64,000 bases of DNA from a virus (lineage: Duplodnaviria; Caudoviricetes). Under the pieces are notes generated by a model. The model ran no database searches. It saw only the letters and a list, made by a program, of their open reading frames with translations, and was not told the DNA's origin. Numbering within the stretch: position 1 is the first letter of the stretch; each line of letters begins with the position of its first letter. Made by a program: the position numbers and the translations under genes. The stretch lies in the IMG/VR virus record IMGVR_UViG_3300009161_000021; one strand, given 5' to 3'. Shown in pieces: positions 1-64,000 of the stretch.

Positions 1-1
1 T

Positions 2-703
2 GCCGCCCAAAGTGGGATTTCCGTTCACGAATCCGATTGAAACCCAATCAACATCGGATTTGGGACTATCTTTGATAGCATAGAAGAGCGTTACGTCCTG
101 ACCTGGTCGGCCGACGTAGTTGTAGAATAGATTCGATCCCGAAGTTCGGGCTGTGCACCAGGTTGTCTTGGGCTCCATCGTTGCCGGATCGTACTGAGCG
201 ATCTTACAGCTCTTCTCGCGAGTCGTGGGTAACCAAAGATTCCACGGTCCAACTTTGCCGACCCGGTCGCCCTCGATATCCTCAGCTTCATTGACCTCGA
301 TCCTCTGCTTCTTCATCTCCGAGAGACCGAGAATCAGCTCCATCTCGTCAACTGTCATTGTGGTAGGATCAGCGGGAGAGTTCCACGAGCGTGCGTCAGG
401 TGGGAATCGAGAATCTATAGCAGTCCTGAACTGCTCGTTTGCCTTGTACTTCTCACCGATCGCAGCGTCCCGTTTCGAGAAGTTTTTGATCGTGACAATC
501 GCATCCTCAAACGGATGGATCTCCTCAGTCTTGGGCCTCTCACCAAAACGAGCAGTCAACCAGCCGATCCACTTGGGTTGAAGGCGTGAGAGATCCTGGG
601 CATGATCCGGGTACTTCTCGGCGAGGTAGCGTTGGTCGTCCTTGAATCCCTCGAGGAGTACTGATTCGACAAGGACACGCAGTTTGAAACGGTTCAGCAT
701 CAT
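2..703 (-). CDS. Partial CDS (runs off window start); paralogue of the 722..2287 protein, sharing its N-terminal 'WCTART' domain
   Basis: Not in the ORF track because it has no stop inside the window. Manual translation from ATG at 703: MMLNRFKLRVLVESVLLEGFKDDQRYLAEKYPDHAQDLSRLQPKWIGWLTARFGE...KTTWCTARTSGSNLFYNYV..., which is collinear with the N-terminal half of 722..2287. Preceded by the ATACTTA motif at 709-715. Confidence 0.85.
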   Translation of the reverse strand, partial: MMLNRFKLRVLVESVLLEGFKDDQRYLAEKYPDHAQDLSRLQPKWIGWLTARFGERPKTEEIHPFEDAIVTIKNFSKRDAAIGEKYKANEQFRTAIDSRFPPDARSWNSPADPTTMTVDEMELILGLSEMKKQRIEVNEAEDIEGDRVGKVGPWNLWLPTTREKSCKIAQYDPATMEPKTTWCTARTSGSNLFYNYVGRPGQDVTLFYAIKDSPKSDVDWVSIGFVNGNPTLGG

Positions 704-708
704 GATCG

Positions 709-715
709 TAAGTAT
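709..715 (-). promoter_or_regulatory. Late-promoter-like motif ATACTTA, 5 nt upstream of ATG
   Basis: One of about 15 intergenic copies of ATANTTA. Confidence 0.55.
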
Positions 716-721
716 TTCGCT

Positions 722-2287
722 TCAGATCATCCGTCTGATGAGATTGCGGAGCCGGGACTCACTCATACCGCGCTTCCTTAACTCCTCACGAGCGGTCAGC
801 GCAACGCTTCCGTCCTTGTCGTTCGCGAGCTCACGTACGATGCTGATGTCGGTGCTTTTATTGTAAGCTACGGAGGCTCGAACGGTGGGGTTTTCGTCAT
901 TTGCGAGCTGGCGAATCAAGCTGGCGGGAGCGCCCCTATTCTGAGCGACTCCCAAACGAATGTAATAGTCAGAATTCTTAGCAAGATTCTGAAGCGTTTT
1001 AACGGGGGTCGATGGATTCTTACCGATAGCCTTGAGAAGATCCCTGTCAGTGCGGCCCAGTACCCTGTCAAAGAACGAAATATCTGCGAGTGAAGCTAGT
1101 GTCTCGGGCGGAGCGTGAGGGTTCATAACGACATATTGAACGACCTCCTTGTCCTTCGTGAGGCGCGTGAGTATCTCGGGAGGAGTCGACTCATTTTTCG
1201 CGATCCTCTGGCGCACATCGACGCTATCATCTCGGGAGAGCTTCTCGATGATGTCAACGGGAATGTCATTGTTCTGGGCGAGCATATGTCTCACCCGCCA
1301 CTCGGGATCATCAGCGAGGAGCTGGGCTATATCACTCGAGATACCGGGGGCTTTCGCGACCTGCTGCTTCAGGGAAGCAGCCTCCGTCTTCGATATACCC
1401 TGCATGATGTGATTGAAGCTCTGGGCATCGCGAGCAGCATCCCTGATCTTCTCCCGCGCAGGTGAGACCCCACCATGTGCTTCTACACGCCCTCGCAGGA
1501 TCTCCATGACACCATCGAAGTCCTCTCCGAGCATGCGCCTCAGACCCACCTCATTCATAGGATCATTCTCACCGTCGACCGTGGGATGCTCTCCCGGGAT
1601 ACCCTCATACTCCACTGTCCCGCTATCATTCAAGGCTATCGAGACCCACTTCCGTCGGGTGGGAACGTTCCCCTGGTGAACGAGAGTGAACATGCTGTAC
1701 AGGGCGACGTAGTTGTAGAAGAGATTCGAGGCGTCGGTCCGAGCCGTGCACCAGTCGGTGTTGGGCTTTCCAGATTCCTTGTTGAGGCCCACAATGTTGC
1801 AGCTGTTCTCACGGCTGGAAGCCTCGTAGATCTCCCAAGGACCGACCCGACCGATCTTATCGCCCTCAATGCTCTGCGATCTATCGACCTCGATGCGAGG
1901 TTTCTTGAGCTTCGAAAGCTTGACGAGCCCTAGCATGTCAACGACAGTCATGTTCGTCGGGTCGGAGGGGGATGACCACTGCCTGTCCGGAAAAGCAGCG
2001 TCGACCTGTCCCCGCCACCAATCGTTGGTGCGGTACTTCTCACCCATCGCAGAATCGAGCGGAGCGTAGGACTTGATAGCTTCGAGAGCTTTCTCAAAGG
2101 TAGCGCTCTCGGAACTCGTCGGATTCTCACCGAATCGAGCGGTGAGCCACGCAATCCACTTGGGCTGAAGCTTCGAGAGCTCAGCCGAGTGATCCGGGTA
2201 CTTTTCGATCAGGTAGCGCTGATCGATCTTGTAGCTCTCGAGCAGGACTGATTCGATGAGAGCTCGCAGGTAGGGCTTGGAAATCAT
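722..2287 (-). CDS. Two-domain protein: N-terminal 'WCTART' domain plus C-terminal leucine-rich-variant (LRV)/HEAT-like repeats
   Basis: 521 aa. The C-terminal third has ~24-aa repeats such as LADDPEWRVRHMLAQN, LSRDDSVDVRQRIAKN, LAKNSDYYIRLGVAQN, LANDENPTVRASVAYN. Confidence 0.75.
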   Translation of the reverse strand: MISKPYLRALIESVLLESYKIDQRYLIEKYPDHSAELSKLQPKWIAWLTARFGENPTSSESATFEKALEAIKSYAPLDSAMGEKYRTNDWWRGQVDAAFPDRQWSSPSDPTNMTVVDMLGLVKLSKLKKPRIEVDRSQSIEGDKIGRVGPWEIYEASSRENSCNIVGLNKESGKPNTDWCTARTDASNLFYNYVALYSMFTLVHQGNVPTRRKWVSIALNDSGTVEYEGIPGEHPTVDGENDPMNEVGLRRMLGEDFDGVMEILRGRVEAHGGVSPAREKIRDAARDAQSFNHIMQGISKTEAASLKQQVAKAPGISSDIAQLLADDPEWRVRHMLAQNNDIPVDIIEKLSRDDSVDVRQRIAKNESTPPEILTRLTKDKEVVQYVVMNPHAPPETLASLADISFFDRVLGRTDRDLLKAIGKNPSTPVKTLQNLAKNSDYYIRLGVAQNRGAPASLIRQLANDENPTVRASVAYNKSTDISIVRELANDKDGSVALTAREELRKRGMSESRLRNLIRRMI

Positions 2288-2291
2288 CTCC

Positions 2292-2717
2292 CTAACTATT
2301 TCCGTCGCCGAGCGTTTTCCTCAGGTGCTCGTGATAATCGTTGAGAGCGTGATCGTTCGGTTGCACCGCGCGCCAGTCGCCGAGAATGAAGATGCGGTAA
2401 GCATCGTCCCCGTACTTACCGATACCGTGCAGGTCCTTCGCCTGCTTCCAGCCGCCCGCAGCGTACTCAGCGGACATCCGCTTGAGGGTCTGCGTGCGCT
2501 TCCGTTGCATGCCGAGGGACTTGATGAGGTCCTCGAGATCGGCGTCGGGAGCCGACGCAAGCGCGCCCGGAGTGGGCCAGCGTTGGAACATCTCCTCGAC
2601 AACCGGCTCCATCTGAGCGCGCTTCGTTAGGTTTAGGCACAGGCAGCAGACAAGGATCTTCCATCCATCTGGCCAATACTTTTCCTGAATGAGACCGAAC
2701 TTAGGAGGTGTCCACAT
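2292..2717 (-). CDS. MBD4-like HhH-GPD DNA glycosylase (G:T/G:U mismatch glycosylase catalytic domain only)
   Basis: 141 aa. WTPPKFGLIQE, WKILVCCLCLNLT, LGMQRKR, the HhH motif LHGIGKYGDDAYRIF and the catalytic Asp region VQPNDHALNDYH match the MBD4 glycosylase domain pattern. Confidence 0.85.
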   Translation of the reverse strand: MWTPPKFGLIQEKYWPDGWKILVCCLCLNLTKRAQMEPVVEEMFQRWPTPGALASAPDADLEDLIKSLGMQRKRTQTLKRMSAEYAAGGWKQAKDLHGIGKYGDDAYRIFILGDWRAVQPNDHALNDYHEHLRKTLGDGNS

Positions 2718-2756
2718 ACCATTATTTTACGTGGGCACCTTTACTTTACAAGCCGA

Positions 2757-3134
2757 TCAGCCTACGCCGTTAAATCCGCTTGAACCGGTGACAATCTGGA
2801 AGTTGTTCGTCGGAATGCTCGTGAGACCACCGAGCACCACGAAAGGTATCGATGCTGCAGTGGAGCTTGAGAGGAAGAGTCGATCGACACGAAGCTCAGC
2901 AGTGTAGCTGCTTCCCGACGGAACAACAAAAAAGTTATTTCCCTGAACTCCAAGCTGCGTGAATCCAACCCTTAGCTCGAGAGCGCTTCGATTCTGGACG
3001 GTAAAAAACCTCGTCACGAAGGGAAAGTAAACTGCAGCTGTCGAAGTAACGGACGATGACGTCACGAAGGGCGTGCCTGAGACCTGATACGCTGGGACGA
3101 ATCCCTCACTCATCACTGGATTGTTATAGCTCAT
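2757..3134 (-). CDS. Hypothetical protein, beta-rich, possibly a virion component
   Basis: 125-aa ORF with a GGAG SD and an ATACTTA motif upstream; fills the gap between flanking genes. Confidence 0.6.
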   Translation of the reverse strand: MSYNNPVMSEGFVPAYQVSGTPFVTSSSVTSTAAVYFPFVTRFFTVQNRSALELRVGFTQLGVQGNNFFVVPSGSSYTAELRVDRLFLSSSTAASIPFVVLGGLTSIPTNNFQIVTGSSGFNGVG

Positions 3135-3178
3135 TTCTTTTTGCTCTCCGGTTAAGTATTACGTCAGAGAGCAATTGA

Positions 3179-3847
3179 CTAGTACGGTGGATGAAAAGCT
3201 TCCTTCACATCGTCACTGAAACCGAACGCTTCGATCGTGTGGTGGAACGGACTTCCGGGAATATCATGCACGAGATGCAGCATCTTTTGAGCAAGCTCAC
3301 GTACCTCGAGCTGCGCGTCCTGCTTCATCCGAAGGCCGAGAAAGTGATTGAAAGAACGCCAGTTGAACATGAGATCCATTGTCACCTGATTACCGTAGGG
3401 CAGGTAGAATCGGGCGGACTCCTTAGCTCGCTTGCGATCCATACCACACTCGACAAGACGCTCGAGAGTCTCGTGGTAGCGCATGACAGCGTCCTCCATG
3501 AAAGCGATGTACTTCGCCTTCTCAATCATAGGCCAATCGTTTGGAACGACGTACTTGTCATCCTTCAGCTCCTTGTAGCGAGCTGACTCAGCGTTGATCG
3601 AAACTCCGATACGATGCTTTAGAAGGTGGATGTGAGTCGCCGTGTCAACGGTAACGAGAAAATGCAGCGAACTCTTCTCGAAAGGAGTCTCATGACCATT
3701 CTCAGCCAGCATCTTCAGGAGGGCTGGAACCCGCTTTCTCTTCTCCTCTGTGAGATCCCGACTCGTGCTCGTCCACGCTGAGAGAGCGTGCGCTTCGTCC
3801 CCACCGTACCAACCGACCAGCTCCACCCTGTTGTCCTGAAACGGCAT
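3179..3847 (-). CDS. thyX: FAD-dependent thymidylate synthase ThyX
   Basis: GHETPFE motif and ThyX signature variant KHRIGVSINAESARY; also ESARFYLP, NWRSFNHFLGLR and AQLEVR. Confidence 0.92.
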   Translation of the reverse strand: MPFQDNRVELVGWYGGDEAHALSAWTSTSRDLTEEKRKRVPALLKMLAENGHETPFEKSSLHFLVTVDTATHIHLLKHRIGVSINAESARYKELKDDKYVVPNDWPMIEKAKYIAFMEDAVMRYHETLERLVECGMDRKRAKESARFYLPYGNQVTMDLMFNWRSFNHFLGLRMKQDAQLEVRELAQKMLHLVHDIPGSPFHHTIEAFGFSDDVKEAFHPPY

Positions 3848-4052
3848 TTCTCAAACTGCTCCTAATGTGTTTATCCCAAATGATCTCAAAAAACCACTGA
3901 AGGAGAGTCAGCGTGGTCCCTGTGATGAGGACGATCCCGGCAGACTCTCCCGCGCTTCCAGTGAAAAAGTAAGCTATCGAGAAACCGTAGCACATGGAGA
4001 AAGCTCTCCAAGCTACGACTTTAGCGAGCAGCTCTACTTTTGCTGATCTCAA
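3702..4052 (-). CDS. Small membrane protein, DUF2061-like
   Basis: KVVAWRAFS...AYFFTGS...FFEIIWD pattern with two hydrophobic segments. TTG start overlaps the glutamine synthetase stop (TTGA) with a GAGG SD. The 3' end overlaps thyX by 146 nt. Confidence 0.5.
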   Translation of the reverse strand: MRSAKVELLAKVVAWRAFSMCYGFSIAYFFTGSAGESAGIVLITGTTLTLLQWFFEIIWDKHIRSSLRNAVSGQQGGAGRLVRWGRSARSLSVDEHESGSHRGEEKAGSSPPEDAG

Positions 4053-5083
4053 ATTACCTCACAGATCGTCTCAAGTAAAAGTCGGGTTACAACGTACGGA
4101 TCAACATTCGCGCAGGGTCGACGATCCTCGAGGTATCCGCAACCGTTCTGAGCAACGTGAAGTGGGATGCGAATGGAAGCGCCTCGATCGCTCACTCCCC
4201 AGCGAAAATCCTTGTAGGAACAGGTCTCGTGATGTCCCGTGAGTCGCTGCTCGATGCCATGACCGTAGTTCGTGATGTGCCAGCTATGGGAGCGGCGGAG
4301 ACGCTCGCACGCTGCTTCGATGTGATCCATGCCTCCCTTCTCCCGCATTTTCCGGGTCGAGAAGTTCGTGTGAGCACCAGCACCGTTGAGCTCCGCGACA
4401 GGCTTCGGGTCGAGTTTCGCAACGACGCCATGCTTCTCACCGATTCGATAGAGGAGCCATCGCGCGAAGATGAGATGGTCAGCGACCGTGATAGCGTCGG
4501 CAGTCCCGATCTGGAATTCCCATTGCCCGGGCATCACCTCGGCATTGACACCGCAGATAGCGAGACGAGAATCAAGGCAGGCAGCCATGTGTTCCTCAAC
4601 GAGCTCACGACCGAAGACCTCATCCGAGCCAACGCCGCAGTAGAAGGGTCCCTGCTGGGGTGGGTAACCACCTGTCGGCCAACCGAGGGGCTTGCCGTCC
4701 TTGAAGAGAGTGTACTCCTGCTCGATTCCGAAGAGAGGCTCGTGATCGAGCGTCTTCGTGACAACGTCACGTAGTCCTACGCGAGTGTTCGTAGCGTGTG
4801 GAGTTCCGTCGGAGTTGAACACCTCACACAGAACCAGGATGTGAATCCGCTCGTGATTCTTCTCCCGGGTAGGATCGAAGATCATACTCACGGGAACCAG
4901 AATGCAATCGCTTCGATCTCCCGTTGCCTGACCCGTAGACGACCCATCGAATGTCCACTGAGGAATGTCAGCTATCGTTAGGCTCTTCCCGCTCGCAGGC
5001 GTCTGAAAGATCTTCGTCTTGCTTCGGAGCTTGTGAGTGGGCAGGGTACCATCCTGCCAGATGTATTCGGCTACGATATTCAT
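4049..5083 (-). CDS. glnII: Glutamine synthetase, type II (GSII-like)
   Basis: 344 aa; AEYIWQDG, LRSKTK, WTFDGSSTGQA, FGIEQEY, EVMPGQWEFQIG, GAGAHTNFS, RLTGHHET, DRGASIRIP, GYLEDRRP motifs. Confidence 0.93.
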   Translation of the reverse strand: MNIVAEYIWQDGTLPTHKLRSKTKIFQTPASGKSLTIADIPQWTFDGSSTGQATGDRSDCILVPVSMIFDPTREKNHERIHILVLCEVFNSDGTPHATNTRVGLRDVVTKTLDHEPLFGIEQEYTLFKDGKPLGWPTGGYPPQQGPFYCGVGSDEVFGRELVEEHMAACLDSRLAICGVNAEVMPGQWEFQIGTADAITVADHLIFARWLLYRIGEKHGVVAKLDPKPVAELNGAGAHTNFSTRKMREKGGMDHIEAACERLRRSHSWHITNYGHGIEQRLTGHHETCSYKDFRWGVSDRGASIRIPLHVAQNGCGYLEDRRPCANVDPYVVTRLLLETICEVI

Positions 5084-5085
5084 GA

Positions 5086-5688
5086 TTAGTCCAGAGTGTA
5101 CTTGAGATCGATCTTGCAGGTGAGAGTCGGCACCCTGAGTTCGTTCGCGATGTTGTGACTCTTCGCTTCCTGAGCGTCAAGGTACCAGTCAGCGTGACCA
5201 CGCTCATGGACAAGCTTCAGGAAGTAGTCGGACGGCTTGCCGCAGTTGCGTGCCATCATCTCGTAGACCTTCTTGTTGAGTCGATCGACTTCCTTCGCGT
5301 CAGCCTTGATCTCTTCGACCTTCCCGAAAGCACCGCTCGAAACATCGTGAACCATGAGCGTAGCATCCGGATCCATGTATCGCATGCCCTCGGCTCCGAA
5401 GGAGAAGAGGAGCGCTCCGCAGCTCATCGCCTTACCCTCTACGATCGTAGCGACCGGGATACGCGATCCCTTGATGGCTCCGATCATAGTCATGAGAGCG
5501 TAGACCTGACCTCCGTAGCTATCGATCACCACGGGGATGACCGACTGACCCGTGTTCTGGGCTCGACTCATGAGATCCGCAAACTCCTTTGCGGAGTCCT
5601 CGTCGAACTTATTGACCCGGATGATGATCGGGTCGACCTTGAGTTCGAATGCCTTGATATGATTGGAAACGTCCGCGATGAAATTCAC
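5086..5688 (-). CDS. clpP: ClpP-family ATP-dependent protease proteolytic subunit
   Basis: IDSYGGQVY, catalytic Ser in GKAMSCGA, His in LMVHD, DWYLDAQEA. The likely start is GTG at 5688; the track ORF extends to 5847 and overlaps nrdJ. Confidence 0.85.
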   Translation of the reverse strand: MNFIADVSNHIKAFELKVDPIIIRVNKFDEDSAKEFADLMSRAQNTGQSVIPVVIDSYGGQVYALMTMIGAIKGSRIPVATIVEGKAMSCGALLFSFGAEGMRYMDPDATLMVHDVSSGAFGKVEEIKADAKEVDRLNKKVYEMMARNCGKPSDYFLKLVHERGHADWYLDAQEAKSHNIANELRVPTLTCKIDLKYTLD

Positions 5689-5737
5689 TGCATACCCCGT
5701 TTGTGTTAGGTTTCGGATTACTTCTTCGAGTTCTTCT

Positions 5738-8700
5738 TCACTTGCACTTGCTGTGACCGCACGACTTGCAAGAGAGGCACCCCTCTTGATAGACGAGCTC
5801 GGGATTGCCGCATTCAGGGCACCCTTTTTCAGTTGATTTAGTACCATCCTTGATGTATCCCTTGAGTACCCGGGAGATTACCCTGGCGAATGAAAACATA
5901 TGACTATTCTTATCCTTTTGCAACTGTTCCACAACATAGTGGAGTGGCACCCCGTGTCTAAGAGCTAGAGAGATTGTCCTTGTGAAAGCACCCTGCGTCG
6001 GGTTGTCGAATAGGTTGATGATGTCCTTGAAGACGAGGTTGTCATCGTCGCCAACCGGAACCTGCAGGTTATAGGTTGTGACGCCATCCCGCTTTCCGTT
6101 CTTGACCAGCGTACCTGTTCTATACTTCTTCGGAATCTCGATATTTTCAGGAATTCCGCAAAATACTTCATACGGCTTGTCATCGGAAAGTCCCACAAGA
6201 ACGAGCCACGACTCGGACGTGTCACCGTTCCTGACGTTTGCGCGGTGGATGTCACACTGAAGGTTCTTTGGACGCTTCGGAATGAGTCGACCGTCCTCGA
6301 GCTTCTTCGTCTCCTTCTTGGGCTCATCGGTGGCGACGAGAACGCCGGTTCGGCACCCATCGCGGTAGACCGTGAAGCCCTTACACCCCGTCTTCCAAGC
6401 TTTCATATAGACTGCGTTGACAGTCTCCTTGGTGGCGCTGTTAGGAAGGTTGCAGGTCTTGCTGATGCTGTGGTCGACCCACTGCTGAGCTGCAGCCTGG
6501 ATATCGACGGACTTCTCCCAATCGATATCATTGGCAGTCGCGCCCCAGTACGGGCTCTCCTGCGGATCGGTCTTTCCGGTGACGTCCATCCACTTCTTGA
6601 ACCAGTGGTGATAGACCGTGTATTCTTGCCAGCGGTCTCCCATCGGGTCAGTGTAATCATGACGTGAGGTGAGATCACCCTGCGTGATCTTACGACGACG
6701 CTTGTACGAGAGCATGAAAGCGGGCTCAATTCCGGATGTCGTTCGTGTGAGACAGGAGACTGATCCGACTGGTGCGGTGGTCGTAAGGGCGATATTGCGT
6801 CGACCGGTCTTTCTCCACTGATCCTGAGTCGCAGTGCCGCAGGCATTCATAACCCGGTTGAGGTACGGGTGATCCTTCTCCTTGTTATAGTCGAAGACAG
6901 GGAACGCGCCACGCTCGACGGCGAGCTGGCAGGACGACTTGTGGGCTCCCATCGCAAGGTGCTGGTAGATGGCAGCGGTCATCTCGACAGAGAGTTGCGA
7001 ACCGTAGCGAACGTTTAGAGCGGCAAGCGCATCACCAAGACCAGTGATGCCGAGACCCGTCCGTCGACCGTTACGACCGGCAGCCCTGATCTTGTGCCAG
7101 AGATCCCATTCGATCTGCTTCACGTGCTGGGGCTGCGGGTCCTTCTCGATCTTCTCGAGGATCCGGTCCACGCATTCGATCTCGAGATCGACAAGGTCGT
7201 CCATCAGGCGTTGCGCTTTCATGACAACCGTATTGAATCGCTCGAAGTCAAATGTGGGACTTTCACCAAAAGGTCCCTTCACAAACGATGTAAGGTTAAT
7301 GACCATGAGACGACAGGAGTCGTAAGGGCTAAGCGGGATCTCACCACAATTTTTCACACAGATACCAGAAGATTCTATAAACTTGTCATCTGAATTTGAA
7401 GTAATCACAAAATAGTTATGGTTATCATCAACAGTGATGTTATAGACATCTTCAAAGCCGACGAATTCCACAGAGGTGACCTTGTGGTTTCCAATGACAC
7501 AGCTCTTGAAGTTGCTAAAGTTTTCAAATCTAAACTCATTAGAGATGTGTACTGGCGCACCGATGGACTTGGCATGTGATGTCCATGACCGCTTGGTGAT
7601 CTTTCCATCGCGTGCGTAGATCTTCTGGCCCTCAGAAATTAGATCTTCATTCGTGAAGCCGCTGAACCTTCCGTTGGTTTCTCCTGGATGAGATGCGAAG
7701 CTATGTTTCCACTCATCGTCCATCCGATGATAGGGATTGTTTTCCCCTCTCATTTTGGAGGCATGAAGCTCGCGATGGTCTTCGTGAAGAAGAACGGACA
7801 GGTTTTCGATTCGATCGTTGTAGCTGTCAAAATCCAAGTGATGGATTGCGTGAGTTTTCGCGTCAACTGGTCCGTCAAAGAACTCGTGAATGAGACGATA
7901 CTGCCGTCTATTCCTGAAGCCGTCTCCCTTGAGCTTCTCTCCCGTATTACAGATCTGTCTGTATCCGTTTGAATCGAAGGAGTTGAATGGAACGATGCTA
8001 TCACCAGACTTCAGCTCGGAGAGAGGAACATACACGAGATCCTTACGGAGAATCTTGTGATCTGGGGTGGCGCGAAGAGACGATCCATCATCCAGTGTTA
8101 GCTTCCAGACCTCTCTCTTTTCCCCGGTGAGACGGGGATTTCTGCCCATCTTTATAACAGTCCGTCCCGTCTTGATGTCTGTAGAATAGACCGTAACGTC
8201 ACGACCCTCTTGCGTAAGTTGTGCAATGCTTATTGCATTTCGTCCATCTGCGACCGCGATTAGGGAATCTCCCGTGATGCAAGGATTCGTCGAGATTGTC
8301 TTGTATCCGACATCTCGATAGCAGTCCACAATACCCTGATTGACGATTGTGTCCCAGAAGAGAGCGCCTGGTTCTGCAGAGGACCACGCAGCATCCACGA
8401 ACTTGTCCCAGACCTGCTTCGCATTGACGACCTTGCAGATCTCTGCGTCGAGCGGATGCGCCTCGACAGGCCAGCGGAGCGTGAAATCAGACCCGCTCTC
8501 GACCGCCTGCATGAACTCGTCCGTGAAACGGATGCTGATATTCGCGCCCGTGACCTTCTTCAGGTCGCGCTTGATATCGATGAAGGTCTCAATCTCTGGA
8601 TGACGACAGTCGATCGTGAGCATGAGTGCACCGCGACGACCGCCCTGAGCGACCTCTCGGCAGGAGTTCGAGAACCTCTCCATGAAGACGCCGATGCCGT

Positions 8701-9163
8701 CGGTGGTCCTCGCTGCATTCGTCGTGGGCTGTCCACGAGGGCGAATGTTGGAGACATCCATTCCGACGCCTCCACGTCTCTTCATGATCTGTACCTGCTC
8801 CTGGTCGGAGAAAAGGATGCCACCGTAAGAGTCATGTGGCTGATCCACAATGAAGCAATTCGAGAGCGATTGGAGCTGATGCGGGTTTCCGATTCCTGAC
8901 ATCGGCGATCCCTGCGGCACGACATCCGCGAAACCCTTGAGGAGCTCGTAGATCTCGTCCTCTCCCATCGGATTCGGATACTTCGCCTCGATTCTGGCGA
9001 ACTCCTTCGCGAGTCGACGGTGCATCTGATCCGGATCGGCCTCGAGGATGTTGTCATCAGCGTCACGAAGGGCGTACTTCATGAAAACATCCGGTGCTAG
9101 CTCATCTCCCTCGAAGTACTCGCTAGCTCGCCTCAAGACCTCTGCCTTACTGTAAGTCATCAT
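5738..9163 (-). CDS. nrdJ: Class II (adenosylcobalamin-dependent) ribonucleotide reductase, intein-containing
   Basis: PQGSPM, SLSNCF, RRGGGVG, GRRGALM, NP/CGE active-site motif split by an intein, GRRTGLG, TTAPVGS, TTSGIEP, VDHSISKTCN; C-terminal TSCPD-like domain and zinc ribbon CPECG...CKSCGHSKC. Confidence 0.93.
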   Translation of the reverse strand: MMTYSKAEVLRRASEYFEGDELAPDVFMKYALRDADDNILEADPDQMHRRLAKEFARIEAKYPNPMGEDEIYELLKGFADVVPQGSPMSGIGNPHQLQSLSNCFIVDQPHDSYGGILFSDQEQVQIMKRRGGVGMDVSNIRPRGQPTTNAARTTDGIGVFMERFSNSCREVAQGGRRGALMLTIDCRHPEIETFIDIKRDLKKVTGANISIRFTDEFMQAVESGSDFTLRWPVEAHPLDAEICKVVNAKQVWDKFVDAAWSSAEPGALFWDTIVNQGIVDCYRDVGYKTISTNPCITGDSLIAVADGRNAISIAQLTQEGRDVTVYSTDIKTGRTVIKMGRNPRLTGEKREVWKLTLDDGSSLRATPDHKILRKDLVYVPLSELKSGDSIVPFNSFDSNGYRQICNTGEKLKGDGFRNRRQYRLIHEFFDGPVDAKTHAIHHLDFDSYNDRIENLSVLLHEDHRELHASKMRGENNPYHRMDDEWKHSFASHPGETNGRFSGFTNEDLISEGQKIYARDGKITKRSWTSHAKSIGAPVHISNEFRFENFSNFKSCVIGNHKVTSVEFVGFEDVYNITVDDNHNYFVITSNSDDKFIESSGICVKNCGEIPLSPYDSCRLMVINLTSFVKGPFGESPTFDFERFNTVVMKAQRLMDDLVDLEIECVDRILEKIEKDPQPQHVKQIEWDLWHKIRAAGRNGRRTGLGITGLGDALAALNVRYGSQLSVEMTAAIYQHLAMGAHKSSCQLAVERGAFPVFDYNKEKDHPYLNRVMNACGTATQDQWRKTGRRNIALTTTAPVGSVSCLTRTTSGIEPAFMLSYKRRRKITQGDLTSRHDYTDPMGDRWQEYTVYHHWFKKWMDVTGKTDPQESPYWGATANDIDWEKSVDIQAAAQQWVDHSISKTCNLPNSATKETVNAVYMKAWKTGCKGFTVYRDGCRTGVLVATDEPKKETKKLEDGRLIPKRPKNLQCDIHRANVRNGDTSESWLVLVGLSDDKPYEVFCGIPENIEIPKKYRTGTLVKNGKRDGVTTYNLQVPVGDDDNLVFKDIINLFDNPTQGAFTRTISLALRHGVPLHYVVEQLQKDKNSHMFSFARVISRVLKGYIKDGTKSTEKGCPECGNPELVYQEGCLSCKSCGHSKCK
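7349..8281 (-). mobile_element. Intein (311 aa) with an HNH-type homing endonuclease, inserted in nrdJ
   Basis: Begins CITGDSLIAV after ...STNP and ends ...DVYNITVDDNHNYFV...ICVKN, followed by the extein Cys (CGEIP). Block B LRATPDHKIL; internal HNH AIHHLDFDSYNDRIENL...HRELH. Visibly more AT-rich than the host gene. Confidence 0.92.
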
Positions 9164-9169
9164 TTCTCC

Positions 9170-10561
9170 TTATTTCCCGCCCGTAACTTCCTGCCACTTC
9201 TTGCGCAGGAGCTTCTTGGCATCATTGTTATCTTGCGTCATGGATTCACTCAGCGTCAAGCTGTTCTCATCAAGAATCTTAATCCTAGATTGCGCGGTGT
9301 CGATGTGAATAGGGAAAAGAACGCCGTCCTTCCCAGCTCGATTCTTTGCCACGAAAAGACGACCTGACCCATCAGCTTTTTCGCTCGGCTTACGGGAGAT
9401 CGAGACGACGACGTCAGCGACCATCGCCTTGCCATACGCCTCGCTCATGTTCTCGAGACCGACGACCTCCGCACCCGACGCCTCACGATTCGCCTGCGAT
9501 GCGGTCCAGATCGGGAGGTTGAGCTCCATCGCCAGGTTTCTGAGCTCCTCGTAAACGAGCTTCAGCTCATGACGAAGGGAGTCGAAGGTCCTGGAGGATC
9601 TCATAATGTCGGCGTAGTCGATGACAATGAGACTTGGGACGAACCCCTTCAGGCTCAGCTTCTCGATGTGATTCCTGATCATCTGCACCGTTGCGGTACC
9701 TGTCGGGTACTCCTTGATGATGAGACGACCGAGGTCCATGTTCTTGTATGTGTTGAGAACGTCGTCCTTCATGTCGGGAACCTCGTTCGAGGGAATTCCG
9801 CAGAGGTTCGAGTCGTAACGAAGGCCGACAGCTGTCTCCGTGAGCTCGAACGTGTAATGAACGACGTTCTTACCCATCTTGAGAGCGTGAGCTCCCATCG
9901 CCGTGAGCCAGTGCGACTTGCCGACACCCGTCGGTGCCACAACGACTCCGAGCTCGCCGCGACCGAGACCACCACGGAAGATCTCCTTGCTGTCAAGGAC
10001 GTTGAGACCCGTCGGGCACGGGTTGCGGTTGATCTTCACGAAGCGCGCCTCAGCATCCTCGAAGAAATCGTGACCCGTGGTGTTCGCCATGCCGACGGAG
10101 ACGGCTTTCTTCATCAGGTCCACGACCGATTCGAACTTATCCGTCGCGACCATCTCGACTGCCTTCTCGAGCGCCTCACGGAAAGCCTGTCGCTTGCAGA
10201 AATCGAGCGACTTCTCCTTCGTGTAGCCGAGGTCACCAGGGTCAGGGTTCGCCCGCATCCGGTGCAGGAAGTCGATGATCTGGTCCTTGAGGATCGCATC
10301 AGGACCCTGCTGCAGGTCCTCCTTGATGATCGACACCAGGAGCTGCATCGTCGGGAAGCACTTGAACTTCTCGAAATGCTTGAAGTAGCGGTCCGTCAGA
10401 AACGCGAGGTACTTCAAGTCGAAGTAATCGGGCTTCATCACCTCGACCATCTGGGCTGCCCAGGCGTGGTCTGTCAGTAGACTTTGGAAGATTTTTTCCT
10501 GGAACTGCTTCCCATATTGGCGAAACAGGGCCTCACCGGCGTTAATCTCGTTTGAGAGCAT
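9170..10561 (-). CDS. DnaB-like replicative helicase (T4 gp41-like)
   Basis: Walker A VVAPTGVGKS, HYTFEL, IIKEYPTG, Walker B IVIDYADI, WTASQANR, VAKNRAG. Confidence 0.92.
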   Translation of the reverse strand: MLSNEINAGEALFRQYGKQFQEKIFQSLLTDHAWAAQMVEVMKPDYFDLKYLAFLTDRYFKHFEKFKCFPTMQLLVSIIKEDLQQGPDAILKDQIIDFLHRMRANPDPGDLGYTKEKSLDFCKRQAFREALEKAVEMVATDKFESVVDLMKKAVSVGMANTTGHDFFEDAEARFVKINRNPCPTGLNVLDSKEIFRGGLGRGELGVVVAPTGVGKSHWLTAMGAHALKMGKNVVHYTFELTETAVGLRYDSNLCGIPSNEVPDMKDDVLNTYKNMDLGRLIIKEYPTGTATVQMIRNHIEKLSLKGFVPSLIVIDYADIMRSSRTFDSLRHELKLVYEELRNLAMELNLPIWTASQANREASGAEVVGLENMSEAYGKAMVADVVVSISRKPSEKADGSGRLFVAKNRAGKDGVLFPIHIDTAQSRIKILDENSLTLSESMTQDNNDAKKLLRKKWQEVTGGK

Positions 10562-10569
10562 GAGTGTCC

Positions 10570-11532
10570 TTAAGTATGAAGAAGATGACTTGTCAGTTGA
10601 AAGAAAGCGCGCTCTCGATCGAAATTGTTGATTCCGGACCTGACGAGCAGCCTGAGATACTCCATCTTATTGGCTTCTGGCTTGAATGATTCGAGTCCGG
10701 AATCGATTTTCCCGACTTGATTTCCAGACAGCGAGGAGACGTCAAGATTCATCAGCTGCCAGTTTAGACGTGCTTCGGCAGCTCCGTCAACTATGCTCTG
10801 AAACAACTGTGGGGCCTTCGGAGCCACCTTCGCAGCTGCAAGGCTGACAATATCATCCGGGCTGAGCAGGGCCTCTCCCGCGACTTCTGGGAACCTCTTG
10901 GCCATAGTTTTCCAGCCCGCGCCGTCGATTCCCGGGATCCCGTCGGAAGCGTCACCGACGAAGCAACGAGTAGACACGAAATTCTTCGCCGTGCACCCGA
11001 AACGGGTCAGGACGTCGGGCTCGTTGACGAAAGACTTCGAGGTTGGGCTCCAGATCCTGACACGATCGTCCAGAAGCTGGTAGTAATCCTTGTCCGATGA
11101 CATAATGACGCACGGATCGTCCTTCAGGCGGTAGCGGGCGACGTATGCGATGACATCGTCAGCCTCGCAGTCGGTGACATAGCTCTGCTGCACCGGTAGG
11201 AGCTTCAGAATCTGAACGAGGGTCGCAACCTGCCAGTTGCGGTTTCCTACAGTGTCAGGGATATCACCCTCGTAGTACCTGTTGAGCTTCTGGGGCTTTC
11301 GCTTCGTCTTGTACTCAGCGAAGAGAGCACGTCGTCTGGGAGAACCGCCTCCCTCCCAGACGACAATCACTCGCCTTGGGCTCAGAAACTCACATTTCTG
11401 CCCTAGCTCGTTAAGGAAGCCCACGATCCCGCCGACGGCCTGTCCATTCGCGCCCAGGGTTGGATTTGCACAGAAATGGCGTAACCAAACATTCATTCCG
11501 TCCACGAGAAGCGTGGGTCTTCCACCGAGCAT
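10570..11532 (-). CDS. 5'-3' exonuclease / flap endonuclease (PolA N-terminal / T4 RNase H-like)
   Basis: LLVDGMN, VVWEGG, EYKTKRK, CEADDVIAY, MSSDKDYYQL, GDASDGIPGIDGAGWKT. Confidence 0.9.
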   Translation of the reverse strand: MLGGRPTLLVDGMNVWLRHFCANPTLGANGQAVGGIVGFLNELGQKCEFLSPRRVIVVWEGGGSPRRRALFAEYKTKRKPQKLNRYYEGDIPDTVGNRNWQVATLVQILKLLPVQQSYVTDCEADDVIAYVARYRLKDDPCVIMSSDKDYYQLLDDRVRIWSPTSKSFVNEPDVLTRFGCTAKNFVSTRCFVGDASDGIPGIDGAGWKTMAKRFPEVAGEALLSPDDIVSLAAAKVAPKAPQLFQSIVDGAAEARLNWQLMNLDVSSLSGNQVGKIDSGLESFKPEANKMEYLRLLVRSGINNFDRERAFFQLTSHLLHT

Positions 11533-12729
11533 TTAGGCCTCCGGGTCGATGTCGCCGGTCATCTGGTCACGAAGAGCTCGCATCTCCTCGTAGGACTCAG
11601 GATCGATGTCAAGATCGGCCGTGTTCACCGCGGTTCGGATGAGAGCTCTCTCGAGAAGACCATCAATCCACGGCTTGTACTGCGGATCCTTCCACATCTG
11701 ACCGAAATCGGTCTTGTGGAACTTCTTCTCCACGATATTCTCGTTCTTCTCATTCGTGACTCGCATCGTCTTCCACGCTGCGGTGCCCTCGATGCTCACC
11801 TCATGATCGTTCACCATGTCCGGACCGTGCTCGCGGAGGACGTCGAACACCTCCTCATGCTCCTCAATGCCCTGACCGAAGATGATCCGGAAGTGCACCT
11901 TGCGGAAGGGAGGCGCGACCTTGTTCTTGATCGTCTTCGCCCAGACGTTGATGCCGATCGCCTCGCCCTGCTTGTTCTCGATCGGCGCGCCGGCACCGAG
12001 CTTGAGACGGACCGAGGCATGGAACGGGATCGCCATGCCGCCGGGGGTCGTCGTGGGATCACCGTGCATGACGCCGATCTTTGTGCGGATCTGATTGAGG
12101 ATGACGAAGAGGACGTTCTGGTCACCGATGACACCGGTGATCTTTCGCATGCCCTTCGAGATCGCACGGGCCTGGAGACCAATGGTATCCTTGTCGTAGG
12201 CACCCTCGAGCTCAGCCTTGGGTGAGCTTGCGGCGACTGAGTCCCAGATGATGGTGATCGGGACGTCCTTTGCCATCGCCTTTGCCTTCAGGATCGTCTT
12301 CTCGGCGATGTCGAGAACCTCCTCGGTGCAGTGTGTGTCGACGTAGACAAATCGCTTCGAGACATCAACGCCGAGAGCCGCCAAGTTCTCGACCGAGGTA
12401 CCATTCTCGGTATCGATGTAGACTACGATGCCACCCATGCCCTGGGTGGATCGAGCGATCTGCGTTGCAATATGCGACTTTCCGATCGACGGAGGACCGA
12501 AGATCTCGACGATACGTCCCTCCGGGAGCCCACCGCTGGGCCTGTTCGCGATGATAAGGTCGAGCTGCTTGCAACCGCTCGAGATCCAACGCTTCACATG
12601 CGTCGGGGATGCATCGACCGCGAGGTTGTACGCGATTCGTGACCCATGGTCCTTGTTTAGGGATGAGATGAGCTCGCTGGTGAAATCATCAGCAGCGGTC
12701 TTCGCTGCTGCAGTATCCTTCTTTGCCAT
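11533..12729 (-). CDS. recA: RecA/UvsX recombinase
   Basis: GRIVEIFGPPSIGKS, YIDTEN, IIWDSVAA, LQARAISKGMRK, NQIRTKIG, TTPGGMAIPFHASVRL, KTIKNKVAPPFR. Confidence 0.95.
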   Translation of the reverse strand: MAKKDTAAAKTAADDFTSELISSLNKDHGSRIAYNLAVDASPTHVKRWISSGCKQLDLIIANRPSGGLPEGRIVEIFGPPSIGKSHIATQIARSTQGMGGIVVYIDTENGTSVENLAALGVDVSKRFVYVDTHCTEEVLDIAEKTILKAKAMAKDVPITIIWDSVAASSPKAELEGAYDKDTIGLQARAISKGMRKITGVIGDQNVLFVILNQIRTKIGVMHGDPTTTPGGMAIPFHASVRLKLGAGAPIENKQGEAIGINVWAKTIKNKVAPPFRKVHFRIIFGQGIEEHEEVFDVLREHGPDMVNDHEVSIEGTAAWKTMRVTNEKNENIVEKKFHKTDFGQMWKDPQYKPWIDGLLERALIRTAVNTADLDIDPESYEEMRALRDQMTGDIDPEA

Positions 12730-12767
12730 TTTTACTCCTTCGTTATTCTAAATCGAGACGATAGAAA

Positions 12768-12805
12768 GTGCAAAGGGCAGGGAAGCTTATTCAACTCCCC
12801 TGCCC
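12768..12805 (-). terminator. Probable intrinsic terminator after the SSB gene
   Basis: Inverted repeat GGGCAGGG (12775-82) / CCCTGCCC (12798-805), followed on the minus strand by TTTGCACTTT. Confidence 0.5.
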
Positions 12806-12826
12806 CCGCATCACCCAGCTAAGGGA

Positions 12827-13669
12827 TCAGAACCCGCTGTCCTCGAGATCGGCGAATGCATCATCGAGATCGCGTGCTGCGGCCTTCGGACCACCGCTCG
12901 AACGCTTCACGGGCTTCACATCGTCCTCATCGTCATCGAAAGAGGCGAGCTTATCGGGCTTCGGATCGGCCTTGGGCGCCGGACCGCCGCGGGTGGTGCC
13001 AGTATCGCTCGGGCTGCCACCGTTGATCCAATCATTCACGATCTTCTCGATCTCCTCATACGGCTTGAGGTTCGCAGCCTCGTCAACCTCGGGGATCGAC
13101 TCGATCCACTTCTTCGCCTGGGCGGAGTCACGGCTGAGGGGCTCAACCTTCGCGCGGGGTGAGATCTTCGTGTCGGCAAACTGCTTGCCGGGAAGCTTCG
13201 AGACCGAGACACGGATGTCGCGGCCCTCGAGCGGATCGGTAACATCGCCGTAGTCCTCATCGAGCATGAGGTTCAGGATGTCCTGGTAAACCATCTTACC
13301 GAAGGACCAGATTCGAACGCCCTTGTCCTCCTCACCACGAACGATGACAGGAGCGAAAGTGCGCATCTTCGGAGCAACCTTCTTCGCGAGCTCACGGCTC
13401 GTGTCGCTGCCCTCATCGTAGAGCTTACCACGAAGCTCCTTGATGGGATCGGCCTTGCCGAACTGGAAGGGCGCGAGGATACCTGGGCTGTTGCCAACGC
13501 CGTAGTAGTACCAGCGATCCTTGAAGGGCTGACCGTCGTTGTTCTGGAATGCCAGGAGTCGTACCGTGTACTCCTTGCCCTCCTCGGGCTTCCACTGCTG
13601 GTCACGCTTGTTGTTCTTACCGGAGAGTTCGCCGAGCTTGCGGCGGATTGCGTCGAGATCGATTGCCAT
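12827..13669 (-). CDS. Single-stranded DNA-binding protein (T4 gp32-like)
   Basis: QWKPEEGKEYTVRLL, aromatic-rich core (WYYYGVG, RIWSFGKMVY, DPLEGRDI) and acidic C-terminal tail (DDDEDD...DLDDAFADLEDSGF); next to recA. Confidence 0.85.
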   Translation of the reverse strand: MAIDLDAIRRKLGELSGKNNKRDQQWKPEEGKEYTVRLLAFQNNDGQPFKDRWYYYGVGNSPGILAPFQFGKADPIKELRGKLYDEGSDTSRELAKKVAPKMRTFAPVIVRGEEDKGVRIWSFGKMVYQDILNLMLDEDYGDVTDPLEGRDIRVSVSKLPGKQFADTKISPRAKVEPLSRDSAQAKKWIESIPEVDEAANLKPYEEIEKIVNDWINGGSPSDTGTTRGGPAPKADPKPDKLASFDDDEDDVKPVKRSSGGPKAAARDLDDAFADLEDSGF

Positions 13670-13800
13670 GATGTTTTAGTTTTTCCTTGATTGATTGTTG
13701 TTGATAGACGGAGAGTTTCGGCTTTCGCTTCCCCTCTCCGGGGTTTACCCGATGTCCCGCCTTTCGGGCCAGAACATAGGGAGATTGTAATTTATGGGTT
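13670..13800 (-). promoter_or_regulatory. Structured 5' leader of the SSB gene (three stem-loops, then an unstructured A/C-rich tract)
   Basis: Minus strand: ATGTTCTG..CC GAAA GG..CGGGACAT; GGG TAAA CCC; CGGAGAG..GC GAAA GC..CTCTCCG; then TCAACAACAATCAATCAAGGAAAAACTAAAACATC-ATG. Confidence 0.55.
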
Positions 13801-13808
13801 GAGTTTTT

Positions 13809-14102
13809 TCAGCGGTTCTTTCTTTTCTTTCGCTTACCAAGACCACCGAACGATCGACGGGCGACGTTGACAACATCGCGACGTGGACCAGGCGGACGCA
13901 TGCCGAGCGGCATCGTATAACCAGCGATCGCACCGGCACCTGAGAACTCATCGAGCTCGTCCTCATCTTTCTCGCCCTCGTACATGCCACACTCATGGAC
14001 TTCACCAGCCTCATACATCGATCCGCACTCGGAACACTGACGCATTCCATCAAGCGCTTCCATAATCATGAGTCGAAGGTTTTTTCTGTCCAGCGTCTTC
14101 AT
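13809..14102 (-). CDS. Small hypothetical protein with the shared N-terminal helix motif, CSECG...HECG cysteines and a basic C-terminus
   Basis: 97 aa; ATAATTA motif 5 nt upstream of the ATG; N-terminus MKTLDRKNLRLMIMEALDG. Confidence 0.7.
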   Translation of the reverse strand: MKTLDRKNLRLMIMEALDGMRQCSECGSMYEAGEVHECGMYEGEKDEDELDEFSGAGAIAGYTMPLGMRPPGPRRDVVNVARRSFGGLGKRKKRKNR

Positions 14103-14110
14103 GCTTTTAA

Positions 14111-14695
14111 TTATTCGCTTCCAACCTTTCTGACGAGAATATCACGTGCGGAGCGAAGGAGAATTGTGAGCGTTGGCTCGGCGGTCGGAGCCAGACGACT
14201 TTCGACCCAATCAGGCGGACGGCTCGGACCACGGATCGCCATGAACTCCTCCTCGGTGAGATGGACGCCGTAATGCTGCAGGAGATAGAGCGAGCGCTCC
14301 GGAATCGTCATTCGTGACATGCCCTCGTTGGGCTTGTAGAAAGCGCCGAGCTTCTCGCGACGCCAGCTCTCCTCCTCCGGAACGAAGTACGATTCCTTGA
14401 GGTTGCCGACCTTGCCGAGCTCGTGGAGGAGACCGACAAGAAGGATGGACTCCGTCGAAGCTCCCATACCGAAACCATCATTGAGCTTCTTCATGCCCTT
14501 TGCGACAGTGATCGCCTGCTGGATGAGACCACCCGGCTCGCAGCCGGGACTGTCATTTCGAGGTTCAGCGGGACACATGAGGAGTCTCTCACCGAGATCT
14601 TCCATCATCCGAGTGAGACCGTCACCGCGATCGATCTTGTCAACGAGTTTGGTGTAGCTTGTCCAGAGGTCGGTAAGTTCGCGTTCGTTCATCAT
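14111..14695 (-). CDS. HD-domain-like protein with degenerate metal-binding residues
   Basis: GGLIQQAITVAK and LLHELGKVG correspond to the HD consensus GGLxxH..V and LLHDLGKxG; also SLYLLQHYGVHLTEEEFMAI. Confidence 0.7.
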   Translation of the reverse strand: MMNERELTDLWTSYTKLVDKIDRGDGLTRMMEDLGERLLMCPAEPRNDSPGCEPGGLIQQAITVAKGMKKLNDGFGMGASTESILLVGLLHELGKVGNLKESYFVPEEESWRREKLGAFYKPNEGMSRMTIPERSLYLLQHYGVHLTEEEFMAIRGPSRPPDWVESRLAPTAEPTLTILLRSARDILVRKVGSE

Positions 14696-14718
14696 GCCTT
14701 ATTATTGGCGGATGACGT

Positions 14719-15159
14719 TCATTTTGCAAACCCTTCCCAACTAATAACGACACCTGTTCCTGAGCTTGTCACGTTCGTCTTGAGACCGCTGGGGATCGCG
14801 ATCCAGCCCAGCTTGTCAGCGGCAGCGAGCGTGGCACGGATGAATCTGATCATGACAGCCTGGCCAGAACCAAAGCGGTACAGATCAGCCGCAGCTTCAA
14901 CGATGACCTGTCCCTGGCTCTCACGCTTGCTGATTCCAGTGTAGAGACCGTTGAGGACGCTTGATCTTATCGCGAGCTCAAGGATATTGTATATGTCCTG
15001 AAGTCCGTCCTCACCCTTACCCCTGAATCTCGAAAGACCCAAGCCTTTGAGCAATCCGTCGGGGTCACGATCAGCACGACCGAGTCCGCTTCCCGCCCAT
15101 CGTGGTGGGTTGTCTCCGAAGCTCCGGTACTTCGATTTCAGGTTATCACGAATGCTCAT
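14719..15159 (-). CDS. Hypothetical protein
   Basis: 146-aa ORF with a GGAG SD; its start overlaps the stop of the upstream polymerase ORF (ATGA). Confidence 0.65.
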   Translation of the reverse strand: MSIRDNLKSKYRSFGDNPPRWAGSGLGRADRDPDGLLKGLGLSRFRGKGEDGLQDIYNILELAIRSSVLNGLYTGISKRESQGQVIVEAAADLYRFGSGQAVMIRFIRATLAAADKLGWIAIPSGLKTNVTSSGTGVVISWEGFAK

Positions 15160-16352
15160 GCAGTCTCCTGTGATACATAGGCCGGTGAAAGGGAAACTTC
15201 GAAGTGTCCCAAGCCCTCGACATCTATTCCTTCGTCAGAAATTGCCATCAGCTGCTCCATCGAGCCCGGATGAACATCAACAAGAAGCGCGTCATGCAGG
15301 ACGTAGCAGGGAACGACATCGAGATCCAGTGCCTTGACACGTTCCAAGACGTCACCGAATCCTCCGAGCGCGACGTCAACAGCTGTGGATTGCGTGAAGT
15401 GTGAAACGAGAAGATGCTGGTCACGAGCTTCCGGGAGCGGCCGGCCCCAGTGACTCTTGATCATACCACTTCGTCCCAGATCTGATGCGAGACGTGCCCG
15501 AAGGGTTGAAAGTCCGAAGTAATCCTCAATCTGCTTCACCATGCTGGAGCTAAGATTTCCGACTTCCTCGGCTACACCAGCCCGTGAAGATCCGTAAAGC
15601 ATCTTCAGCGTGGCAAGCTTCACCTGCCTGCGATTCGCGGCCCCCCCGAGACGTTCTGAGACGTCGGAATAGATGTCGATGGGTGCAACACCAGCTCGAA
15701 GCAAGCGAAGGACTCGGGGCTCGAGAGACACAAAGTCGATCTGCATCATCTGACCGCCGTCAAACCTGCTCGACAGAATCCGACGATGATCCTTCTGCAA
15801 CGTGAGGATCCTCGGGCCCTCCTTCACCGTGAGTCGACCCGTTGCGGTCGCATGGGAGTAGACCGGTGGTTGAACCATGAAATCAGGTCCTGGTTCGAAG
15901 GAATCAAGAATGTGAGAGGACGATCCTGTCTGGCAGATCCGAAGCGCTGCGAGATCGATCCTACAGGGTCGAAGGGCCTCGAGCACGCGGCGTGAGCGAG
16001 CCATGACATCTGCGTAGCCCTCGAGACGTTCCAGAGCTTCCTCGAGGATGCTGCTGACACGTTCAGCGTGATCCCGGAGCGCACCGATCGGAATGACAAG
16101 GGGCCACGGAACTTGGCCACGCGCGAGGCCATCCATCGATCTCTCATACTCCGGAGGGATCGGTGCGGGTGATTCTATCCCGAGAGTCTCGAAGAGAGCG
16201 ATAACAGACATCGATGCCTGAGGGTCGCCTAACATCCAGGATCCTTGAGTCTCCGACTCCCAACGGGATGAACCACCTTCGAAGACAAGGTTCTTGGGTG
16301 AGTTAAGGGCGTATCTCGAGATTGATAGCATGAGCAACCCTAACGAGACCAC
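15156..16352 (-). CDS. Minimal family A DNA polymerase (polymerase domain only)
   Basis: TATGRL, motif A MQIDFVSLEPRVL, motif B RRQVKLATLKMLYG, motif C YVLHDALLVDV; only ~390 aa. Confidence 0.8.
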   Translation of the reverse strand: MVSLGLLMLSISRYALNSPKNLVFEGGSSRWESETQGSWMLGDPQASMSVIALFETLGIESPAPIPPEYERSMDGLARGQVPWPLVIPIGALRDHAERVSSILEEALERLEGYADVMARSRRVLEALRPCRIDLAALRICQTGSSSHILDSFEPGPDFMVQPPVYSHATATGRLTVKEGPRILTLQKDHRRILSSRFDGGQMMQIDFVSLEPRVLRLLRAGVAPIDIYSDVSERLGGAANRRQVKLATLKMLYGSSRAGVAEEVGNLSSSMVKQIEDYFGLSTLRARLASDLGRSGMIKSHWGRPLPEARDQHLLVSHFTQSTAVDVALGGFGDVLERVKALDLDVVPCYVLHDALLVDVHPGSMEQLMAISDEGIDVEGLGHFEVSLSPAYVSQETA

Positions 16353-16366
16353 CCTACTTTTTCACA

Positions 16367-19300
16367 TCACTTCGGAGCCTTGGGCGGTTTGTCCTTCAGC
16401 TGCTGGTCGAGTTCCTCTTTCGCAGCAGCCATGACGATCCCGGCAGCTTCAGCTCCCATCGCGGCGATGTACTCGTCAGCGTTCAAGATGAGCTCTACGA
16501 TTCTCTTCGCCTGCTCGATGTCAGATTGGACCTCTGCGTACTTCGCAGCAACCTCGGCAGCTTTCTTCTGCGCTTCAGCGGCGGCGATCTTGACCTCCTC
16601 CGGTATCATCGCCTCGATCTTCGCCTGGGCTGCGACCTTTGCCTCCTCAACCTCAAGCGCGATCCTGTCCTTCACCTTCTGCAGCTCAGCATCGATCTTC
16701 ATCTGAACTTCGATTGCAACGCGTGCGGCGGGCGCGAGTGACTTGCCGATCGCGCGACCAGCGGCCTGCAGGAACTCGCGCTCCTTTATCTTTGCGCGAT
16801 CAATCGCGTTCTTCTCTTCCCGGGGACCAGAGAGTTTCACGGGAGCGGGTGGCGCAGTCGGCGAAGCGTCACTCGGGGCTTTCTCTGACATTGCATTCTT
16901 CACCCGAACGGCAAGCATCGCGAGATTCTGGCTCAAGCTTGTGTAGGTCGCGAAGCCCTCACCGTAGCTGAGCTTGACGTCAGTCTTAAATCCTGATGGA
17001 CCGATCTTATGCTCGGCTCCTTGCACGAAGTACACGTTGTCGATTGAAGTTCCAGTTCCGAAATCAACGAAAACACGTTGCATCGGGAAGAAGAGCGGAC
17101 AACCGAACGTCGAGAGACTCAGTGAACCTGGAATGAGCTGCATGGGAACTCCGCCGTCAACGACATCAGGTGCCACCTCGCCGGGAGCCTGAAATGACCT
17201 TACCATCATGGCATTACCAAAGCCGGCATTCGATACGCTCGCAAGTGAAGCGTTGATTATTCCCGAGTTCATCGAACCGTAGGTGAAGGTTGGCATTCCA
17301 GCAGACACAAGACGTTTGATATCATTGTAGTCTCCCGCTACCGAGTACATCGGTGGCAGACCCTCAATGGGCTTTCCGTCGCTTCCTTTAACGTTTGAGG
17401 TGTCAAGCTTTTTCAGCAATCCAGCTTTCTCACCGGCTTCAAGGACCGCATTGAGATCCTGACGTCTTTGAGTGATGAACTCCTTACCCGGGCTGCCGAC
17501 TGCCTCACGTGTTGCATCAGAGACCGGTCCGACTATCACCCCGAGTTGGTCATCACGAGCTGCCGTGAGCATTTCACCGAGAGTTCTGGTGGCTGTTGCG
17601 CTTGAGTCAAAGACATGAATCTTTATTATTGTCTTTGCTGTTCCATCCGAGTAGCGAAGCTTCTCTCCACGCGCGTCGAGAAGAGGAGCTCCCTCAACGA
17701 AAATTCCAAGCTTCGGTTGAATGAATTTCTTTTCGTAGATACCAACTTTCTCTAAGCGTTCCTCCTGGGTCGCCAAGAATGAAGCTGCGTTCTTGCCCTT
17801 GGCAAACTCAGCCGTTCCCTTCGAAGCCTTATCTTTGTTGTAAAAATCTGCCATCATGTAAGCTGGGTCGACAGGAAACCCAACGAATCTACTGTTGAGC
17901 AGCTCAATCATCTGATGGAGCGACATCTCTGGATTTTTGGTCACGAACTCGGACACATAGGAGCTGAGCTTGTTCTTGCTGATCGGAAACCAGCTTAGGG
18001 GACAGCCGTGAAGAGCGCCCGCGTAATCATTGAGAGGGTAAAAGATGACCTGAACTTCCTCGTACTGACCTGAATCAGCAAGCGGATTCGCGACGAGTGA
18101 CATAAAAATCGAACCCAGCGATGAGAAACCGCCCGATTCGGCCGGGTTCTTACCTTTCACGTAATCCAGTGCCTGCTGTGCCGTGCCTCCATTCGAGTCG
18201 TACCAACCTCCGGCACGTCGTCCCTCAAGATCCGTGAAAAAATCATCTGAGATGCCATCATCTCCCATTTTTGGAATTTTTCCGACCATCTCCGTGTAGC
18301 TTGTCTTTAGTTTATCAGCGATTTCAAAAACTGTGCCATTTGTCCCTGGTTTCGCTTTCCACGCACCCTTGCTCAGAGTCACCTCTCCGAAAGCGTCAGC
18401 AAAAGCATTCACTATGGCATCGCTCTTATCCATAGTGATGCCCTTTCCTTTCTGCTCCTGAAGGGAGTCAAGAGCATTCATGAAGCTGCTATCGCTCGCA
18501 GCTTTAATGAGTGATGTTGGATCGGTGATTGAATTCACGAAATCGTACTTTGCCATCCCTGGACCAGGGAGGCCCGAAGCTCGAACGAGCGCTAGGGCTT
18601 CTTTCACTTTCCGAACTATGCGTTCAAGATCATGCTGCCACTGCCGAGTTGCTCGGGTTGATAAGCTTAGAAGATCCGTGCTTCCCACTGAAAAGAGATT
18701 TAGAGAGATTTTTACTCCTCCGCCTTCCTCGAAGTTGTAACTTGATGTCGCAATCCTGTAGCGACCCTCCACCTTCAAAGCGTCAAGGAACTTTCCGAAC
18801 GAGTTGCTTGATTTGAGTCCCCCGTCAGGATGTGACCACCCGTAAGTGACGTCGATGAATGTTCTTCCGTAGAGATCAGGTCGGACGAGATCAGCGATCT
18901 CACGAAGTCGAGATCGATCATGTACCGTGATCTCCATCCTGATCTGTGAGAATGATGAGGTGTTCTTCTGCATCTTAACAGAGACGCTAAGCTCACCGAG
19001 GGAGGCGAGAGGGCGAAGTCGATCGATAACCGGTACGTACTCCGCTCCGTGAGCGTCCATGTTGACGAGCGTCTGAGGAGCTGTGAAAAGCTCCATGCCA
19101 GATCGTGTTCCGATTCCAAAATCGAGAACCTCGGATCCCACTGGCGTCGCTTGAGCGCCTAACATCGCAGAGTCGGCAGACCCGAGTCCCGGTGGGTTGA
19201 GAAACCTGAGCAGAGTCGGGGCGACCGTATTGCCATCCGCACCCGTCGCTGGACGTGAGGTGACAAGCTCAACGTTCACATATGGAACGCATTTCGACAG

Positions 19301-19873
19301 TTCAAGCGTCGGAATCGCGTTCATGAAAACCTCGATCGGTCCCATGTCCCTCGTCGCTGGTCCCATAGCTGGATTCGCGACTGCTACAGCGTACACGTTC
19401 GGAGCCTGATTCGTGGGTTCCGTCGGGGACGTGTTTATCTTGCTCGGAGCTCCGATTCCGCTAATCTTTTCGAAATTTGCGCCCGAAAAGATGCTCTTCT
19501 TTTCTCCGATACCAGCGATCTTGAACTGTGAACCGTACTTGTCCTCGACGCTCAATTGATCAACATTATTCACATTTCCGAGGAAGGCGCTGATGCTGAG
19601 TGCTCCGTTGATGAGATCAGAGATATGCTCTGCTGATGGAGATCCTGTCCTCGGCTCAGCAGCGACCCTGATCACGTCCCCGAGCGCGTTAATTTTATCG
19701 AGATCGGTTCGATATGAGCTCTGTAGATTTGTTGTGGTAGAAGCAGCTTTTCTATTCGCGCGGGCGACAAGGCGTGCCTCCCATGTCCTGTCGATGTAAT
19801 CAGCGTCGGTAATCGCGCCGAAGTACTGAGCAAGCTCGTTGGTTGCAGCATTGAGAAGTGGTGAACGTGGCAA
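16367..19873 (-). CDS. Large baseplate hub-like / tail-associated protein with a C-terminal coiled coil
   Basis: Track ORF is 1204 aa (to 19981); a TTG at 19873 avoids overlap with the upstream gene. Contains YGWSHPDG and GCPLFFPMQRVFVDFGTGTSIDNVYFV..AEHKIGPSGFKTDVKL (late control D/gp27-like end). Position in the baseplate cluster supports the call. Confidence 0.55.
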   Translation of the reverse strand: MPRSPLLNAATNELAQYFGAITDADYIDRTWEARLVARANRKAASTTTNLQSSYRTDLDKINALGDVIRVAAEPRTGSPSAEHISDLINGALSISAFLGNVNNVDQLSVEDKYGSQFKIAGIGEKKSIFSGANFEKISGIGAPSKINTSPTEPTNQAPNVYAVAVANPAMGPATRDMGPIEVFMNAIPTLELSKCVPYVNVELVTSRPATGADGNTVAPTLLRFLNPPGLGSADSAMLGAQATPVGSEVLDFGIGTRSGMELFTAPQTLVNMDAHGAEYVPVIDRLRPLASLGELSVSVKMQKNTSSFSQIRMEITVHDRSRLREIADLVRPDLYGRTFIDVTYGWSHPDGGLKSSNSFGKFLDALKVEGRYRIATSSYNFEEGGGVKISLNLFSVGSTDLLSLSTRATRQWQHDLERIVRKVKEALALVRASGLPGPGMAKYDFVNSITDPTSLIKAASDSSFMNALDSLQEQKGKGITMDKSDAIVNAFADAFGEVTLSKGAWKAKPGTNGTVFEIADKLKTSYTEMVGKIPKMGDDGISDDFFTDLEGRRAGGWYDSNGGTAQQALDYVKGKNPAESGGFSSLGSIFMSLVANPLADSGQYEEVQVIFYPLNDYAGALHGCPLSWFPISKNKLSSYVSEFVTKNPEMSLHQMIELLNSRFVGFPVDPAYMMADFYNKDKASKGTAEFAKGKNAASFLATQEERLEKVGIYEKKFIQPKLGIFVEGAPLLDARGEKLRYSDGTAKTIIKIHVFDSSATATRTLGEMLTAARDDQLGVIVGPVSDATREAVGSPGKEFITQRRQDLNAVLEAGEKAGLLKKLDTSNVKGSDGKPIEGLPPMYSVAGDYNDIKRLVSAGMPTFTYGSMNSGIINASLASVSNAGFGNAMMVRSFQAPGEVAPDVVDGGVPMQLIPGSLSLSTFGCPLFFPMQRVFVDFGTGTSIDNVYFVQGAEHKIGPSGFKTDVKLSYGEGFATYTSLSQNLAMLAVRVKNAMSEKAPSDASPTAPPAPVKLSGPREEKNAIDRAKIKEREFLQAAGRAIGKSLAPAARVAIEVQMKIDAELQKVKDRIALEVEEAKVAAQAKIEAMIPEEVKIAAAEAQKKAAEVAAKYAEVQSDIEQAKRIVELILNADEYIAAMGAEAAGIVMAAAKEELDQQLKDKPPKAPK

Positions 19874-19875
19874 GG

Positions 19876-20169
19876 TTACACAAGCTCCAGAACTGAGTTC
19901 ACGTTTGTCGGAGCAAGGAGACGAGTCCCGGGCGGGACCTGCAACCACCAGCCGACCCCAGAAGCGATGGCGATAACCCACCAGAGCTTGCCATCTCCGT
20001 AGAGATCACCAGCGATGTGATCGAGACGTTGCGCTTCGGTGGTGGTGATCTCACGGGTCGCTATTGAACCATTCGCGATTGCCTGTCGAATTCGCAGGAT
20101 CGCCTGTGAGGAAGCGAGCCGTTGAGGCGCCCCGATGATCTGATCTTTCTGATACCTGCTGGTGGCCAT
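19876..20169 (-). CDS. LysM-like baseplate wedge protein (T4 gp53 / P2 gpX-like)
   Basis: RLDHIAGDLYGDGKLWWVIAIASG...VPPGTRL pattern; lies between baseplate genes. Confidence 0.75.
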   Translation of the reverse strand: MATSRYQKDQIIGAPQRLASSQAILRIRQAIANGSIATREITTTEAQRLDHIAGDLYGDGKLWWVIAIASGVGWWLQVPPGTRLLAPTNVNSVLELV

Positions 20170-20187
20170 TTTCTCTCCCCGTCAATC

Positions 20188-23100
20188 TTAGAACAATTTG
20201 CCTAACCAGTTAGGCTTGAATGTCTCTTCGTAAGCTATCTGGCTCTCAGCTGCATCGAGAGCTGCGTCTGTTCTCTTCGTTGTTCCTGCACCGTAAGGCT
20301 CTTTTTCACCGCCCTCAACGATTCCATTGACGAGTCTTCCGACCGGGTAGATCGGTGCTCTATTGAAGCCCTCATGGTCGAGGCCCGGTGCGATGTCGTG
20401 GATGGGCTCAAAGCTCATTTGCACCTTGCAAGAACGGGGCGCTCTGTTACCGGGCCCATCCTCTCCAACGCCCCAGAGAGCGTCATTCCATGTAAAGCCA
20501 AGCTGTGTGACAACGGCTGCGAGCCCCATGCCTGCAGCTGATTCGAAAGAGCGAACGATGAAATTGTTTTTTGCGTCGTAAAAATCTCTTATGTCACCAT
20601 TTGCGTCGTAGTTCAGATACGTTTTGGGAGTGTACTCGTCGTAATTTACGAGGATGGTAACCAATTTACCTTCCGCAAATATACTCAACGTAGCTACGCC
20701 GTTTGTGGGATCAACAGTTCCAGAAGCGTTCTCCGCTTTTTTAAAGATCTTGATCATTTCACCCGAAACTACACCCGTGATTGCGTCTACTGTGTAATAT
20801 TCTCCGGGCTTTACCGTGAAAGATGATATTCCAGCCCCAAGACCAGAAACAGATTGACCGAAATCGTTACTCTGATAACCGAAGATACGTTTTAGATTGA
20901 ATCTCGAGTAATTCGATCGAATCAAGTCTCCGACTCTTAAGCGAATAACCGGAGTTGCAGTGGGTATTTGAGAAAACGGTTGAGTGAACTTGAAATCAGA
21001 GTCGTTTATCTTTCCGCTGAGCTCTCTGCCTTTAGACCATTGCGGATAAACCATCGTTGTCAACTTATTGATCTGCCACCACATGTAATCGAAATCCTGC
21101 GGGTTCATTCCAACAATGTGAAACGTACATGCAACGGAGCGCTTTGTATCCTTATACGTCTGAACGTTCTCAATGCGACCGTATCCCGAAGTTGAATTAT
21201 AGTTCGCAGTGTAAGAATCAGTGATGTCATCTAGGAAAGCGTGGAAAGAGATGATCTCGTTTGTTCGAAGATCATGGAAATAGAAGGGCATGTACTCAGC
21301 GTCAAGAGCTGATTCTATCGATCGAACCGTCTCGGCAGAAATCCTTAACTTACCGTCAACATCGCTGGGGACCACGCCCTTCATACGATCAGCGACGTTT
21401 CCCGTCATCAGATTTCGATAAGATTGCGTGCTTCCGGCTGGAATCAAGTGCGCCGATGGGAGATCAGCGAGTCCTAAAGTGCTTCCACGCAGGCCGACGA
21501 GCTTGTCACCGTAAACACGACGAGCTGCGAAACCCTTCGCGGTGACGCTTGCACCTTTATCTTTCGAAAGATCAAATCCAGCTGAAGTTCCATAAGCATA
21601 TGCTGGTGAGGTCTCAATGTCAGTGCCACGATGCTCGATCGCAGCAGCTTGCGTGTAAACTAAGTCACCGATCTGCGCGAGAGTGTTCACAAACTTGAAG
21701 AGGGTCGAATCAAAGATGCTGTTTGAGCCTCCGCCAGCTCCGATGAGATCGAGACCTGCGTTTTTCAGTTCAGTCACAATATCACCCAGAGCGTAAGCAT
21801 TACGGTTGAGCGTTCTTATGATGTTCATGTAGTACTGACGTTGAACGGGATCAGCGAAAATAACCGATGTTAGTCGAGCAGTCGTTTCAGCAAGAATAAC
21901 AGCGGTGTTTCCATTGAGAACGAAAAAACCGCTTCCCAGAATAAGATCCTTGTCGATTCCGTATGAAACTCCGAGAAACGAAGCAAGGCCTGCGACAACG
22001 CAGTCTCCATAATTTGCGGTTGGGTTTGTCGGAGAATAGAACGGGTTGGTGAGTGTGAGACCTGTGACGTTGCTTGCGATATCGAGGGCTTTCGTTAACC
22101 CGGAAGCGAAACTTCCGGGTGGTTCCTCGTACCTGAACTTTCCAAACTTCAGTCTCCTGTTGTTTTTAAGTCCCGAGTTCACCTCGGCTGGAATCGCTGC
22201 TTTCGATTCTTTCGATGAACCGGCCGACCCAAGCAGCGCGGCGGCTAGAACAGCCCCAATGAATACGCCGCTCGTGACGAACGCGGTGAAAGCAGCGGAT
22301 CCCGTGTCGAATCCTGTATATGGAGCGTCTGGTCCGTATGGGACCGGGGTCGCTTTCGTGGTATAACGACCCTGATCTTCCCCAGCTTCTCCGGTCTCAA
22401 ACGCGTCGAGTCCGCCGGACGCCATCGTCCTATTCAGGTCCTGGAGGCTCTCTGGCGCTGCTGCTGCTGCTCTCAACGTTGCAGCGTTGAGCGGCTCTTG
22501 CTTCCAAGGACCCTTAAGCCACTTGCTTACGTCCTGATTCGGGCCTGTTGCCGTGATGGGAGCGCCCATCGCTCGTGCCATCAGGCTCTGCGCAACGCCC
22601 GTAAGATCCTTAAGATCGACTCGCTTGATGTCGGCGGTGTCGTACGATTTTCCAAGAGAATCACCGAGACGAACACGTCGGGCTGTCTCGATCCCCTCGT
22701 GTCTCGAGAAGCTGTTGTCGGCTGAGACCTCAAGATCATTGACTATCGTCTGTCCCGAATTTAGGTTCTTGTCTCGAAGCGCTTCACCCAAAGTTTTCGC
22801 GTACCTCGACGCGTTAGGAGTCGTGACTCGGGTGCTTGTTCCAGGACCCTGTGATCCGACAACACCATCGAGAGCATCAGGTCCGCTGCCGACGTGGTTG
22901 GAGCGTGCCTGACCTTTCGGAGAAACGTCAACGATCTGACTTACATCTCCGAAAAGAGCTGAAGGCTGAGTCTCCAGGTCCATAGCTTCATGAACTGCGC
23001 CCGTGAGTCCCGATGTGAAGCTATTCTGCGTCGCATCACCCTCTGCGATGCTATAGGGATTCGCATGATTTGGGGGATCTTGTCCCGTGTAAGGGTTCGG

Positions 23101-23262
23101 ATTGTTACTGTCAAATCCAGGTGTGAATCCGTGTGTGAGGGAGCTGAGGTATGATCCAAGCGTTCTCTTCTGCTCTTCGGGAATGTCGGTCCCATCGAAC
23201 TGAACTCCATCGCCCCCAGCGTCGATTAACGGATATGGTGGTGTGAACTTCGTCGATGGCAT
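20188..23262 (-). CDS. Baseplate / tail-tube initiator-like protein
   Basis: 1024 aa. The C-terminal part (YMPFYFHDLRTNEIISFHAFLDDITDSY...YGRIENVQTYKDTKRSV, PVIRLRVGDLI, CKVQMSFEPIHD) resembles tube-fold baseplate proteins; directly follows the tape measure region. Confidence 0.6.
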   Translation of the reverse strand: MPSTKFTPPYPLIDAGGDGVQFDGTDIPEEQKRTLGSYLSSLTHGFTPGFDSNNPNPYTGQDPPNHANPYSIAEGDATQNSFTSGLTGAVHEAMDLETQPSALFGDVSQIVDVSPKGQARSNHVGSGPDALDGVVGSQGPGTSTRVTTPNASRYAKTLGEALRDKNLNSGQTIVNDLEVSADNSFSRHEGIETARRVRLGDSLGKSYDTADIKRVDLKDLTGVAQSLMARAMGAPITATGPNQDVSKWLKGPWKQEPLNAATLRAAAAAPESLQDLNRTMASGGLDAFETGEAGEDQGRYTTKATPVPYGPDAPYTGFDTGSAAFTAFVTSGVFIGAVLAAALLGSAGSSKESKAAIPAEVNSGLKNNRRLKFGKFRYEEPPGSFASGLTKALDIASNVTGLTLTNPFYSPTNPTANYGDCVVAGLASFLGVSYGIDKDLILGSGFFVLNGNTAVILAETTARLTSVIFADPVQRQYYMNIIRTLNRNAYALGDIVTELKNAGLDLIGAGGGSNSIFDSTLFKFVNTLAQIGDLVYTQAAAIEHRGTDIETSPAYAYGTSAGFDLSKDKGASVTAKGFAARRVYGDKLVGLRGSTLGLADLPSAHLIPAGSTQSYRNLMTGNVADRMKGVVPSDVDGKLRISAETVRSIESALDAEYMPFYFHDLRTNEIISFHAFLDDITDSYTANYNSTSGYGRIENVQTYKDTKRSVACTFHIVGMNPQDFDYMWWQINKLTTMVYPQWSKGRELSGKINDSDFKFTQPFSQIPTATPVIRLRVGDLIRSNYSRFNLKRIFGYQSNDFGQSVSGLGAGISSFTVKPGEYYTVDAITGVVSGEMIKIFKKAENASGTVDPTNGVATLSIFAEGKLVTILVNYDEYTPKTYLNYDANGDIRDFYDAKNNFIVRSFESAAGMGLAAVVTQLGFTWNDALWGVGEDGPGNRAPRSCKVQMSFEPIHDIAPGLDHEGFNRAPIYPVGRLVNGIVEGGEKEPYGAGTTKRTDAALDAAESQIAYEETFKPNWLGKLF

Positions 23263-23510
23263 CAGAACCTCCTTGGAGCGCGTTGGGTCGGGCGATTGGG
23301 ATCAGCCGCCGCATCCTTATTTAATGACGTAAGGAAGTTATCGAGAGCTCCTTGCGGAAGACCCGTGATGAGAGCTTCATACGGTCTGAGCTCAGCTTCG
23401 AGGGTTGCGATCGCAGCCTCACGCTCAGCTTCCGGCACACGCTCAAGGAGCGAGGCGTAGAGAGGAGTTCTCTGTATGATATTAAGAAGCCTGCTCATTC
23501 TCCTCTCCAT
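23262..23510 (-). CDS. Hypothetical protein
   Basis: 82-aa ORF tightly coupled between the tape measure and baseplate genes. Confidence 0.55.
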   Translation of the reverse strand: MERRMSRLLNIIQRTPLYASLLERVPEAEREAAIATLEAELRPYEALITGLPQGALDNFLTSLNKDAAADPNRPTQRAPRRF

Positions 23511-26500
23511 GAGTCATCGTTTCTTCTGGTTTCGAGCAAGCTCTCCGGGCTTCCGGGCTTGTACTCTGTCGTGTAGAAATCGTACTGGTTGCTACGCACG
23601 GAGTCCGGAGACTGGAGATAATCGGCAAATTCAACGTTGGGCTTGACGAATCCATCGAGGACGAGTGTCTCCGCCATCTTCTGCGCGCTCATCGTGACGT
23701 TCATGTTGACGGTGATCGAGACAGCGCCGTTGTTTATGTCGAACTTCTTCTTCACGACGTTCATCTTGGTGCCGAACCCTTCGACAGCAGCGTCGAGTCT
23801 CACAGTATCGAGAGCTTCGAGCACTTTGGCCGTCTCCGCCATCGCAGCCTTGATCTGCTGGAGCTGCTCCAGTGACGCGTTCACACGCTTTGCCACGTCG
23901 CCTGGGAGCTTTTCGGTCATGCCCGCGATATAGGTGCCGAGCACGTTGAACGAACCCTTCATGTTGGTTTCTCTTTTCGCGAGAGCTTCAAGGTCGATAC
24001 CATCGAAAGCCTTGAAGCTGTTGAGCGCGTTGAACAGATGGGTTGGGAAGCTCGCCGTGAGATCGCCGTTACCAGCGACTGTGTCTAGGAAAGTTTTAGC
24101 GCTCTCGATGTCAGTGGTAGCAACTTTGGACGCCGCTGATATCGCCGAGATCATTCCCATGAGCGCGCCCGAGGGAGCAAATATCTCGGTGAAGAAGCTG
24201 ATTTGGGTCTGATCTATCGCATTTGCTGGATCGTTCAACGCTGTCGCTAAATTATTGATGACTTTCGTCATCATCTGAATGATTCCGTCGGATGCCTCGA
24301 CCGGGATCGATTCGGTGTCAGTTTCGATGACTCCGCTTCCCGTTCCGAACAGGAGAGAGTTCAATGATGACATCGCGGAAACGACGTTTCCAGATACATC
24401 AAACGCTTGCACTGATTTAAGGAGCTCAGTTATGCTTTTTCCGAATGAGCCCAAGAATGTAGCGACTGTGGAGATGAGGCTCACCTTACCAGAAAGAGCG
24501 TCGACCTGATCTTTCGATAGATTCACCCTGCTGTTAATGTCGTTGAGAATATCAACCGCACCGCCTCCGACAGCGCCGATGAACTTACGAACCTGGTCCA
24601 TCGAATCTTCGGCTGTGGCCGTGGAGCCACCAGCTGCGAGACTAGCCGAAGTCTTGATGAAATCGAGTCCTGCGGTTCCGAACGTGCTCATCATCTTTGA
24701 CATCGGATCGAGGATGAGAGCTAGGGTCTGGAACTTCTGTGTTGCTGTCGCAAGATCGCCACCGAGTGAATCCTCGAACTTGCTTATGACACCGACGATT
24801 CCGACCTTCTCGTCCTTGTTTCCGACCATGGAAGAGATGTATCCCATGATTCTTGCGATCTTTGAAGATGGAGATTCTTCGCCCATGACCTCAGTGATCG
24901 TTCCGTCGGGATTCGTGGTTGTCGCGACCACCGTCGGAATGCCAGGAAGCGAGTTAAGATCCGTCGCGACCTTTATCATCGTTCCCATCATTGTTCCAAC
25001 ACTCGAGAATATCTTTCCGAGATTACCCATTGCGTCGATGTCCTCGGGTTTCACGGACGCGGCCAAAGAATTGATGTTCTTCAGCTGAGCAGCAAACTCT
25101 GGACTGCTAAGATACGTGGTCATAGAAGAGATCATCGCCGTAACTTTCGGAATAACCGCATCGAAGATATGCGAGATGCCAGCGAGGACCGCGACAGAAA
25201 CGGCGCCGCCTGCCAATTTCGCGAACAGGTCTCCCTTGTCCATCGACGCGACTCCCATCAAGATCGCAGCTATGCCGCCCATAGCGGCCACGAGCACAGC
25301 CCCAGTGATCAAGAAAGCGTTCTGCAACCCGTCCGCATTCACGGTCGAAAGCGTCGCTCCTGCGTCAGCGAAAAGCTGAATGAGACTTTTTCCGCCACCC
25401 TCAGGAGGCTCCAGCACTGATCTCACGAGCTTGATGATCGATGCACCTATCAATGAGATGCCGAGAGCAATAGCTCCGTACTCAGCTGCTTTTGTCGCAG
25501 CGCCCCCGAACATGCCGACCAGTCCACCGAAGCTATCCGGACCCGTGCCTGTCATAGCAGCACCTTGCTTGTTAAGCGCAGCAGCAAGATCATTCTGGGC
25601 TTTGGCGCTCTCATCCGCCTGCCGGGCAGCCTCAGAGATCTCCTCTGTTGTTCCGCCACCGGTGAAGAGGCCCATCACAGTATCTTTTAGCTGCCCGAAA
25701 ATTCCAGACGCTGCTGTGAGAATAGGACCGCCAGTGACGAACAACGTCGCGAACGGGAACTCCTGGATGGCACGTCCCAGGAAAGCAACGAGCTCGGACC
25801 CGAATTCGATCAGGATCGGCATGAAGGAGGGAAGCTCCCTGACAAGCTCACTGAAACCGTCCTTTATGCCCTCCAGCAGCCCCTGACCGATCGATGGGGA
25901 ACCGTCGGCCGGTTTCGTGAATGCCTGACGCATTGTTTTCGTAAGATTCGAAAGCACAGTCTTCAATGATCGAACGAGACCGAGGACGATTCCCGGCAAC
26001 GCTGCTGCGACCGCGAGAAACGTCTGGGTGAGACCTTCCATCAAATTGTCGAATATCGAGGGTTGCCCGTTTTTACCGGTGAAAAGACCATTGAAACCAT
26101 CCGTGATGACGGATGTGATTCCCGTCATCAAGTTTTTTGCAGCGTTCTTCGGATCCGTTGACATCGCTATTGTAAATTTTTCAATTTCAAGAGCAACCTT
26201 CGAGAAAATATCACCGATCGTTGTGACAACGTCGAGAAGACCTTGGAGGGCTTTCGTAACGCCTGGCACCTGTAGGAATGCTGAGAACGTCCTCATTCCT
26301 GCGTAATAAGTTTCCAGCAGCGCCTTGGCGATATTGTTGACGGCGTCCTGGACGGGTTTCGAACGATCAAAGGCATCCATAAAGCCCTTGATGAACGCAT
26401 CGAAGAAGCTCGTGAATCTCTGAATGGGTATTATCACGTTTTCGATGCTATCGGCGAGATCGCGCATGATCTCTTCCTGCGTCTTATGTCCCTTCATTGC

Positions 26501-27790
26501 CCCGTCTGCGGCCGTCTTCACCTCGTCGTATGACATCGAGAGACCCTTGGCTGAGAATGCAAGGGCTGCCTGCTCCTCGGTGAGACCCGACTGGGACGTA
26601 AGAAGAGCTTTATCCTGACGAGAAAGTGTCTCAAAAGATCTTCCTGTCGCTGCGAACGCTTTCTGAAGATCATCTAGAACTTCAGCGGGATTCTGGGCCT
26701 GAATGAGCTTGACAGGATCCAGCACCATACCGAATGCAGCGGCTAACTGAGCCGCAGCCTCAGCTCCCGTCTCGAAGTCATCGAACTTCTGGTTCAGACC
26801 GATAAGCTCATTGAGCTCGATACCGAGCTTACGGGTGTAAGCGGCGGCCTTGGTGATCTCTGTTACGTAATCTCCCGTCATCCGACCAAGCGACTTGAAG
26901 TTTGAGAGGAACGCGCCGACATCCTTTCCAAGGACCTTGGACGAGATACCGAGCTGGCGGCCGATCTTATTCACGCTGGCAAGGGTCTCATCGCTGAACT
27001 GCTTCAACGACTTGCTGCTCAGGATCGACATTGTTGAGACATTCTTGAGCGCTTGCTCGTTGAAAAGGAGCGCGTCACGCATGACGTACAGATTCGCAGC
27101 AGAGTCGTTGAACTCATCACCGAGGACATCGAGAGTGGGACCCATCGCGCCCGCAAGCTCGCGGACGAGATCGAGACGCTCGATCGCGCCCTCCATGCCC
27201 ATGTTAAACTTTGATGCAAAGACATTCACGCCACCGGCAGCCTGTTTCAGGCTGGCTCCGAAGCCGTCATACGTCTCCCTCACTCGCTTTGAGGTGTTCT
27301 CGGTGAAGCTTCCGAACTCCTTACGAACCCTCTCTAGAGCTTCCCGGAAATGGAGCATATCCTGGATACGCTCGTTGGCAAGCTCAAATATGTAATCAAA
27401 GAATGTTGACAGGAATCCCATCGATGCCTGCAGGGGATTCGTGATAACGTCAGCCAGCATGCTGAAGTTTTCTGAAAGCTGACCAACTGCAAGGCTTAAC
27501 CCCTCGGTCAGCTTTGAGTTGCCCTTGTTCAACCAACCCTGAAGACTCTGGGTAAACGTTTCGTTCTGCTTCGAGCCCTCTTCCATCACTCCGTTGAAGG
27601 CGCTTTGCTGCTCATTGAGCTGTGACATTGCGTCCGCGTGCTCTTCGATCGCGACAGCGGTCTCCTGATGTATGCCTGATTGACCGGCCTGCAGCTCCTG
27701 GATGGCTCTAAGCGTGCGCTCCTGACTCTGAAGCGCCTCGAGCATCTGCTTGGCTAACTCAAGCTGCTGCTTCTGTAATTCGGGATCCAT
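23495..27790 (-). CDS. Tail tape measure protein
   Basis: 1431 aa, helical and Ala/Gly-rich with hydrophobic stretches; lies after the tube and chaperone genes and before the baseplate genes. Confidence 0.85.
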   Translation of the reverse strand: MDPELQKQQLELAKQMLEALQSQERTLRAIQELQAGQSGIHQETAVAIEEHADAMSQLNEQQSAFNGVMEEGSKQNETFTQSLQGWLNKGNSKLTEGLSLAVGQLSENFSMLADVITNPLQASMGFLSTFFDYIFELANERIQDMLHFREALERVRKEFGSFTENTSKRVRETYDGFGASLKQAAGGVNVFASKFNMGMEGAIERLDLVRELAGAMGPTLDVLGDEFNDSAANLYVMRDALLFNEQALKNVSTMSILSSKSLKQFSDETLASVNKIGRQLGISSKVLGKDVGAFLSNFKSLGRMTGDYVTEITKAAAYTRKLGIELNELIGLNQKFDDFETGAEAAAQLAAAFGMVLDPVKLIQAQNPAEVLDDLQKAFAATGRSFETLSRQDKALLTSQSGLTEEQAALAFSAKGLSMSYDEVKTAADGAMKGHKTQEEIMRDLADSIENVIIPIQRFTSFFDAFIKGFMDAFDRSKPVQDAVNNIAKALLETYYAGMRTFSAFLQVPGVTKALQGLLDVVTTIGDIFSKVALEIEKFTIAMSTDPKNAAKNLMTGITSVITDGFNGLFTGKNGQPSIFDNLMEGLTQTFLAVAAALPGIVLGLVRSLKTVLSNLTKTMRQAFTKPADGSPSIGQGLLEGIKDGFSELVRELPSFMPILIEFGSELVAFLGRAIQEFPFATLFVTGGPILTAASGIFGQLKDTVMGLFTGGGTTEEISEAARQADESAKAQNDLAAALNKQGAAMTGTGPDSFGGLVGMFGGAATKAAEYGAIALGISLIGASIIKLVRSVLEPPEGGGKSLIQLFADAGATLSTVNADGLQNAFLITGAVLVAAMGGIAAILMGVASMDKGDLFAKLAGGAVSVAVLAGISHIFDAVIPKVTAMISSMTTYLSSPEFAAQLKNINSLAASVKPEDIDAMGNLGKIFSSVGTMMGTMIKVATDLNSLPGIPTVVATTTNPDGTITEVMGEESPSSKIARIMGYISSMVGNKDEKVGIVGVISKFEDSLGGDLATATQKFQTLALILDPMSKMMSTFGTAGLDFIKTSASLAAGGSTATAEDSMDQVRKFIGAVGGGAVDILNDINSRVNLSKDQVDALSGKVSLISTVATFLGSFGKSITELLKSVQAFDVSGNVVSAMSSLNSLLFGTGSGVIETDTESIPVEASDGIIQMMTKVINNLATALNDPANAIDQTQISFFTEIFAPSGALMGMISAISAASKVATTDIESAKTFLDTVAGNGDLTASFPTHLFNALNSFKAFDGIDLEALAKRETNMKGSFNVLGTYIAGMTEKLPGDVAKRVNASLEQLQQIKAAMAETAKVLEALDTVRLDAAVEGFGTKMNVVKKKFDINNGAVSITVNMNVTMSAQKMAETLVLDGFVKPNVEFADYLQSPDSVRSNQYDFYTTEYKPGSPESLLETRRNDDSWRGE

Positions 27791-27834
27791 GCTTTATTCG
27801 CCTTCCAGCAAATAACTATGCCGGATCATATTTT

Positions 27835-28095
27835 TCAGAGTCTCCAGTCCCGACCGAAAGCTCGCTGAAACTCCCGCTCTGCTCGGCGCTTCTCCTCGAC
27901 CATCGTTGCGACAGCAGCAAGCGATGCATTCTCGTCGCAGAGAGCCTCGTAAAGACGACGTGAAGCGAGAGTTGCTCGGCGGATAATCTTCATCTGGGAC
28001 GGATCACCCACCAGCTTGGGGGGAGTACCACCCTCGATGATGTATCTACCGGCGGCCGAAAAAATCTCCGCAAGCACCTTTTCTTCTTTGCTCAT
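27835..28095 (-). CDS. Hypothetical protein in the tail assembly cluster
   Basis: 86 aa with a GGAGG SD and an ATAATTA motif upstream. Confidence 0.65.
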   Translation of the reverse strand: MSKEEKVLAEIFSAAGRYIIEGGTPPKLVGDPSQMKIIRRATLASRRLYEALCDENASLAAVATMVEEKRRAEREFQRAFGRDWRL

Positions 28096-28118
28096 AAAAC
28101 CTCCAACTCGATCTCTAA

Positions 28119-28397
28119 TTATGTGAATCGACGAAGGCGCGCTGGAGTTTCACCGCGGTTCAGCCCCATCAAAGATCGAGCCTGCGGGCTGTTCTGATGA
28201 GCGGCCCTCGTCGGTGTGTTTTCCTTCTCACTTGCTCGCTGGAGCTCCTTGTTCAACCTCGTGATGAACCAGACACGATATCGTATGGGAATGTTGTAAC
28301 ACTCCCAGTACGAGAAACCCATGTAGTACATCAGTGAGAATGATTGCTCAAGGAAGATCTCTCGATCCTCAGGTGTCAGGCCAAAAAAAGCTGGCAC
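28119..28397 (-). CDS. Tail assembly chaperone C-terminal part (probable frameshift extension, lambda gpGT-like)
   Basis: Overlaps the end of 28369..29211 across a T7 run; no obvious SD of its own. FGLTPEDREIFLEQ..LMYYMGFSYWECYNIPIRYRVWFITRL. Confidence 0.7.
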   Translation of the reverse strand: MPAFFGLTPEDREIFLEQSFSLMYYMGFSYWECYNIPIRYRVWFITRLNKELQRASEKENTPTRAAHQNSPQARSLMGLNRGETPARLRRFT

Positions 28398-29211
28398 CCA
28401 ACGGCATCCGCACCTCGCTTACTTCGCTGCAGGATGGGCAGTCAAGGTTTCCCTTCATCTCGATGCCAGGCTCATTCGCATCGATAAACTTACGCAGGGC
28501 CATGGAGTCGCGAGCGGGCATATTTCGGATGAAGCCGTTGATCGCACCGCGATCAGTCTTACCATCGACTGAAACGATAGCATATTGGAGACGGGTCGTG
28601 ATGATATTATCAGCCTGGGCACCCTGCTTCTTCGCGCGTTCCTGGCCAACGTTGATATCCTCCTCATCTCGACCAGTGAGGAACTTGAAATGAACGGTCT
28701 TCTTGGTGACAGGAAGCTTGAACTCAAATACGTTCTGGCCAGGAGAGACGGGATCGATCGAAAGACGCTTGATCGGAAGCGCTCCGAGATCAAACTCCTG
28801 CTTGGAGCGAGTGTTGCACTTCGGACAATCAGCCTCAACGTTGTACTCGGCGCCGTATCCAGTCACTCGAAGAGCAATCATCAGAGCGTTGCGATCTCCG
28901 ACAAGCATGTCGGGAACGCTGATTCGCTTGTCCATGAGGCAGCTCTTGATGAGCTCGGTGATAACTGTTCCTTTCTTGATCAGAGCTCTGGATGTGAGAA
29001 TGTCCTCCTCACGAGCTGTCATCGCCCGAATGTCGACCGTCTCCCTTCCATGAAGGGGAGACTCAGCCGGATAAACTGCGCCGTTCGAGGGAAGTGGAAT
29101 CGACTCAACTGGAACCTCAAAACCGAAATCGTCACGCATGACGTCCTTCGTTTGGATACCGGCCGGAACTGCACCGCCGAATAATGCACTACGATCTGTC
29201 TCTGATGCCAC
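28369..29211 (-). CDS. Tail/baseplate assembly chaperone (T4 gp26-like)
   Basis: IPLPSNG..YP, IRAMTAREEDILTS, LVGDRNALMIALR, CPKC and CPSC zinc motifs, KFLTGRDEED; lies between tube and tape measure. Confidence 0.8.
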   Translation of the reverse strand: MASETDRSALFGGAVPAGIQTKDVMRDDFGFEVPVESIPLPSNGAVYPAESPLHGRETVDIRAMTAREEDILTSRALIKKGTVITELIKSCLMDKRISVPDMLVGDRNALMIALRVTGYGAEYNVEADCPKCNTRSKQEFDLGALPIKRLSIDPVSPGQNVFEFKLPVTKKTVHFKFLTGRDEEDINVGQERAKKQGAQADNIITTRLQYAIVSVDGKTDRGAINGFIRNMPARDSMALRKFIDANEPGIEMKGNLDCPSCSEVSEVRMPLGASFFWPDT

Positions 29212-29272
29212 TTGAATCTCTCCTAGAAATTGCTAATACAATTCTTAAGGAAAGGAGAGACAAGTAAAAAAA

Positions 29273-30079
29273 TCACGGATCAAAGTTAAGTGATGGGTGC
29301 TCCTCACCGTGGCAGCGATGGCAGAGAACCTCGGCGGTGGGCATCATCTCAACGTGCCAGTCGATCACCCGCTCGACCCACGCTGCCTGATCCTCCCAGC
29401 TGATCTCATCCGACGTGGGGGCGCACCGATGGATGATCTCCGCCATACGAACCTCGCTGTGATGGACGTGGAGATCGTCGGTCGCGGCGCAACGCTCGCA
29501 CTTGAACCCTGCTCGCTGCAGGGCTGGGAACTTCCAGAGCTTGTAGAGTCGCGAGCTGCCGTGGCACAGCGTCCCGATTGTCGATGTCCCGCCCTTCCAC
29601 TGCGGATGAGCCGAGCCGGTGAGCGGAACGATGACCCCGGTCTGCCAATGTCTCGTCATCATTTCTGACTTTCTCTTTCTTTCTTTGTCAGATCCGTACG
29701 CAATTTCGCATAACTTCGCGAAATCGGAGTCATTTTCTTTCGTTTTACCTCGATTCCACGGATTACAACCCCATCGCTCTTCTTTGCGACGCGCTTCAAG
29801 GCTCTTAGCCAGCGCAGCCTTATTATTTCCCCAATTATTCTTGACGCGAGATGCATGTCCGAGAATGTACCCCGAGAATCCCTTCTGAAGGGAGTTAAAC
29901 TTGGTCGTCGTCCCGCACCCACAGCCGCACGTGGGTTCTTGGCCGCCAGGAATAAACAAGCTCACGTAGAGATCACGTGCGGTGATTCCATGGCGTTTCT
30001 GGCAGTGGATTCGAAGCGAATCCAGGCTGTCGGTCGAATAGTCTACGCAAGAAGGGCACTTAAAAGAAATCTGGTCCAT
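29273..30079 (-). mobile_element. Free-standing HNH homing endonuclease gene with zinc-finger and NUMOD3-like motifs
   Basis: CPSC..HCQKRH, CGCGCG, PWNRGKTK, HPQWKGG, CERC..DLHVHH...LCHRCHGEEH; interrupts the tube-chaperone junction. Confidence 0.85.
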
Positions 30080-30105
30080 GATAGTAAATATACCATGGAC
30101 CAGAT
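30069..30105 (-). promoter_or_regulatory. 12-bp hairpin covering the HNH start codon, with the promoter-like ATATTTA in its loop
   Basis: Perfect inverted repeat ATCTGGTCCATG (30069-80) / CATGGACCAGAT (30094-105); ATG at 30079. Confidence 0.75.
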
Positions 30106-30114
30106 GACTTATTA

Positions 30115-30138
30115 ATTCGACAAAATATTTTGTCGAAT
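30115..30138. repeat. Perfect 24-bp palindrome
   Basis: ATTCGACAAAATATTTTGTCGAAT equals its own reverse complement; lies 8 nt past the tail tube stop. Confidence 0.85.
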
Positions 30139-30145
30139 CCTCACG

Positions 30146-30634
30146 TCAATATTGTAGAACACAATTATCGAAGCGGAGTGTCAGCGAGATTTCCATCGGA
30201 TCGTCGCCATCATAAGCAAGGTCACCGAAACCAGCTGACGTGATGAACGCGCCCTTGATATCCCAGAGCTCCACCACCGTGCCGACCGGGTCGAGCATCT
30301 TGAGCTGGCAGTCACGCTTGTAGAAGTCGGCGTAACCCGCGCGGCCTGAGACTGACTCGAAGTGGGTACGAACCCATTCCATCACCTGCTGGGCGCCGGA
30401 GGGTGCGATAGCATCGTAGAGGACAACGTCGATCGTATCGAATGTCGTCTTTCCAGCGATGTAACGACGTGAGTTGATCCAAGGAATTTCCTTCTCCTCA
30501 GTCTTCACGCTCGGGCGCTTCGTCGACTTGATGAGGTAAGCATCGATTCCTTCGACCGCAAAGACCCATCGGTTCTTCCTCTTCGGTTCGAACTTGTTGG
30601 GTAGCATATCGGTGACTGAGAGTGTCTCGGCCAT
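30146..30634 (-). CDS. Tail tube protein (T4 gp19-like)
   Basis: 162 aa; FEPKRKNRW, IPWINSRRYIAGKTTF, LYDAIAPSGAQQVMEW, YKRD..LKMLDPVG..VELWDIKGAF. Confidence 0.92.
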   Translation of the reverse strand: MAETLSVTDMLPNKFEPKRKNRWVFAVEGIDAYLIKSTKRPSVKTEEKEIPWINSRRYIAGKTTFDTIDVVLYDAIAPSGAQQVMEWVRTHFESVSGRAGYADFYKRDCQLKMLDPVGTVVELWDIKGAFITSAGFGDLAYDGDDPMEISLTLRFDNCVLQY

Positions 30635-30650
30635 AGTGTCTCCTGTTCCT

Positions 30651-30657
30651 TAACTAT
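30651..30657 (-). promoter_or_regulatory. Late-promoter-like motif ATAGTTA upstream of the tail tube gene
   Basis: Followed by the SD GGAG and the ATG at 30634. Confidence 0.6.
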
Positions 30658-30674
30658 TACGTATCGTTGAAATC

Positions 30675-33600
30675 TTAGACAAAGGTTGAAGCATTTGTCG
30701 CCTCGAAATCAATCGAGATGAACTCTGCGGTCTTTGTCGGCTGCAGGTAGATCTTACCACGAATCGTGCTATTCTCTATGTCAGCCTGTGTGGTGGTGGT
30801 GGTGTCAATCTGCACGCGATACCTCTCAACACCGCGCTGGGACTGGATCTGCTTCATTATCGGTGTAACGGCAGCATTGAAACGAGCGATGGTCGACTCT
30901 CTGTTCGGCTCGAAAAGAAGACCGTAAGCAACAGCCTTCACTCGACGACGAACCTCGATGAGCAGACGACGGACGTTAACACGATCAAGAGCCGAGCCCT
31001 CAACGAGAGTTGTCCTCTGTCCATTGATCACGATATTCGCGCCAGGAACCGAAACGATCGGGTTGATACCAGCATCGTAAACGGTGTTGATGTTATCGTT
31101 GTTGAGTATCGTGCTAAGGGAGTTTCCAGGAATAACCGCTCTTGTGTAGCCTGCCGGTGCGCTCCAAGTGAATCCGATCCGATCGTTCTGCGCGTAGGCG
31201 CCGAGGACCAGGGTCGAAGCTGGAAGGCGTGTGCTAACTGCTACGCCGGTTCCCGGGTCAACGCTGACGTTCACGTCCGGGAAGTAAGCAGCACCGAATG
31301 AGCTGTTGAGGCTGCGATTCTTGAACCTCGTTGATGTGAACGCGACGTTGACGTTGGGGTATGAAGACCCGGCGTTGATGGAGGCAGTCACGAAGTTGTT
31401 GTTATCGTCCTTCAGCTCGACATCGGCGATGTAAAGAGCATCGAACTTTGTCTGCATCGCCGAGAGAGCGTAGTCGGTGATCGCGGGGTGACGAGTGTCC
31501 GGAATCGCGAGGACGCTGATGTCCGAGTAAGTCTTGTTACCCATGATGTCTACCGCCTTGCGATAGGCAGCGACCGTCGGTCCGTTCAGCTGACCCTGGT
31601 TGCTGTAGTCCATCTCTCGACGAGCCGCAGCATCACGCATGTAGAATTTATCTGCATCGAAGATGTTGAGACCATCGAAGCCTCCCTGCATGAAGGTCAC
31701 GAACTTGAGGTAAGATGACGGAGTACTGGACGGGAAATCGATCGTTGTGTCGATGAAACGTCCACCGAGGCTGGCGTCAAGAATTCCGTCCCTCTGGTAC
31801 ACAGCCTCGTCCCAACGGTCTCTGTCGAGAGTACCGCCGGAGCTTGTCTGAACCTGGATGTTCTCAAGCGTAAAGAGGTTCCTGTTGAAGAGGTCAGCGT
31901 CCACCACGGAGCCGTTGACGGTGGCTGCGCCATCATTGTCACCGACCCACGGGTTCTGATAGGTCGTGTGGTACTTCGGGAAGTACTTGGTGTAGCTTGA
32001 AAGTCCGCCAGCACCGAGTGTCTCGGTGGAGGTCGAGACTCCATCGTTAGGACGAGTCGTTGAGTTGTAGAGGCCGAACTGGGGACCCCAGTAGAGCTTG
32101 CTCTCGCCCGTGGCGTTCGCGCCACCGGCAACGTCTCCTACGTTGATGCTGCGACGGAAGAAGACCGGCGCCTCACGCGCGTTCGTCAGGGGAACGTTGA
32201 GGTGAGCCGACGGGCCCGATGAACCAGTCGACATGAAACCAGACCCAGAGGTCACTAGGTGGTAGAGACCACGTGAACCGACGGGAATAGTGTTCGACGG
32301 GATGACCTTGTTGATGACTTCATCAGAGAGCTCAACTCTGACCCGACGTGAGACCTTGCCGTAGAGTCCTTCCTCAATGATCTTCTGGGCATCAGCGGTA
32401 CGATCGAAATCGAAGTAGGTGTTCTGGTCACCGATCTTCTTTCCAATGAAGTTGTCGCTATCAGGATCAAGATCGCATCCAGAGTATGTCTCGTATACGG
32501 TCGCGTAGCCGTCCTCTCCGGTAAAGCTAAGAATCTTCACGGTGAACGTAGCGTAAGAGCCAGCAGCAGGGTACTTGATGCTTTCGATCGCGACCCTGTA
32601 CAGTTCATTGGTCGCTGCACCGTCGCCACGAGCGTGGATCTTGAAGAGATTGTAGCGAGTCCCACCGAAGTTCTGGGATGTTACGTACGGGGTCATCGGA
32701 TGACCGTACCTGTCCTCGAATCCGTCGTAGTTCGGGAATGTTGTGGTTCCGTTGTTCCTTGACTGAGAGCCGGAAAGGCAGAACACGATCTCTTCGACAG
32801 CGGCTGACGTGCTAACACGACGGATCGCAGCCTCAGCTGCAACTCCGGATCCAGTTGGGACTGCGAAAGCGTCCAGAACGTCGTAGTGATTGTAGAGGAC
32901 GTAGCCGTGCTCTTCGAGAAGAAGTGGGTTGCTGTTGAACTTTGCTCCGAAGTAGGAGTCGGAAGTTGGGTTGAATGATGCCGTGAGGATGCTTGGGTAA
33001 CCAGCGGAATCGGTGTGTCCGTTCAGGAAGAGCACGAATGTCTGCTCTCCGCTCCGGAGATCGAGCGATCCGGTGAACCAGCCTTTTGCAGGGCTGGCAG
33101 TCGTCGCAGCTAATGAGTAGATATCAGATGTCGCTCCCGGCGCTGAGCTTGATACGGTGATCTGAACTCCCGACGCTGCGAAAAGAACGCCGCGAACGAT
33201 CGGCTGGGCTGCCGTCGATGTCTGGATTCCTGGCTCGGAAAGTAACCAGGAGCCCGCAGACTCGGACATGTAGCATCCGAGGAAGTACGTCCTACCTTCC
33301 AGACCGCCGGCAGTCGCGTAGGGATTGTTGCCGAGCTGACCGTTGGACACCTGAACCTTCCGGGAGCCGACCACGAATCCTGCATTTGTCACGCTTCCTG
33401 CGTTTGTGGCGCCTGTCGTTCTCTTGTTTCCGTCTCCGGCGCCGAGAACCCTGACGTATGTTCCAGCTGAGGCGTTGCTAAGCCACTGGTACAGGGCAAA
33501 GGGAGCGTGATAATTCGCATCCGGATTGCCGAACTCAGTTGTGAACTGTGTGTTATTCGCGAAGGTGATCGGCACGAACGCCGTTCCCTGCGTTGCCGTT

Positions 33601-33692
33601 CCAATCACACCGGCGGAGCGGCCCGAGGGTTGAACCTCCGTTACACCACCGGTGCTATCGATCTCGTTTAGTGTTATGCCTGGCGCAGCCAT
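30675..33692 (-). CDS. Contractile tail sheath protein, paralogue 1
   Basis: 1005 aa; MAAPGITLNEID, AAYFPDV, WSAPAGYTRA, INPI, GQRT, ALDRVNVRRLL, LLFEPN, GKIYLQPTKTAEFI. Confidence 0.92.
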   Translation of the reverse strand: MAAPGITLNEIDSTGGVTEVQPSGRSAGVIGTATQGTAFVPITFANNTQFTTEFGNPDANYHAPFALYQWLSNASAGTYVRVLGAGDGNKRTTGATNAGSVTNAGFVVGSRKVQVSNGQLGNNPYATAGGLEGRTYFLGCYMSESAGSWLLSEPGIQTSTAAQPIVRGVLFAASGVQITVSSSAPGATSDIYSLAATTASPAKGWFTGSLDLRSGEQTFVLFLNGHTDSAGYPSILTASFNPTSDSYFGAKFNSNPLLLEEHGYVLYNHYDVLDAFAVPTGSGVAAEAAIRRVSTSAAVEEIVFCLSGSQSRNNGTTTFPNYDGFEDRYGHPMTPYVTSQNFGGTRYNLFKIHARGDGAATNELYRVAIESIKYPAAGSYATFTVKILSFTGEDGYATVYETYSGCDLDPDSDNFIGKKIGDQNTYFDFDRTADAQKIIEEGLYGKVSRRVRVELSDEVINKVIPSNTIPVGSRGLYHLVTSGSGFMSTGSSGPSAHLNVPLTNAREAPVFFRRSINVGDVAGGANATGESKLYWGPQFGLYNSTTRPNDGVSTSTETLGAGGLSSYTKYFPKYHTTYQNPWVGDNDGAATVNGSVVDADLFNRNLFTLENIQVQTSSGGTLDRDRWDEAVYQRDGILDASLGGRFIDTTIDFPSSTPSSYLKFVTFMQGGFDGLNIFDADKFYMRDAAARREMDYSNQGQLNGPTVAAYRKAVDIMGNKTYSDISVLAIPDTRHPAITDYALSAMQTKFDALYIADVELKDDNNNFVTASINAGSSYPNVNVAFTSTRFKNRSLNSSFGAAYFPDVNVSVDPGTGVAVSTRLPASTLVLGAYAQNDRIGFTWSAPAGYTRAVIPGNSLSTILNNDNINTVYDAGINPIVSVPGANIVINGQRTTLVEGSALDRVNVRRLLIEVRRRVKAVAYGLLFEPNRESTIARFNAAVTPIMKQIQSQRGVERYRVQIDTTTTTQADIENSTIRGKIYLQPTKTAEFISIDFEATNASTFV

Positions 33693-33718
33693 TCGTTGAA
33701 CTCCTTAATCTCTTCGCT

Positions 33719-33725
33719 TAACTAT
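33719..33725 (-). promoter_or_regulatory. Late-promoter-like motif ATAGTTA upstream of sheath 1
   Basis: Recurrent ATANTTA motif in an intergenic gap. Confidence 0.6.
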
Positions 33726-33731
33726 TGTTGA

Positions 33732-36700
33732 TTAGACGAACTCGACGCCCGCCGGTGTGATGATAAAGTCGACAGCGATGAATTCTACCGCTCTTGTTGG
33801 AACCACAACAATTCGACCATTCAACCTGTACGCGGCAACATCGGCAGCAGTGTTATTCGTTGAATCCATGACGATCCTGAACTGCTCGATACCAGCCTGC
33901 GCCTTGATGAGACTCAGAAGCGGGGTGGCTCGATCGATGAAAGACTGCCTCGTTGTCGCGTCGTTGGGCTCGAACAGAAGGCCACGTGCCACGTCCTGGA
34001 TAACGCGCTTGAGCTCGAGGAAGAGCCTGCGAACGTTGACCCTATCGAAGGCCGACTTCGAAACCTGGAGTGTCTTCTGTCCGAAGATAACGAAACCGTT
34101 ACCAGGGAAGGTCGCGATTGGGTTAATTCTGTTATCGTACAGGTAGTCGCGATCGGATGTGTTAAGCCTTACTTCAACGTTGGTGACGAAGTCAAGAGCA
34201 GCCCTGTTGAATCCAGCCGGCGCGTACCATGGGTAGGCGACTCTGTCGCTGTACGCAAGAGCGCCGAGAGCAGCGATGGAGGCGGGCGCCTTGACCCTTC
34301 TGTTCGTTGTTGTATCATTGACGAACACATCCGGGAAGTAGGTAGCGACGTAGTTGTTGTTGAGTGACCTTGCGGTAACAGCGTCAGCGGTCTTCGTGAC
34401 GTTCGGCTTCAACGCAGAATCCTCAAAGATTCTAACATTTGCGTCGGAGTAAGCCGGAGCATCAAGAACGTACATTCCAAGAGCGTAGGACGAAAGCCTG
34501 CGAGCGAGGTAGTCGGTCACGAGCGGCTCGCGGACGCCGGGCGTTGCGATCACATTGACATTGACGGTGTACTTGTCAGTCATGAGCTTCGAAGCGACCC
34601 TGTAGGAGTTCACAGCGTTGTTGCTAAGGCTGCTGCCCGCCGGGTCGTAACCGAGACCTGATCTTGCGATCGGCTCAACACCACCTGCCGCGAGCCCACC
34701 GGACTCCGTTGAGGTGGCACGATCCCCGAGCTTCGCAGAAGCTGCGTCGAGGATGTTGACTCCGTCGAATCCACCGTAGAACATCGTCGAGAACTTTGCG
34801 TACTCAGCGAACTTGTTGAATGTGTTCGCCGAACCTGAAAGCAGTGAGGCGAAGGTGATTCGGCTTCCACCAAGAGCGGCATCAGCGATCCTGTAGTCCG
34901 TTGTGCTCGGAACTCCATTCCTGATGTAAGCCGTCTCCTTCATGTGAGCTTCGACAGTTCCCGTGACATCCGTTAGTGATGTGTTGGAAAGTGCGACCCT
35001 AGCGAGAGTGAACTTATTCGCGTTGAAGATATCGGCATCGGATCCAGTCACGAGAGCGTCGAGCTTCTGGATTCCCTGCATCTTCGAGTAGGAAAGGATA
35101 AGAGGATTGAACTCGGTCCCATCGTTGGAGTTCATCACGGCGCTTGAGATGGAAGCTGTCGCAGGCAGACGCTCGAACTTCACGCCCCAGTGGTAGCGTG
35201 AGTCAGGAATCTCGAGGAGACCCGGCGATCCGATGTAGGCAGATCCGTCCACGGTTCCCTTCGTCGCCTTGAAGCGGAACGGAAGCGGTGGAACGATCGA
35301 GCCCGTGAGGGTTGTCGCAACGGAGCTGCTGCAGTAAAGTCTCGGGAGAGCGTTCGCACCAGCACCGTAGGTTCTCGTTCCCTCGGTGAGAGCCGAGGAA
35401 GTGTCGGTCAGGGTCTGCGATGTTCTGACAACCGGGATACCCTTGAATCCGAACGGAAGGGCGCTTGCGGGAACAACACCCGTCGTGAGACCAGCTGCCG
35501 TGATGACCCTGATCCTGCGACTTGCGTTCGGGAAGTTTCCATTGATCACAAGACGCTGCTCGGACTCGTCGCTTGCGTCGAAGTTGTAAGAGACCTTGAG
35601 GTCACCGATCTTCTTAGCGACGTAGTTCTGGCTCGCTGGGTTGATGTCGCAACCTGCGAAGGTCTCCAGAATCTGGGGAGAAGTGTCAGAGTCGTACAGG
35701 TCGCGAACGTTGACATCGAAGGTGCCGTACGGATTTCTCGGATCCGTCGAGGCCTTCACGTTGGAGATCGAGACCTTGTAGAGAGCGTTTCCTGACTCTC
35801 CGTCGGTGAGAGTCTCAAAGTAGAAGAGCTCATGCTCGAGGCTTCCGAAGGGCTGCGAGATGATCGCGGGAGTCCGGGCTGTCGTGTAACGTGTGTCGAA
35901 CCGCCCAAAATTCTGGAGGTATGTGTTCGACGATCCTGAGGCGACCGCGACGCAGCTGTCACCCGTGACATCGAGACCGACGAGCTCGTCCTCGATCGGG
36001 AAGTCGAGGTAGAGCACGTGCTGCTCAGCCTGGAACTTCTTCGGGTCCGTGTTGAAGACCTTACCGAAGTAATCATTCGCGCTCGGGTTGAGAGACGCTG
36101 TCAGGATTCGAAGCCCGCTGTAGCCGTCTGTCGTCCCGAAAGATGAGCCCTGCGAGCTCGAGATCACGAACTTGAACTTCTTGTAGTTCGAGGAAGCAGC
36201 ATTGAGATCCGTTGAGGCAACATCATCGATCACCGAGCCGCCGCCGGACCACTGGGAGTTTGCTCCCGTCATGTCGAGAACCATTCCTCGCGCACCGGTC
36301 GGGAACATGAGAACGCCACGAACGATGTTCAGGGTGTCTCCGATGGAGGGCGGGTTGAAGCTTGGGTTCTCGCTGAAAATCGGGAATCCCTTCCACTCAG
36401 AAGGTGTGGTTGAGCTTGCTGGGATCGAGTGACGGGCGACAAGGAACTGCACGGCTCCTGTCTTACGGGCGTCGCCAGCCGGGAGGGCGACGGTTGATCC
36501 TGTCACCTTGAATCCAGCGTTGCGCACCACACCCTGAGTCAGGGTCGTTGCGACGTCGGACATGCTCGCGTTTGCACCCGCGCCGAGGACGCGGATGAAG
36601 GTGAGGGCACCCTTGTGCTTCAGCCACTCATTGGCGGCGTAAGTTGCAGGACGATCCGGGTCAAGGCCGCCGAAGCGAGCCGAAAAATCCGAAAAAGACG

Positions 36701-36842
36701 ACACGGTCGTCGGCACAAAGGCCGGCCCCGAGGCTGCGGCTCCGATGAGCCCACCTGGGACGCCCGTCGGTTGCGCGCCCGGGGCGGTAAGCTCTATCTC
36801 CCGTTCAAAGAATCCAGGAGAGCGAAAGATTTGTTCCGACAT
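33732..36842 (-). CDS. Contractile tail sheath protein, paralogue 2
   Basis: 1036 aa; FRSPGFFEREI, GPAFVPT, ATYFPDV, PWYAPAGFNRA, RINPIATFP, FGQKTLQ, DRVNVRRL, LLFEPND, VPTRAVEFI. Confidence 0.92.
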   Translation of the reverse strand: MSEQIFRSPGFFEREIELTAPGAQPTGVPGGLIGAAASGPAFVPTTVSSFSDFSARFGGLDPDRPATYAANEWLKHKGALTFIRVLGAGANASMSDVATTLTQGVVRNAGFKVTGSTVALPAGDARKTGAVQFLVARHSIPASSTTPSEWKGFPIFSENPSFNPPSIGDTLNIVRGVLMFPTGARGMVLDMTGANSQWSGGGSVIDDVASTDLNAASSNYKKFKFVISSSQGSSFGTTDGYSGLRILTASLNPSANDYFGKVFNTDPKKFQAEQHVLYLDFPIEDELVGLDVTGDSCVAVASGSSNTYLQNFGRFDTRYTTARTPAIISQPFGSLEHELFYFETLTDGESGNALYKVSISNVKASTDPRNPYGTFDVNVRDLYDSDTSPQILETFAGCDINPASQNYVAKKIGDLKVSYNFDASDESEQRLVINGNFPNASRRIRVITAAGLTTGVVPASALPFGFKGIPVVRTSQTLTDTSSALTEGTRTYGAGANALPRLYCSSSVATTLTGSIVPPLPFRFKATKGTVDGSAYIGSPGLLEIPDSRYHWGVKFERLPATASISSAVMNSNDGTEFNPLILSYSKMQGIQKLDALVTGSDADIFNANKFTLARVALSNTSLTDVTGTVEAHMKETAYIRNGVPSTTDYRIADAALGGSRITFASLLSGSANTFNKFAEYAKFSTMFYGGFDGVNILDAASAKLGDRATSTESGGLAAGGVEPIARSGLGYDPAGSSLSNNAVNSYRVASKLMTDKYTVNVNVIATPGVREPLVTDYLARRLSSYALGMYVLDAPAYSDANVRIFEDSALKPNVTKTADAVTARSLNNNYVATYFPDVFVNDTTTNRRVKAPASIAALGALAYSDRVAYPWYAPAGFNRAALDFVTNVEVRLNTSDRDYLYDNRINPIATFPGNGFVIFGQKTLQVSKSAFDRVNVRRLFLELKRVIQDVARGLLFEPNDATTRQSFIDRATPLLSLIKAQAGIEQFRIVMDSTNNTAADVAAYRLNGRIVVVPTRAVEFIAVDFIITPAGVEFV

Positions 36843-36876
36843 CAGTTGCTCCTAATCATATGGGCTAATCAAAAGC

Positions 36877-36883
36877 TAAGTAT
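36877..36883 (-). promoter_or_regulatory. Late-promoter-like motif ATACTTA upstream of sheath 2
   Basis: Recurrent ATANTTA motif in an intergenic gap. Confidence 0.6.
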
Positions 36884-36907
36884 CACGAAGGAAGCGAAAC
36901 GACGACA

Positions 36908-38164
36908 TCATTTTAGATCCCTGTCCGATTTTAATGGGTTGTTTATCGTTGTCAGGATCTCCTCTCCGTGGGCCCTGGAGACACTTCTCACTTTGACCAT
37001 AACGTCCATCTGCTTTCCCGTCAGAGGGTCCTCTGTGAGCTTCCTGGTGGTGCTACGTGATGAGATGGAGGATGACTCGGTACCGCCCACAGCGGTTGAA
37101 GCAGCTGGGAGCTGGGCTGACTGCCTCTTGTCCACACCACCCGCGGCAGTTTCAGCTTGTCGGGCGGAGCTCAAGGATGTCATGCCCATGATTGTCGGGT
37201 CATCGACAGTCGAGATTGGGTCCAGGATCCTTGAATCGATCCTCATATCGTCGACATTCCCAGCTGGCAGCTCGTCATCGACTCCCGCAACGATACCGAA
37301 AGTGAATTGGGTCGCGGAGACAAACCTCCGCAGCCCGTTCGGAACGCCCGGGGACGTGGGCAGAACTATAAAAGCGGGAACATTGACGGTGAAGGAGTGC
37401 TTTATCGTCCTCTCATCATCCGTCATGTTGTCGAAAGTTGTGTCCGAGGAGATGTCCGGGTCGAACATCGCATTGAACCAGTACCCGCTCGGGGTCTCTA
37501 TCCTGTAAGATCTTGCGCGGACGTTGTGGTACCCACTCATGATCGTCGTGAGGATGTCGTTGCTGTGCTGCATGAACTGGGTCCAGAGAGTAACCTCGTA
37601 CTTCGCGGTGAAAAACTTCGGAACAGGTATCGAGATCGTCTCGTATATTCCAGCCCCCAGGTTCGGCTCAAGTAGCCTACCGTCGAGTGTCCTTCCCGGA
37701 CGATCGAGGTGCGGTCTCCTAGATTCGATGCCCGTGTTTCTGAGACCCTGCGCGTTTATTATTCTCTGGTAGAGCGGGTCATCCTTCGAGAGCCTTCTCT
37801 TGATGTCTATTGTTCCGAGATCTCCCATCTCTATCGACTTCGCAGCCTGCTGCTCGATCCCGCTTCTCACTATCGTTATCAGAGGGACGATAAGCGCACC
37901 GTTCTTGTCACGTAGGGGATCCTTTCTCCTGTTGATAGCGAAGCGCTCACCGGTCGCGAATATGACCGGAACCTTCTTCGTGCTTCCATCCTTGAGAGCG
38001 TATATCAGTGGAAGGTCCTTTTCGAACAGGCTGAATATCGCGCGATCAACGTCCTCCACCCCACATGATGGTACGGTGATATCCTCGGGGACTGAGGTTC
38101 CCTCGTACCCAAGGCTGATCGAATCTCTGCCGTACTTTTTCCTAGTTGAGTATCTCGTGCTCAT
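36908..38164 (-). CDS. Tail completion / terminator protein (T4 gp15-like)
   Basis: VEDVDRAIFSLF, VPVIFATGERF, LIVPLITIVR, IPVPKFFTAKYEVTLWT; lies between the neck and sheath genes. Confidence 0.65.
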   Translation of the reverse strand: MSTRYSTRKKYGRDSISLGYEGTSVPEDITVPSCGVEDVDRAIFSLFEKDLPLIYALKDGSTKKVPVIFATGERFAINRRKDPLRDKNGALIVPLITIVRSGIEQQAAKSIEMGDLGTIDIKRRLSKDDPLYQRIINAQGLRNTGIESRRPHLDRPGRTLDGRLLEPNLGAGIYETISIPVPKFFTAKYEVTLWTQFMQHSNDILTTIMSGYHNVRARSYRIETPSGYWFNAMFDPDISSDTTFDNMTDDERTIKHSFTVNVPAFIVLPTSPGVPNGLRRFVSATQFTFGIVAGVDDELPAGNVDDMRIDSRILDPISTVDDPTIMGMTSLSSARQAETAAGGVDKRQSAQLPAASTAVGGTESSSISSRSTTRKLTEDPLTGKQMDVMVKVRSVSRAHGEEILTTINNPLKSDRDLK

Positions 38165-38814
38165 TCGTCACCGTAGAAAGATGAATTGATCCCATCGGGT
38201 GCGACCTTCTTCGGACCGGTGAGCGGGGCCTCAAGTTTTCCGTCAGCCTGCAGCTCACGCCGGTCCGCAGTCTCGCCAGACTCGTTTGATGCTGCACCTC
38301 GTTGCTGAACGAACGTCGTCTGCGTGATCTTTTCCTCCTCGAGATTCTGAGCGGCGGGACCCGGAGCGGTCCTGCTGATGAGATCCTGCCTTGCCTGCTT
38401 ACCCATGAGCTTGTAGCCGGTGACATGTTCCACCTGCCCGAATATCTTGCTGATCGTCACGACCTGTGTGATCTCAAAGAAAACGGATCCGTACGACATG
38501 AAATCGCCCATCTTCATACGAAGACCTCGGTCCGTGAGATCCTGAGCGTGCACCCTGGCCTCGATCGAGTGAAATTTCTCGCTTCCGAACTTGCTCGTCT
38601 TCACCTCACCGGGTGACCATTCAACGAGAGCATCGATCTCTATCGGAGGATCGAACACCTTCTCGGTCGATTCCTCGTAAACATCGTGAACCTGGGTGAC
38701 GTCCGTCCTGATAGGATAGTAGTATATCTTCTGACCGATGACGTCCTTGATGATCTCCTTCGTGAGGTCGCTTATGAGATCAAGCTCACGAGGGGTGATG
38801 AAAAGTCTTGCCAT
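38161..38814 (-). CDS. Neck / head-closure protein (T4 gp14-like)
   Basis: IKDVIGQKIYYY, VYEESTEKVFDPPIEIDALVEW, KMGDFMSYG; position in the neck cluster. Confidence 0.7.
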   Translation of the reverse strand: MARLFITPRELDLISDLTKEIIKDVIGQKIYYYPIRTDVTQVHDVYEESTEKVFDPPIEIDALVEWSPGEVKTSKFGSEKFHSIEARVHAQDLTDRGLRMKMGDFMSYGSVFFEITQVVTISKIFGQVEHVTGYKLMGKQARQDLISRTAPGPAAQNLEEEKITQTTFVQQRGAASNESGETADRRELQADGKLEAPLTGPKKVAPDGINSSFYGDE

Positions 38815-38818
38815 CTGA

Positions 38819-39991
38819 TCACCCGATCGTTATGACACGACCCATCGGTATCGGTGTCGCCTTGAGTATCTTCTGAACATTGTCAACCTCTGCTGCCTTC
38901 GTCTCGATGAGCTTGTTGTAAGTCATCGAGTCCAGCATTTCCTTGAGATCTGTTCGAAGCTTATCTTTCTCCTCTTTCGCCGATGACTTCAGATCTCCGC
39001 CGTCCAGTTGAAGCTCACCCCCCGGGATCGGAACGGACCCAAACTTGGACCTGATCATACCCAAAAGCTCCTTGGCGAGGGCAAGCGCGTACTGCCGGAC
39101 CCACTGACGAGCCATGGAATTCACCCTCGCGTAAACGAAATTACCGTAGGGAACGTTGGATAGATTTGAGACACCCGACACCGAGGCATCCGGTATCGAT
39201 GGGTTTAACGGGTTGGATTCGAATCCCACACGGACCCAGAGCTTCAGGGGGTTTGTCGCTGTCGGTGATGGGAATATCCTGATCTTCGTTCCCGTTACAC
39301 GGTAGCTGTAGTTCGAACGACGGACCCTGTTCGAGATGTTCATCTGACCGCCACGGAGGATGTCCTCGAACACCGGCAGCACATAAAAGACGGTCTCTGG
39401 CGTGAACGACTCGAAGCTGAACTCGTTGTTGAGGTAGTTGATGGCCGATGTCGTATCGAAGAATCGATACGCTGCGGATGGGTTGAAGTGCATGATCTCG
39501 AAGATCCTCATCTTTCGATGCTCTGGATTTAGAGATGAGCTCACGACAGGTGTTCCGGTCGATGGATCCACAAGATCAGTGTAGAGATCATAATCCTGCA
39601 CATTCTGACGAAGCTGAATCGCGCCCGAAACTGCATTGTAGGTTCCACCGAGACCAGCCTCGACGGCGTAGGGCTCAGCCAAACGCACGATGTAGTTGAG
39701 GGTGTCACGAGGAAGCTTCTGGGTTGCCTCATCGAGACTTCCAGTCTGCATGCCGAGAAGCGAGAGCAGCTGGCTCTTCGCCTGGTACTGATTAACGATC
39801 GATCCGTATTCGAGGAAAGCTTCCTCGAAACATGACCAAATCTGCTTCTTCGTCAACTCGACAGACAGAACGTCATCTCCAAGACGACGTTTCACAAATG
39901 CCACCATCGCATCAGCTTCAGCCTGAAACGCGGTGTCGGAATCGAAAAAACCGAATGGAGTTGGGTTTAAGGTGGTCGTGAATGTTGACAT
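38819..39991 (-). CDS. Neck / head-tail adaptor protein (T4 gp13-like)
   Basis: VKRRLGDDVLSVEL, WVRQYALALAKELLGMIRSKF, PIPGGELQLDG. Confidence 0.75.
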   Translation of the reverse strand: MSTFTTTLNPTPFGFFDSDTAFQAEADAMVAFVKRRLGDDVLSVELTKKQIWSCFEEAFLEYGSIVNQYQAKSQLLSLLGMQTGSLDEATQKLPRDTLNYIVRLAEPYAVEAGLGGTYNAVSGAIQLRQNVQDYDLYTDLVDPSTGTPVVSSSLNPEHRKMRIFEIMHFNPSAAYRFFDTTSAINYLNNEFSFESFTPETVFYVLPVFEDILRGGQMNISNRVRRSNYSYRVTGTKIRIFPSPTATNPLKLWVRVGFESNPLNPSIPDASVSGVSNLSNVPYGNFVYARVNSMARQWVRQYALALAKELLGMIRSKFGSVPIPGGELQLDGGDLKSSAKEEKDKLRTDLKEMLDSMTYNKLIETKAAEVDNVQKILKATPIPMGRVITIG

Positions 39992-40015
39992 CTAGTGTCT
40001 CCGACCTTAAATAGG

Positions 40016-40040
40016 AACGAGCGGCGTGAAGCCGCTCGTT
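40016..40040. terminator. Hairpin between the PG-binding gene and the neck operon (terminator-like, no clear U-tract)
   Basis: AACGAGCGGC GTGAA GCCGCTCGTT, 10-bp stem. Confidence 0.4.
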
Positions 40041-40060
40041 CATTGATCAACGTGTGAAAC

Positions 40061-41128
40061 TTACTTCACGCTGGCCTGATTGGCCAAGTACGTCTTCTTC
40101 GCGGACTGTGAGGTCATGGCACCTGCAACCCCGACCATGGTTCCACCGCCCAGAGCGTACGGCTTCTTGGCAAGGATCAGGAGGCTGTCAGCCGTTGGGT
40201 TGTTGACGATGTAGATGAATCTGCTAGCCTCACGATTGGTGCCAGATGTCATCTCAACCGCGCTGTCCTCTCCCTTCGTTATGTCACCTGTAGCCGGAAC
40301 TCCTAGATGATTTGCGAATAGGACTTTGATCTCGGTCAGCTTCTGGATGATCATGCTTAACTCACTGCGGGTCGCAACGGTTCCAACAGATCTCGCCGTC
40401 TGCGCTGCATTTGCGAGGAGGACTGCGAACCGCAGGTTATCGCGGGCGAACAGCATCTTCTGGTCAAAGATGTTTCTGCCGTTTGTGGTATCCTGATACT
40501 GATCGATCGCCGTCTGGACCGACCTTGCCAGCAGGTTCATGACCGTGTTCACATCGCGCGCGGTCTGATCCTGACCGATCGGAGTGTTGGGCGCCTGAAC
40601 CTGCAATGTCGACTGCACAGGAGCCGTGTCGATGCCAGTCTTACCCGTGATCGCGGCCTGCTTTCCAATGAGAGCTGCAATAACATTTCGACCTACGACG
40701 CCGTCCACTGGAAGGCTAGCGGCGTTCTGGAAGGCTATCGTCGCTTTCTGAGTGTTAGGACCGTAGTCACCGTCGACCTTGAATCCTTTCGGCAGTGGAA
40801 TGCCTGAGGCGTTCATGGCAAGCTGCAGAAGCTCCTGATAGATGCTGACAGCGGTTCCCTTGGATCCGGTCTTTAAGGTGACCTGTCCCTGCCCTGCACC
40901 GGCGCCAGCATGAACCTGTAGGAACGTCGGGTCATTACGCATCCTATCGGCTAGGCTCACAGGAATCGTCCAGTTTCCAGCGTTGATCGGGGTACCTGGC
41001 ATTCCCAAGGGAATTCCCTGTCCGACCTTGATCGCACCGGAAATAGTGCGTGTGGCTGCCTGCTCTCTCATCGCTCTGTGAGCTTCCTCGCGTATGATAC
41101 GACGCAGCGTGGACTCAGAAATTAACAT
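40061..41128 (-). CDS. Peptidoglycan-binding-domain protein with the N-terminal shared helix motif
   Basis: LKTGSKGTAVSIYQELL...VDGDYGPNTQKATIAFQ..ASLPVDGVVG is a PG_binding_1 pattern; N-terminus MLISESTLRRIIREE. Confidence 0.8.
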   Translation of the reverse strand: MLISESTLRRIIREEAHRAMREQAATRTISGAIKVGQGIPLGMPGTPINAGNWTIPVSLADRMRNDPTFLQVHAGAGAGQGQVTLKTGSKGTAVSIYQELLQLAMNASGIPLPKGFKVDGDYGPNTQKATIAFQNAASLPVDGVVGRNVIAALIGKQAAITGKTGIDTAPVQSTLQVQAPNTPIGQDQTARDVNTVMNLLARSVQTAIDQYQDTTNGRNIFDQKMLFARDNLRFAVLLANAAQTARSVGTVATRSELSMIIQKLTEIKVLFANHLGVPATGDITKGEDSAVEMTSGTNREASRFIYIVNNPTADSLLILAKKPYALGGGTMVGVAGAMTSQSAKKTYLANQASVK

Positions 41129-41131
41129 GAT

Positions 41132-42934
41132 TTATCTCCCTTTCTTGTATTTATTTTTGTTCTTGACACTTTCAAAAAGAATCTTAAGCAGAGATGACCT
41201 TCTGCGGGAATCGACAATCGCTCCGTGCTCACCCTTCAGGATGGACCAGTACTTGTCCTTCATCTCCGGACTCAAGGTCTGGGGCACGTACTGGTCGAAT
41301 GACTGCTTATCATCGGCGGCGAGAAACTGCCTCATCCTTGTCCCTGAGATCTGGACGGTCTCAGCTCTCGATACCGGACGCTGCTCGAATTTCTCTATGA
41401 CAGCTGGATCCCTGATGTTATCAGCCATCTTCGAGGGTGAGTATTTCACCCGAGCGTCCTCATCGTCAGAGTAGAACACGAACTTGCTGACAACGTTCTT
41501 CAGCTGACGCATCTTATCGACAGCGAGGCTCAGCGGAGATTCCGGTGAGATGATGAGGGTCGCATTCGGAAAATCACGGTGAAACTGGGGCTCCAGCACC
41601 GCCTTCCACGCGTCGATCATCACGCCCGGTGGCAGCTCATCGCGGCCAGCGGTCGAAGTGATTATGAGAGCCTCGTCGCACTCCTGAGATGCGAGGCTGA
41701 TCATCTGCCAGTGACCAGCGTGGACGGGCTTTCCAGAGACTACGAAGATTCCAATGCTGATTCCGTTCTGCGTCCCAATCTCGAGACGCTTCATCACCTG
41801 CGTCTTCGTTGTGAGGAACAGGTCCTCCTGACGTTGTATGAGAGTCTTCGGATGATTTAGAGCACCCAATCGATTCGAGATCGCAGCGTCGAAGTAACAC
41901 TCCGCGTGGATCCTCTCGAAAATTTCATCGAGATCGCTCTCGGGCACGTTTCGACGCTGGGCGGGAGCGTGCTCAGACGAGATCTCATTGGCGATGCTAA
42001 CGATGCCGTTCCAGTAAGCCTGTTCGTCCTCCTTCGTCGCAGCCCTAAACTTCTGCTTGATCGCCTGTCGATGCTCAACATCGTGCTGGTCAAAACGAAG
42101 TGCCTTGTACAGGGCCTGGGTGGCCGACGTCCTAAAGACAGATCCCTCTGCTGGTGAGCGCTCGCTCTCTGTTGAGAGCGATGTATCGAAGTCAGAGAAT
42201 AAATCGTAGATAGAATCGACTATCTTCAGAACTCGATCAGGACCAGAGTCTCCGTAAGCTGCTCTTAGCTTTGAATCAAGGTCGGCAGCCCGTCGCTCGA
42301 TGGAAGCGCTCTTGATGCCCGACTTCAATCCCTGGAATGACTCGAGGTTACCTTCGAAGAGAACGGGATATGTCTGAACTCCGAGCAACCTGGCATACTC
42401 CTCGAGCTTTGCCTCATCGTTCTGCGGAGTGATGTTCGAGACAAGATAGGTTCCTGTCACCTTGTACCTTGAAGGACCGAAGAGGGTCAGGAAGATCCCA
42501 TGCTTCCGAGGATACTCACGGCTGATCGTTGGCTTCCGCTGAACAAACTCGAGAAAGAATTCGGTCCCGGGAGGAATCGCAGCGGTGTTTCTATGAACCT
42601 GCGCAAGGTGAGAGTGAACGAGAGAGTACTGAGCTGTTCCGGATGATCCTGAACGAACCTCCTCCTCGCGTGCAGCAAGGCCGCGTGCCTCACCCGGATA
42701 GATGACGTTGCCCTTGTAAGCGATGTACCAATTCTTGGTGTAATCTTCTGGATCGAACGCGTTGTTTCGACGGAGGAGCGTGAGCTTCGTGCCGTCGATC
42801 TTCTCTACGATCTTGATGCTGGGATCACTCAGGAACACCTGGGCTTTCTTTATATCATTGGCCCGCGCGCGTGGAGACGCGTCAGGACGAACCATGACCT
42901 TCTTGAGATCTTCGATCGAGATATCGGTTGACAT
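41132..42934 (-). CDS. Fusion of an RNA-ligase-like (Rnl2/ATP-grasp) adenylyltransferase domain and an HxGH class I nucleotidyltransferase domain
   Basis: Ligase motifs I EKIDG, III EFFLEF, IV AEGSVF, V LYKA. C-domain VVSGKPVHAGH and ISGTRMR (HxGH and SxTxxR signatures of the NMNAT/PPAT/cytidylyltransferase fold). Confidence 0.7.
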   Translation of the reverse strand: MSTDISIEDLKKVMVRPDASPRARANDIKKAQVFLSDPSIKIVEKIDGTKLTLLRRNNAFDPEDYTKNWYIAYKGNVIYPGEARGLAAREEEVRSGSSGTAQYSLVHSHLAQVHRNTAAIPPGTEFFLEFVQRKPTISREYPRKHGIFLTLFGPSRYKVTGTYLVSNITPQNDEAKLEEYARLLGVQTYPVLFEGNLESFQGLKSGIKSASIERRAADLDSKLRAAYGDSGPDRVLKIVDSIYDLFSDFDTSLSTESERSPAEGSVFRTSATQALYKALRFDQHDVEHRQAIKQKFRAATKEDEQAYWNGIVSIANEISSEHAPAQRRNVPESDLDEIFERIHAECYFDAAISNRLGALNHPKTLIQRQEDLFLTTKTQVMKRLEIGTQNGISIGIFVVSGKPVHAGHWQMISLASQECDEALIITSTAGRDELPPGVMIDAWKAVLEPQFHRDFPNATLIISPESPLSLAVDKMRQLKNVVSKFVFYSDDEDARVKYSPSKMADNIRDPAVIEKFEQRPVSRAETVQISGTRMRQFLAADDKQSFDQYVPQTLSPEMKDKYWSILKGEHGAIVDSRRRSSLLKILFESVKNKNKYKKGR

Positions 42935-44469
42935 CAGCTTCCCCAGATTGCAGATTCTATGAGACGATTGAGACGATAAGCTTTCGATTCATCGACTTCA
43001 CCTGGAGCTGTGTCGTCCTCAGTGAATCCTTCCTCTCCACGAACCTTGTACTTCGCGTAGAAGCTTGCCTTCATACCCTCGATGTCCATCGTGGAGGATT
43101 CAGCTTCGGGAAGGATTTGCCTGAAGACCTCAAGGATCTTTTCCTTGACGCTCATATCTTCGTTCTTGTCAGTTGCTGAAATTTGCTGGGCAACTGCACC
43201 GAAGAGCCTGATTGCCATCTCCTCGTAAACCCTAACAATTTCAGGTGGAGTCATCCTGTTTTTCATTATATCGAGCGTACCGAGGAATGATCCAAAGTCC
43301 TCCATCTCTTTTTCCGTAGGCGGCGGATTATCTCCGAACATCCCTGTGAATATTTGTCTGATATCACGAATCGCTTGGGTTCTCTCAACTCGTTTCAAGT
43401 ACTTGTAGACATCATTCCCGTTGTGCTGCCAGTCGAGCTTCCTGTACCTGTCGGAGTATCCAGTCACAAGATCGAGGGATTTCATGGGTCTCAAACGAGC
43501 GGGCTTCTTCTCAGCTGCTGAGAGCTCAGCCTTGACCTCGGTCTCAGCTTTACGGCGAGCGGTCGCCGGGCTTATTCGAGGCTGCTGTGATTCGATCTCG
43601 GACGCACGAGCCTGGATCTTGCTCTCGATCTCCTCGGCGCTGGGTGGCACGTACTTCCTGTCCTTGGTCATCGAGATCTTCGGATTCTCGGCCGAGGCTG
43701 CGTCCGTGGCAAGACGTGCATCGATGGGTGGGGGAGAACGAACTGCAGCAAGCGAGAATAGAAGGATCTTGTGCGCGAGACCTTTCACACCCGCCTCGAT
43801 GTCTCTCCAGGAGGACGAGTATGAAAACTTTGCCCACGGAGAGGGTCGACCGCCCTCGTACTCAGATCCTTCGAAGTCAATCTGAAAGAACGTATCCCCC
43901 TCACCGGGAGGAGCGGAGGGATCCCATGTGTAAGCGAAGAGAGCGTTGATCTGGTGCTGACCCGGGCTCTTTTTGTTGTGACCGACGTACGCAATTCTTG
44001 GGGTGAGCTGCTCATCCTCACGACGGTTGAGCGTTGAAAAGAGCCCGTTCATCTTATCAACTGGAACCGTGAGGTCGATGTCCCCCACTGTCGGCTTAAA
44101 CTCTAGGAACTTCTCGTCCGACAGAGTCTCTGGAGGGGCGAAGAGATGCGCTGATGATCCGTTAAAGGCGAATCCGGAACCCAGGACATCATCGCGTTGG
44201 GCTCGATCCCAAAGCGGCTCACCGTGGTCGTTGTTGAACTCATCATCGAGGACCTGAAGCATCTCAATGACGTCGCGTCTCAGATCCTGACGATTTATCC
44301 TGCCGGATCGAAGATCTATTTTTTCAGCAAAAGCAGATCGACCGCGGAACTGCCTGACCTGGTCAGGACCCGAAACTAGGCCCGTCTCTGGGTCTCGAAC
44401 GAGTGCTCTGGTGTTGCCCCCCTCATTGACGGGAGCAGCACCGAACATGAACTTTGAGATGCTAAACAA
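42934..44469 (-). CDS. Pol-beta-superfamily nucleotidyltransferase-like protein
   Basis: NGSS...VGDIDLTV (GS plus DxD) and a third acidic residue in FQIDFE; N-terminal VNE/GGN. Confidence 0.65.
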   Translation of the reverse strand: MFSISKFMFGAAPVNEGGNTRALVRDPETGLVSGPDQVRQFRGRSAFAEKIDLRSGRINRQDLRRDVIEMLQVLDDEFNNDHGEPLWDRAQRDDVLGSGFAFNGSSAHLFAPPETLSDEKFLEFKPTVGDIDLTVPVDKMNGLFSTLNRREDEQLTPRIAYVGHNKKSPGQHQINALFAYTWDPSAPPGEGDTFFQIDFEGSEYEGGRPSPWAKFSYSSSWRDIEAGVKGLAHKILLFSLAAVRSPPPIDARLATDAASAENPKISMTKDRKYVPPSAEEIESKIQARASEIESQQPRISPATARRKAETEVKAELSAAEKKPARLRPMKSLDLVTGYSDRYRKLDWQHNGNDVYKYLKRVERTQAIRDIRQIFTGMFGDNPPPTEKEMEDFGSFLGTLDIMKNRMTPPEIVRVYEEMAIRLFGAVAQQISATDKNEDMSVKEKILEVFRQILPEAESSTMDIEGMKASFYAKYKVRGEEGFTEDDTAPGEVDESKAYRLNRLIESAIWGS

Positions 44470-44485
44470 TTTACGCTCCTTGAGC

Positions 44486-45448
44486 TCAGATGCCCCAGTT
44501 GATCGAGATCTTCCGACGGCCTTCCGTCAATGTACCCCCTGAGCCTCTTGCTATGGGTGCGGTGTCCCTGCGTTGGAGAGCAGCACCATTCACAGTTATA
44601 GACGTCGGAAGAGCCAGCTTCTCATTGACTTTTATCACGTTGGGGTCTGGTTTGTTAAGAGCAGCTGCAAGCGCTTTGTAAGCTGGAGGGGTTCCATTTC
44701 CGTAGAAACGAAGGCAGATCTGCGACAGAGTATCTCCTCTTACGACGGTGTACGTCTTCGTTCCAGGAGTTGGTGTCGGACCAGGACCTGGAGTTGGTGT
44801 GGGAGAAGGTGCCGGAGCGACGGCGCCGCCGGGCTTCCCGCCCGCTTTTTTCCACTTCATGATCGCCGCGCTAATAAAACGCCAGAAGAAATCTGTTCCC
44901 AGAGCGTACGTTCTGTCCTCTCTCTCTAGATTGTCCAGAGCCGGGAAAGCTTCCTTGTACTTGTCGTTAACGATCTTATACAAGCTATCCGCATTGAGAG
45001 TTCCAGACTTAGCAGCGGAGAGAACTTGATCGAATATCTCCTGCTTGTAAGCAGACGGAAGGTCATCAAGGTCACCGTCGTCTTGACCCTCCATTCCACC
45101 TGAAAGTGGGCCCAACGCATCGACATTCATATCACAGTAAAGAAGTGGATCAGTTCCCGTTAGGGTCGAATTGCTAGCTGAATCACGACCCGTCTCTGCC
45201 GTTCCACCTGCGCCGAACATAATATCTTTGAGGTCAGCTTCAAGCTGCGCGTCCGCTGCAGCAGCAGGGTCGACGGGAGCGGAAGGCGCTGCCGGTGTTG
45301 CTGGCGCGGCTGGTGCTGCTTGAGCTGGTGCTGGTGCAGATACGCTCGCTGTTCCTGTATCACCGTCGTCTGCAGGTGCTTCAAACAATCTAACGCGACG
45401 TGATTCCTCACGAAGGATCTGGCGAAGTCTCGCCTCGGTAATCTTCAT
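44486..45448 (-). CDS. LysM-domain protein with the N-terminal shared helix motif and Pro/Ala/Thr linkers
   Basis: YTVVRGDTLSQICLRFYG...NKPDPNVIKVNEKLALP; linker PSPTPTPGPGPTPTPG; N-terminus MKITEARLRQILREES. Confidence 0.8.
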   Translation of the reverse strand: MKITEARLRQILREESRRVRLFEAPADDGDTGTASVSAPAPAQAAPAAPATPAAPSAPVDPAAAADAQLEADLKDIMFGAGGTAETGRDSASNSTLTGTDPLLYCDMNVDALGPLSGGMEGQDDGDLDDLPSAYKQEIFDQVLSAAKSGTLNADSLYKIVNDKYKEAFPALDNLEREDRTYALGTDFFWRFISAAIMKWKKAGGKPGGAVAPAPSPTPTPGPGPTPTPGTKTYTVVRGDTLSQICLRFYGNGTPPAYKALAAALNKPDPNVIKVNEKLALPTSITVNGAALQRRDTAPIARGSGGTLTEGRRKISINWGI

Positions 45449-45504
45449 ACGTTATTTCTCCATACAGGGATACATATTCCGCTCACGAGCAAAAGCGTGC
45501 ACCG

Positions 45505-45536
45505 AAAACTACAACGGCCACCCAAAAGGGTGGCCG
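45505..45536 (-). terminator. Intrinsic terminator after the major capsid gene
   Basis: Minus strand: CGGCCACCC TTTT GGGTGGCCG followed by TTGTAGTTTT. Confidence 0.7.
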
Positions 45537-45561
45537 CGTAGTGTCCTGAGGACCCCCTACA

Positions 45562-47448
45562 TCAGATGATGTTGAGGTCGAGGCAGGTGACCGTACCGTA
45601 GAAGTCCGACCTGACCATCTTCTTGCCGTAGCGAGTCATGACACCCTTTCTCGGGGTGAAGTCCTCAGGCGCGAAGATCGTCGGGGTGACAATCAGCGGG
45701 ACGTACGGAGCGTAGACGTAGCCGGTCTCGAGGTAGCTTCCGCCCTTGAAACCAACAAGGATCTTGTTGCGGGGGAAGTACGGATCCTTGTACACCGTGA
45801 AGCGGTTGCTCAGGGTACCAACCTTCTCGGCGCCGATCGAGAACGGAGCGCCGACCTGGCCGGAGCCGTCGATGCTGTAGCTCGGGCGGTAGTAGGTCGA
45901 GGCCTCGAGGATCGTGGCGACGTCCGGACCGACCACGATGAAGTTCGCGGAGCCGCGAAGCGTCTTGCGGTGGATCTCGTTGGCGACGTCGATGATCGTC
46001 TCGGTGAGGGTCTCGTACCACTCGCGGACGGTACCGGTGAACATCGGGCCGATGGTACCAGCGCCGCCGGTCGTCTGGAAGACGCCCGTGGTCTTGTTGA
46101 CGAACTTACCAGGAGCGCGGCTCCAGAAGTAGTTCGCGCCGGAGGCCTGCACGAGGAGGTCGTTGAGGATCTCGCGATCCAGCTCGAGGGCAATCTGCTC
46201 GGAGAGGATCTGAGTAAGCTCAACCTCAGCGTCGATGCTGTGGTAAGCGTTCAGATCCTGCGCGAGCTCCGGAGACCAGCGAGCGCGGAGCTTGCGGGTC
46301 GTCGCGGTGACGGCGAGGGACTCGATCTTGATGTCGATCTCGGGGATGACCGGGGAGGGGGTCGTGCCGAAGTTCGACTCGAAGACCGGGATGGTCGCGG
46401 TGGAGCCGGTTGAGGTCTCGACGTCCAGTGAGGAGGCGAGCGGGTAGCTGAGCCTCATCTGACCCGAGCCGCTTGACATGTCGGTGGTGAGGGCACCAGA
46501 GACGACGGTCAGGAGGTGGGTTCCGGAGAGCGGGGTGGGGGTGAAGACGCCGCCAGCCCAAATGCCGATCTGGTTCAGACGACGAAGGTTGAGGACACCG
46601 CTGCCGCCCTGGAATGCCTCGCCGAACACCGTAGCGTCGCCATAGGTCGTCCTCGGGAAGAGAGCGAAATCCTTGGCGAGGCTCTGGTCAGTGGAAGCCG
46701 AGCAAGCGCCGAGCTGCACGACCGCGAACTTGAAGGCGCCGGTTCCGACACCGTTGCCCGGGTTGACGCCCGCCTCGATGAGGGAGGTCATCTGCGGGTC
46801 GAATCCGAGGAGACGACCGTCGGTGCCCGTCGCGAAAGCGAACTTTGTCGCCGCGAAAGCTCCGTTACCACCGAAAGCGCCTGAGGCCTCGACCGTGACA
46901 TTCGTGAGAGCGTGCACGCGGCTGTAAGCGGTTCCGACGAGATCGTACATACCACCCACGGCGAGAGATCCGCTCTGGATTCCCTTACCAACCGGGTTGT
47001 TGTAGATCGACTGGCCGGTGCTGTAGGTCGCCTGGGTGCTATTCGGGGTTCCGTCAACGCCTGAGTTACCACCGCGGTCGTTACCGTAGGTGTAATCCAG
47101 GTAGAACAGGAGACCGGATGGGAGGCTCATTGGCTGGATCGAAACGAGCTCGTTCGCCACTAGACCACCGAAGACGCGGCGGACGATGGGGAACGCGATG
47201 TTCGAGAAGCCGCGGATGTCGCCACCGCCGGAGGTGGAACCGCCACCGGATGACATCGAGTTGCTCTCGCGGAGGAGGTTGGCAGTCTGGTTCTCGAGGA
47301 GGCGAGCCATGTTCTCGCGATTGACGCCCTCAAGGCCACGAAGCAGGCCGGTGCGGCTCCACTTCTCGACGAGACGGCCGTTCTCCGCCCCGACGTCGCG
47401 CCCGCGGATTCCTTCCGAGAGCTGCTCTAGTGTGAAAGTCTTTGACAT
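45562..47448 (-). CDS. Major capsid protein (T4 gp23-like)
   Basis: KWSRTGLL, AFPIVRRVFGGL, VSIQPMSLPSGLLFYL, TRKLRARWSPELAQDL, EIDAE..LSEQIALELDREIL, GYVYAPYVPL, GVMTRYG; strongly biased codons. Confidence 0.95.
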   Translation of the reverse strand: MSKTFTLEQLSEGIRGRDVGAENGRLVEKWSRTGLLRGLEGVNRENMARLLENQTANLLRESNSMSSGGGSTSGGGDIRGFSNIAFPIVRRVFGGLVANELVSIQPMSLPSGLLFYLDYTYGNDRGGNSGVDGTPNSTQATYSTGQSIYNNPVGKGIQSGSLAVGGMYDLVGTAYSRVHALTNVTVEASGAFGGNGAFAATKFAFATGTDGRLLGFDPQMTSLIEAGVNPGNGVGTGAFKFAVVQLGACSASTDQSLAKDFALFPRTTYGDATVFGEAFQGGSGVLNLRRLNQIGIWAGGVFTPTPLSGTHLLTVVSGALTTDMSSGSGQMRLSYPLASSLDVETSTGSTATIPVFESNFGTTPSPVIPEIDIKIESLAVTATTRKLRARWSPELAQDLNAYHSIDAEVELTQILSEQIALELDREILNDLLVQASGANYFWSRAPGKFVNKTTGVFQTTGGAGTIGPMFTGTVREWYETLTETIIDVANEIHRKTLRGSANFIVVGPDVATILEASTYYRPSYSIDGSGQVGAPFSIGAEKVGTLSNRFTVYKDPYFPRNKILVGFKGGSYLETGYVYAPYVPLIVTPTIFAPEDFTPRKGVMTRYGKKMVRSDFYGTVTCLDLNII

Positions 47449-47503
47449 TTTATATTCTCCAATATGGAAAGTTGTTACAAAAAACGATTAAACCAACGGG
47501 TAA

Positions 47504-49234
47504 TCACTTACCCGGCTTGATACCTGCGAGGATGCCCCAGCGATCGACCTCAACGGATTCATTCAGGTTGCTTGCGCTGCCTGACCGTGTTGATCTGGAC
47601 GATGAGCCCAAAACGCGACCCTCGTTGACTGTTCCCGACTTGGACTTGAGTGACTCAGTCAAGCTCGTGAACAGAAGCTTCGCTTCCCTAACGGACTTCG
47701 CGGCGTCAAGCGACTCAACGATCGCCCTCTGCTGACGCGGCGTGAGGTCGCGATTCTGCATAAGCTTATTAACGTAGAGAAGCTTAGCGTTGAACAGGTT
47801 GACCTCTTCGAGCTGCTCGCGCAGGGTAGCATTTGCGCGCTCAGACTCTGACAGTTGAGCCTTGAGCTCACGATTCTTGCGTGACTCCTCGACTCTCGCT
47901 GATCTTTCATTTTTCGCGGCGTCGGTTGCCTTCTTGGCAACTTCAAGCGCCTTGCTTGCGACGGCCTCGGCCTCATCGGACTCCGAGAGGTGGTTGAGCT
48001 CATCGGGAAGACCCGTGACGCTGCCGCCACCGAATGCCTTCGGCATCGGATCCTTGATTCCCTTCGCGTTCTTGCCCTTTGAGCTCCTGCCCTTCGCCTC
48101 ACGAAGTCTGCTCAGCTCACGACGGAGCATGGACTCATCGACGTTGAAGTGAACGCTCTCGTTCTCGTAGTCTTCGTCCTCTTCAAGCTCGTCATCTTCC
48201 TCTTCGAGCTCGTCGTATTCCTCGTCCATCTCTTCGTACTCATCGAGATCGTCCATCATCTCATAGACTCCCTCGTCTTCCTCAGAGACAGGCGGCGAGG
48301 CACCAGCTGGTGGGGCCGGCGGAGGGGCTGCACCAACAACATCGACCGGCATATCCTCTCCACCCTCAGCACCGGGCTCTTCCTCACCGGCGAACTCGAT
48401 ACCGAAGGACATCCCCTTCAGCTTCTCCTTGAAATCTTCATCGTCGAGTCCCTCGAGATCGGTGGGCTCGAACACGAGCTTCGCCTCTCTACGAAGACGC
48501 GGCTTTCTATCCATTTCCTCTAGGAGGCGACGGAATCTCGCGTTTGTTGACATTTGCTTCATCTCCTTAACTAATGTGTTGAACTTTTGCTTGACTGCAG
48601 GCGTTCCACCATTAGATAGTAGTTGACTCTGCAAATCATGCGTATTTTTCACTAAAATTGCATACGCTGCCCTAAAATTGCTGCTCTCAGAGAGCGGGAG
48701 ACTCTTGGAGACTCTCTTCAGAGACTCGAACTGGCGACGAACCGTCCCGTATGAAACTCTCTGCTTTCTTTCTCCAAGAACCATATCAGCGAGCGCTTCG
48801 AGACCTTCCTTGTTAAGGGAGATATCGACATCGTCTCCTTCAGCAGCATCGGCCTCGGCAGCAGCTGATGCTTCACCGTGCTTATCAACGCGAACGTTTA
48901 TCTTCACCTCAGTCCCAGAAGCTGTCTTCGTGGTGACCGTGTGAGTGACCTCCTCGTCAGGGTCAGGAGCACCTGCGGCTGGTACCATGCCCGCATCGGC
49001 TGCCATGGGTGGTGCTGCGGGAGCGTTCATTTCATCCGGAAGCGCTTCGAGGTCGAGATTCGGAGTCTCATCGTCGGCAGGAACATCCTCATCCTGCTCA
49101 GCGAGCATCTGCTGCTCGATGAGTTGCCTGATTCTGGGTGATATGGATTCAATGATCTTGTTGCGTGCGTTTGCTTCAGCCATCTCTCTAAGGGCCTTTG
49201 CATCTGCTATCGCTTCGTCGAAAAGATTCGGCAT
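47504..49234 (-). CDS. Prohead core scaffolding protein (T4 gp22-like)
   Basis: 576 aa; coiled-coil and highly acidic; LEEVNLFNAKLLYVNKL, QQRAIVESLDAAKSVREAKLLFTSL; directly upstream of the major capsid gene. Confidence 0.8.
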   Translation of the reverse strand: MPNLFDEAIADAKALREMAEANARNKIIESISPRIRQLIEQQMLAEQDEDVPADDETPNLDLEALPDEMNAPAAPPMAADAGMVPAAGAPDPDEEVTHTVTTKTASGTEVKINVRVDKHGEASAAAEADAAEGDDVDISLNKEGLEALADMVLGERKQRVSYGTVRRQFESLKRVSKSLPLSESSNFRAAYAILVKNTHDLQSQLLSNGGTPAVKQKFNTLVKEMKQMSTNARFRRLLEEMDRKPRLRREAKLVFEPTDLEGLDDEDFKEKLKGMSFGIEFAGEEEPGAEGGEDMPVDVVGAAPPPAPPAGASPPVSEEDEGVYEMMDDLDEYEEMDEEYDELEEEDDELEEDEDYENESVHFNVDESMLRRELSRLREAKGRSSKGKNAKGIKDPMPKAFGGGSVTGLPDELNHLSESDEAEAVASKALEVAKKATDAAKNERSARVEESRKNRELKAQLSESERANATLREQLEEVNLFNAKLLYVNKLMQNRDLTPRQQRAIVESLDAAKSVREAKLLFTSLTESLKSKSGTVNEGRVLGSSSRSTRSGSASNLNESVEVDRWGILAGIKPGK

Positions 49235-49261
49235 GCTTTCTTCCTATTTCCTACGCTGAAT

Positions 49262-49268
49262 TAAGTAT
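49262..49268 (-). promoter_or_regulatory. Late-promoter-like motif ATACTTA upstream of the scaffold-capsid operon
   Basis: Recurrent ATANTTA motif in an intergenic gap. Confidence 0.6.
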
Positions 49269-49272
49269 ATCG

Positions 49273-49857
49273 TCACGGGTCTTTTTCGAGCTCTTGCTCC
49301 AAATGAATTGCACGTATGAGCCTGCGGAGCCTGCTGGCGGTCAGCTCATCCGAATCCGGGATCTCTGCAAGGGTGTATGCTGGTTCCATGGATCCCGCGT
49401 CCCTGAGTGGAAGCGAGCTGGAGTATCCGGCCTTGGACCCAGAAAGTGAGATTCGAGCGGGAGCTGGTCTTATCGATGGACCGTCAGCACCGACCCCGAG
49501 GACGCCCTGCTTATTCTTATACAGATCAGGCATCGGCGAGATACCACGACCCGTGGTCTGCTCGTGCATTCTGAAATCGGGACTGACCATTCTTCTGTTA
49601 TCGGCCGCACGATCCGCGTAGGAGTCCCAACGGATGTGACCCTGTCCAGCCTTGTTACCGATCGCGACCTGCGTTCGCAGATCTTCCTCGTCCTCAAGAT
49701 CTTCCTCATCATCAACGTCATCTCGAACTATCTCGATATAGGGCCATGAGCCCTGTGACATCCGAGGCAAATCACGACGCCCGTCCGTGCCGTATCCCAG
49801 GCCGGTGCGAGCGTCGTGATTCGGATTGTTAGCCTCGTCGAGGCGACGACGTGACAT
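49273..49857 (-). CDS. Hypothetical protein in the head module (C-terminal shared helix motif)
   Basis: 194 aa; ends ...ELTASRLRRLIRAIHLEQELEKDP. Confidence 0.65.
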   Translation of the reverse strand: MSRRRLDEANNPNHDARTGLGYGTDGRRDLPRMSQGSWPYIEIVRDDVDDEEDLEDEEDLRTQVAIGNKAGQGHIRWDSYADRAADNRRMVSPDFRMHEQTTGRGISPMPDLYKNKQGVLGVGADGPSIRPAPARISLSGSKAGYSSSLPLRDAGSMEPAYTLAEIPDSDELTASRLRRLIRAIHLEQELEKDP

Positions 49858-49865
49858 TGGGACCC

Positions 49866-50471
49866 TTACGTTAGGGCGCCTGGATTATCGATGTGGGTTG
49901 TCTTCGTTGACCCGTCTGGGAGATTTGCTCCGCTCTGTCCACGGGGCGCGATCGGTCCCGTTGCTTCGATGGTCGTCTCGGCAATTTTCGCAGATGTGCT
50001 CTCGGGAAAGACTGACGTGATAGAGTTACCGCTGCCGAAATTGTCGTTCGCCAATCTTTCAACGCCAGTCGACGTTCCATCGACTTCTGCGGCGGGGTCG
50101 GTCGGGACCACGAGGAATGGATAGTAGCGACCTTCGTACTGACCAGACGTCAGCGTGCCGAACGTGGGAGCTGCAGTCGCAGAAACAACTACGCCGGACG
50201 AATCGACCGGTCCCTGATAGTCAAGATTGACGCCTCCCGGGAATTGGTCAGGATCACCACTCTGCAGCGTTGGCTGCAGATACGTCTTCGCGTTCGCGCG
50301 AACAGTAGCTTCTGTCTCTCCAGCTGTGTACAATGGAGAATTCGGAAACATCGCGCTTAAAGTCGCCGTGTTAGATCTTGCTTCTGATAGCGGAAGCGGC
50401 GTCCCTGCGACGATGACCGTCTGTGTTGTCTTTGGACTAGCGACAATTCTCGTAGGATATTTTCCAGGCAT
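49866..50471 (-). CDS. Hypothetical protein in the head module
   Basis: 201 aa, Pro/Thr/Gly-rich; GGAGGG SD and ATAGTTA motif upstream. Confidence 0.65.
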   Translation of the reverse strand: MPGKYPTRIVASPKTTQTVIVAGTPLPLSEARSNTATLSAMFPNSPLYTAGETEATVRANAKTYLQPTLQSGDPDQFPGGVNLDYQGPVDSSGVVVSATAAPTFGTLTSGQYEGRYYPFLVVPTDPAAEVDGTSTGVERLANDNFGSGNSITSVFPESTSAKIAETTIEATGPIAPRGQSGANLPDGSTKTTHIDNPGALT

Positions 50472-50501
50472 TTTTGATTCCCTCCCCTCTAACTATTCCG
50501 A

Positions 50502-50798
50502 TCAGAGCTGTTCGAGGATGTGGGCGCGAATCTCCTGACGAGCCTCGTTAATCTCCGAGAGACGCCGCGCGATACGTGCTGCTTCGTTCTGGAGATCCTT
50601 GTAATGAGCGACTTCCTTCGCGAGCGTGTGAGCGAGCTCAGTGGGCTCGACTTCCTTCGTCTGCTTCGCAGCATCGCGGGTTGTGCCGGGCTTACCGGAT
50701 GGCATCTTCTTGGACGCGCGCTTCTTAGCAATCTTCTGCTTCTCTTCCTTGATGATGAGACGAAGAATTTCAGGGGTGAGATTTACGACCTTCGACAT
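50502..50798 (-). CDS. Small head-module protein with the N-terminal shared helix motif
   Basis: MSKVVNLTPEILRLIIKEEK; SD and ATAGTTA motif upstream. Confidence 0.7.
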   Translation of the reverse strand: MSKVVNLTPEILRLIIKEEKQKIAKKRASKKMPSGKPGTTRDAAKQTKEVEPTELAHTLAKEVAHYKDLQNEAARIARRLSEINEARQEIRAHILEQL

Positions 50799-50839
50799 AT
50801 TGACTCCTTTGTAGGCATATCAATTGTTAACTATCTTCA

Positions 50840-51292
50840 TCACTTCTTTTTTTCTGCCGAGAAAGCAAGTTCAGCCCAATTTGACGACCCTTCAAAAAGT
50901 GACATGGGATCAACATCTGGAACCCCCTGGGCGACTGACATTGCGGCAGCTGGATTCCGTTCAGCGGTCATCTGGGCTGGTAGCGTGTTTCGTGCAGTGT
51001 CCTCGAATATCTGCTGCATGATCCCGCGTTCCTCCTTCGGAAATTCGGACGCAAGGTTCGCGACAGCAGGTATTGGAGCTCTGCGACCTTGCGCTTGCTC
51101 TGCGACTCTGCTCGCCCCTGCTGAGAATGCTATGCTATCGAGATGCTTCTTCGGTGCTGGCGCGGGTCGGTTCAGAGATTCGCGTTGGGGACGAGCAGGA
51201 GGCTCCTCACCGCCCCGGAGACCCTCGAGAAGAACCTCCAAGATGCACTCTTTAACAATGTCCTTTAACTCAGCCTTAGTCAACGATGCCAT
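50840..51292 (-). CDS. Head-module hypothetical protein with the N-terminal shared helix motif
   Basis: MASLTKAELKDIVKECILEVLLEG; coupled to the protease gene stop. Confidence 0.7.
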   Translation of the reverse strand: MASLTKAELKDIVKECILEVLLEGLRGGEEPPARPQRESLNRPAPAPKKHLDSIAFSAGASRVAEQAQGRRAPIPAVANLASEFPKEERGIMQQIFEDTARNTLPAQMTAERNPAAAMSVAQGVPDVDPMSLFEGSSNWAELAFSAEKKK

Positions 51293-51903
51293 TAAGCCTT
51301 CCAGGTTAGAATATCGTTGAATATTCTATCAATCCGATCGCTTCGATTAAATGTTCTTGAAAGTTCCGAGGCTTTTACTTCACGACCTTCCCTCATCATG
51401 AAAGCGCCGGGGGTGCTCGGCTCCGAAACGAAATCCCAGCAGATAAGCTGGAAGTCATCCTGCACGACCTGGGAGTCACCCGACTTGCTGGTCGATCCGA
51501 CACCGCGGGAAGAGATTCCAAGCGTGACGCCAGCCTCGACAAGGCTTTGAAGGATCTTGCCGCAGGGAGTGTCAAGGATCTCAACTGTTCCATAGCAGAC
51601 GTTTCCCTCCATGTAAGCTTCCCTGATGATGTGACTCACCTTTTTCAGCTCCACTACGGACGAATCGGGGTGATCGCATTCGCCCAGCGCTCGATTCTCT
51701 CGAATGAATTTCTGGTAGTTTCTTACCTCACGTTCGAGAATATCACGAGGATAGATTCTCCCGTTCTGGTTCAGTGTTTCAGCCTTCTGAAGGATTCCCT
51801 TCATGATAAGGCGACCACCGCTCTCCTTCGCCTCTCTGATCGATTTGTTATCGTAAGAGAATGGCATCCATTCCGTCAAAAGTGTCAGGGATCTATCACT
51901 CAT
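51292..51903 (-). CDS. Prohead maturation protease (T4 gp21-like)
   Basis: GILQKAETLNQNGRIYP, ALGECDHP (His), VSH, LGISSRGVGS (Ser), WDFVSEPST. Confidence 0.95.
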   Translation of the reverse strand: MSDRSLTLLTEWMPFSYDNKSIREAKESGGRLIMKGILQKAETLNQNGRIYPRDILEREVRNYQKFIRENRALGECDHPDSSVVELKKVSHIIREAYMEGNVCYGTVEILDTPCGKILQSLVEAGVTLGISSRGVGSTSKSGDSQVVQDDFQLICWDFVSEPSTPGAFMMREGREVKASELSRTFNRSDRIDRIFNDILTWKA

Positions 51904-52732
51904 CTTTTGCCTCTAATTCTTGCTGTAGTTGCGTTAGCTGCATGAACTTAACGATTCCTGCGTCATCCAACTTCGTGACGTCAGCGCTTTCGACAATTTT
52001 GAAGACGTGATCGATCTTCTCAAGGAGCACCTGACTCTTTGTCGACTCTTTAAGACGTTGCAGTCCCCTGCTCGTCCTTCTTTTTATATTGTCGAGCATA
52101 GAAGCATCAACTTTGCCATGAACATAATCTCGAATCAGCTGATGCTGAACCTCGGTTAACTTTCCAGCCCACTTCTTCTCGAACTTTTCGTTCATGATCT
52201 TTACTGAAAGAGGAGAAACGCGCTCGTTCTTCAGCTCGGTCAGAACAGGCGTCTCTGATTTGTCGGAACCGATCCACTCAAGCAGCTTCTGCTCATACTG
52301 AATGACTCGACCCAGGCTTGCCTCATCGTCCTTGCGCCAATCATTCATCAGAGTCTGAACCGTGGCGTAGAGTCTGTAGTTCTTAACGTGCTGGTTGAAG
52401 AACTTGACATCATCTATCGATTTGTTTATCTCCCTAATCAGCTGTGATTTTTCAATTTCAAGCTGACGCGTTGAGAACATATTCGAGCCACGTTTGGCTT
52501 CCTGCATAATGCGAAGACCAACATTCTCAGATTTCACGGTAGTGTTCAGCAACGCCTGAAACAACCTGTGCTCTTTGAATATCTCGGTCCCGGGCTTGTA
52601 GTACTTCTTAATGATTCTCGAGCATTCCTGGACGGTCTCGAAGTCATTATCGATGAGAGCGGACGATGCTTTTGAGAGCAGCTGCTCGTAGATGATCCCG
52701 ACGTTTCTTTTTTTGTTGTGAGAGTTACTCAT
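51896..52732 (-). CDS. Head-assembly-associated hypothetical protein
   Basis: Lies between portal and protease. The likely start is MSNSHNKKRNVGIIYE at 52732, overlapping the portal stop; the track ORF starts at 52780. Confidence 0.7.
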   Translation of the reverse strand: MSNSHNKKRNVGIIYEQLLSKASSALIDNDFETVQECSRIIKKYYKPGTEIFKEHRLFQALLNTTVKSENVGLRIMQEAKRGSNMFSTRQLEIEKSQLIREINKSIDDVKFFNQHVKNYRLYATVQTLMNDWRKDDEASLGRVIQYEQKLLEWIGSDKSETPVLTELKNERVSPLSVKIMNEKFEKKWAGKLTEVQHQLIRDYVHGKVDASMLDNIKRRTSRGLQRLKESTKSQVLLEKIDHVFKIVESADVTKLDDAGIVKFMQLTQLQQELEAKDE

Positions 52733-54632
52733 CGAAGCTTCCTGATTTGCTGGGTGACTCTGGTGTCTCGAGTAAGACATCCGTACTTTGCTTACGTATT
52801 CTCGAGCGAGCTTGTTTAAGGGCTGAATCTAACTGAGCTGACATTCTCGGCTTCGGGAAGGGAGGATTATCATAGAGCTGCTCGACCAAGCTCAAATTCG
52901 GTCTTGACTCTGTTGCTAGCGAGAAGAGCTCATCTTCATCGAAGACTCTGTTTGAAGTATCCTGATCCCTCGCCCACTTTCCAGTTCCCGCCATCTTGAA
53001 CATATCCGGCATTTCCACGGAAGCTGCGGTCGAGCGGTCACGTTCCTGCTCGACGTCTTTTCCGAAAGCGTTTCTTATCTTCTTCTCCGCGCGAAGTGGA
53101 AGCTCATCATTCTCTATCGACATCACAGCAGGTTTCTCAACACCAGCAGAGACGATCTCACCCTCTCTCTCGTAGCCAGCCGTGATCGGCGCTGCTCCGC
53201 CAGCGCCACCTCCGCCACCGACTCCGCCCTCGCCACCAGGCATCGACTCGAGCTCAGCGTCCTCTTCCTTATCCTTCTTCCTACCCTCTTTCACAGCTTC
53301 GATCTCTTCATCAGAGAACCCAAGTATGTTCTTCCTTACCCAACGTCGATCGACGATTCCCTCAGGAGCTTTTCCAGCAATGTCGAACCTTGATGAAATC
53401 AGCTCAAGCTTTTGCTGCTGAGCTATTGTGGACGGGTTGGAGAGCTTGAGCGTGAAGTTAAGCAGATCCTCACCCTCATACCCATGCGAGTAGAGGTGGA
53501 TCATCGCCATCTTGTTCAGCTCTGAAATGACCACCTTCTGAATCCTTGAGATCGTGCGTGAGAATCGAATGTCTTCCTGCGCGAGAGTTGCCTTCGCTCC
53601 GATCTCCTCATCGTAACCGAGGTAAGCTTTCGGAATTTTCAAAGCTGCGAAAAGCTTCTTCTGTATGTACTGGACGTCCTCGATCGCAGCAGCGTTGCTT
53701 CCGCCCGCCAGCGAATCGATCTTTGTACCTGTCTCGCCACCACGAACGGGAATGAAGTAATCCTCGTCAACAGCGAGCGGATTGTAGCGAAGGTCCATCT
53801 TGCCGTTCGCCTTGTCGGATACTTTATTTCTCTTAAGGCTTGTCTGCGCCTGCTCCATGAAGTTGGCAACCTCTTCTGGAGGAACGTTTCCAACATCGAT
53901 GTAGAATACACGCCGCTCCGGAGCGCGGACGATACGATACACGAGCATCGCATCCTCCATCAGAATCATCTGACGCCAGATTCTACGAGCTGACTCCAGG
54001 ACTGATGATCCGTAAGGAAGGAACGCATCATTACCGAGAAGCCGAAAATGTGAGATCTGCCAGTTCTCCAGGACCTGGTTGCCTCGAGTGATCCAACGAA
54101 AACGAACCGCCATCGGGTCCTTAGGGTCATACCCTTCCTCTCGCTCCATCTCGGAGATAGGGATAGGATAAGCGTTGATGATCCCGTAACCTGGATGAAC
54201 ATCGTTGAAGAGGAAGAAGTCTCCGTACTTACAGAGATTTCGGGTCCACATCGGAAGGTTAAACTCAATGTTCAGAGTATCGGAGAATAGCGTGTCCAGT
54301 AGCTCCTTAACGCGTCTGTTCTCCGAATGAACGTGAAGAACCTGGCTCTTCTCGTCCTGTGAGACAGTCTCTTCCGCGTAAATGTCGAGAGCGGAAGCGA
54401 TCTCAGGAGTAGCCTCCATTTCCGAGAAGTCAGAGTAGCGCGACATACGATCGAAAGCACCATACGCAGCTACCGTGCTTGAGTAGATGTCAGATTGATT
54501 CTTCCTGAACATCTCGTAAGCGGACGAAGCTGTGGGTTCTGAATAGTTCTTCACCTTCCGTCTGATTACGGGGCCCGACCTAAAAAGTTGGGTCAGTCTT
54601 TGGAATAGATCTCTGTTTGTTTTTTCTGCCAT
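52725..54632 (-). CDS. Portal protein (T4 gp20-like)
   Basis: YSDFSEMEATPEIASALDIYAEE, RNLCKYGDFF, MEDAMLVYRIVRAPERRVFYIDVGN, EDYFIPVRG, YIQKKLFAALKIPK, EDIRFSRTI. Confidence 0.95.
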   Translation of the reverse strand: MAEKTNRDLFQRLTQLFRSGPVIRRKVKNYSEPTASSAYEMFRKNQSDIYSSTVAAYGAFDRMSRYSDFSEMEATPEIASALDIYAEETVSQDEKSQVLHVHSENRRVKELLDTLFSDTLNIEFNLPMWTRNLCKYGDFFLFNDVHPGYGIINAYPIPISEMEREEGYDPKDPMAVRFRWITRGNQVLENWQISHFRLLGNDAFLPYGSSVLESARRIWRQMILMEDAMLVYRIVRAPERRVFYIDVGNVPPEEVANFMEQAQTSLKRNKVSDKANGKMDLRYNPLAVDEDYFIPVRGGETGTKIDSLAGGSNAAAIEDVQYIQKKLFAALKIPKAYLGYDEEIGAKATLAQEDIRFSRTISRIQKVVISELNKMAMIHLYSHGYEGEDLLNFTLKLSNPSTIAQQQKLELISSRFDIAGKAPEGIVDRRWVRKNILGFSDEEIEAVKEGRKKDKEEDAELESMPGGEGGVGGGGGAGGAAPITAGYEREGEIVSAGVEKPAVMSIENDELPLRAEKKIRNAFGKDVEQERDRSTAASVEMPDMFKMAGTGKWARDQDTSNRVFDEDELFSLATESRPNLSLVEQLYDNPPFPKPRMSAQLDSALKQARSRIRKQSTDVLLETPESPSKSGSFDE

Positions 54633-54670
54633 CTTGCTCTCAATTCTATTAGATAATTCGCGAACTTAAA

Positions 54671-56266
54671 TTAGCCCCTGATGAGCCACCCAAAATGAGC
54701 GTAAGGGTTGGCATTTCCAACCGCGCTCTTCGGGGCTGCGTCCATCATGATCGGAGACATGGTGTTTCTTGCGTGAGGAACAAACGGCTGCTCGTCATGG
54801 TCGCGTTTGTTGACCGCAAACGCTGAAAGCATCGCTCGAGTCATTTCCTGACTTTGCTTAGAGTAATCGATGTTGGTGTCGTAAAGCCATATCCCGATCG
54901 CGAGAGCCATCACGAGATCATCGTTGTATCCTTTCATCGCTTTTGCAGTCTGCCCGATCCAAGTGAATGTCTTGAGCTCCTCAGACATCCGCGTGGATCT
55001 GATCCTGATCTGCTTGTTTCGAATAACCTCTTCGAGCTTTGTGAGAATCTTTGTTCTATTGGAAGGACCGGTCGTGAATCCGATGTTGGCGATGTCCTCA
55101 GAGCCAGCCGTGGCTCCCATGTACATGTACTTCTTGTCCTTGTAGTACAAGTTTGGATACCCAAGCTCTTTGAGCTTCATGCAGACGGCGTAACCGTAGC
55201 TGTTATTCTCTGGGCAGACAAGGGCTTTTCCGTATCTCAGACCCACCTCGTTAAGAACAACGGCAAATTGGTCTGGTGGAACCTTGCCCTTGAACTCGCA
55301 AACCTGCTCGCCTGCCGTTGTGTCGATGACGTGAAAGCTTGAGTAGTCTGCTCCGTCTCCTCGAGCGACGTCCGCAGAGACAATGTACTTGTGATCCGGC
55401 AGGAAGTAACGCCAGACCCACACTCCCATCTCTGGACCCCATCTTTCGATGGGAGTTTGCGTATGCGAGATGATGTACTCCAGATCGTTCGCATTGAGAA
55501 ACGTATCACCTGAGGCTGCGAAGTCGCAAAGAAGCTCCTGCGCAACCTGCTTGCGGGTCATATTCTTCGACTCGTTGTCGAACCATACTTGATCACGCTC
55601 TGGATGGACGTCCCAGGGAAGCTTAATCGCGTTGAACTCGTTTAGACCGGCCTCTCCCTCAACGTAGAGCTTGTGATACTGGCCGCCGACACCGTTAGGA
55701 GTGGAGAGAACGATAGCACGACCACCTGTTGACAGGGTCGGATACAGACCGGTCCAGAGCTCATCGAAGTTTCCAATGAATGCAGCTTCGTCAACGATAA
55801 GGAGAGTAAGAGCTTCTGATCGACCTGCGTCGTCCGACGTTGGAATCGCTTTAACGGACGATCCGTTGCTGAATTCGACGACTTGCTTCGTGTCCGACTT
55901 CACTGTCGGCATAATCAACCAAGACGGAAGATTCTGAAGCATGACCTTCACCTTCTTGATGAAGTTCTGAGCGACAGCAAGCTTCGTGGCAATGATTAGA
56001 ATTGCCTTGTCTTTGTAAAAGAGCGCGAGCCAGAGAGCGTAAGCGGCTGCGAGAGTCGAGATTCCTAGCTGTCTCGATTTGAGAATGACGTTGAACCTGT
56101 GCTCCTCGAATTGAGTCAAGCAGTCATCTTGGAATTTGTACGTGTCAAATCCCACAAGGCCTCGGGTTGGGTGCTGAATTTTCACGTACTTGTTGATGAA
56201 GTACGATGAATTCTTACCACAAGCGACAATCTCGGCGATCTGCTTTTCTTTCGAGAGCACAGCCAT
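54671..56266 (-). CDS. Terminase large subunit (T4 gp17-like)
   Basis: Walker A LKSRQLGIS, Walker B LIVDEAAF, LSTPNG, nuclease domain SADVARGDGADYS and DDLVMALAI. Confidence 0.95.
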   Translation of the reverse strand: MAVLSKEKQIAEIVACGKNSSYFINKYVKIQHPTRGLVGFDTYKFQDDCLTQFEEHRFNVILKSRQLGISTLAAAYALWLALFYKDKAILIIATKLAVAQNFIKKVKVMLQNLPSWLIMPTVKSDTKQVVEFSNGSSVKAIPTSDDAGRSEALTLLIVDEAAFIGNFDELWTGLYPTLSTGGRAIVLSTPNGVGGQYHKLYVEGEAGLNEFNAIKLPWDVHPERDQVWFDNESKNMTRKQVAQELLCDFAASGDTFLNANDLEYIISHTQTPIERWGPEMGVWVWRYFLPDHKYIVSADVARGDGADYSSFHVIDTTAGEQVCEFKGKVPPDQFAVVLNEVGLRYGKALVCPENNSYGYAVCMKLKELGYPNLYYKDKKYMYMGATAGSEDIANIGFTTGPSNRTKILTKLEEVIRNKQIRIRSTRMSEELKTFTWIGQTAKAMKGYNDDLVMALAIGIWLYDTNIDYSKQSQEMTRAMLSAFAVNKRDHDEQPFVPHARNTMSPIMMDAAPKSAVGNANPYAHFGWLIRG

Positions 56267-56267
56267 G

Positions 56268-56639
56268 TCACATCACCTGAAGCGTGACCTGTCTCCTGTA
56301 ATAGGCAACGCGGCGCGGTGATAGATTCGTAGCTGCGATAACTTCGATAGAGTCGGTGTTCGAAGCCTCTTTAAGCTTCAAAGTCTTTCCAGTCGCTTCC
56401 TTAAACTTCGCCTTTGTGTCCGCAACACACTTTGTGATAATGTCGATCGATTCGTACTTGATCCTGTCGACCTGCGCACGAAGAGCTTGATCAGCGGCAA
56501 AGTGAACTACCGTGAGAAACTTAAAAGTTATGGTCTCACCGTTGGTGGAGCATGTAACAGAGTTCGGCATGGACGAAACGCCCCATCCCTTCTGGGTTAT
56601 ATGCCCCAACGCGTTGAGTTCTTGTGTTGATAAGTGCAT
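56268..56639 (-). CDS. Hypothetical protein
   Basis: 123 aa; GGGAGAG SD and ATATTTA motif upstream; abuts the terminase gene. Confidence 0.65.
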   Translation of the reverse strand: MHLSTQELNALGHITQKGWGVSSMPNSVTCSTNGETITFKFLTVVHFAADQALRAQVDRIKYESIDIITKCVADTKAKFKEATGKTLKLKEASNTDSIEVIAATNLSPRRVAYYRRQVTLQVM

Positions 56640-56658
56640 GTCTTATATCTCTCCCAAC

Positions 56659-56940
56659 TTAAATATGCCTTCTCGAGTGAGGCGATGAGAGTCTCTTAGA
56701 TATGATCTCATTAAGGCTCTCTGGTCCTGGTCTCCAGCCCTCCATCCACCTTGACCTGTTGGGATCAGCGACTTCATTTTCACAGTCAAAGCAGCAGCCC
56801 GTCCTCATGATAGAAATCGTGTCAAGTTCATCTATCGCGACGCTTCGACAAAGTGGGCAATCGATGGGTGATGGATTCACCTTGATATCGCCTCGCTTGA
56901 CGATCCTGTACCCGTTCTTCTCTTTCACTTCATTTCTCAT
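56659..56940 (-). CDS. Small cysteine-containing hypothetical protein
   Basis: 93 aa; CPLC...GCCFDCE..WMEGWRP. Confidence 0.6.
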   Translation of the reverse strand: MRNEVKEKNGYRIVKRGDIKVNPSPIDCPLCRSVAIDELDTISIMRTGCCFDCENEVADPNRSRWMEGWRPGPESLNEIISKRLSSPHSRRHI

Positions 56941-59900
56941 CAGTACCTCACATTCGCATCGATCCCATCATGAGAGATCTCGATGACATTATCAACAATA
57001 TCCTTGATGCTGTCAACGTGCGAGATCACAAGCATGTTCTTAAAGTTACGCTTGAGTGAAGTGAGGAGGCGGGCACACGATTCCAGATTGGTATCGTCCA
57101 GAGCTCCGAACCCCTCATCAATAATGAAAAGGTCGGGCTTTGGGATCGCAGACACTTCGATCAGAGCTGTCCTGATCGCCAGGGACGAGATCATCTTCTC
57201 CATACCGGATGAGAGCTCGATGGGACGCTTGGAATCCCCATAGTCGATAAAGATCTCGAGGTCTCCATCCTCCTCGTTCGCGAGCAGCTCAACATTGAAG
57301 TTTGCAACGCCGGTCAGGACCTTGGCAATCTCGTTGTTGATCCTGGGGAGCTGAGACGCGATAATCTGCAGCGGAATGCCATCCTTACCAGTTGCAGCGA
57401 GTATCGTCTCAAAAACCTTCCAGTCAGCCTGAAGCTTATCGATTCTCTCGATATCCTGCTTGAGCCGGGAGATCTCAGCTCCGATCGCTCCGATCCACTG
57501 GTTGTCCTTTAGGATCTTCTTCGAAATCTCCTGAGACTTCCGCTCCTGCTCGTCAACCTCGAGCTGCATCTTCTTGACCTCCTCGAGCGCGGAGACTGAG
57601 ATTGCTGCACGAATCTCCTGTAACAATTTGTTCACTCTCTGAAATTCTTTCTCAAGAGACTCTCCGAGAGACTCCAAACTCTTCGCCTTACCCTCGTGAG
57701 CAGTGAGCGAGGTTCGAGCTGCAGGGAGTTTCGATTCGATCGAGACAAACTTCTCGTAACGTGATTTCATCTCGTTCAAACTGCTTGGATCAAAGCTCTG
57801 CTTCAGCTCATCGATTAACGCTGTAATCTCGTCTAGGGAAGCTCGATGCTTCGGGATCAGAAGACGATCAGCGTGAGAGTCCTTGATGTACTTGCAAGTT
57901 GGGAACTTGTCGCCGCATGGAACATCGGAGAGTTTCGTGACAGACCTCTCCAGGCGTTGGAGAGTCTCACTCTCGAGCTTAAGCTTCGTCTGCGCGTCAT
58001 TTATCTTGGTCGAAATTCTCTCAGTACGCTCGATATCTGCTTTGAGAGCAGCGATGTCAACTGTTGCGAGCACGCCCTCGGTCTTCTCGATCTTCGCCCT
58101 GAGCTCATCGCGCTCGGCAATAGATCTTTCAAGCTCATCACGATTCTTCTTGATCTTGAGGTGGAGATCGATGATCTCCTCGTCGTACTTCTTGATGTCA
58201 TCTAAGGTGTGAGAAGATCCCGGCGACTCTCGCTCGAGGATAGCGCGAATCTTCTTGACGTGGGATTCGATGGAGCTCTTCTCGCGTTCGAGAACTGCTA
58301 TGTCATCATGAAGAGCTTCCTCCTCCTTCTGCTTCGCCTCGATCGCAGCCTTAAGATCGAGAGCAGGAGTCCTACGAAGCTCGGACTTTATCGAGCTCGA
58401 GCTTTCCTTTGCAAGGGTGTTCAGGGAATCGAACACCTGGAGATTCAGGAACTTGGAGAGGATATTCTTTCTTGCGGTGGCACGCTCCTTGAGGAAAGCG
58501 TTCATCTCGCCCTGAGCCGCGAAGGAGGTCAGAAGGAAGTCATCCGAGGTGCCGATGAGCGATCGAAGCGCCTTGTCGGAATCCTTACGCTGCTCTCCAG
58601 AAATGTCCTCAACTGGATTACCCTCATGATCGAGTCTGAAAAGATTTAGGTGAGTGATCGCGTGATTTAGACCCGCCTTCGTCTGATGCTTCACCGACTG
58701 GCGTTCAGAGAGGTAAGTGTCAGCCCCAGCTTGGAACTCGACCGAAGCCTTGCAGTAATCCTTCCGTGTGTTGATGATGTGGAGATTCTTGATCGGTCCA
58801 CGGTCAGTTGTGTTGAACAGCGAGTACATGATCGTACCGGGAATGGAAGACTTCCCTTGCGCATTTCGACCGAAGATTCCGGTGATTCCGCTGAGATTCT
58901 CGAAATCAATCTCGTTGTCCTTACCATATGAATAGGTGTTATCCCACTTCAACTTCTTAATGGACCACTTGACGCTTCCGAGACGTTCATCCTCTGGTAA
59001 GGAGTCGATAAGTTTCGAAACTGCCACGTCAAGCTTCACCAGCGAGTCACCTTCCAAACCCTTCGACTCAGCATAACTCTTAAAGAGACCCTTTATTGTA
59101 GAGGGATCGCGAAGGTTCTCCCGGGAGAGGGTGGTCGATCCTGCTCGCATCTCCTCCTTCGACTGCTCACCCACGAACTTCCAGACGACTTCGGAGGCAG
59201 TCCTCTTCTTCTTGAGTTCCCCAGCGAGCTGACGAGACTCAGAGATAGTGATGTTCTCATCGTTCAGGATCCTGAACCGGGAACCAGTCGGAAGCTTCTC
59301 GCAAACCTCCATCGTGGAGGAAACATCGCCCTGCCACTCGACGGTATGAAAAGGACGAGGATTCTTGAGCTTGACGAAGTTGACCCGGTACTCATCCCGG
59401 TTCTTGATCTGCCAGAAAAGGAATCCCTTCTCAGTTTCCTCACCGTAGTTCTGCTGGACGGTCGAACCGGGATACGCAATTCGAGTGTCTCCATCCAGGA
59501 ACTGGCGACGATGGATGTCGCCGAGGAGTGAGAAGTCGTACGGCCGGAACATGTCAACCGTCACCTCACCTTCGATCGGCATGCCAGTGTCCAGAAGTGA
59601 GCCACCAACAGCGCCATGATAGAGGGCGATGTTGAGCAGATCGGGATTGGGACTGCATTTGCTCCACCCCTCCTCGTCGAAGCACGAGAAATTGGCGAAG
59701 TTTACCCCGTTGATCTCATAACTTCCAGAGTCCTTCAGGAAATGGATGTTATGATGGTTGAGCGCCGCGATGATCGGGGAGATCGCATCGAGACGTGACT
59801 TATTATGGATGAGACCGTCATGGTTTCCAAGGATAACGACCGTCGGCCAGTTCGATAACTTTTGGAACCACCAGCGAAGACGATCGACAAGCTCGGGCGT

Positions 59901-60062
59901 GATGCCCTGAGTCTTGGAGTGGACAATGTCGCCACCCACGACGATCATATCCGGACAGAGATCATCTAGCTTCTTGAAGAAATCCTCGAAAACTTCGGTG
60001 TACTCATCATGACGCTGGAGACCACGCCAATGGATGTCTGCGATATGTGCGATCTTGATCAA
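56940..60062 (-). CDS. SbcD-SbcC (Mre11-Rad50, gp47-gp46-like) fusion nuclease/ATPase
   Basis: N-terminal metallophosphoesterase (HIADIH, GGDIVH, ILGNHD, LYHG, LGDIH). ABC ATPase Walker A GRNAQGKSS, coiled coil with PCGDKFPTC hook, signature LSSGMEK, Walker B FIIDEGFGALD, ISH. Confidence 0.92.
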   Translation of the reverse strand: MIKIAHIADIHWRGLQRHDEYTEVFEDFFKKLDDLCPDMIVVGGDIVHSKTQGITPELVDRLRWWFQKLSNWPTVVILGNHDGLIHNKSRLDAISPIIAALNHHNIHFLKDSGSYEINGVNFANFSCFDEEGWSKCSPNPDLLNIALYHGAVGGSLLDTGMPIEGEVTVDMFRPYDFSLLGDIHRRQFLDGDTRIAYPGSTVQQNYGEETEKGFLFWQIKNRDEYRVNFVKLKNPRPFHTVEWQGDVSSTMEVCEKLPTGSRFRILNDENITISESRQLAGELKKKRTASEVVWKFVGEQSKEEMRAGSTTLSRENLRDPSTIKGLFKSYAESKGLEGDSLVKLDVAVSKLIDSLPEDERLGSVKWSIKKLKWDNTYSYGKDNEIDFENLSGITGIFGRNAQGKSSIPGTIMYSLFNTTDRGPIKNLHIINTRKDYCKASVEFQAGADTYLSERQSVKHQTKAGLNHAITHLNLFRLDHEGNPVEDISGEQRKDSDKALRSLIGTSDDFLLTSFAAQGEMNAFLKERATARKNILSKFLNLQVFDSLNTLAKESSSSIKSELRRTPALDLKAAIEAKQKEEEALHDDIAVLEREKSSIESHVKKIRAILERESPGSSHTLDDIKKYDEEIIDLHLKIKKNRDELERSIAERDELRAKIEKTEGVLATVDIAALKADIERTERISTKINDAQTKLKLESETLQRLERSVTKLSDVPCGDKFPTCKYIKDSHADRLLIPKHRASLDEITALIDELKQSFDPSSLNEMKSRYEKFVSIESKLPAARTSLTAHEGKAKSLESLGESLEKEFQRVNKLLQEIRAAISVSALEEVKKMQLEVDEQERKSQEISKKILKDNQWIGAIGAEISRLKQDIERIDKLQADWKVFETILAATGKDGIPLQIIASQLPRINNEIAKVLTGVANFNVELLANEEDGDLEIFIDYGDSKRPIELSSGMEKMISSLAIRTALIEVSAIPKPDLFIIDEGFGALDDTNLESCARLLTSLKRNFKNMLVISHVDSIKDIVDNVIEISHDGIDANVRY

Positions 60063-61015
60063 AGGATGCTCCCGCTTCTCATGATTCTTGAGAGGTTAAT
60101 AATACCCTGAAACTTGTCCCAGTTTCGAGCTTTTGACTTCGCTTCCAGAAATTCCTGCTTGCTCATCTCACCGACGTCTTTTCGGTCGCCAAGATCGAGC
60201 ACCTTGACGGAGACGTCGAATTCGGAAAGAGCTTTTGCCCATTTGTGCTGCTTCTCCGGCATGTCACTGTCAAGCGCGAGAATGACCGGTGTTCGATTCC
60301 TCGTGATAGCCTGAAACAGTGCTGACTTTCTTGACATGTTAGACCCGAGGATCGCAGTAGCATTGCTATCGCACTTCGTCAGGTCGAACGGACCTTCGAC
60401 AAGAGTCAGCTCCTGGCGCCAATCTATGTTGAGCTCATTGAAAATGAACTCTCCACGAGGAACCGGAGGATTCACGTACTTTCCGACCGACTTGTCATCT
60501 ATCGCTCGTGCCGTCCAGTAATTGATCTTACCGTCGGAATCGAACGACGGCATGATGACCCGTCGAGACAGACGACCACGCTTGACGTAGCCAAGACGAA
60601 AGTACCACATCTCTCGAAGACCCAACCCACGATCGCGAACGTACTCAAGGCAAGCTCGAGTATCAGGGTCATGTGATTCGAGTGATTCAGCAAGAAGCCT
60701 GAAGCCATATGGAAGCTCGACCTTCGGTGCTTCCACCACCTCGTCGAGGAACCGGCGCTGGTGTGATCCAGTAACCCCCTCCCACCTCGCGGCCGCCTCG
60801 GATGATATTCTCCTCAGGATCTTAGCCACCGAGGCTCCGCGGGCATCGCAGACCCAGCAGTGATACTGTCCAGTATCGATGCGAACAACGAGTTTCTGCT
60901 TCTTCGAGTCCTTGCACTCGGGACAGCGGAATGCTACGTTAATTCCCTTTCGATCTACTGCCCCGACGCCGAGTGCTCGGCTTAGGATCTCGATTCTTTC
61001 TTTGGTGTCTATCAC
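60059..61015 (-). CDS. DnaG-like DNA primase (zinc finger plus TOPRIM)
   Basis: CPEC...HCWVC; RRVIMPS; LVEGPFD; LALDSD. Confidence 0.85.
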   Translation of the reverse strand: MIDTKERIEILSRALGVGAVDRKGINVAFRCPECKDSKKQKLVVRIDTGQYHCWVCDARGASVAKILRRISSEAAARWEGVTGSHQRRFLDEVVEAPKVELPYGFRLLAESLESHDPDTRACLEYVRDRGLGLREMWYFRLGYVKRGRLSRRVIMPSFDSDGKINYWTARAIDDKSVGKYVNPPVPRGEFIFNELNIDWRQELTLVEGPFDLTKCDSNATAILGSNMSRKSALFQAITRNRTPVILALDSDMPEKQHKWAKALSEFDVSVKVLDLGDRKDVGEMSKQEFLEAKSKARNWDKFQGIINLSRIMRSGSIL

Positions 61016-61571
61016 AACTAATACTAGGCTGATCGTTTCGATTTAACAAGTAAGCAGCTCGAGCCATCACGTAGGCGTCAGCTGCATCGTTGACTCCCTT
61101 GTCGTAGACTGTCTCCCCCTTCTTCTTCCCAGCTTTGACGGTCCGTTTCGGAAGCTCTTTGCCCGTCACAACCTCAACCCACTCCATGATCTGGTCTTTC
61201 GTGTCGCGATCCTTGCTGATCGTGATCCCGAGCCCCTTTCTCGCGACCGATGAGTTGAAGAAAGTTGGATCACGACCGAAGACAACGAACGACTGCCACG
61301 AGACCATTCCGTTGAATCTTCCGAGGGTGAGCAGAGTAGAGGCTGAGCTCAGCCCTCGACGAAATCCCTGAAGTGGTTCCTCTATCGAAACAGTGGATAT
61401 TTCTGGAAAGCGGGCACGAAGCTCGAGCAATCCTCGATTGACCGCGTCAGCTTTGCTAAAGAGGCCCTCGAGCTTGTCAAGCGCGAAGCTGCCCATCTCT
61501 ATCAGAGAGCCCTGAGAGTCAAGGACTGCCCAACCAGTTGAGCTTGTGGAAACGTCGAGCCCCAGAATCAT
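60939..61571 (-). CDS. RuvC-like Holliday junction resolvase
   Basis: ILGLDVSTSSTGW, SIEEP and DAADAYVMA acidic catalytic residues. Confidence 0.85.
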   Translation of the reverse strand: MILGLDVSTSSTGWAVLDSQGSLIEMGSFALDKLEGLFSKADAVNRGLLELRARFPEISTVSIEEPLQGFRRGLSSASTLLTLGRFNGMVSWQSFVVFGRDPTFFNSSVARKGLGITISKDRDTKDQIMEWVEVVTGKELPKRTVKAGKKKGETVYDKGVNDAADAYVMARAAYLLNRNDQPSISCDRHQRKNRDPKPSTRRRGSRSKGN

Positions 61572-63895
61572 TACCAGTCCATCTTGATTCTAAAGAGATA
61601 GCGATCCTCACTTCTCTTGATGATCGGCTGGGCAAGCGAAACTCTTGCGACCACGTTCAGGTTGTCATCGTGAAGGTTAACTCCCGTGATGATGACGGGA
61701 CCCACCGACCTCTCGTCGGGATCATCGCTTGCCGTGAGAGGCATGAAAGTTGGGTTCGAGCTTGAGTTGATCTGGCCTGCGGGGCAAGGAACGGTGATCT
61801 CCATCACGTGAACGGTCCGCTCGCCCCTCATTGAAATTTCGAACTGATCCTTTCCGAACATGAATATCAGAGGAGATTTAACGACAGCGATTCCCTCATC
61901 GTAAAGAACGGTCCCCAGCGCAGCCCATTTGGCGTGCGGTGTGAGAGCATCAGCCCGGTGCAGGCCTCCCCTGCCGTTGTCCTGTAGGGTCATTCTTACG
62001 GTGCCAGCCGAACCTGTCATCGAGCTGTCGATAATCTCGAGACTTGTCGGGTGTATCCTACCTCCGTAGAAGAGGTTGCTTGTGTCAAAGAACACCACAG
62101 AGTTGGATGAGTTGTCCCTTTGACGTTGGAATATCGTAAGAACGTCGCCAACCTGACTTCCGCTTGCGAGTGAGTCCGGTCCTACACCCTCTATCTCATT
62201 CGATATGGAGGAGGGAAGGTCATCACCGGATGCGATGAGACCAGGATAAAGAGATGACGTGGGAATGAGATTGTTGAGGCTCACCATCGAGAGATCAAGA
62301 TTTCCAAAATCGTTGACGTACTTCGAGAGAGGAGAGTTCTCAAGTGGATGGCTGCTGACCGTCCCTGAAACGAGCAGGCTATAGTTCGGTTTCGTCAATC
62401 CGTTGTCGCAGGGGAGAACTGTCAAGTTTCTCTTGATAAACGATCCAGTCGCGTAGAGAAGTGTGTTTGCCTCTTCGAAATCAGTTACGTTCCAAGTGAT
62501 CTCAGATCCTGTTAGATTATAGAGAACTGGATAACGACCCTGCACGAACTCACGGACAAAATTATCAACGTTGACCTCATGACCTCCGACCCCAAAGGAC
62601 ATCGAGACGTTGTGGGCGTCCATCGTTGAAAGAGTTGTGGTCTGAAACGGGGTCAGAAACACGTCACGGGTGGGTGACTGCTTCGTAAAAAGAACCGGGA
62701 GATGGAAAAGAAGACCCGTTAACGATCCGGATCCGATTCCGTTCGACTTGTAGGACGAGATCTCATCGTCATTTAGAGCTTTGCTCCAAATTCTCATCTC
62801 GTGCGTCTCAGCTCTTAGCGGGAAGTCAAGGTTAAACCGCGGAAGCGGGCCGACGACAGGGTCGTGCGGGAAGAAATTAAACGTTCCACTGCTCCCCAGA
62901 TTGGGACCGGTGAAGAAATTACCAACAAAGAGAGCATCCTGATCTTGGCGATCCGTGTCCCCAGAGCCCGTGAAGATAGGGGCTATTGACGAGCTTGGAA
63001 TCTCGAAAAGTCCCCTCTCAACTCCATCGATCACAAACGATCCAGTTCCGTTATCGTAAGTTGGTGACCACCTAACCGCGATGTGGTGCCAGTTGTTCAG
63101 GCTCAGGCAGTTATCATCAGAGAAAAATGTATAGCTTCCGCTCACCGCAGCGTCCGGTCTCACCTCTGCGGATGACGAAAGCTGGAGCATCAAACGAAAC
63201 TTGTCAGCAACACCGTTCGCATCGAGCGAAGATCCAGAGCAAAGTGATAAAGCAAAAGTCGAAGACAGGTGGTAGATTGTTCCCGGCCTGAATCCTTGGC
63301 CCGCTGTCAAGCTTTGATAACGTGGATTAAGGTAGCACTCGAGCGTGAATCCGCTGTCAGGAGTGTAGGGTCCCCGAGTTCCTGACGTCACACTATTATC
63401 GTAGATTATCGCAGACCCGGTGGGAACGCTCGATGCTGTGAAAAAATTCAAGCATTGATAGTTCGTAAACGACCAATGGGCAAACGAATTCTTAACCCTG
63501 TAGTATGGGAACAGAGTCTGGCGTATGTTCGACTTTCGAAGAAAATCCGAGTTAAGAGAGAACGGAGGTTCGAATCTAAGCGACTCCATTTTCTTGTCAC
63601 GAGAAGTGGATCTGGTGAGTGAGTTGACCCCGGAAAGATAGCTCGTGAGCTGCGAGTATAGATTCGTCGATCCTGTGGCAGCCAAAGCTGTGACCCTGAT
63701 CGATTCAGGATCGTCAGAGGTGAAAGCGGTGTCCGTGAAGACGGGCTTTTCTATGTCTTTCTCTATCTGCGATGATCTAGCGAAAACTGGAACGGATCCT
63801 GTAACGCCTGCAGAGCTCGACAAGAACGTTCTTCTCGGTCTCGCAATAACCGAGAAGCGTTCAAAATTGTCACGACCTAGCTTTATGATCGACAA
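61571..63895 (-). CDS. LamG/concanavalin A-like domain virion (tail/baseplate) protein
   Basis: FTLECYLNP, LNNWHHIAVRW, FVIDG, HEMRIWSKALNDDEI (LamG pattern); C-terminal NLNVVARVSLAQPIIKR..YLFRIKMDW. Confidence 0.7.
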   Translation of the reverse strand: MSIIKLGRDNFERFSVIARPRRTFLSSSAGVTGSVPVFARSSQIEKDIEKPVFTDTAFTSDDPESIRVTALAATGSTNLYSQLTSYLSGVNSLTRSTSRDKKMESLRFEPPFSLNSDFLRKSNIRQTLFPYYRVKNSFAHWSFTNYQCLNFFTASSVPTGSAIIYDNSVTSGTRGPYTPDSGFTLECYLNPRYQSLTAGQGFRPGTIYHLSSTFALSLCSGSSLDANGVADKFRLMLQLSSSAEVRPDAAVSGSYTFFSDDNCLSLNNWHHIAVRWSPTYDNGTGSFVIDGVERGLFEIPSSSIAPIFTGSGDTDRQDQDALFVGNFFTGPNLGSSGTFNFFPHDPVVGPLPRFNLDFPLRAETHEMRIWSKALNDDEISSYKSNGIGSGSLTGLLFHLPVLFTKQSPTRDVFLTPFQTTTLSTMDAHNVSMSFGVGGHEVNVDNFVREFVQGRYPVLYNLTGSEITWNVTDFEEANTLLYATGSFIKRNLTVLPCDNGLTKPNYSLLVSGTVSSHPLENSPLSKYVNDFGNLDLSMVSLNNLIPTSSLYPGLIASGDDLPSSISNEIEGVGPDSLASGSQVGDVLTIFQRQRDNSSNSVVFFDTSNLFYGGRIHPTSLEIIDSSMTGSAGTVRMTLQDNGRGGLHRADALTPHAKWAALGTVLYDEGIAVVKSPLIFMFGKDQFEISMRGERTVHVMEITVPCPAGQINSSSNPTFMPLTASDDPDERSVGPVIITGVNLHDDNLNVVARVSLAQPIIKRSEDRYLFRIKMDW

Positions 63896-63904
63896 CGGTC
63901 CTCC

Positions 63905-64000
63905 TTAGAAGTCTAGGCGGACCCTTACCGTCAGATCCTTCTCATCATTCTTCTCTATCGGACGAGAAAGCTTTGCAACCGCCAGCAGGTTGTCGTTCGC
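63905..64000 (-). CDS. C-terminal fragment of a virion protein sharing the terminal domain of 61571..63895
   Basis: Manual translation ...ANDNLLAVAKLSRPIEKNDEKDLTVRVRLDF*, running in from the window end. Confidence 0.7.
   Translation of the reverse strand, partial: ANDNLLAVAKLSRPIEKNDEKDLTVRVRLDF

Follow-up and report, generated by a model that had tools for sequence, protein, structure and literature searches.

In bacteriophage T4, proteins bear a capsid-targeting sequence and are cleaved after Glu (PMC9958956, PMC5694885) by a prohead protease that works inside the prohead (PMC5694885), and a recent review continues to call the sorting of proteins into the T4-type scaffolding core "mysterious" (PMC9958956). 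The T4 capsid-targeting sequences and propeptides (IPI-III, Alt, gp24, gp67 and gp68), which are removed by gp21, are short N-terminal leaders of unrelated proteins that end in hydrophobic-x-Glu. Many head proteins of SPN3US, phiKZ and 201phi2-1 are likewise cut after Glu by a T4-type protease, and their N-terminal propeptides are thought to direct proteins to the prohead (PMC5694885, PMC7411985). A C-terminal targeting role was proposed for the propeptide of an S77-type protease (PMC7411985), and the C-terminal propeptide of the SPN3US protease gp245 itself was suggested to be a packaging signal (PMC5694885, PMC7411985). Unlike the sequence described below, the propeptides of these three phages are mostly longer than 100 residues with no one common short motif, the cut motif is A/S-x-E, and C-terminal targeting was proposed for the protease only and not for cargo. 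Encapsulin cargo-loading peptides, which are short and usually C-terminal but sometimes N-terminal, route unrelated enzymes into an HK97-fold shell.

We analyzed a window of 64,000 nucleotides (the whole stretch of DNA under study, from the virus IMGVR_UViG_3300009161_000021), which derives from an uncultured T4-like ("Far-T4") jumbo phage and encodes a gp23 capsid protein, gp20 portal, large terminase and S77 protease. All genes discussed below are on the minus strand. Unrelated proteins of this window share a terminal amphipathic helix of about 12 to 18 residues (the tag), with the core L-[RK]-x-[ILV]-[ILV]-x-E beginning at residue 7-12 in seven of the proteins. Positions 0, 3, 4, 7 and 8 are hydrophobic and an Arg/Lys is near-invariant at +1. 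In the N-terminal copies, Glu is conserved at +6 and further acidic residues come after it (net charge of about 0), whereas the C-terminal copies have a net charge of about +1 to +3 and are similar to membrane-targeting helices. We propose that the tag is probably a portable docking helix for the prohead core and, in the Far-T4 clade, the counterpart of the T4 capsid-targeting sequence.

The S77 protease, scaffold and gp23 capsid gene are in the same order in T4 as in the window, and in both cases small tagged core proteins adjoin the protease. T4 gp24 (MAKINELLRE) and gp67 (IDLIKEEKIA) resemble the tag locally, over a few residues. When leaders were compared to the N-termini of T4 gp21, gp22, gp24, gp67, gp68 and Alt, only the terminal hydrophobic-x-Glu was found to be common. 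By contrast to T4, the consensus here is different and longer, the carriers are more numerous (9-11 in the window; about 34 in a relative of 257 kb), and the tag is used at C-termini and at both ends, a usage that PMC9958956 and PMC5694885 do not describe for T4. An encapsulin system, with its portal-less shell and no packaging genes, is ruled out by the portal, terminase, S77 protease and gp23. The shell in this phage is a genuine gp23-type capsid that comes with a portal, terminase, scaffold and protease, sequence likeness to the encapsulin peptides is absent, and the tag may have the scaffold and not the shell as its partner.

The termini listed in an earlier note on this DNA were all present at their coordinates, and the number of carriers was examined by use of a regular expression and a profile. 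The expression [LIVM][RK].[LIVM][LIVM].E, run over the 51 window proteins (20,923 residues), had seven matches, of which five begin at residue 8-12. A PSSM trained on 22 independent N-tagged families of relatives, with the window proteins left out, was scanned across the window at two lengths (14 and 10 columns). By this approach, five of the six best 14-mers were N-termini (44486..45448, 40061..41128, 50502..50798, 50840..51292 and 13809..14102), such that a profile from relatives ranked the window termini best, in agreement with the claim of one short helix on unrelated proteins. When bodies were compared with 25 residues trimmed off each end, only 2..703 and 722..2287 were mutually related, and the seven N-tagged proteins thus comprise six unrelated bodies, with two paralogues. 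The earlier figure of about ten unrelated proteins was slightly generous: the tag does occur on unrelated bodies, but the figure included these two paralogues and two weak C-terminal copies.

That the tag reflects chance or composition, through an abundance of helix-forming residues or a codon bias at the start of genes, is extremely unlikely. The motif is short and degenerate, and interior matches account for 2/7 in the window and 60/139 in 80 related loci (75/139 are within the first 20 residues), but the register is fixed at residue 7-12 from the start or 8-11 residues from the end. In the profile scan against shuffled sequences that the earlier note had suggested, six window proteins had an N-terminal PSSM score of >= 8 compared to 0.13 expected. 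The 257-kb relative, G001, was similarly enriched, with 19 strict N-terminal matches compared to 1.0 expected (p = 3e-18) and no excess in reversed sequences. The existence of C-terminal copies rules out a translation-start effect. Furthermore, the same tag peptide is written in differing codons between copies, and conservation is therefore at the level of the peptide, at which the tag is under selection. Tag likeness within compared to between genomes differed by 2.1 BLOSUM units, which was not significant (permutation p = 0.06).

Among the carriers, head-module genes are the most conserved. The 203-aa product of 51292..51903 is a T4 gp21-type prohead serine protease (Pfam Peptidase_S77, PF03420, E 7e-26), as had been claimed, with 32% identity to T4 gp21 and aligned NHP and SSRG motifs, which we take to carry the catalytic His and Ser in T4 gp21. 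Its C-terminal helix, RIDRIFNDILxW (about 51295-51342), has the hydrophobic spacing of the tag, and its C-terminus is conserved in 37 relatives. Conserved tagged genes are situated between this protease and the scaffold. A conserved head-core protein of 150 aa (50840..51292) starts with the tag LKDIVKECILEVLLE, then G (about 51224-51292; PSSM 13.9 at residue 9), and both this tag and a C-terminal NWAELAF tail are conserved in an alignment of 31 homologues. The 98-aa product of 50502..50798 has the N-terminal tag LTPEILRLIIKEEKQK (about 50742-50798; PSSM 18.2 at residue 12), which is kept by its orthologues and resembles the IDLIKEEKIA of T4 gp67; the placement of this gene is analogous to that of T4 gp67/gp68. 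A third protein, of 194 aa (49273..49857), has the tag near its C-terminus, TASRLRRLIRAIHLE (about 49276-49347), with a 10-column PSSM score of 20.6 and the core Leu 17 residues before the end. This motif is retained in most of 13 homologues (28-86% identity), the three most distant being without a clear copy.

A scaffold-like protein of 576 aa (47504..49234) is encoded between the protease and the capsid gene. By a 47-sequence profile, it is conserved in residues 1-45, which include PRIRQLIE (about 49115-49138), 363-379 and 440-576, and it ends in DRWGILAGI. The [LIV]xE excess of this protein was the largest of the 51 proteins (27 vs 13.8, z = 4.0). The earlier note had read an internal copy of the motif in the scaffold, VDESMLRRELSRLRE (residues 363-379, 48098-48142). 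This segment exists and is conserved, but it was outside the top 25 window matches of the 10-column profile (lowest listed 6.5) and was rejected as a true tag copy on profile score; the only listed scaffold matches were at residue 234 (14-column score of 8.3) and residue 23 (weak, 3.5). The scaffold is a candidate docking partner of the tag. When a complex of the scaffold with the tagged 150-aa core protein was predicted, with an alignment for each, the score was 0.00, which weighs neither way on binding.

The gp23-type major capsid protein (45562..47448, 628 aa; Pfam Gp23, E 3e-76) has LL[RK]E at about residue 58-61 followed by a Gly-rich linker, invariant in about 60 relatives, and by BLASTP to T4 gp23 this L[RK]E is close to the T4 gp23 cut. 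The seven N-terminal copies of the tag terminate in hydrophobic-x-Glu (IRE, LRE, IKE, VKE, LLE or LFE), and a putative Glu-cleavage context of the T4 gp21 type, which the first reading had named, is found on tags and capsid protein alike. This [ILV]xE context and the adjoining S77 protease gene could also be explained if the tag were a protease-removable propeptide only, keeping enzymes inactive or unstable until maturation and having no targeting role. We consider this quite improbable, as a cleavage signal needs about 3 residues and at least 10 are conserved here, including positions upstream of the cut. Moreover, the protease is active inside the T4 prohead (PMC5694885), and its substrates must therefore reach the prohead first.

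The window's top PSSM match (25.1) was the N-terminus of a 320-aa LysM protein (44486..45448; Pfam LysM), with MKITEARLRQILREE...RLFE, then A (about 45380-45448). No homologue of this protein was detected in the 80 related loci, suggesting it is variable cargo. A peptidoglycan-binding-domain protein of 355 aa (40061..41128; Pfam PG_binding_1) has the N-terminal tag MLISESTLRRIIREE (41084-41128; PSSM 22.6), and a homologue of 52% identity keeps 14/15 of the first residues of this tag. The 97-aa product of 13809..14102, in the replication region, has the N-terminal tag LDRKNLRLMIMEALD (14049-14102; PSSM 12.9), and homologues from G001 and G002 keep a tag.

Both ends are tagged in the LRV/HEAT-repeat protein of 521 aa (722..2287; Pfam LRV), with YLRALIESVLLE, then S, at the N-terminus (2237-2287) and SESRLRNLIRRMI at the C-terminus (725-766; 10-column PSSM 20.7). 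A paralogue of its N-terminal domain (2..703), which runs past the window edge and is 52% identical across 172 residues, starts with FKLRVLVESVLLE, then G (650-703). The two paralogues have a variant N-terminal tag, LRxL[IV]ESVLLE, in place of which LRV homologues have the canonical MRITESQLRRIIRE. Both tags are kept in most of 44 phage homologues (30-92% identity), and the C-terminal Leu is exactly 8 residues from the end in 39/44. By contrast, LRV-family matches on two large cellular-size contigs (one named Nostocales) are without either tag.

Copies near-identical to the N-terminal helix end 722..2287 and 49273..49857; these two C-termini (20.7 and 20.6) and two N-termini (20.2 and 19.0) were the four best window matches of the 10-column PSSM, with the fifth at 12.0. 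The other two C-terminal copies of the four in the earlier note were found to be weak in the window. For the 511-aa enzyme-like protein with a GDIDL motif (42934..44469), the C-terminal helix VDESKAYRLNRLIESAIWGS (42937-42990) is a weak match, yet canonical copies are at the same spot in distant homologues. Its AF2 model (pLDDT 89.8) has this helix at 494-509, past a low-confidence linker, and Foldseek of the model against PDB gave only weak matches, to Pol-beta-type nucleotidyltransferases (best E 0.1). For the 600-aa protein with a cytidylyltransferase-like C-terminal half by PHROG matches (41132..42934), the weak copy SSLLKILFESVK (about 41135-41215) has no profile match in the window and is backed only by three homologues, which end in LRSFVQMCIKG, IRTLVRAYLIT and LRSLIKALL.

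Members of the 511-aa family from different phages have the tag at one end (N or C), at both ends or at none. Together with the double-ended LRV homologues, this upholds the modular use that had been described: the tag can occupy either end, or both, of homologous proteins. At the level of sequence, C-terminal placement, both-end placement and end switching among homologues are the new part of this system. The C-terminal signal emerges only from a family-level profile test, with about 5-fold enrichment by family (4 families vs 0.7 expected at a profile threshold of 12), and from homologue comparisons; by simple regex on three whole contigs the C-terminal excess was not significant (7 vs 4.2 expected in G001). 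An [LMVI]-x-E is often ahead of the C-terminal copies. A downstream cut site is absent, and about 1/3 of LRV-family C-terminal tags are without a preceding Glu, making removal of those tags doubtful; both points argue further against a role as propeptide only.

An amphipathic helix at a terminus, usable at either end and with C-terminal copies that are net cationic (about +3 for SESRLRNLIRRMI), is also what a membrane-targeting helix of the MinD, FtsA or MreB type would look like, and such a helix would draw enzymes and wall-binding proteins not into the capsid but to the inner membrane. Some carriers are cytidylyltransferase-like or peptidoglycan-binding, and T4-type proheads assemble on the membrane (PMC9958956). 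We nevertheless regard membrane targeting as unlikely, since the near-zero charge, the Glu at +6 and the later acidic residues of the N-terminal copies are unusual for membrane anchors, conserved head-core proteins between protease and scaffold bear the tag, and the tag closes with the protease consensus.

End switching within one enzyme family points to docking, and not to an N-terminus-specific process, as the mode of action of the tag, and this narrows the search for its receptor. As a prohead-core docking helix, the tag would recruit proteins to the scaffolding core of the assembling prohead by binding a common core partner, for which the scaffold or other tagged core proteins are the most plausible candidates. 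N-terminal copies would then be cleaved by the S77 protease after the closing [ILV]-[RK]-E or LLE, C-terminal copies may be released at the [LMVI]-x-E often found ahead of them, and the freed cargo (a LysM protein, a peptidoglycan-binding protein, two nucleotidyltransferase-like enzymes and one repeat protein) would remain in the head and enter the host with the DNA. A broader version, which we offer tentatively and consider less likely, is that a position-independent cargo address (N, C or both ends), moved between ends by evolution, and a scaffold-type W-x-x-L-A-G tail form a small address code, by which the products of about 1/10 of genes, a fast-changing set of enzymes and wall-binding proteins, are loaded into Far-T4 jumbo heads for delivery with the DNA. 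If real, a short, conserved, either-end tag on dozens of unrelated bodies would be a sequence handle to predict proteins injected by uncultured jumbo phages and, if functional at either end, an orientation-free tool to package foreign proteins.

Cultured relatives were sought in 50,697 phage records, in which neither the region nor the LysM carrier nor the 150-aa protein had a DNA or protein match; Flavobacterium phage immuto has just a few tag-like N-termini, and a literature search with tag strings gave no match. In G001, about 34 carriers were found, which amounts to about 11% of the predicted ORFs, and kinase-like and cytidylyltransferase-like enzymes are among them. This is a big load for one capsid and was counted against the packaging reading. 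In relatives, many carriers are enzymes or are in tandem paralogue arrays distant from the head module, and some window carriers are among replication genes. These distributions and the heptad-like spacing would suit a general hetero-oligomerisation module (coiled-coil 'velcro') on a non-capsid hub, for instance a chaperone or a factory for replication or metabolism. A hub of this kind is rather unlikely, given that head-module genes are the best-conserved carriers and that the end of the tag matches L[RK]E, the putative site of capsid maturation. If either the hub or the membrane reading were true, the tag would still identify a large group of co-localised late proteins, and this in uncultured phages that are very abundant. 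The late-type promoter motif of carriers outside the head module, which is common to head and tail gene blocks, also argues against a hub. A link of carriers to the late promoter had been noted earlier, and this motif precedes five non-carrier genes and three carriers, in the latter at 2293-2300 ahead of 722..2287, at 709-716 ahead of 2..703 and at 50828-50835 ahead of 50502..50798.

The short amphipathic tag (core L-[RK]-x-[ILV]-[ILV]-x-E) had been described in an earlier note, and every terminus quoted there was found present in the window. The regular expression [LIVM][RK].[LIVM][LIVM].E gave seven matches in 20,923 residues, five of which begin at residue 8-12. To guard against circularity, a profile (PSSM) was built without the window proteins, from 22 tagged families found in relatives. 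By this approach, the top-scoring 14-mers of the window were the N-termini of 44486..45448 (25.1), 40061..41128 (22.6) and 50502..50798 (18.2), followed by the C-terminal region of 49273..49857 (14.7) and the N-termini of 50840..51292 (13.9) and 13809..14102 (12.9). At a score threshold of 8, six window proteins were matched at the N-terminus compared to 0.13 in shuffles. In G001, a 257-kb relative, a strict regular expression detected 19 N-terminal matches compared to 1.0 expected (p = 3e-18), and reversed sequences gave none; chance is excluded as an explanation of the pattern. Recurrence of the tag on unrelated proteins stood up to the profile scan, with terminal enrichment over shuffles and, once the termini were removed, a sole kinship among the carriers (2..703 with 722..2287). 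Codons differ from copy to copy of the tag, so it is the peptide that is under selection.

C-terminal copies were scanned with a 10-column version of the relatives-trained profile. The best window match was the C-terminus of 722..2287, a 521-aa LRV/HEAT-repeat protein (20.7, core Leu 8 residues from the end), followed by the C-terminal region of 49273..49857 (20.6) and the N-termini of 40061..41128 (20.2) and 44486..45448 (19.0), with the fifth-ranked match down at 12.0. Two of the four C-terminal copies claimed earlier were among the top scores; the C-terminal helices of 42934..44469 and 41132..42934 match the profile poorly in the window, the latter having three homologues as its sole support. 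The scaffold segment previously read as an internal copy is conserved yet gave no profile match. When all fetched proteins were considered at the family level, C-terminal matches were about five-fold enriched (four families vs 0.7 expected, threshold 12), far below the N-terminal enrichment, and simple regular-expression counts of C-terminal copies gave no significant excess. For this terminus, comparison among homologues provides stronger evidence. Of 13 homologues of the 194-aa head-module protein (49273..49857), most keep the C-terminal copy, even at identities as low as 28%.

Modular use of either terminus, as originally proposed, was borne out by two families. The LRV/HEAT protein was compared with 44 phage homologues at 30-92% identity, most of which carry both tags: at the N-terminus either the window form LRxL[IV]ESVLLEG or the canonical MRITESQLRRIIRE, and at the C-terminus ..E-[SA]-[RN]-L-R-[QR]-L-I-R-[RQ]-M-[LI]; in 39 of the 44 homologues the Leu of the C-terminal tag is placed exactly 8 residues from the end. 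Homologues on two large cellular-size contigs (one named Nostocales) were found to have neither tag. In the family of the 511-aa protein (42934..44469), bodies align full-length while the tag shifts position between phages; it is N-terminal in some (e.g., MKTISSLLRQLIRE), at the extreme C-terminus in others (e.g., ..ESLLRRLVQI), at both ends of one member (P0042) and absent from some. The AF2 model of the window protein was confident (pLDDT 89.8) apart from residues 1-18 and the C-terminal helix 494-509, and this helix lies beyond a low-confidence linker, a modeled placement as expected for an appended tag. The window subclade keeps a hydrophobic N-terminus, MFSI[AS]KF[IM]FG, that lines up with the tag found N-terminally in other members. 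No clear PDB match to the model was detected; the best, weak matches were to small alarmone synthetases and TdT, consistent with a GDIDL nucleotidyltransferase-like motif.

An element that functions at the start, at the end or at both termini of a protein would have to act as a docking helix; any process bound to the N-terminus is ruled out. The main alternative, that the tag is a membrane-targeting helix, applies chiefly to the C-terminal copies, which are cationic, and fits poorly with N-terminal copies that are near neutral, have a conserved Glu and reside on head-core proteins. For a docking helix, the most economical candidate partner would be the scaffolding core, with which the T4 capsid-targeting sequence (CTS) is said to associate (PMC9958956, PMC7411985). 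From sequence we infer that carriers would be packaged and their tags cleaved. Alternatively, the tag may gather its carriers on a hub independent of the capsid. In G001 about 34 of 313 ORFs are tagged; many of these belong to tandem arrays of paralogues, and kinase-like and cytidylyltransferase-like proteins are among them. These arrays of diverged paralogues lie at L090:360-7190, L093:10975-16475, L090:18203 to L091:2961 and L092:7340-13862; their tags are conserved, as are C-terminal ends ..HLKDKL, and one example is a run of six consecutive genes with starts MT[HQ]LLRSLIR...

All scaffolds terminate in [DN]-R-W-x-x-L-A-G-[IL] (window C-terminus at 47507-47540) and the 150-aa core protein in N-W-A-x-L-A-F (50843-50880), and the scaffold-type tail also ends several unrelated non-scaffold proteins of relatives (L008:3721-4761, L012:7331-8302, L045:3933-4976 and L035:11979-14264). 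These shared tails suggest a second terminal address, which may be a shell-binding anchor borrowed by cargo. The invariant C-terminal helix of the protease, RIDRIFNDILxW, has the same hydrophobic spacing as the tag and is close to the 511-aa C-terminus of the window subclade, RLNRLIE[AS][VA]IW; the SPN3US protease has been suggested to carry a C-terminal packaging signal (PMC7411985).

All window genes are on the minus strand. The head module runs from the large terminase (54671..56266) through the gp20 portal (52725..54632), a 294-aa protein, the S77 prohead protease (51292..51903; 32% identity to T4 gp21 with NHP and SSRG motifs aligned), four small/medium proteins of 150, 98, 201 and 194 aa, a 576-aa scaffold-like protein and the gp23 capsid protein (45562..47448) to four accessory genes (40061..45448). 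Relatives retain the tagged 150-aa and 98-aa genes beside the protease, in the manner of T4 genes 67/68. The slot from the capsid gene to the next conserved structural gene, the homologue of 38819..39991 (window 40061-45448), is hypervariable across the clade, with 0-9 genes in 47 loci; all four window genes in it have a terminal copy (two of these weak), compared to just some genes in relatives.

The N-terminal copies close with [ILV]-[RK]-E, and often a further LLE or LFE with a small residue comes next. Across about 60 relatives, the capsid protein shows an invariant L-L-[RK]-E immediately ahead of a Gly-rich linker, within about 10 residues (by BLASTP offset) of the equivalent of Glu65, where T4 gp23 is cut. 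The excess of [LIV]xE over composition-matched shuffles was greatest in the scaffold (27 vs 13.8, z = 4.0), with the protease second and three carriers and the capsid protein in the top six. This ranking fits T4, in which gp21 cleaves on the C-terminal side of Glu and breaks down the core (PMC5694885). In the LRV family, [LMVI]-x-E precedes the C-terminal tag in 23 of 44 homologues and the Glu is absent in 13. Since a Glu at the corresponding position occurs in N-terminal copies too, it may cap the helix instead of marking a site of cleavage.

The late-promoter-like motif RATASTTA occurs nine times in the window compared to 1.7 expected, eight of these being intergenic on the coding (minus) strand (709-716, 2293-2300, 3153-3160, 30651-30658, 33719-33726, 36877-36884, 50490-50497 and 50828-50835). 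The claim that most carriers are under or near this motif held for 2..703, 722..2287 and 50502..50798; the remaining carriers have variants at best, and the motif also precedes five other genes, including two of ~1,000 aa at 30675..36842. The pattern is consistent with late expression of carriers situated among replication genes. At 2..703 and 722..2287 the motif ends 5-6 nt ahead of the ATG, as does the variant AATAATTA at 13809..14102, a spacing from which nearly leaderless transcripts would result. A ThyX-type thymidylate synthase (3179-3847) and a gp32-like single-strand DNA-binding protein (12827-13669) flank the left-end tagged genes.

The N-terminal tags are probably of the same kind as the T4 CTS; what the window adds, with good support from sequence comparison, is C-terminal and double-ended use and end-switching inside one family. 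A literature search with six representative tag strings found no paper containing any of them. Among 50,697 phage records, capsid protein identities were just 32-52% and no DNA match to the head region was found. IMG/VR contains more than 590 related loci, the largest contig being 257 kb at an estimated 76% completeness and thus indicating a jumbo genome of roughly 340 kb. This clade is consistent with the uncultivated "Far-T4" phages, the paper on which makes no mention of such a tag and cites RM378 as the sole cultured reference (PMC4360716). In two relatives (L015:4535-6226, on the G001 contig, and L024:4922-6592), the prohead protease gene has an in-frame insert of ~1 kb with intein-splicing and LAGLIDADG endonuclease domains, indicating an intein within the S77 protease; the window protease is intein-free.

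Follow-up and report, generated by a model that had tools for sequence, protein, structure and literature searches.

The 64,000-nucleotide stretch of DNA analysed here (the window) comes from a large, uncultivated, T4-like phage. Two of its minus-strand genes, P0002 (42934..44469; 511 aa) and P0001 (41132..42934; 600 aa), overlap at a TGATG junction, as confirmed when the gene calls were re-checked. P0002, predicted to be a Pol-beta-superfamily nucleotidyltransferase, starts with a TTG codon 6 nt past an AAGGAG Shine-Dalgarno sequence, and its homologues start with MFSI... at the same point. P0001 is predicted from its motifs and model to comprise an Rnl2-like ligase, a helical domain and a HIGH-signature nucleotidyltransferase. 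From position 47448 downwards, the gene order is capsid, LysM, the P0002/P0001 pair, PG_binding_1, adaptor-like and sheath. A gp23-like major capsid protein (45562..47448, minus strand; Pfam Gp23, E = 3.3e-76) and a LysM protein (44486..45448, minus strand) are encoded on one side, and a PG_binding_1 protein (40061..41128, minus strand), an adaptor-like protein (38819-39991) and the sheath (33732-36842) on the other. The LysM and PG_binding_1 genes, whose products carry the N-terminal helices LRQILRE and LRRIIRE, respectively, vary among relatives. A T4 gp21-like prohead protease of the Peptidase_S77 family (51292..51903, minus strand; Pfam E = 7.4e-26) is the presumed processing enzyme. An earlier reading of the sequence alone had described two coupled genes with a boundary at 42934, placed between LysM/capsid genes and neck genes. 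The placement was borne out by this gene order, and the coupling by the TGATG overlap and by linkage in related loci.

Predicted folds of P0002 and P0001

The sequence-only reading had assigned a Pol-beta-like fold to P0002, and RNA-ligase-like motifs together with an HxGH nucleotidyltransferase to P0001. All three folds were recovered in AlphaFold models (pLDDT 87), and each assignment agreed with the motifs. For the palm fold of P0002 (model pLDDT 87.6), the best AFDB match was the cluster 'Polymerase nucleotidyl transferase domain' (E = 1e-5, probability 1.0). Against the PDB, the top seven VIA-align matches were all family X polymerases (Z = 6.8–7.2). The top structural matches were Pol beta, lambda, mu and TdT together with ASFV Pol X, which matched over 164/176 residues. 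Foldseek E-values against the PDB were only about 0.03. The Z scores of about 7 for Pol X barely exceed those for cGAS-like proteins, OAS and TUTase (Z = 6.0–6.7), so the fold is not specific to DNA polymerases. Matches to the AbiEii/AbiGii family in AFDB were weak (AbiEii E = 0.17, insignificant). The Pol-beta signature is complete, with the hG[GS] motif, the DxD pair and the third carboxylate. Among 40 P0002 homologues, G17 G18 N19, the 'GS' motif G104 S105 (44155..44160, minus strand), G129 D130 D132 of GDIDL (44071..44085, minus strand; the predicted catalytic carboxylate pair) and Q196 D198 F199 were invariant. The last three belong to QIDFE (43870..43884, minus strand), the third carboxylate strand, in which E200 is included and all four residues are invariant or nearly so. 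The GS and DxD motifs lie 25 residues apart, which we judge to be above the typical length for the superfamily. Neither P0002 nor P0001 reached a Pfam gathering score. Judged from motifs and model, P0002 is a Pol-beta-superfamily nucleotidyltransferase.

The N-terminal part of P0001 (aa 1 to about 295; 42050..42934, minus strand) was assigned as a ligase-type (covalent Lys-NMP) nucleotidyltransferase domain by Foldseek and by Pfam matches in homologues. Its best Foldseek match was T4 Rnl2 (2hvr, E = 3.6e-7). Further matches, with E-values up to 2e-4, were to the T4 Rnl2 entries 2hvq and 1s68, to the RNA ligases of archaea and Naegleria, and to Trl1; all ligase-domain matches were RNA ligases, with no DNA ligase among the top 50. 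Motif I, EKIDG (42791..42805, minus strand), contains K45, the predicted AMP acceptor, and E44 K45 D47 G48 were invariant in 31 P0001 homologues as well as in the copies from Vibrio and Campylobacter phages. Motif III (E129 F130) and motif IV (E263 G264) were likewise invariant in the 31 homologues, as were H408, R523, S530 and R535, and motif V has one invariant lysine (K277) in place of KxK. The catalytic residues of both families are unchanged over 25–87% identity. Pfam RNA_ligase (PF09414) matched 6 of the 31 homologues at E <= 0.1, one of them above the cut-off (27.5 bits vs 27), and gave no match to P0001 itself. As far as can be seen in the models, a helical region comes after the ligase domain. 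By its modelled fold and motifs, the N-terminal part of P0001 is a putative Rnl2-like ATP-dependent ligase.

The C-terminal part of P0001 contains a PPAT/NMNAT-like HIGH nucleotidyltransferase domain (aa 391-571; 41222..41764, minus strand), identified by superposition and profile comparison. It superposed on E. coli PPAT with Z = 13.1 over 150/157 residues (rmsd 2.6 Å, VIA-align), and the A1 profile matched PDB PPAT with E = 3e-5. Both signature motifs are present: HxGH as H405-A-G-H408 (41711..41722, minus strand; H408 invariant, H405 and G407 conserved in at least 90%), and ISxTxxR as ISGTRMR (I529-R535; 41330..41350, minus strand; S530 and R535 invariant). In the Campylobacter phage homologue the first His of HxGH is degenerate. 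The domain matched NMNAT, NadD and NadM equally as well as it matched PPAT, and fold matches do not tell these apart; a weak PHROG match was to an NMNAT family. We conclude that this part of P0001 is, by fold and motif, a putative PPAT/NMNAT-like adenylyltransferase.

The gene pair across phages

The P0001 and P0002 families were co-stranded in 39/39 metagenomic loci (36 from IMG/VR plus L003-L005), mostly adjacent and otherwise within 5 kb, which confirmed the linkage in relatives that a gene-neighbourhood check had been proposed to reveal. The module occurs in three different gene orders among these loci, and in some phages the two proteins are fused in a single ORF, in both orders. A Metallophos_2 phosphoesterase is a further partner in 12 of the 39 loci (those listed are L003-L005, L030-L035 and L041); it was not found in the window or in three 143-172 kb contigs of the window phage's clade. 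Polynucleotide kinase is not part of the module. Genes that neighbour it in other lineages are those for gp32, UvsX, a 5'-3' exonuclease, DnaB, Pol III alpha, RNR and ThyX. In the lineage with Pol III alpha, the contigs G004 and G005 carry an extra canonical RNA_ligase gene elsewhere. The pair is a widespread, phage-only module. Its embedding in the head module holds for the window phage but not as a general trait, since other lineages keep it among replication and nucleotide-metabolism genes. The earlier statement that this combination has no established function appears correct within the literature searchable here. The combination itself is not peculiar to the window phage; the evidence for encapsidation is the new element.

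Leader, terminal helices and virion packaging

P0002 begins with a 16-aa leader, MFSISKFMFGAAPVNE (44422..44469, minus strand), which is disordered in the model and ends in a predicted prohead-protease site, V-N-E/GGN. The invariant GGN motif (G17 G18 N19; 44413..44421, minus strand) marks the start of the predicted mature or leaderless protein. Among 221 P0002-family members, 91 start with MGGN and 118 bear a leader. The leader-bearing homologues have E at P1 in 111/118 and L/I/V at P3 in 113/118, and nearly every lineage shows this cut-site pattern where the leader ends, the leaders being otherwise unrelated. T4 gp21 prefers L/I at P3, and we attribute the (L/I/V)-x-E/GGN pattern to T4 gp21-type prohead proteases. 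The comparative leader data make VNE/GGN, which had been proposed as a plausible protease site, a strong candidate. In T4 and related giant phages, prohead proteases cut on the C-terminal side of Glu, and the capsid-targeting leaders of T4 comprise 10-20 residues (PMC5694885). No N-terminal leader was found in P0001, which has only a C-terminal L-F-E site.

Both proteins end in a common helix motif, LKILFES in P0001 and LNRLIES in P0002, as had been noticed from the sequence. In each case a detached helix follows a disordered linker: aa 495-510 of P0002 (LNRLIE/S; 42940..42987, minus strand), with low pLDDT and kept in the close clade, and aa 580-598 of P0001 (LKILFE/S; 41141..41197, minus strand), with pLDDT 54-61 and missing in several distant homologues. 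A regular expression for the motif, defined post hoc, had 7 matches in the 40 window proteins against 0.36 expected from shuffles, all within the terminal ~35 residues. The motif is common to neighbouring head-region proteins, where it is N-terminal like the T4 targeting leader. A similar C-terminal helix was also found in leaderless MGGN homologues of other lineages (ESISRYIRILFGR) and in P0059, so the helix is not confined to head-module copies.

Mass spectrometry of virions of the Campylobacter phage IBB_35 detected gene 1-56, a P0002 homologue (17% coverage), and genes 2-25 and 2-24, a split P0001 homologue (2.9% and 23.7% coverage; PMC3322345 Table S2). The leader of gene 1-56 reads MKLSELMFILE/GGN. 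With homologues in IBB_35 virions, the earlier suggestion that the pair is virion-packaged is plausible; for the window phage it is drawn from the sequence pattern together with this one relative's proteome. On these grounds the window-phage pair appears adapted for packaging in the virion, from which it would be ejected into the host with the DNA. Two observations count against packaging, namely the coverage of only 2.9% for the ligase part in IBB_35 and the occurrence of leaderless MGGN forms also in phages with S77 proteases. We therefore weighed a reading in which P0001 and P0002 are ordinary late cytoplasmic proteins that are not packaged, the leader and helices serving, for example, in partner docking and the position among head genes being incidental. 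T4 rnlB offers a parallel, as it directly adjoins head gene 24 and we know of no report of it as a virion component, and the similar helices of the leaderless homologues and P0059 would also fit. However, the near-universal cut-site pattern at the ends of otherwise unrelated leaders, the detection of homologues in purified IBB_35 virions, and the sharing of the helix motif with head-region proteins all argue against this reading, which we regard as unlikely.

Candidate functions and known systems

Our preferred reading, in which our confidence is about even, is a packaged nucleic-acid (probably RNA) end-repair enzyme pair that was moved into the head module in the clade of the window phage. 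The chemistry would most likely be to heal broken nucleic-acid ends, fill them and seal them, with RNA such as nuclease-cut tRNA as the most probable substrate; we infer the substrate and the order of steps. Cleaning of 3' ends would fall to the phosphoesterase in the lineages that have one. P0002 would then add the missing nucleotide(s) to the 3'-OH, as RlaP does, and the P0001 ligase would seal via a Lys45-AMP intermediate. The HIGH domain might adenylylate a phosphate, for example a 5'-phosphate end or a cofactor, which is the least certain step. In the clade of the window phage, the relocated pair would be equipped for encapsidation: the gp21-like protease would remove the 16-residue P0002 leader at VNE/GGN, both proteins would bear a flexible C-terminal amphipathic helix of a type also found in other head-region proteins and containing an (L/I)-x-E site, and the capsid would carry the enzymes into the host together with the DNA. 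A precedent is given by RlaP, the RNA-ligase-associated Pol-beta nucleotidyltransferases, which extend damaged RNA 3' ends by 1-2 NMP (PMC7824862; bioRxiv 10.64898/2025.12.29.696909) ahead of ligation. Among the three candidate roles put forward earlier, RNA or nucleic-acid end repair seems the best fit to the conserved partners, because one of them is a Metallophos_2 phosphoesterase and the pairing resembles that of RlaP with an RNA ligase. Rebuilding of NAD+ and nucleotidylation of proteins gained no specific support and are less likely. Against RNA end repair count the lack of tRNA genes near the module and of a polynucleotide kinase within it, the missing phosphoesterase in the window and the three contigs of its clade, and the failure of P0002 to match RlaP.

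The same enzymes could instead act on DNA, as a packaged gap-filling and nick-sealing kit, comparable to ASFV Pol X together with ligase, or to bacterial LigD. It would repair or process nicks and ends of the phage genome immediately upon entry into the cell. The DNA-polymerase structural neighbours of P0002 and the replication-gene neighbours of the module make a DNA substrate possible; the additional RNA_ligase gene in G004 and G005 is also in favour, and delivery along with DNA would suit. However, the ligase domain matched RNA ligases throughout, Pol X scored hardly above cGAS-like proteins, OAS and TUTase, and the ligase domain is followed by a helical region (as far as modelled) rather than by the OB domain that a DNA ligase would be expected to have. 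We consider this reading possible, with a low probability. Host takeover, in which the packaged Pol-beta enzyme, perhaps with the HIGH domain, modifies host proteins or the 3' ends of tRNA by covalent nucleotidylation immediately upon injection (cf. the packaged T4 ADP-ribosyltransferase Alt, or MenT/AbiEii-type nucleotidyltransferases), would draw on the same packaging evidence, on the weak AFDB matches to AbiEii/AbiGii, and on the membership of protein AMPylases and tRNA-modifying toxins in the Pol-beta fold. A stand-alone effector would not be expected to show repeated tight linkage and fusion with a ligase, replication genes surround the leaderless versions, and the AbiEii matches were insignificant; this explanation is quite improbable. 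A true NMN adenylyltransferase rebuilding NAD+ against NAD-depleting defences, the other domains being accessory, seems very improbable. The matches of the HIGH domain to NMNAT, NadD and NadM and to the PHROG family are in its favour, and phage NAD+ salvage with HIGH nucleotidyltransferases is established (PMC7824862, PMC9503650). Known phage NAD+ pathways, however, pair NadM or NadR with NadV, or use Nudix/kinase fusions (PMC9503650), whereas the HIGH domain of this module is in every case fused to a ligase, and neither a nicotinamide phosphoribosyltransferase nor a Nudix/kinase fusion was found among the Pfam matches of genes examined near the module. Salvage would account for neither the ligase with its invariant lysine, the Pol-beta nucleotidyltransferase nor the phosphoesterase, and the degenerate HxGH of the Campylobacter phage homologue also argues against it.

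Among characterised enzymes, T4 RNA ligase 2 (RnlB, gp24.1; Rnl2 family, PF09414) comes closest in structure to the N-terminal domain of P0001. It shares the KxDG/KxHG lysine motif and the acidic residues of motifs III and IV, and its gene adjoins head genes 23 and 24 in T4. EKIDG of P0001 lines up with EKIHG of T4 RnlB, in an alignment that is not significant alone; P0001 has no significant sequence match to RnlB (hhalign probability <1%). It also differs in an insertion of ~100 residues between the Y157 region, which we take to be motif IIIa, and motif IV, in its single conserved motif V lysine, in falling below the Pfam cut-off, and in its fusion to a HIGH nucleotidyltransferase, to our knowledge found in no characterised Rnl. 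P0002 resembles RlaP (PF10127, including T4 NrdC.11) as a Pol-beta-fold nucleotidyltransferase genomically coupled to a phage RNA ligase, the P0002 family being adjacent to, near or fused to the ligase-bearing P0001 family. Unlike RlaP, P0002 is larger (about 400-510 aa) and has an invariant N-terminal GGN, a coiled-coil insertion and a beta domain; PF10127 gave no match at E <= 0.1 to P0002 or to any of 40 relatives and was not found in five related contigs. The HIGH domain superposes on whole PPAT and also on NadD and NadM, and shares both motifs with the PPAT and NMN/NaMN adenylyltransferases (PF01467), but at about 10-15% sequence identity, always C-terminal to a ligase domain and with no linked CoA- or NAD+-pathway partner enzymes.

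The combination of a healing enzyme (a metallophosphoesterase, as in CthPnkp) with a sealing ligase follows the logic of Pnkp/Hen1 and T4 Pnk-Rnl1, and the LIG-KIN part of fungal Trl1 (LIG-KIN-CPD) was the second-best Foldseek match across full-length P0001. In contrast to these systems, there is no kinase domain and a HIGH nucleotidyltransferase occupies the KIN position; a methyltransferase is also missing, and within the span of its contigs the clade of the window phage has no phosphoesterase. Compared with the gp21-processed T4 internal proteins and Alt, the predicted cargo is a ligase/nucleotidyltransferase pair rather than an ART or restriction inhibitor. P0001 is without an N-terminal leader, and the C-terminal helices may be a targeting element, for which we know of no T4 precedent. 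As in the T4 proteins, P0002 has a short leader ending in aliphatic-x-Glu, the phage encodes an S77 protease, and the enzymes, if packaged as predicted, would reach the host with the DNA.

Setting and folds of P0001 and P0002

Head and neck genes of a T4-like kind lie on the minus strand of the window. Those of TerL (54671-56266(-)) and portal (52725-54632(-)) are followed by the gene of a prohead protease that resembles gp21 (Peptidase_S77, 51292-51903(-)), by several unassigned genes and by the gene of a gp23-like major capsid protein (MCP, 45562-47448(-)). A LysM protein gene (44486-45448(-)) lies between the capsid gene and P0002 (42934-44469(-), 511 aa), the gene of a Pol-beta-superfamily nucleotidyltransferase (NTase), which has a TTG start behind AAGGAG where homologues begin MFSI.... 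P0001 (41132-42934(-), 600 aa), encoding a ligase fused to a HIGH-signature (PPAT/NMNAT-like) nucleotidyltransferase, has its start codon within the stop codon of P0002 (TGATG) and ends 3 nt ahead of the next gene, that of a PG_binding_1 protein (40061-41128(-)); an adaptor-like gene (38819-39991(-)) and two sheath-type genes follow. A nucleotide search of the phage collection gave no match, and a 206 kb contig encodes a protein identical to P0001. Because three related contigs of the window's clade, at 143-172 kb, are only about half complete (43-51%, CheckV), the window probably derives from a jumbo phage.

Other genes of the window were noted. Of two tandem large ORFs, 33732-36842(-) (1036 aa) matches tail sheath families, and 30675-33692(-) (1005 aa), which resembles it in its N-terminus and C-terminal ending, may be a sheath paralogue. 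The 1040-aa ORF at 56940-60062(-) joins an N-terminal Metallophos (SbcD/Mre11-like) domain to SMC_N/SbcC Walker B domains and appears, by these domains, to be a fused gp47-gp46-type nuclease. ThyX and glutamine-synthetase-like genes (3179-3847(-), 4049-5083(-)) belong to a replication/metabolism part.

Direct Pfam scans of P0001 and P0002 gave nothing significant, and single-sequence PDB searches with either gave no matches. Confident AlphaFold models were obtained from metagenomic homologue alignments (31 sequences for P0001, 40 for P0002; pLDDT 86.9 and 87.6, respectively). In a structure search with the model, P0001 residues 1 to ~295 resembled T4 RNA ligase 2 (E 3.6e-7), with further matches to fungal Trl1 LIG-KIN and to archaeal and Naegleria RNA ligases; EK45xDG, E129 F130, E263 G264 and K277 are invariant in this domain. 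Pfam RNA_ligase matched 6 of 31 P0001 homologues, one just above the gathering cut-off. A ligase-domain-only profile found no match among PDB sequences, and in hhalign against T4 RnlB its motifs aligned, yet with a probability <1%. The C-terminal domain of P0001 (residues 391-571) can be overlaid on the whole of PPAT, NadD and NadM (Z 13.1, rmsd 2.6 Å) and carries the motifs HxGH (405-408) and ISGTRMR (529-535); PPAT in the PDB was also found by the P0001 family profile (E 3e-5). Papers on cyanophage 'cytidylyltransferase' deal with TagD, which is unrelated.

The P0002 family has an invariant Pol-beta signature (G104 S105, GD130xD132, QxD198FE). Its seven best PDB matches in VIA-align were all family X polymerases (Z 6.8-7.2), a family represented by Pol beta, lambda, mu, TdT and ASFV Pol X, and the top AFDB cluster was a 'Polymerase nucleotidyl transferase domain' protein (E 1e-5). 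Since Z ~7 against Pol X barely exceeds the cGAS-like, OAS and TUTase matches, we assign P0002 to the superfamily rather than to a family; the RlaP model PF10127 gave no match for P0002. The sequence-only reading had recognized a Pol-beta NTase, a ligase and a HIGH NTase, and because the structure matches of the models come with invariant motifs in both proteins, all three folds are confirmed.

Linkage and fusion of the two families

The linkage of the two genes was followed in 36 IMG/VR loci found with the P0001 profile, plus three additional contigs. All of these have the P0001 and P0002 homologues on one strand, adjacent in most and ≤5 kb apart in the others. The order in the window's clade is MCP, (variable gene), P0002, P0001, (variable gene), adaptor, sheath. 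A second lineage has P0002-like, P0001-like, Metallophos_2 and a third P0001-like, Metallophos_2, P0002-like; in a fourth, the P0002-like and P0001-like parts form a single ORF of ~960 aa, and fusions of the opposite order also occur (P0196, P0213, P0251). Counting both orders, single polypeptides of ligase-HIGH and Pol-beta NTase were seen at loci L036-L040 (e.g. L039:9893-12778) and in these three proteins. Homologues are 2 kb apart in Vibrio phages of the phiKT1024/Va1 type and ~65 kb apart in Campylobacter Firehammervirus. With the TGATG overlap, the same-strand linkage in relatives and the fusions, the gene coupling proposed from the window holds, and we have little doubt about folds and coupling.

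Pfam scans of six long P0002-family fusion proteins found almost no domains, the exception being one with Amidoligase_2 and a second NTP_transf_2. Complex prediction for a homologous pair (P0059 and P0118) scored 0.00, a 'no answer' that is neutral on binding. The P0002 family comprises 759 clusters at 50% identity and is viral according to the Atlas. Outside the window's clade the usual neighbours of the module are gp32, UvsX, DnaB, Pol III alpha, RNR and ThyX, not head genes. In two contigs of a Pol III alpha jumbo-phage lineage with a leaderless three-gene module, a separate canonical RNA_ligase (PF09414) ORF of 449 aa lies far from the module (G004:C1:200967-201467, G005:C1:81531-82031).

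Leaders, terminal helices and virion proteins of a relative

Among 221 P0002-family members, 91 begin MGGN and 118 have a leader of 2-45 residues (median 16) ahead of the invariant GGN. In the leader-bearing members the residue before GGN is Glu in 111/118, and P3 is Leu, Ile or Val in 113/118; six others have Met before GGN, which points to mis-called starts. Leaders of separate lineages are otherwise unrelated (MFSIAKFIFG..., MKTISSLLRQLIREQ..., and MKLSELMFILE in a Campylobacter phage). T4 gp21 prefers Leu or Ile at P3. In T4 and giant phages related to it, prohead proteases cut behind Glu, and the leaders that direct proteins into the T4 capsid have 10-20 residues (PMC5694885; PMC3012670). 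The window has its own S77 protease gene (51292-51903), and protease type was rejected as the explanation of leader presence because leaderless lineages encode S77 proteases too. A free N-terminal glycine is not required, since GGN is internal in the natural fusions (…LNIS-GGN). The division of the family into MGGN and (L/I/V)-x-E-GGN forms is a clean, testable natural experiment that could reveal how cytoplasmic enzymes become capsid cargo, and it provides transferable signals for bringing cargo into T4-like capsids. The ORF at 15156-16352(-) (398 aa, weak DNA_pol_A match) has an N-terminus, MLSISRYALNSPKNLVFE followed by GG..., that resembles the P0002 leader (MFSISKF...VNE-GGN), but no wider similarity to P0002 was found. 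A small PolA-like gene of this sort also lies immediately upstream of the module at locus L003.

In the models, the P0002 leader (residues 1-17) is disordered or forms a detached low-confidence helix, and so do the final ~25 residues of each protein. Both C-terminal helices (LKILFE-S and LNRLIE-S) match a motif, defined post hoc, with 7 hits in 40 window proteins, each close to a terminus; shuffled sequences gave 0.36 hits in total and 0.044 near a terminus. This motif occupies residues 8-14 of the flanking LysM and PG_binding_1 proteins, the place of a T4-style targeting leader. Judged from this sequence pattern, the terminal helix may serve, at either end of a protein, to direct it to the capsid and mark it for cleavage.

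This terminal amphipathic helix, L-[RK]-x-[IL]-[IL]-[RE]-[ES], is common to otherwise unrelated window proteins and is closed by an (L/I)-x-E site. The expression matched at residues 7-14 in 2-703(-), 722-2287(-), PG_binding_1 (40061-41128(-)) and LysM (44486-45448(-)), and near the C-terminus in 10570-11532; looser matches were seen by eye in 50840-51292(-), where they are N-terminal, and in 722-2287(-) and 49273-49857(-), where they are C-terminal. The 521-aa protein of 722-2287(-), with the motif N-terminal and the looser version near its C-terminus, has LRV/HEAT repeats; the truncated ORF 2-703(-), near-identical to it at the N-terminus, may be a paralogue.

Known packaged phage proteins include T4 Alt, T4 internal proteins, P1 Dar and virion RNA polymerases; to our knowledge this group has neither a ligase nor a polymerase-like enzyme. 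The proteome of purified virions of Campylobacter phage vB_CcoM-IBB_35 includes the products of genes 1-56 (17% coverage), 2-25 (2.9%) and 2-24 (23.7%) (PMC3322345 Tables S1, S2). By our mapping, gene 1-56 (contig 1, 39251-40417) is a P0002 homologue, and 2-25 and 2-24 together are a frameshift-split P0001 homologue. The deposited record has ORFs of 339 and 97 aa there (L045:3016-4450), the CPt10 counterpart is a single 503-aa gene, and a pyrosequencing frameshift is the probable cause of the split. Campylobacter copies have another residue in place of the first His of HxGH (…LTKAH). The leader pattern, the terminal helices and the IBB_35 virion data make packaging plausible for the window's clade, and by sequence pattern and analogy with this relative P0001 and P0002 are likely packaged in the virion.

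Candidate functions of the module

The fold set combines a 3'-end-extending NTase, a 5'-P/3'-OH ligase and a phosphate-acting adenylyltransferase, with a metallophosphoesterase in relatives. By analogy, our preferred explanation is the repair of nucleic-acid ends, RNA being the likeliest kind, and we give it about even chances; RNA itself as the substrate falls slightly short of that. The part played by the HIGH domain is the least certain step. PPAT and NMNAT form the same bond as an adenylylated 5'-phosphate, and direct adenylylation of a 5'-phosphate end by this domain would be one chemically natural possibility. Counted against RNA end repair are that the module has no kinase, that the Metallophos_2 partner was not found in the window or three same-clade contigs (143-172 kb, 43-51% complete), and that the surroundings of the module, in the window and at 15 loci, showed no tRNA genes. 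The DNA-metabolism neighbours in other lineages and Pol X as the nearest solved fold of P0002 also count against it; both favour DNA nick or end repair, and because of the Pol X fold we keep this role as an unlikely but real contender. The sequence-only reading, of a packaged counter-defence or takeover kit, stands in part, namely in its folds, coupling and plausible packaging. Two roles it had offered, host-target nucleotidylation and NAD+ salvage, account poorly for the conserved partners; the former is improbable and the latter slightly more so.

The superfamilies are known. The P0001 and P0002 families are large, phage-specific and wholly uncharacterised, and both families, the fusion, the module and especially its head-packaged form are undescribed in the searchable literature; the new element is the evidence for encapsidation from the leader pattern, the terminal helices and the relative's virion proteome. 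It is a doubtful proposal that the pair represents a new class of virion-delivered nucleic-acid repair enzymes, injected with the genome and acting before phage gene expression. Both enzymes would then be loaded into T4-like capsids via protease-cleavable leaders and terminal docking helices and would, for example, reverse host tRNA/RNA cleavage or mend and seal entering DNA, while the HIGH domain would perform a new adenylylation of nucleic-acid 5'-phosphate (or other) ends, replacing the missing kinase-type healing. If the pair is injected, phages would deliver ready-made nucleic-acid repair chemistry, which would bear on escape from abortive-infection nucleases; the joint chemistry of a ligase fused to a HIGH adenylyltransferase could also be new.

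RNA end-healing and sealing systems are closest in logic to the fold set of the module. In CthPnkp, 3' healing is performed by a metallophosphoesterase. RlaP NTases, whose genes are associated with those of RNA ligases, extend damaged RNA ends by 1-2 NMP (PMC7824862; bioRxiv 10.64898/2025.12.29.696909). P0002 lies outside PF10127, but it shares with RlaP the coupling of an NTase to an RNA ligase.
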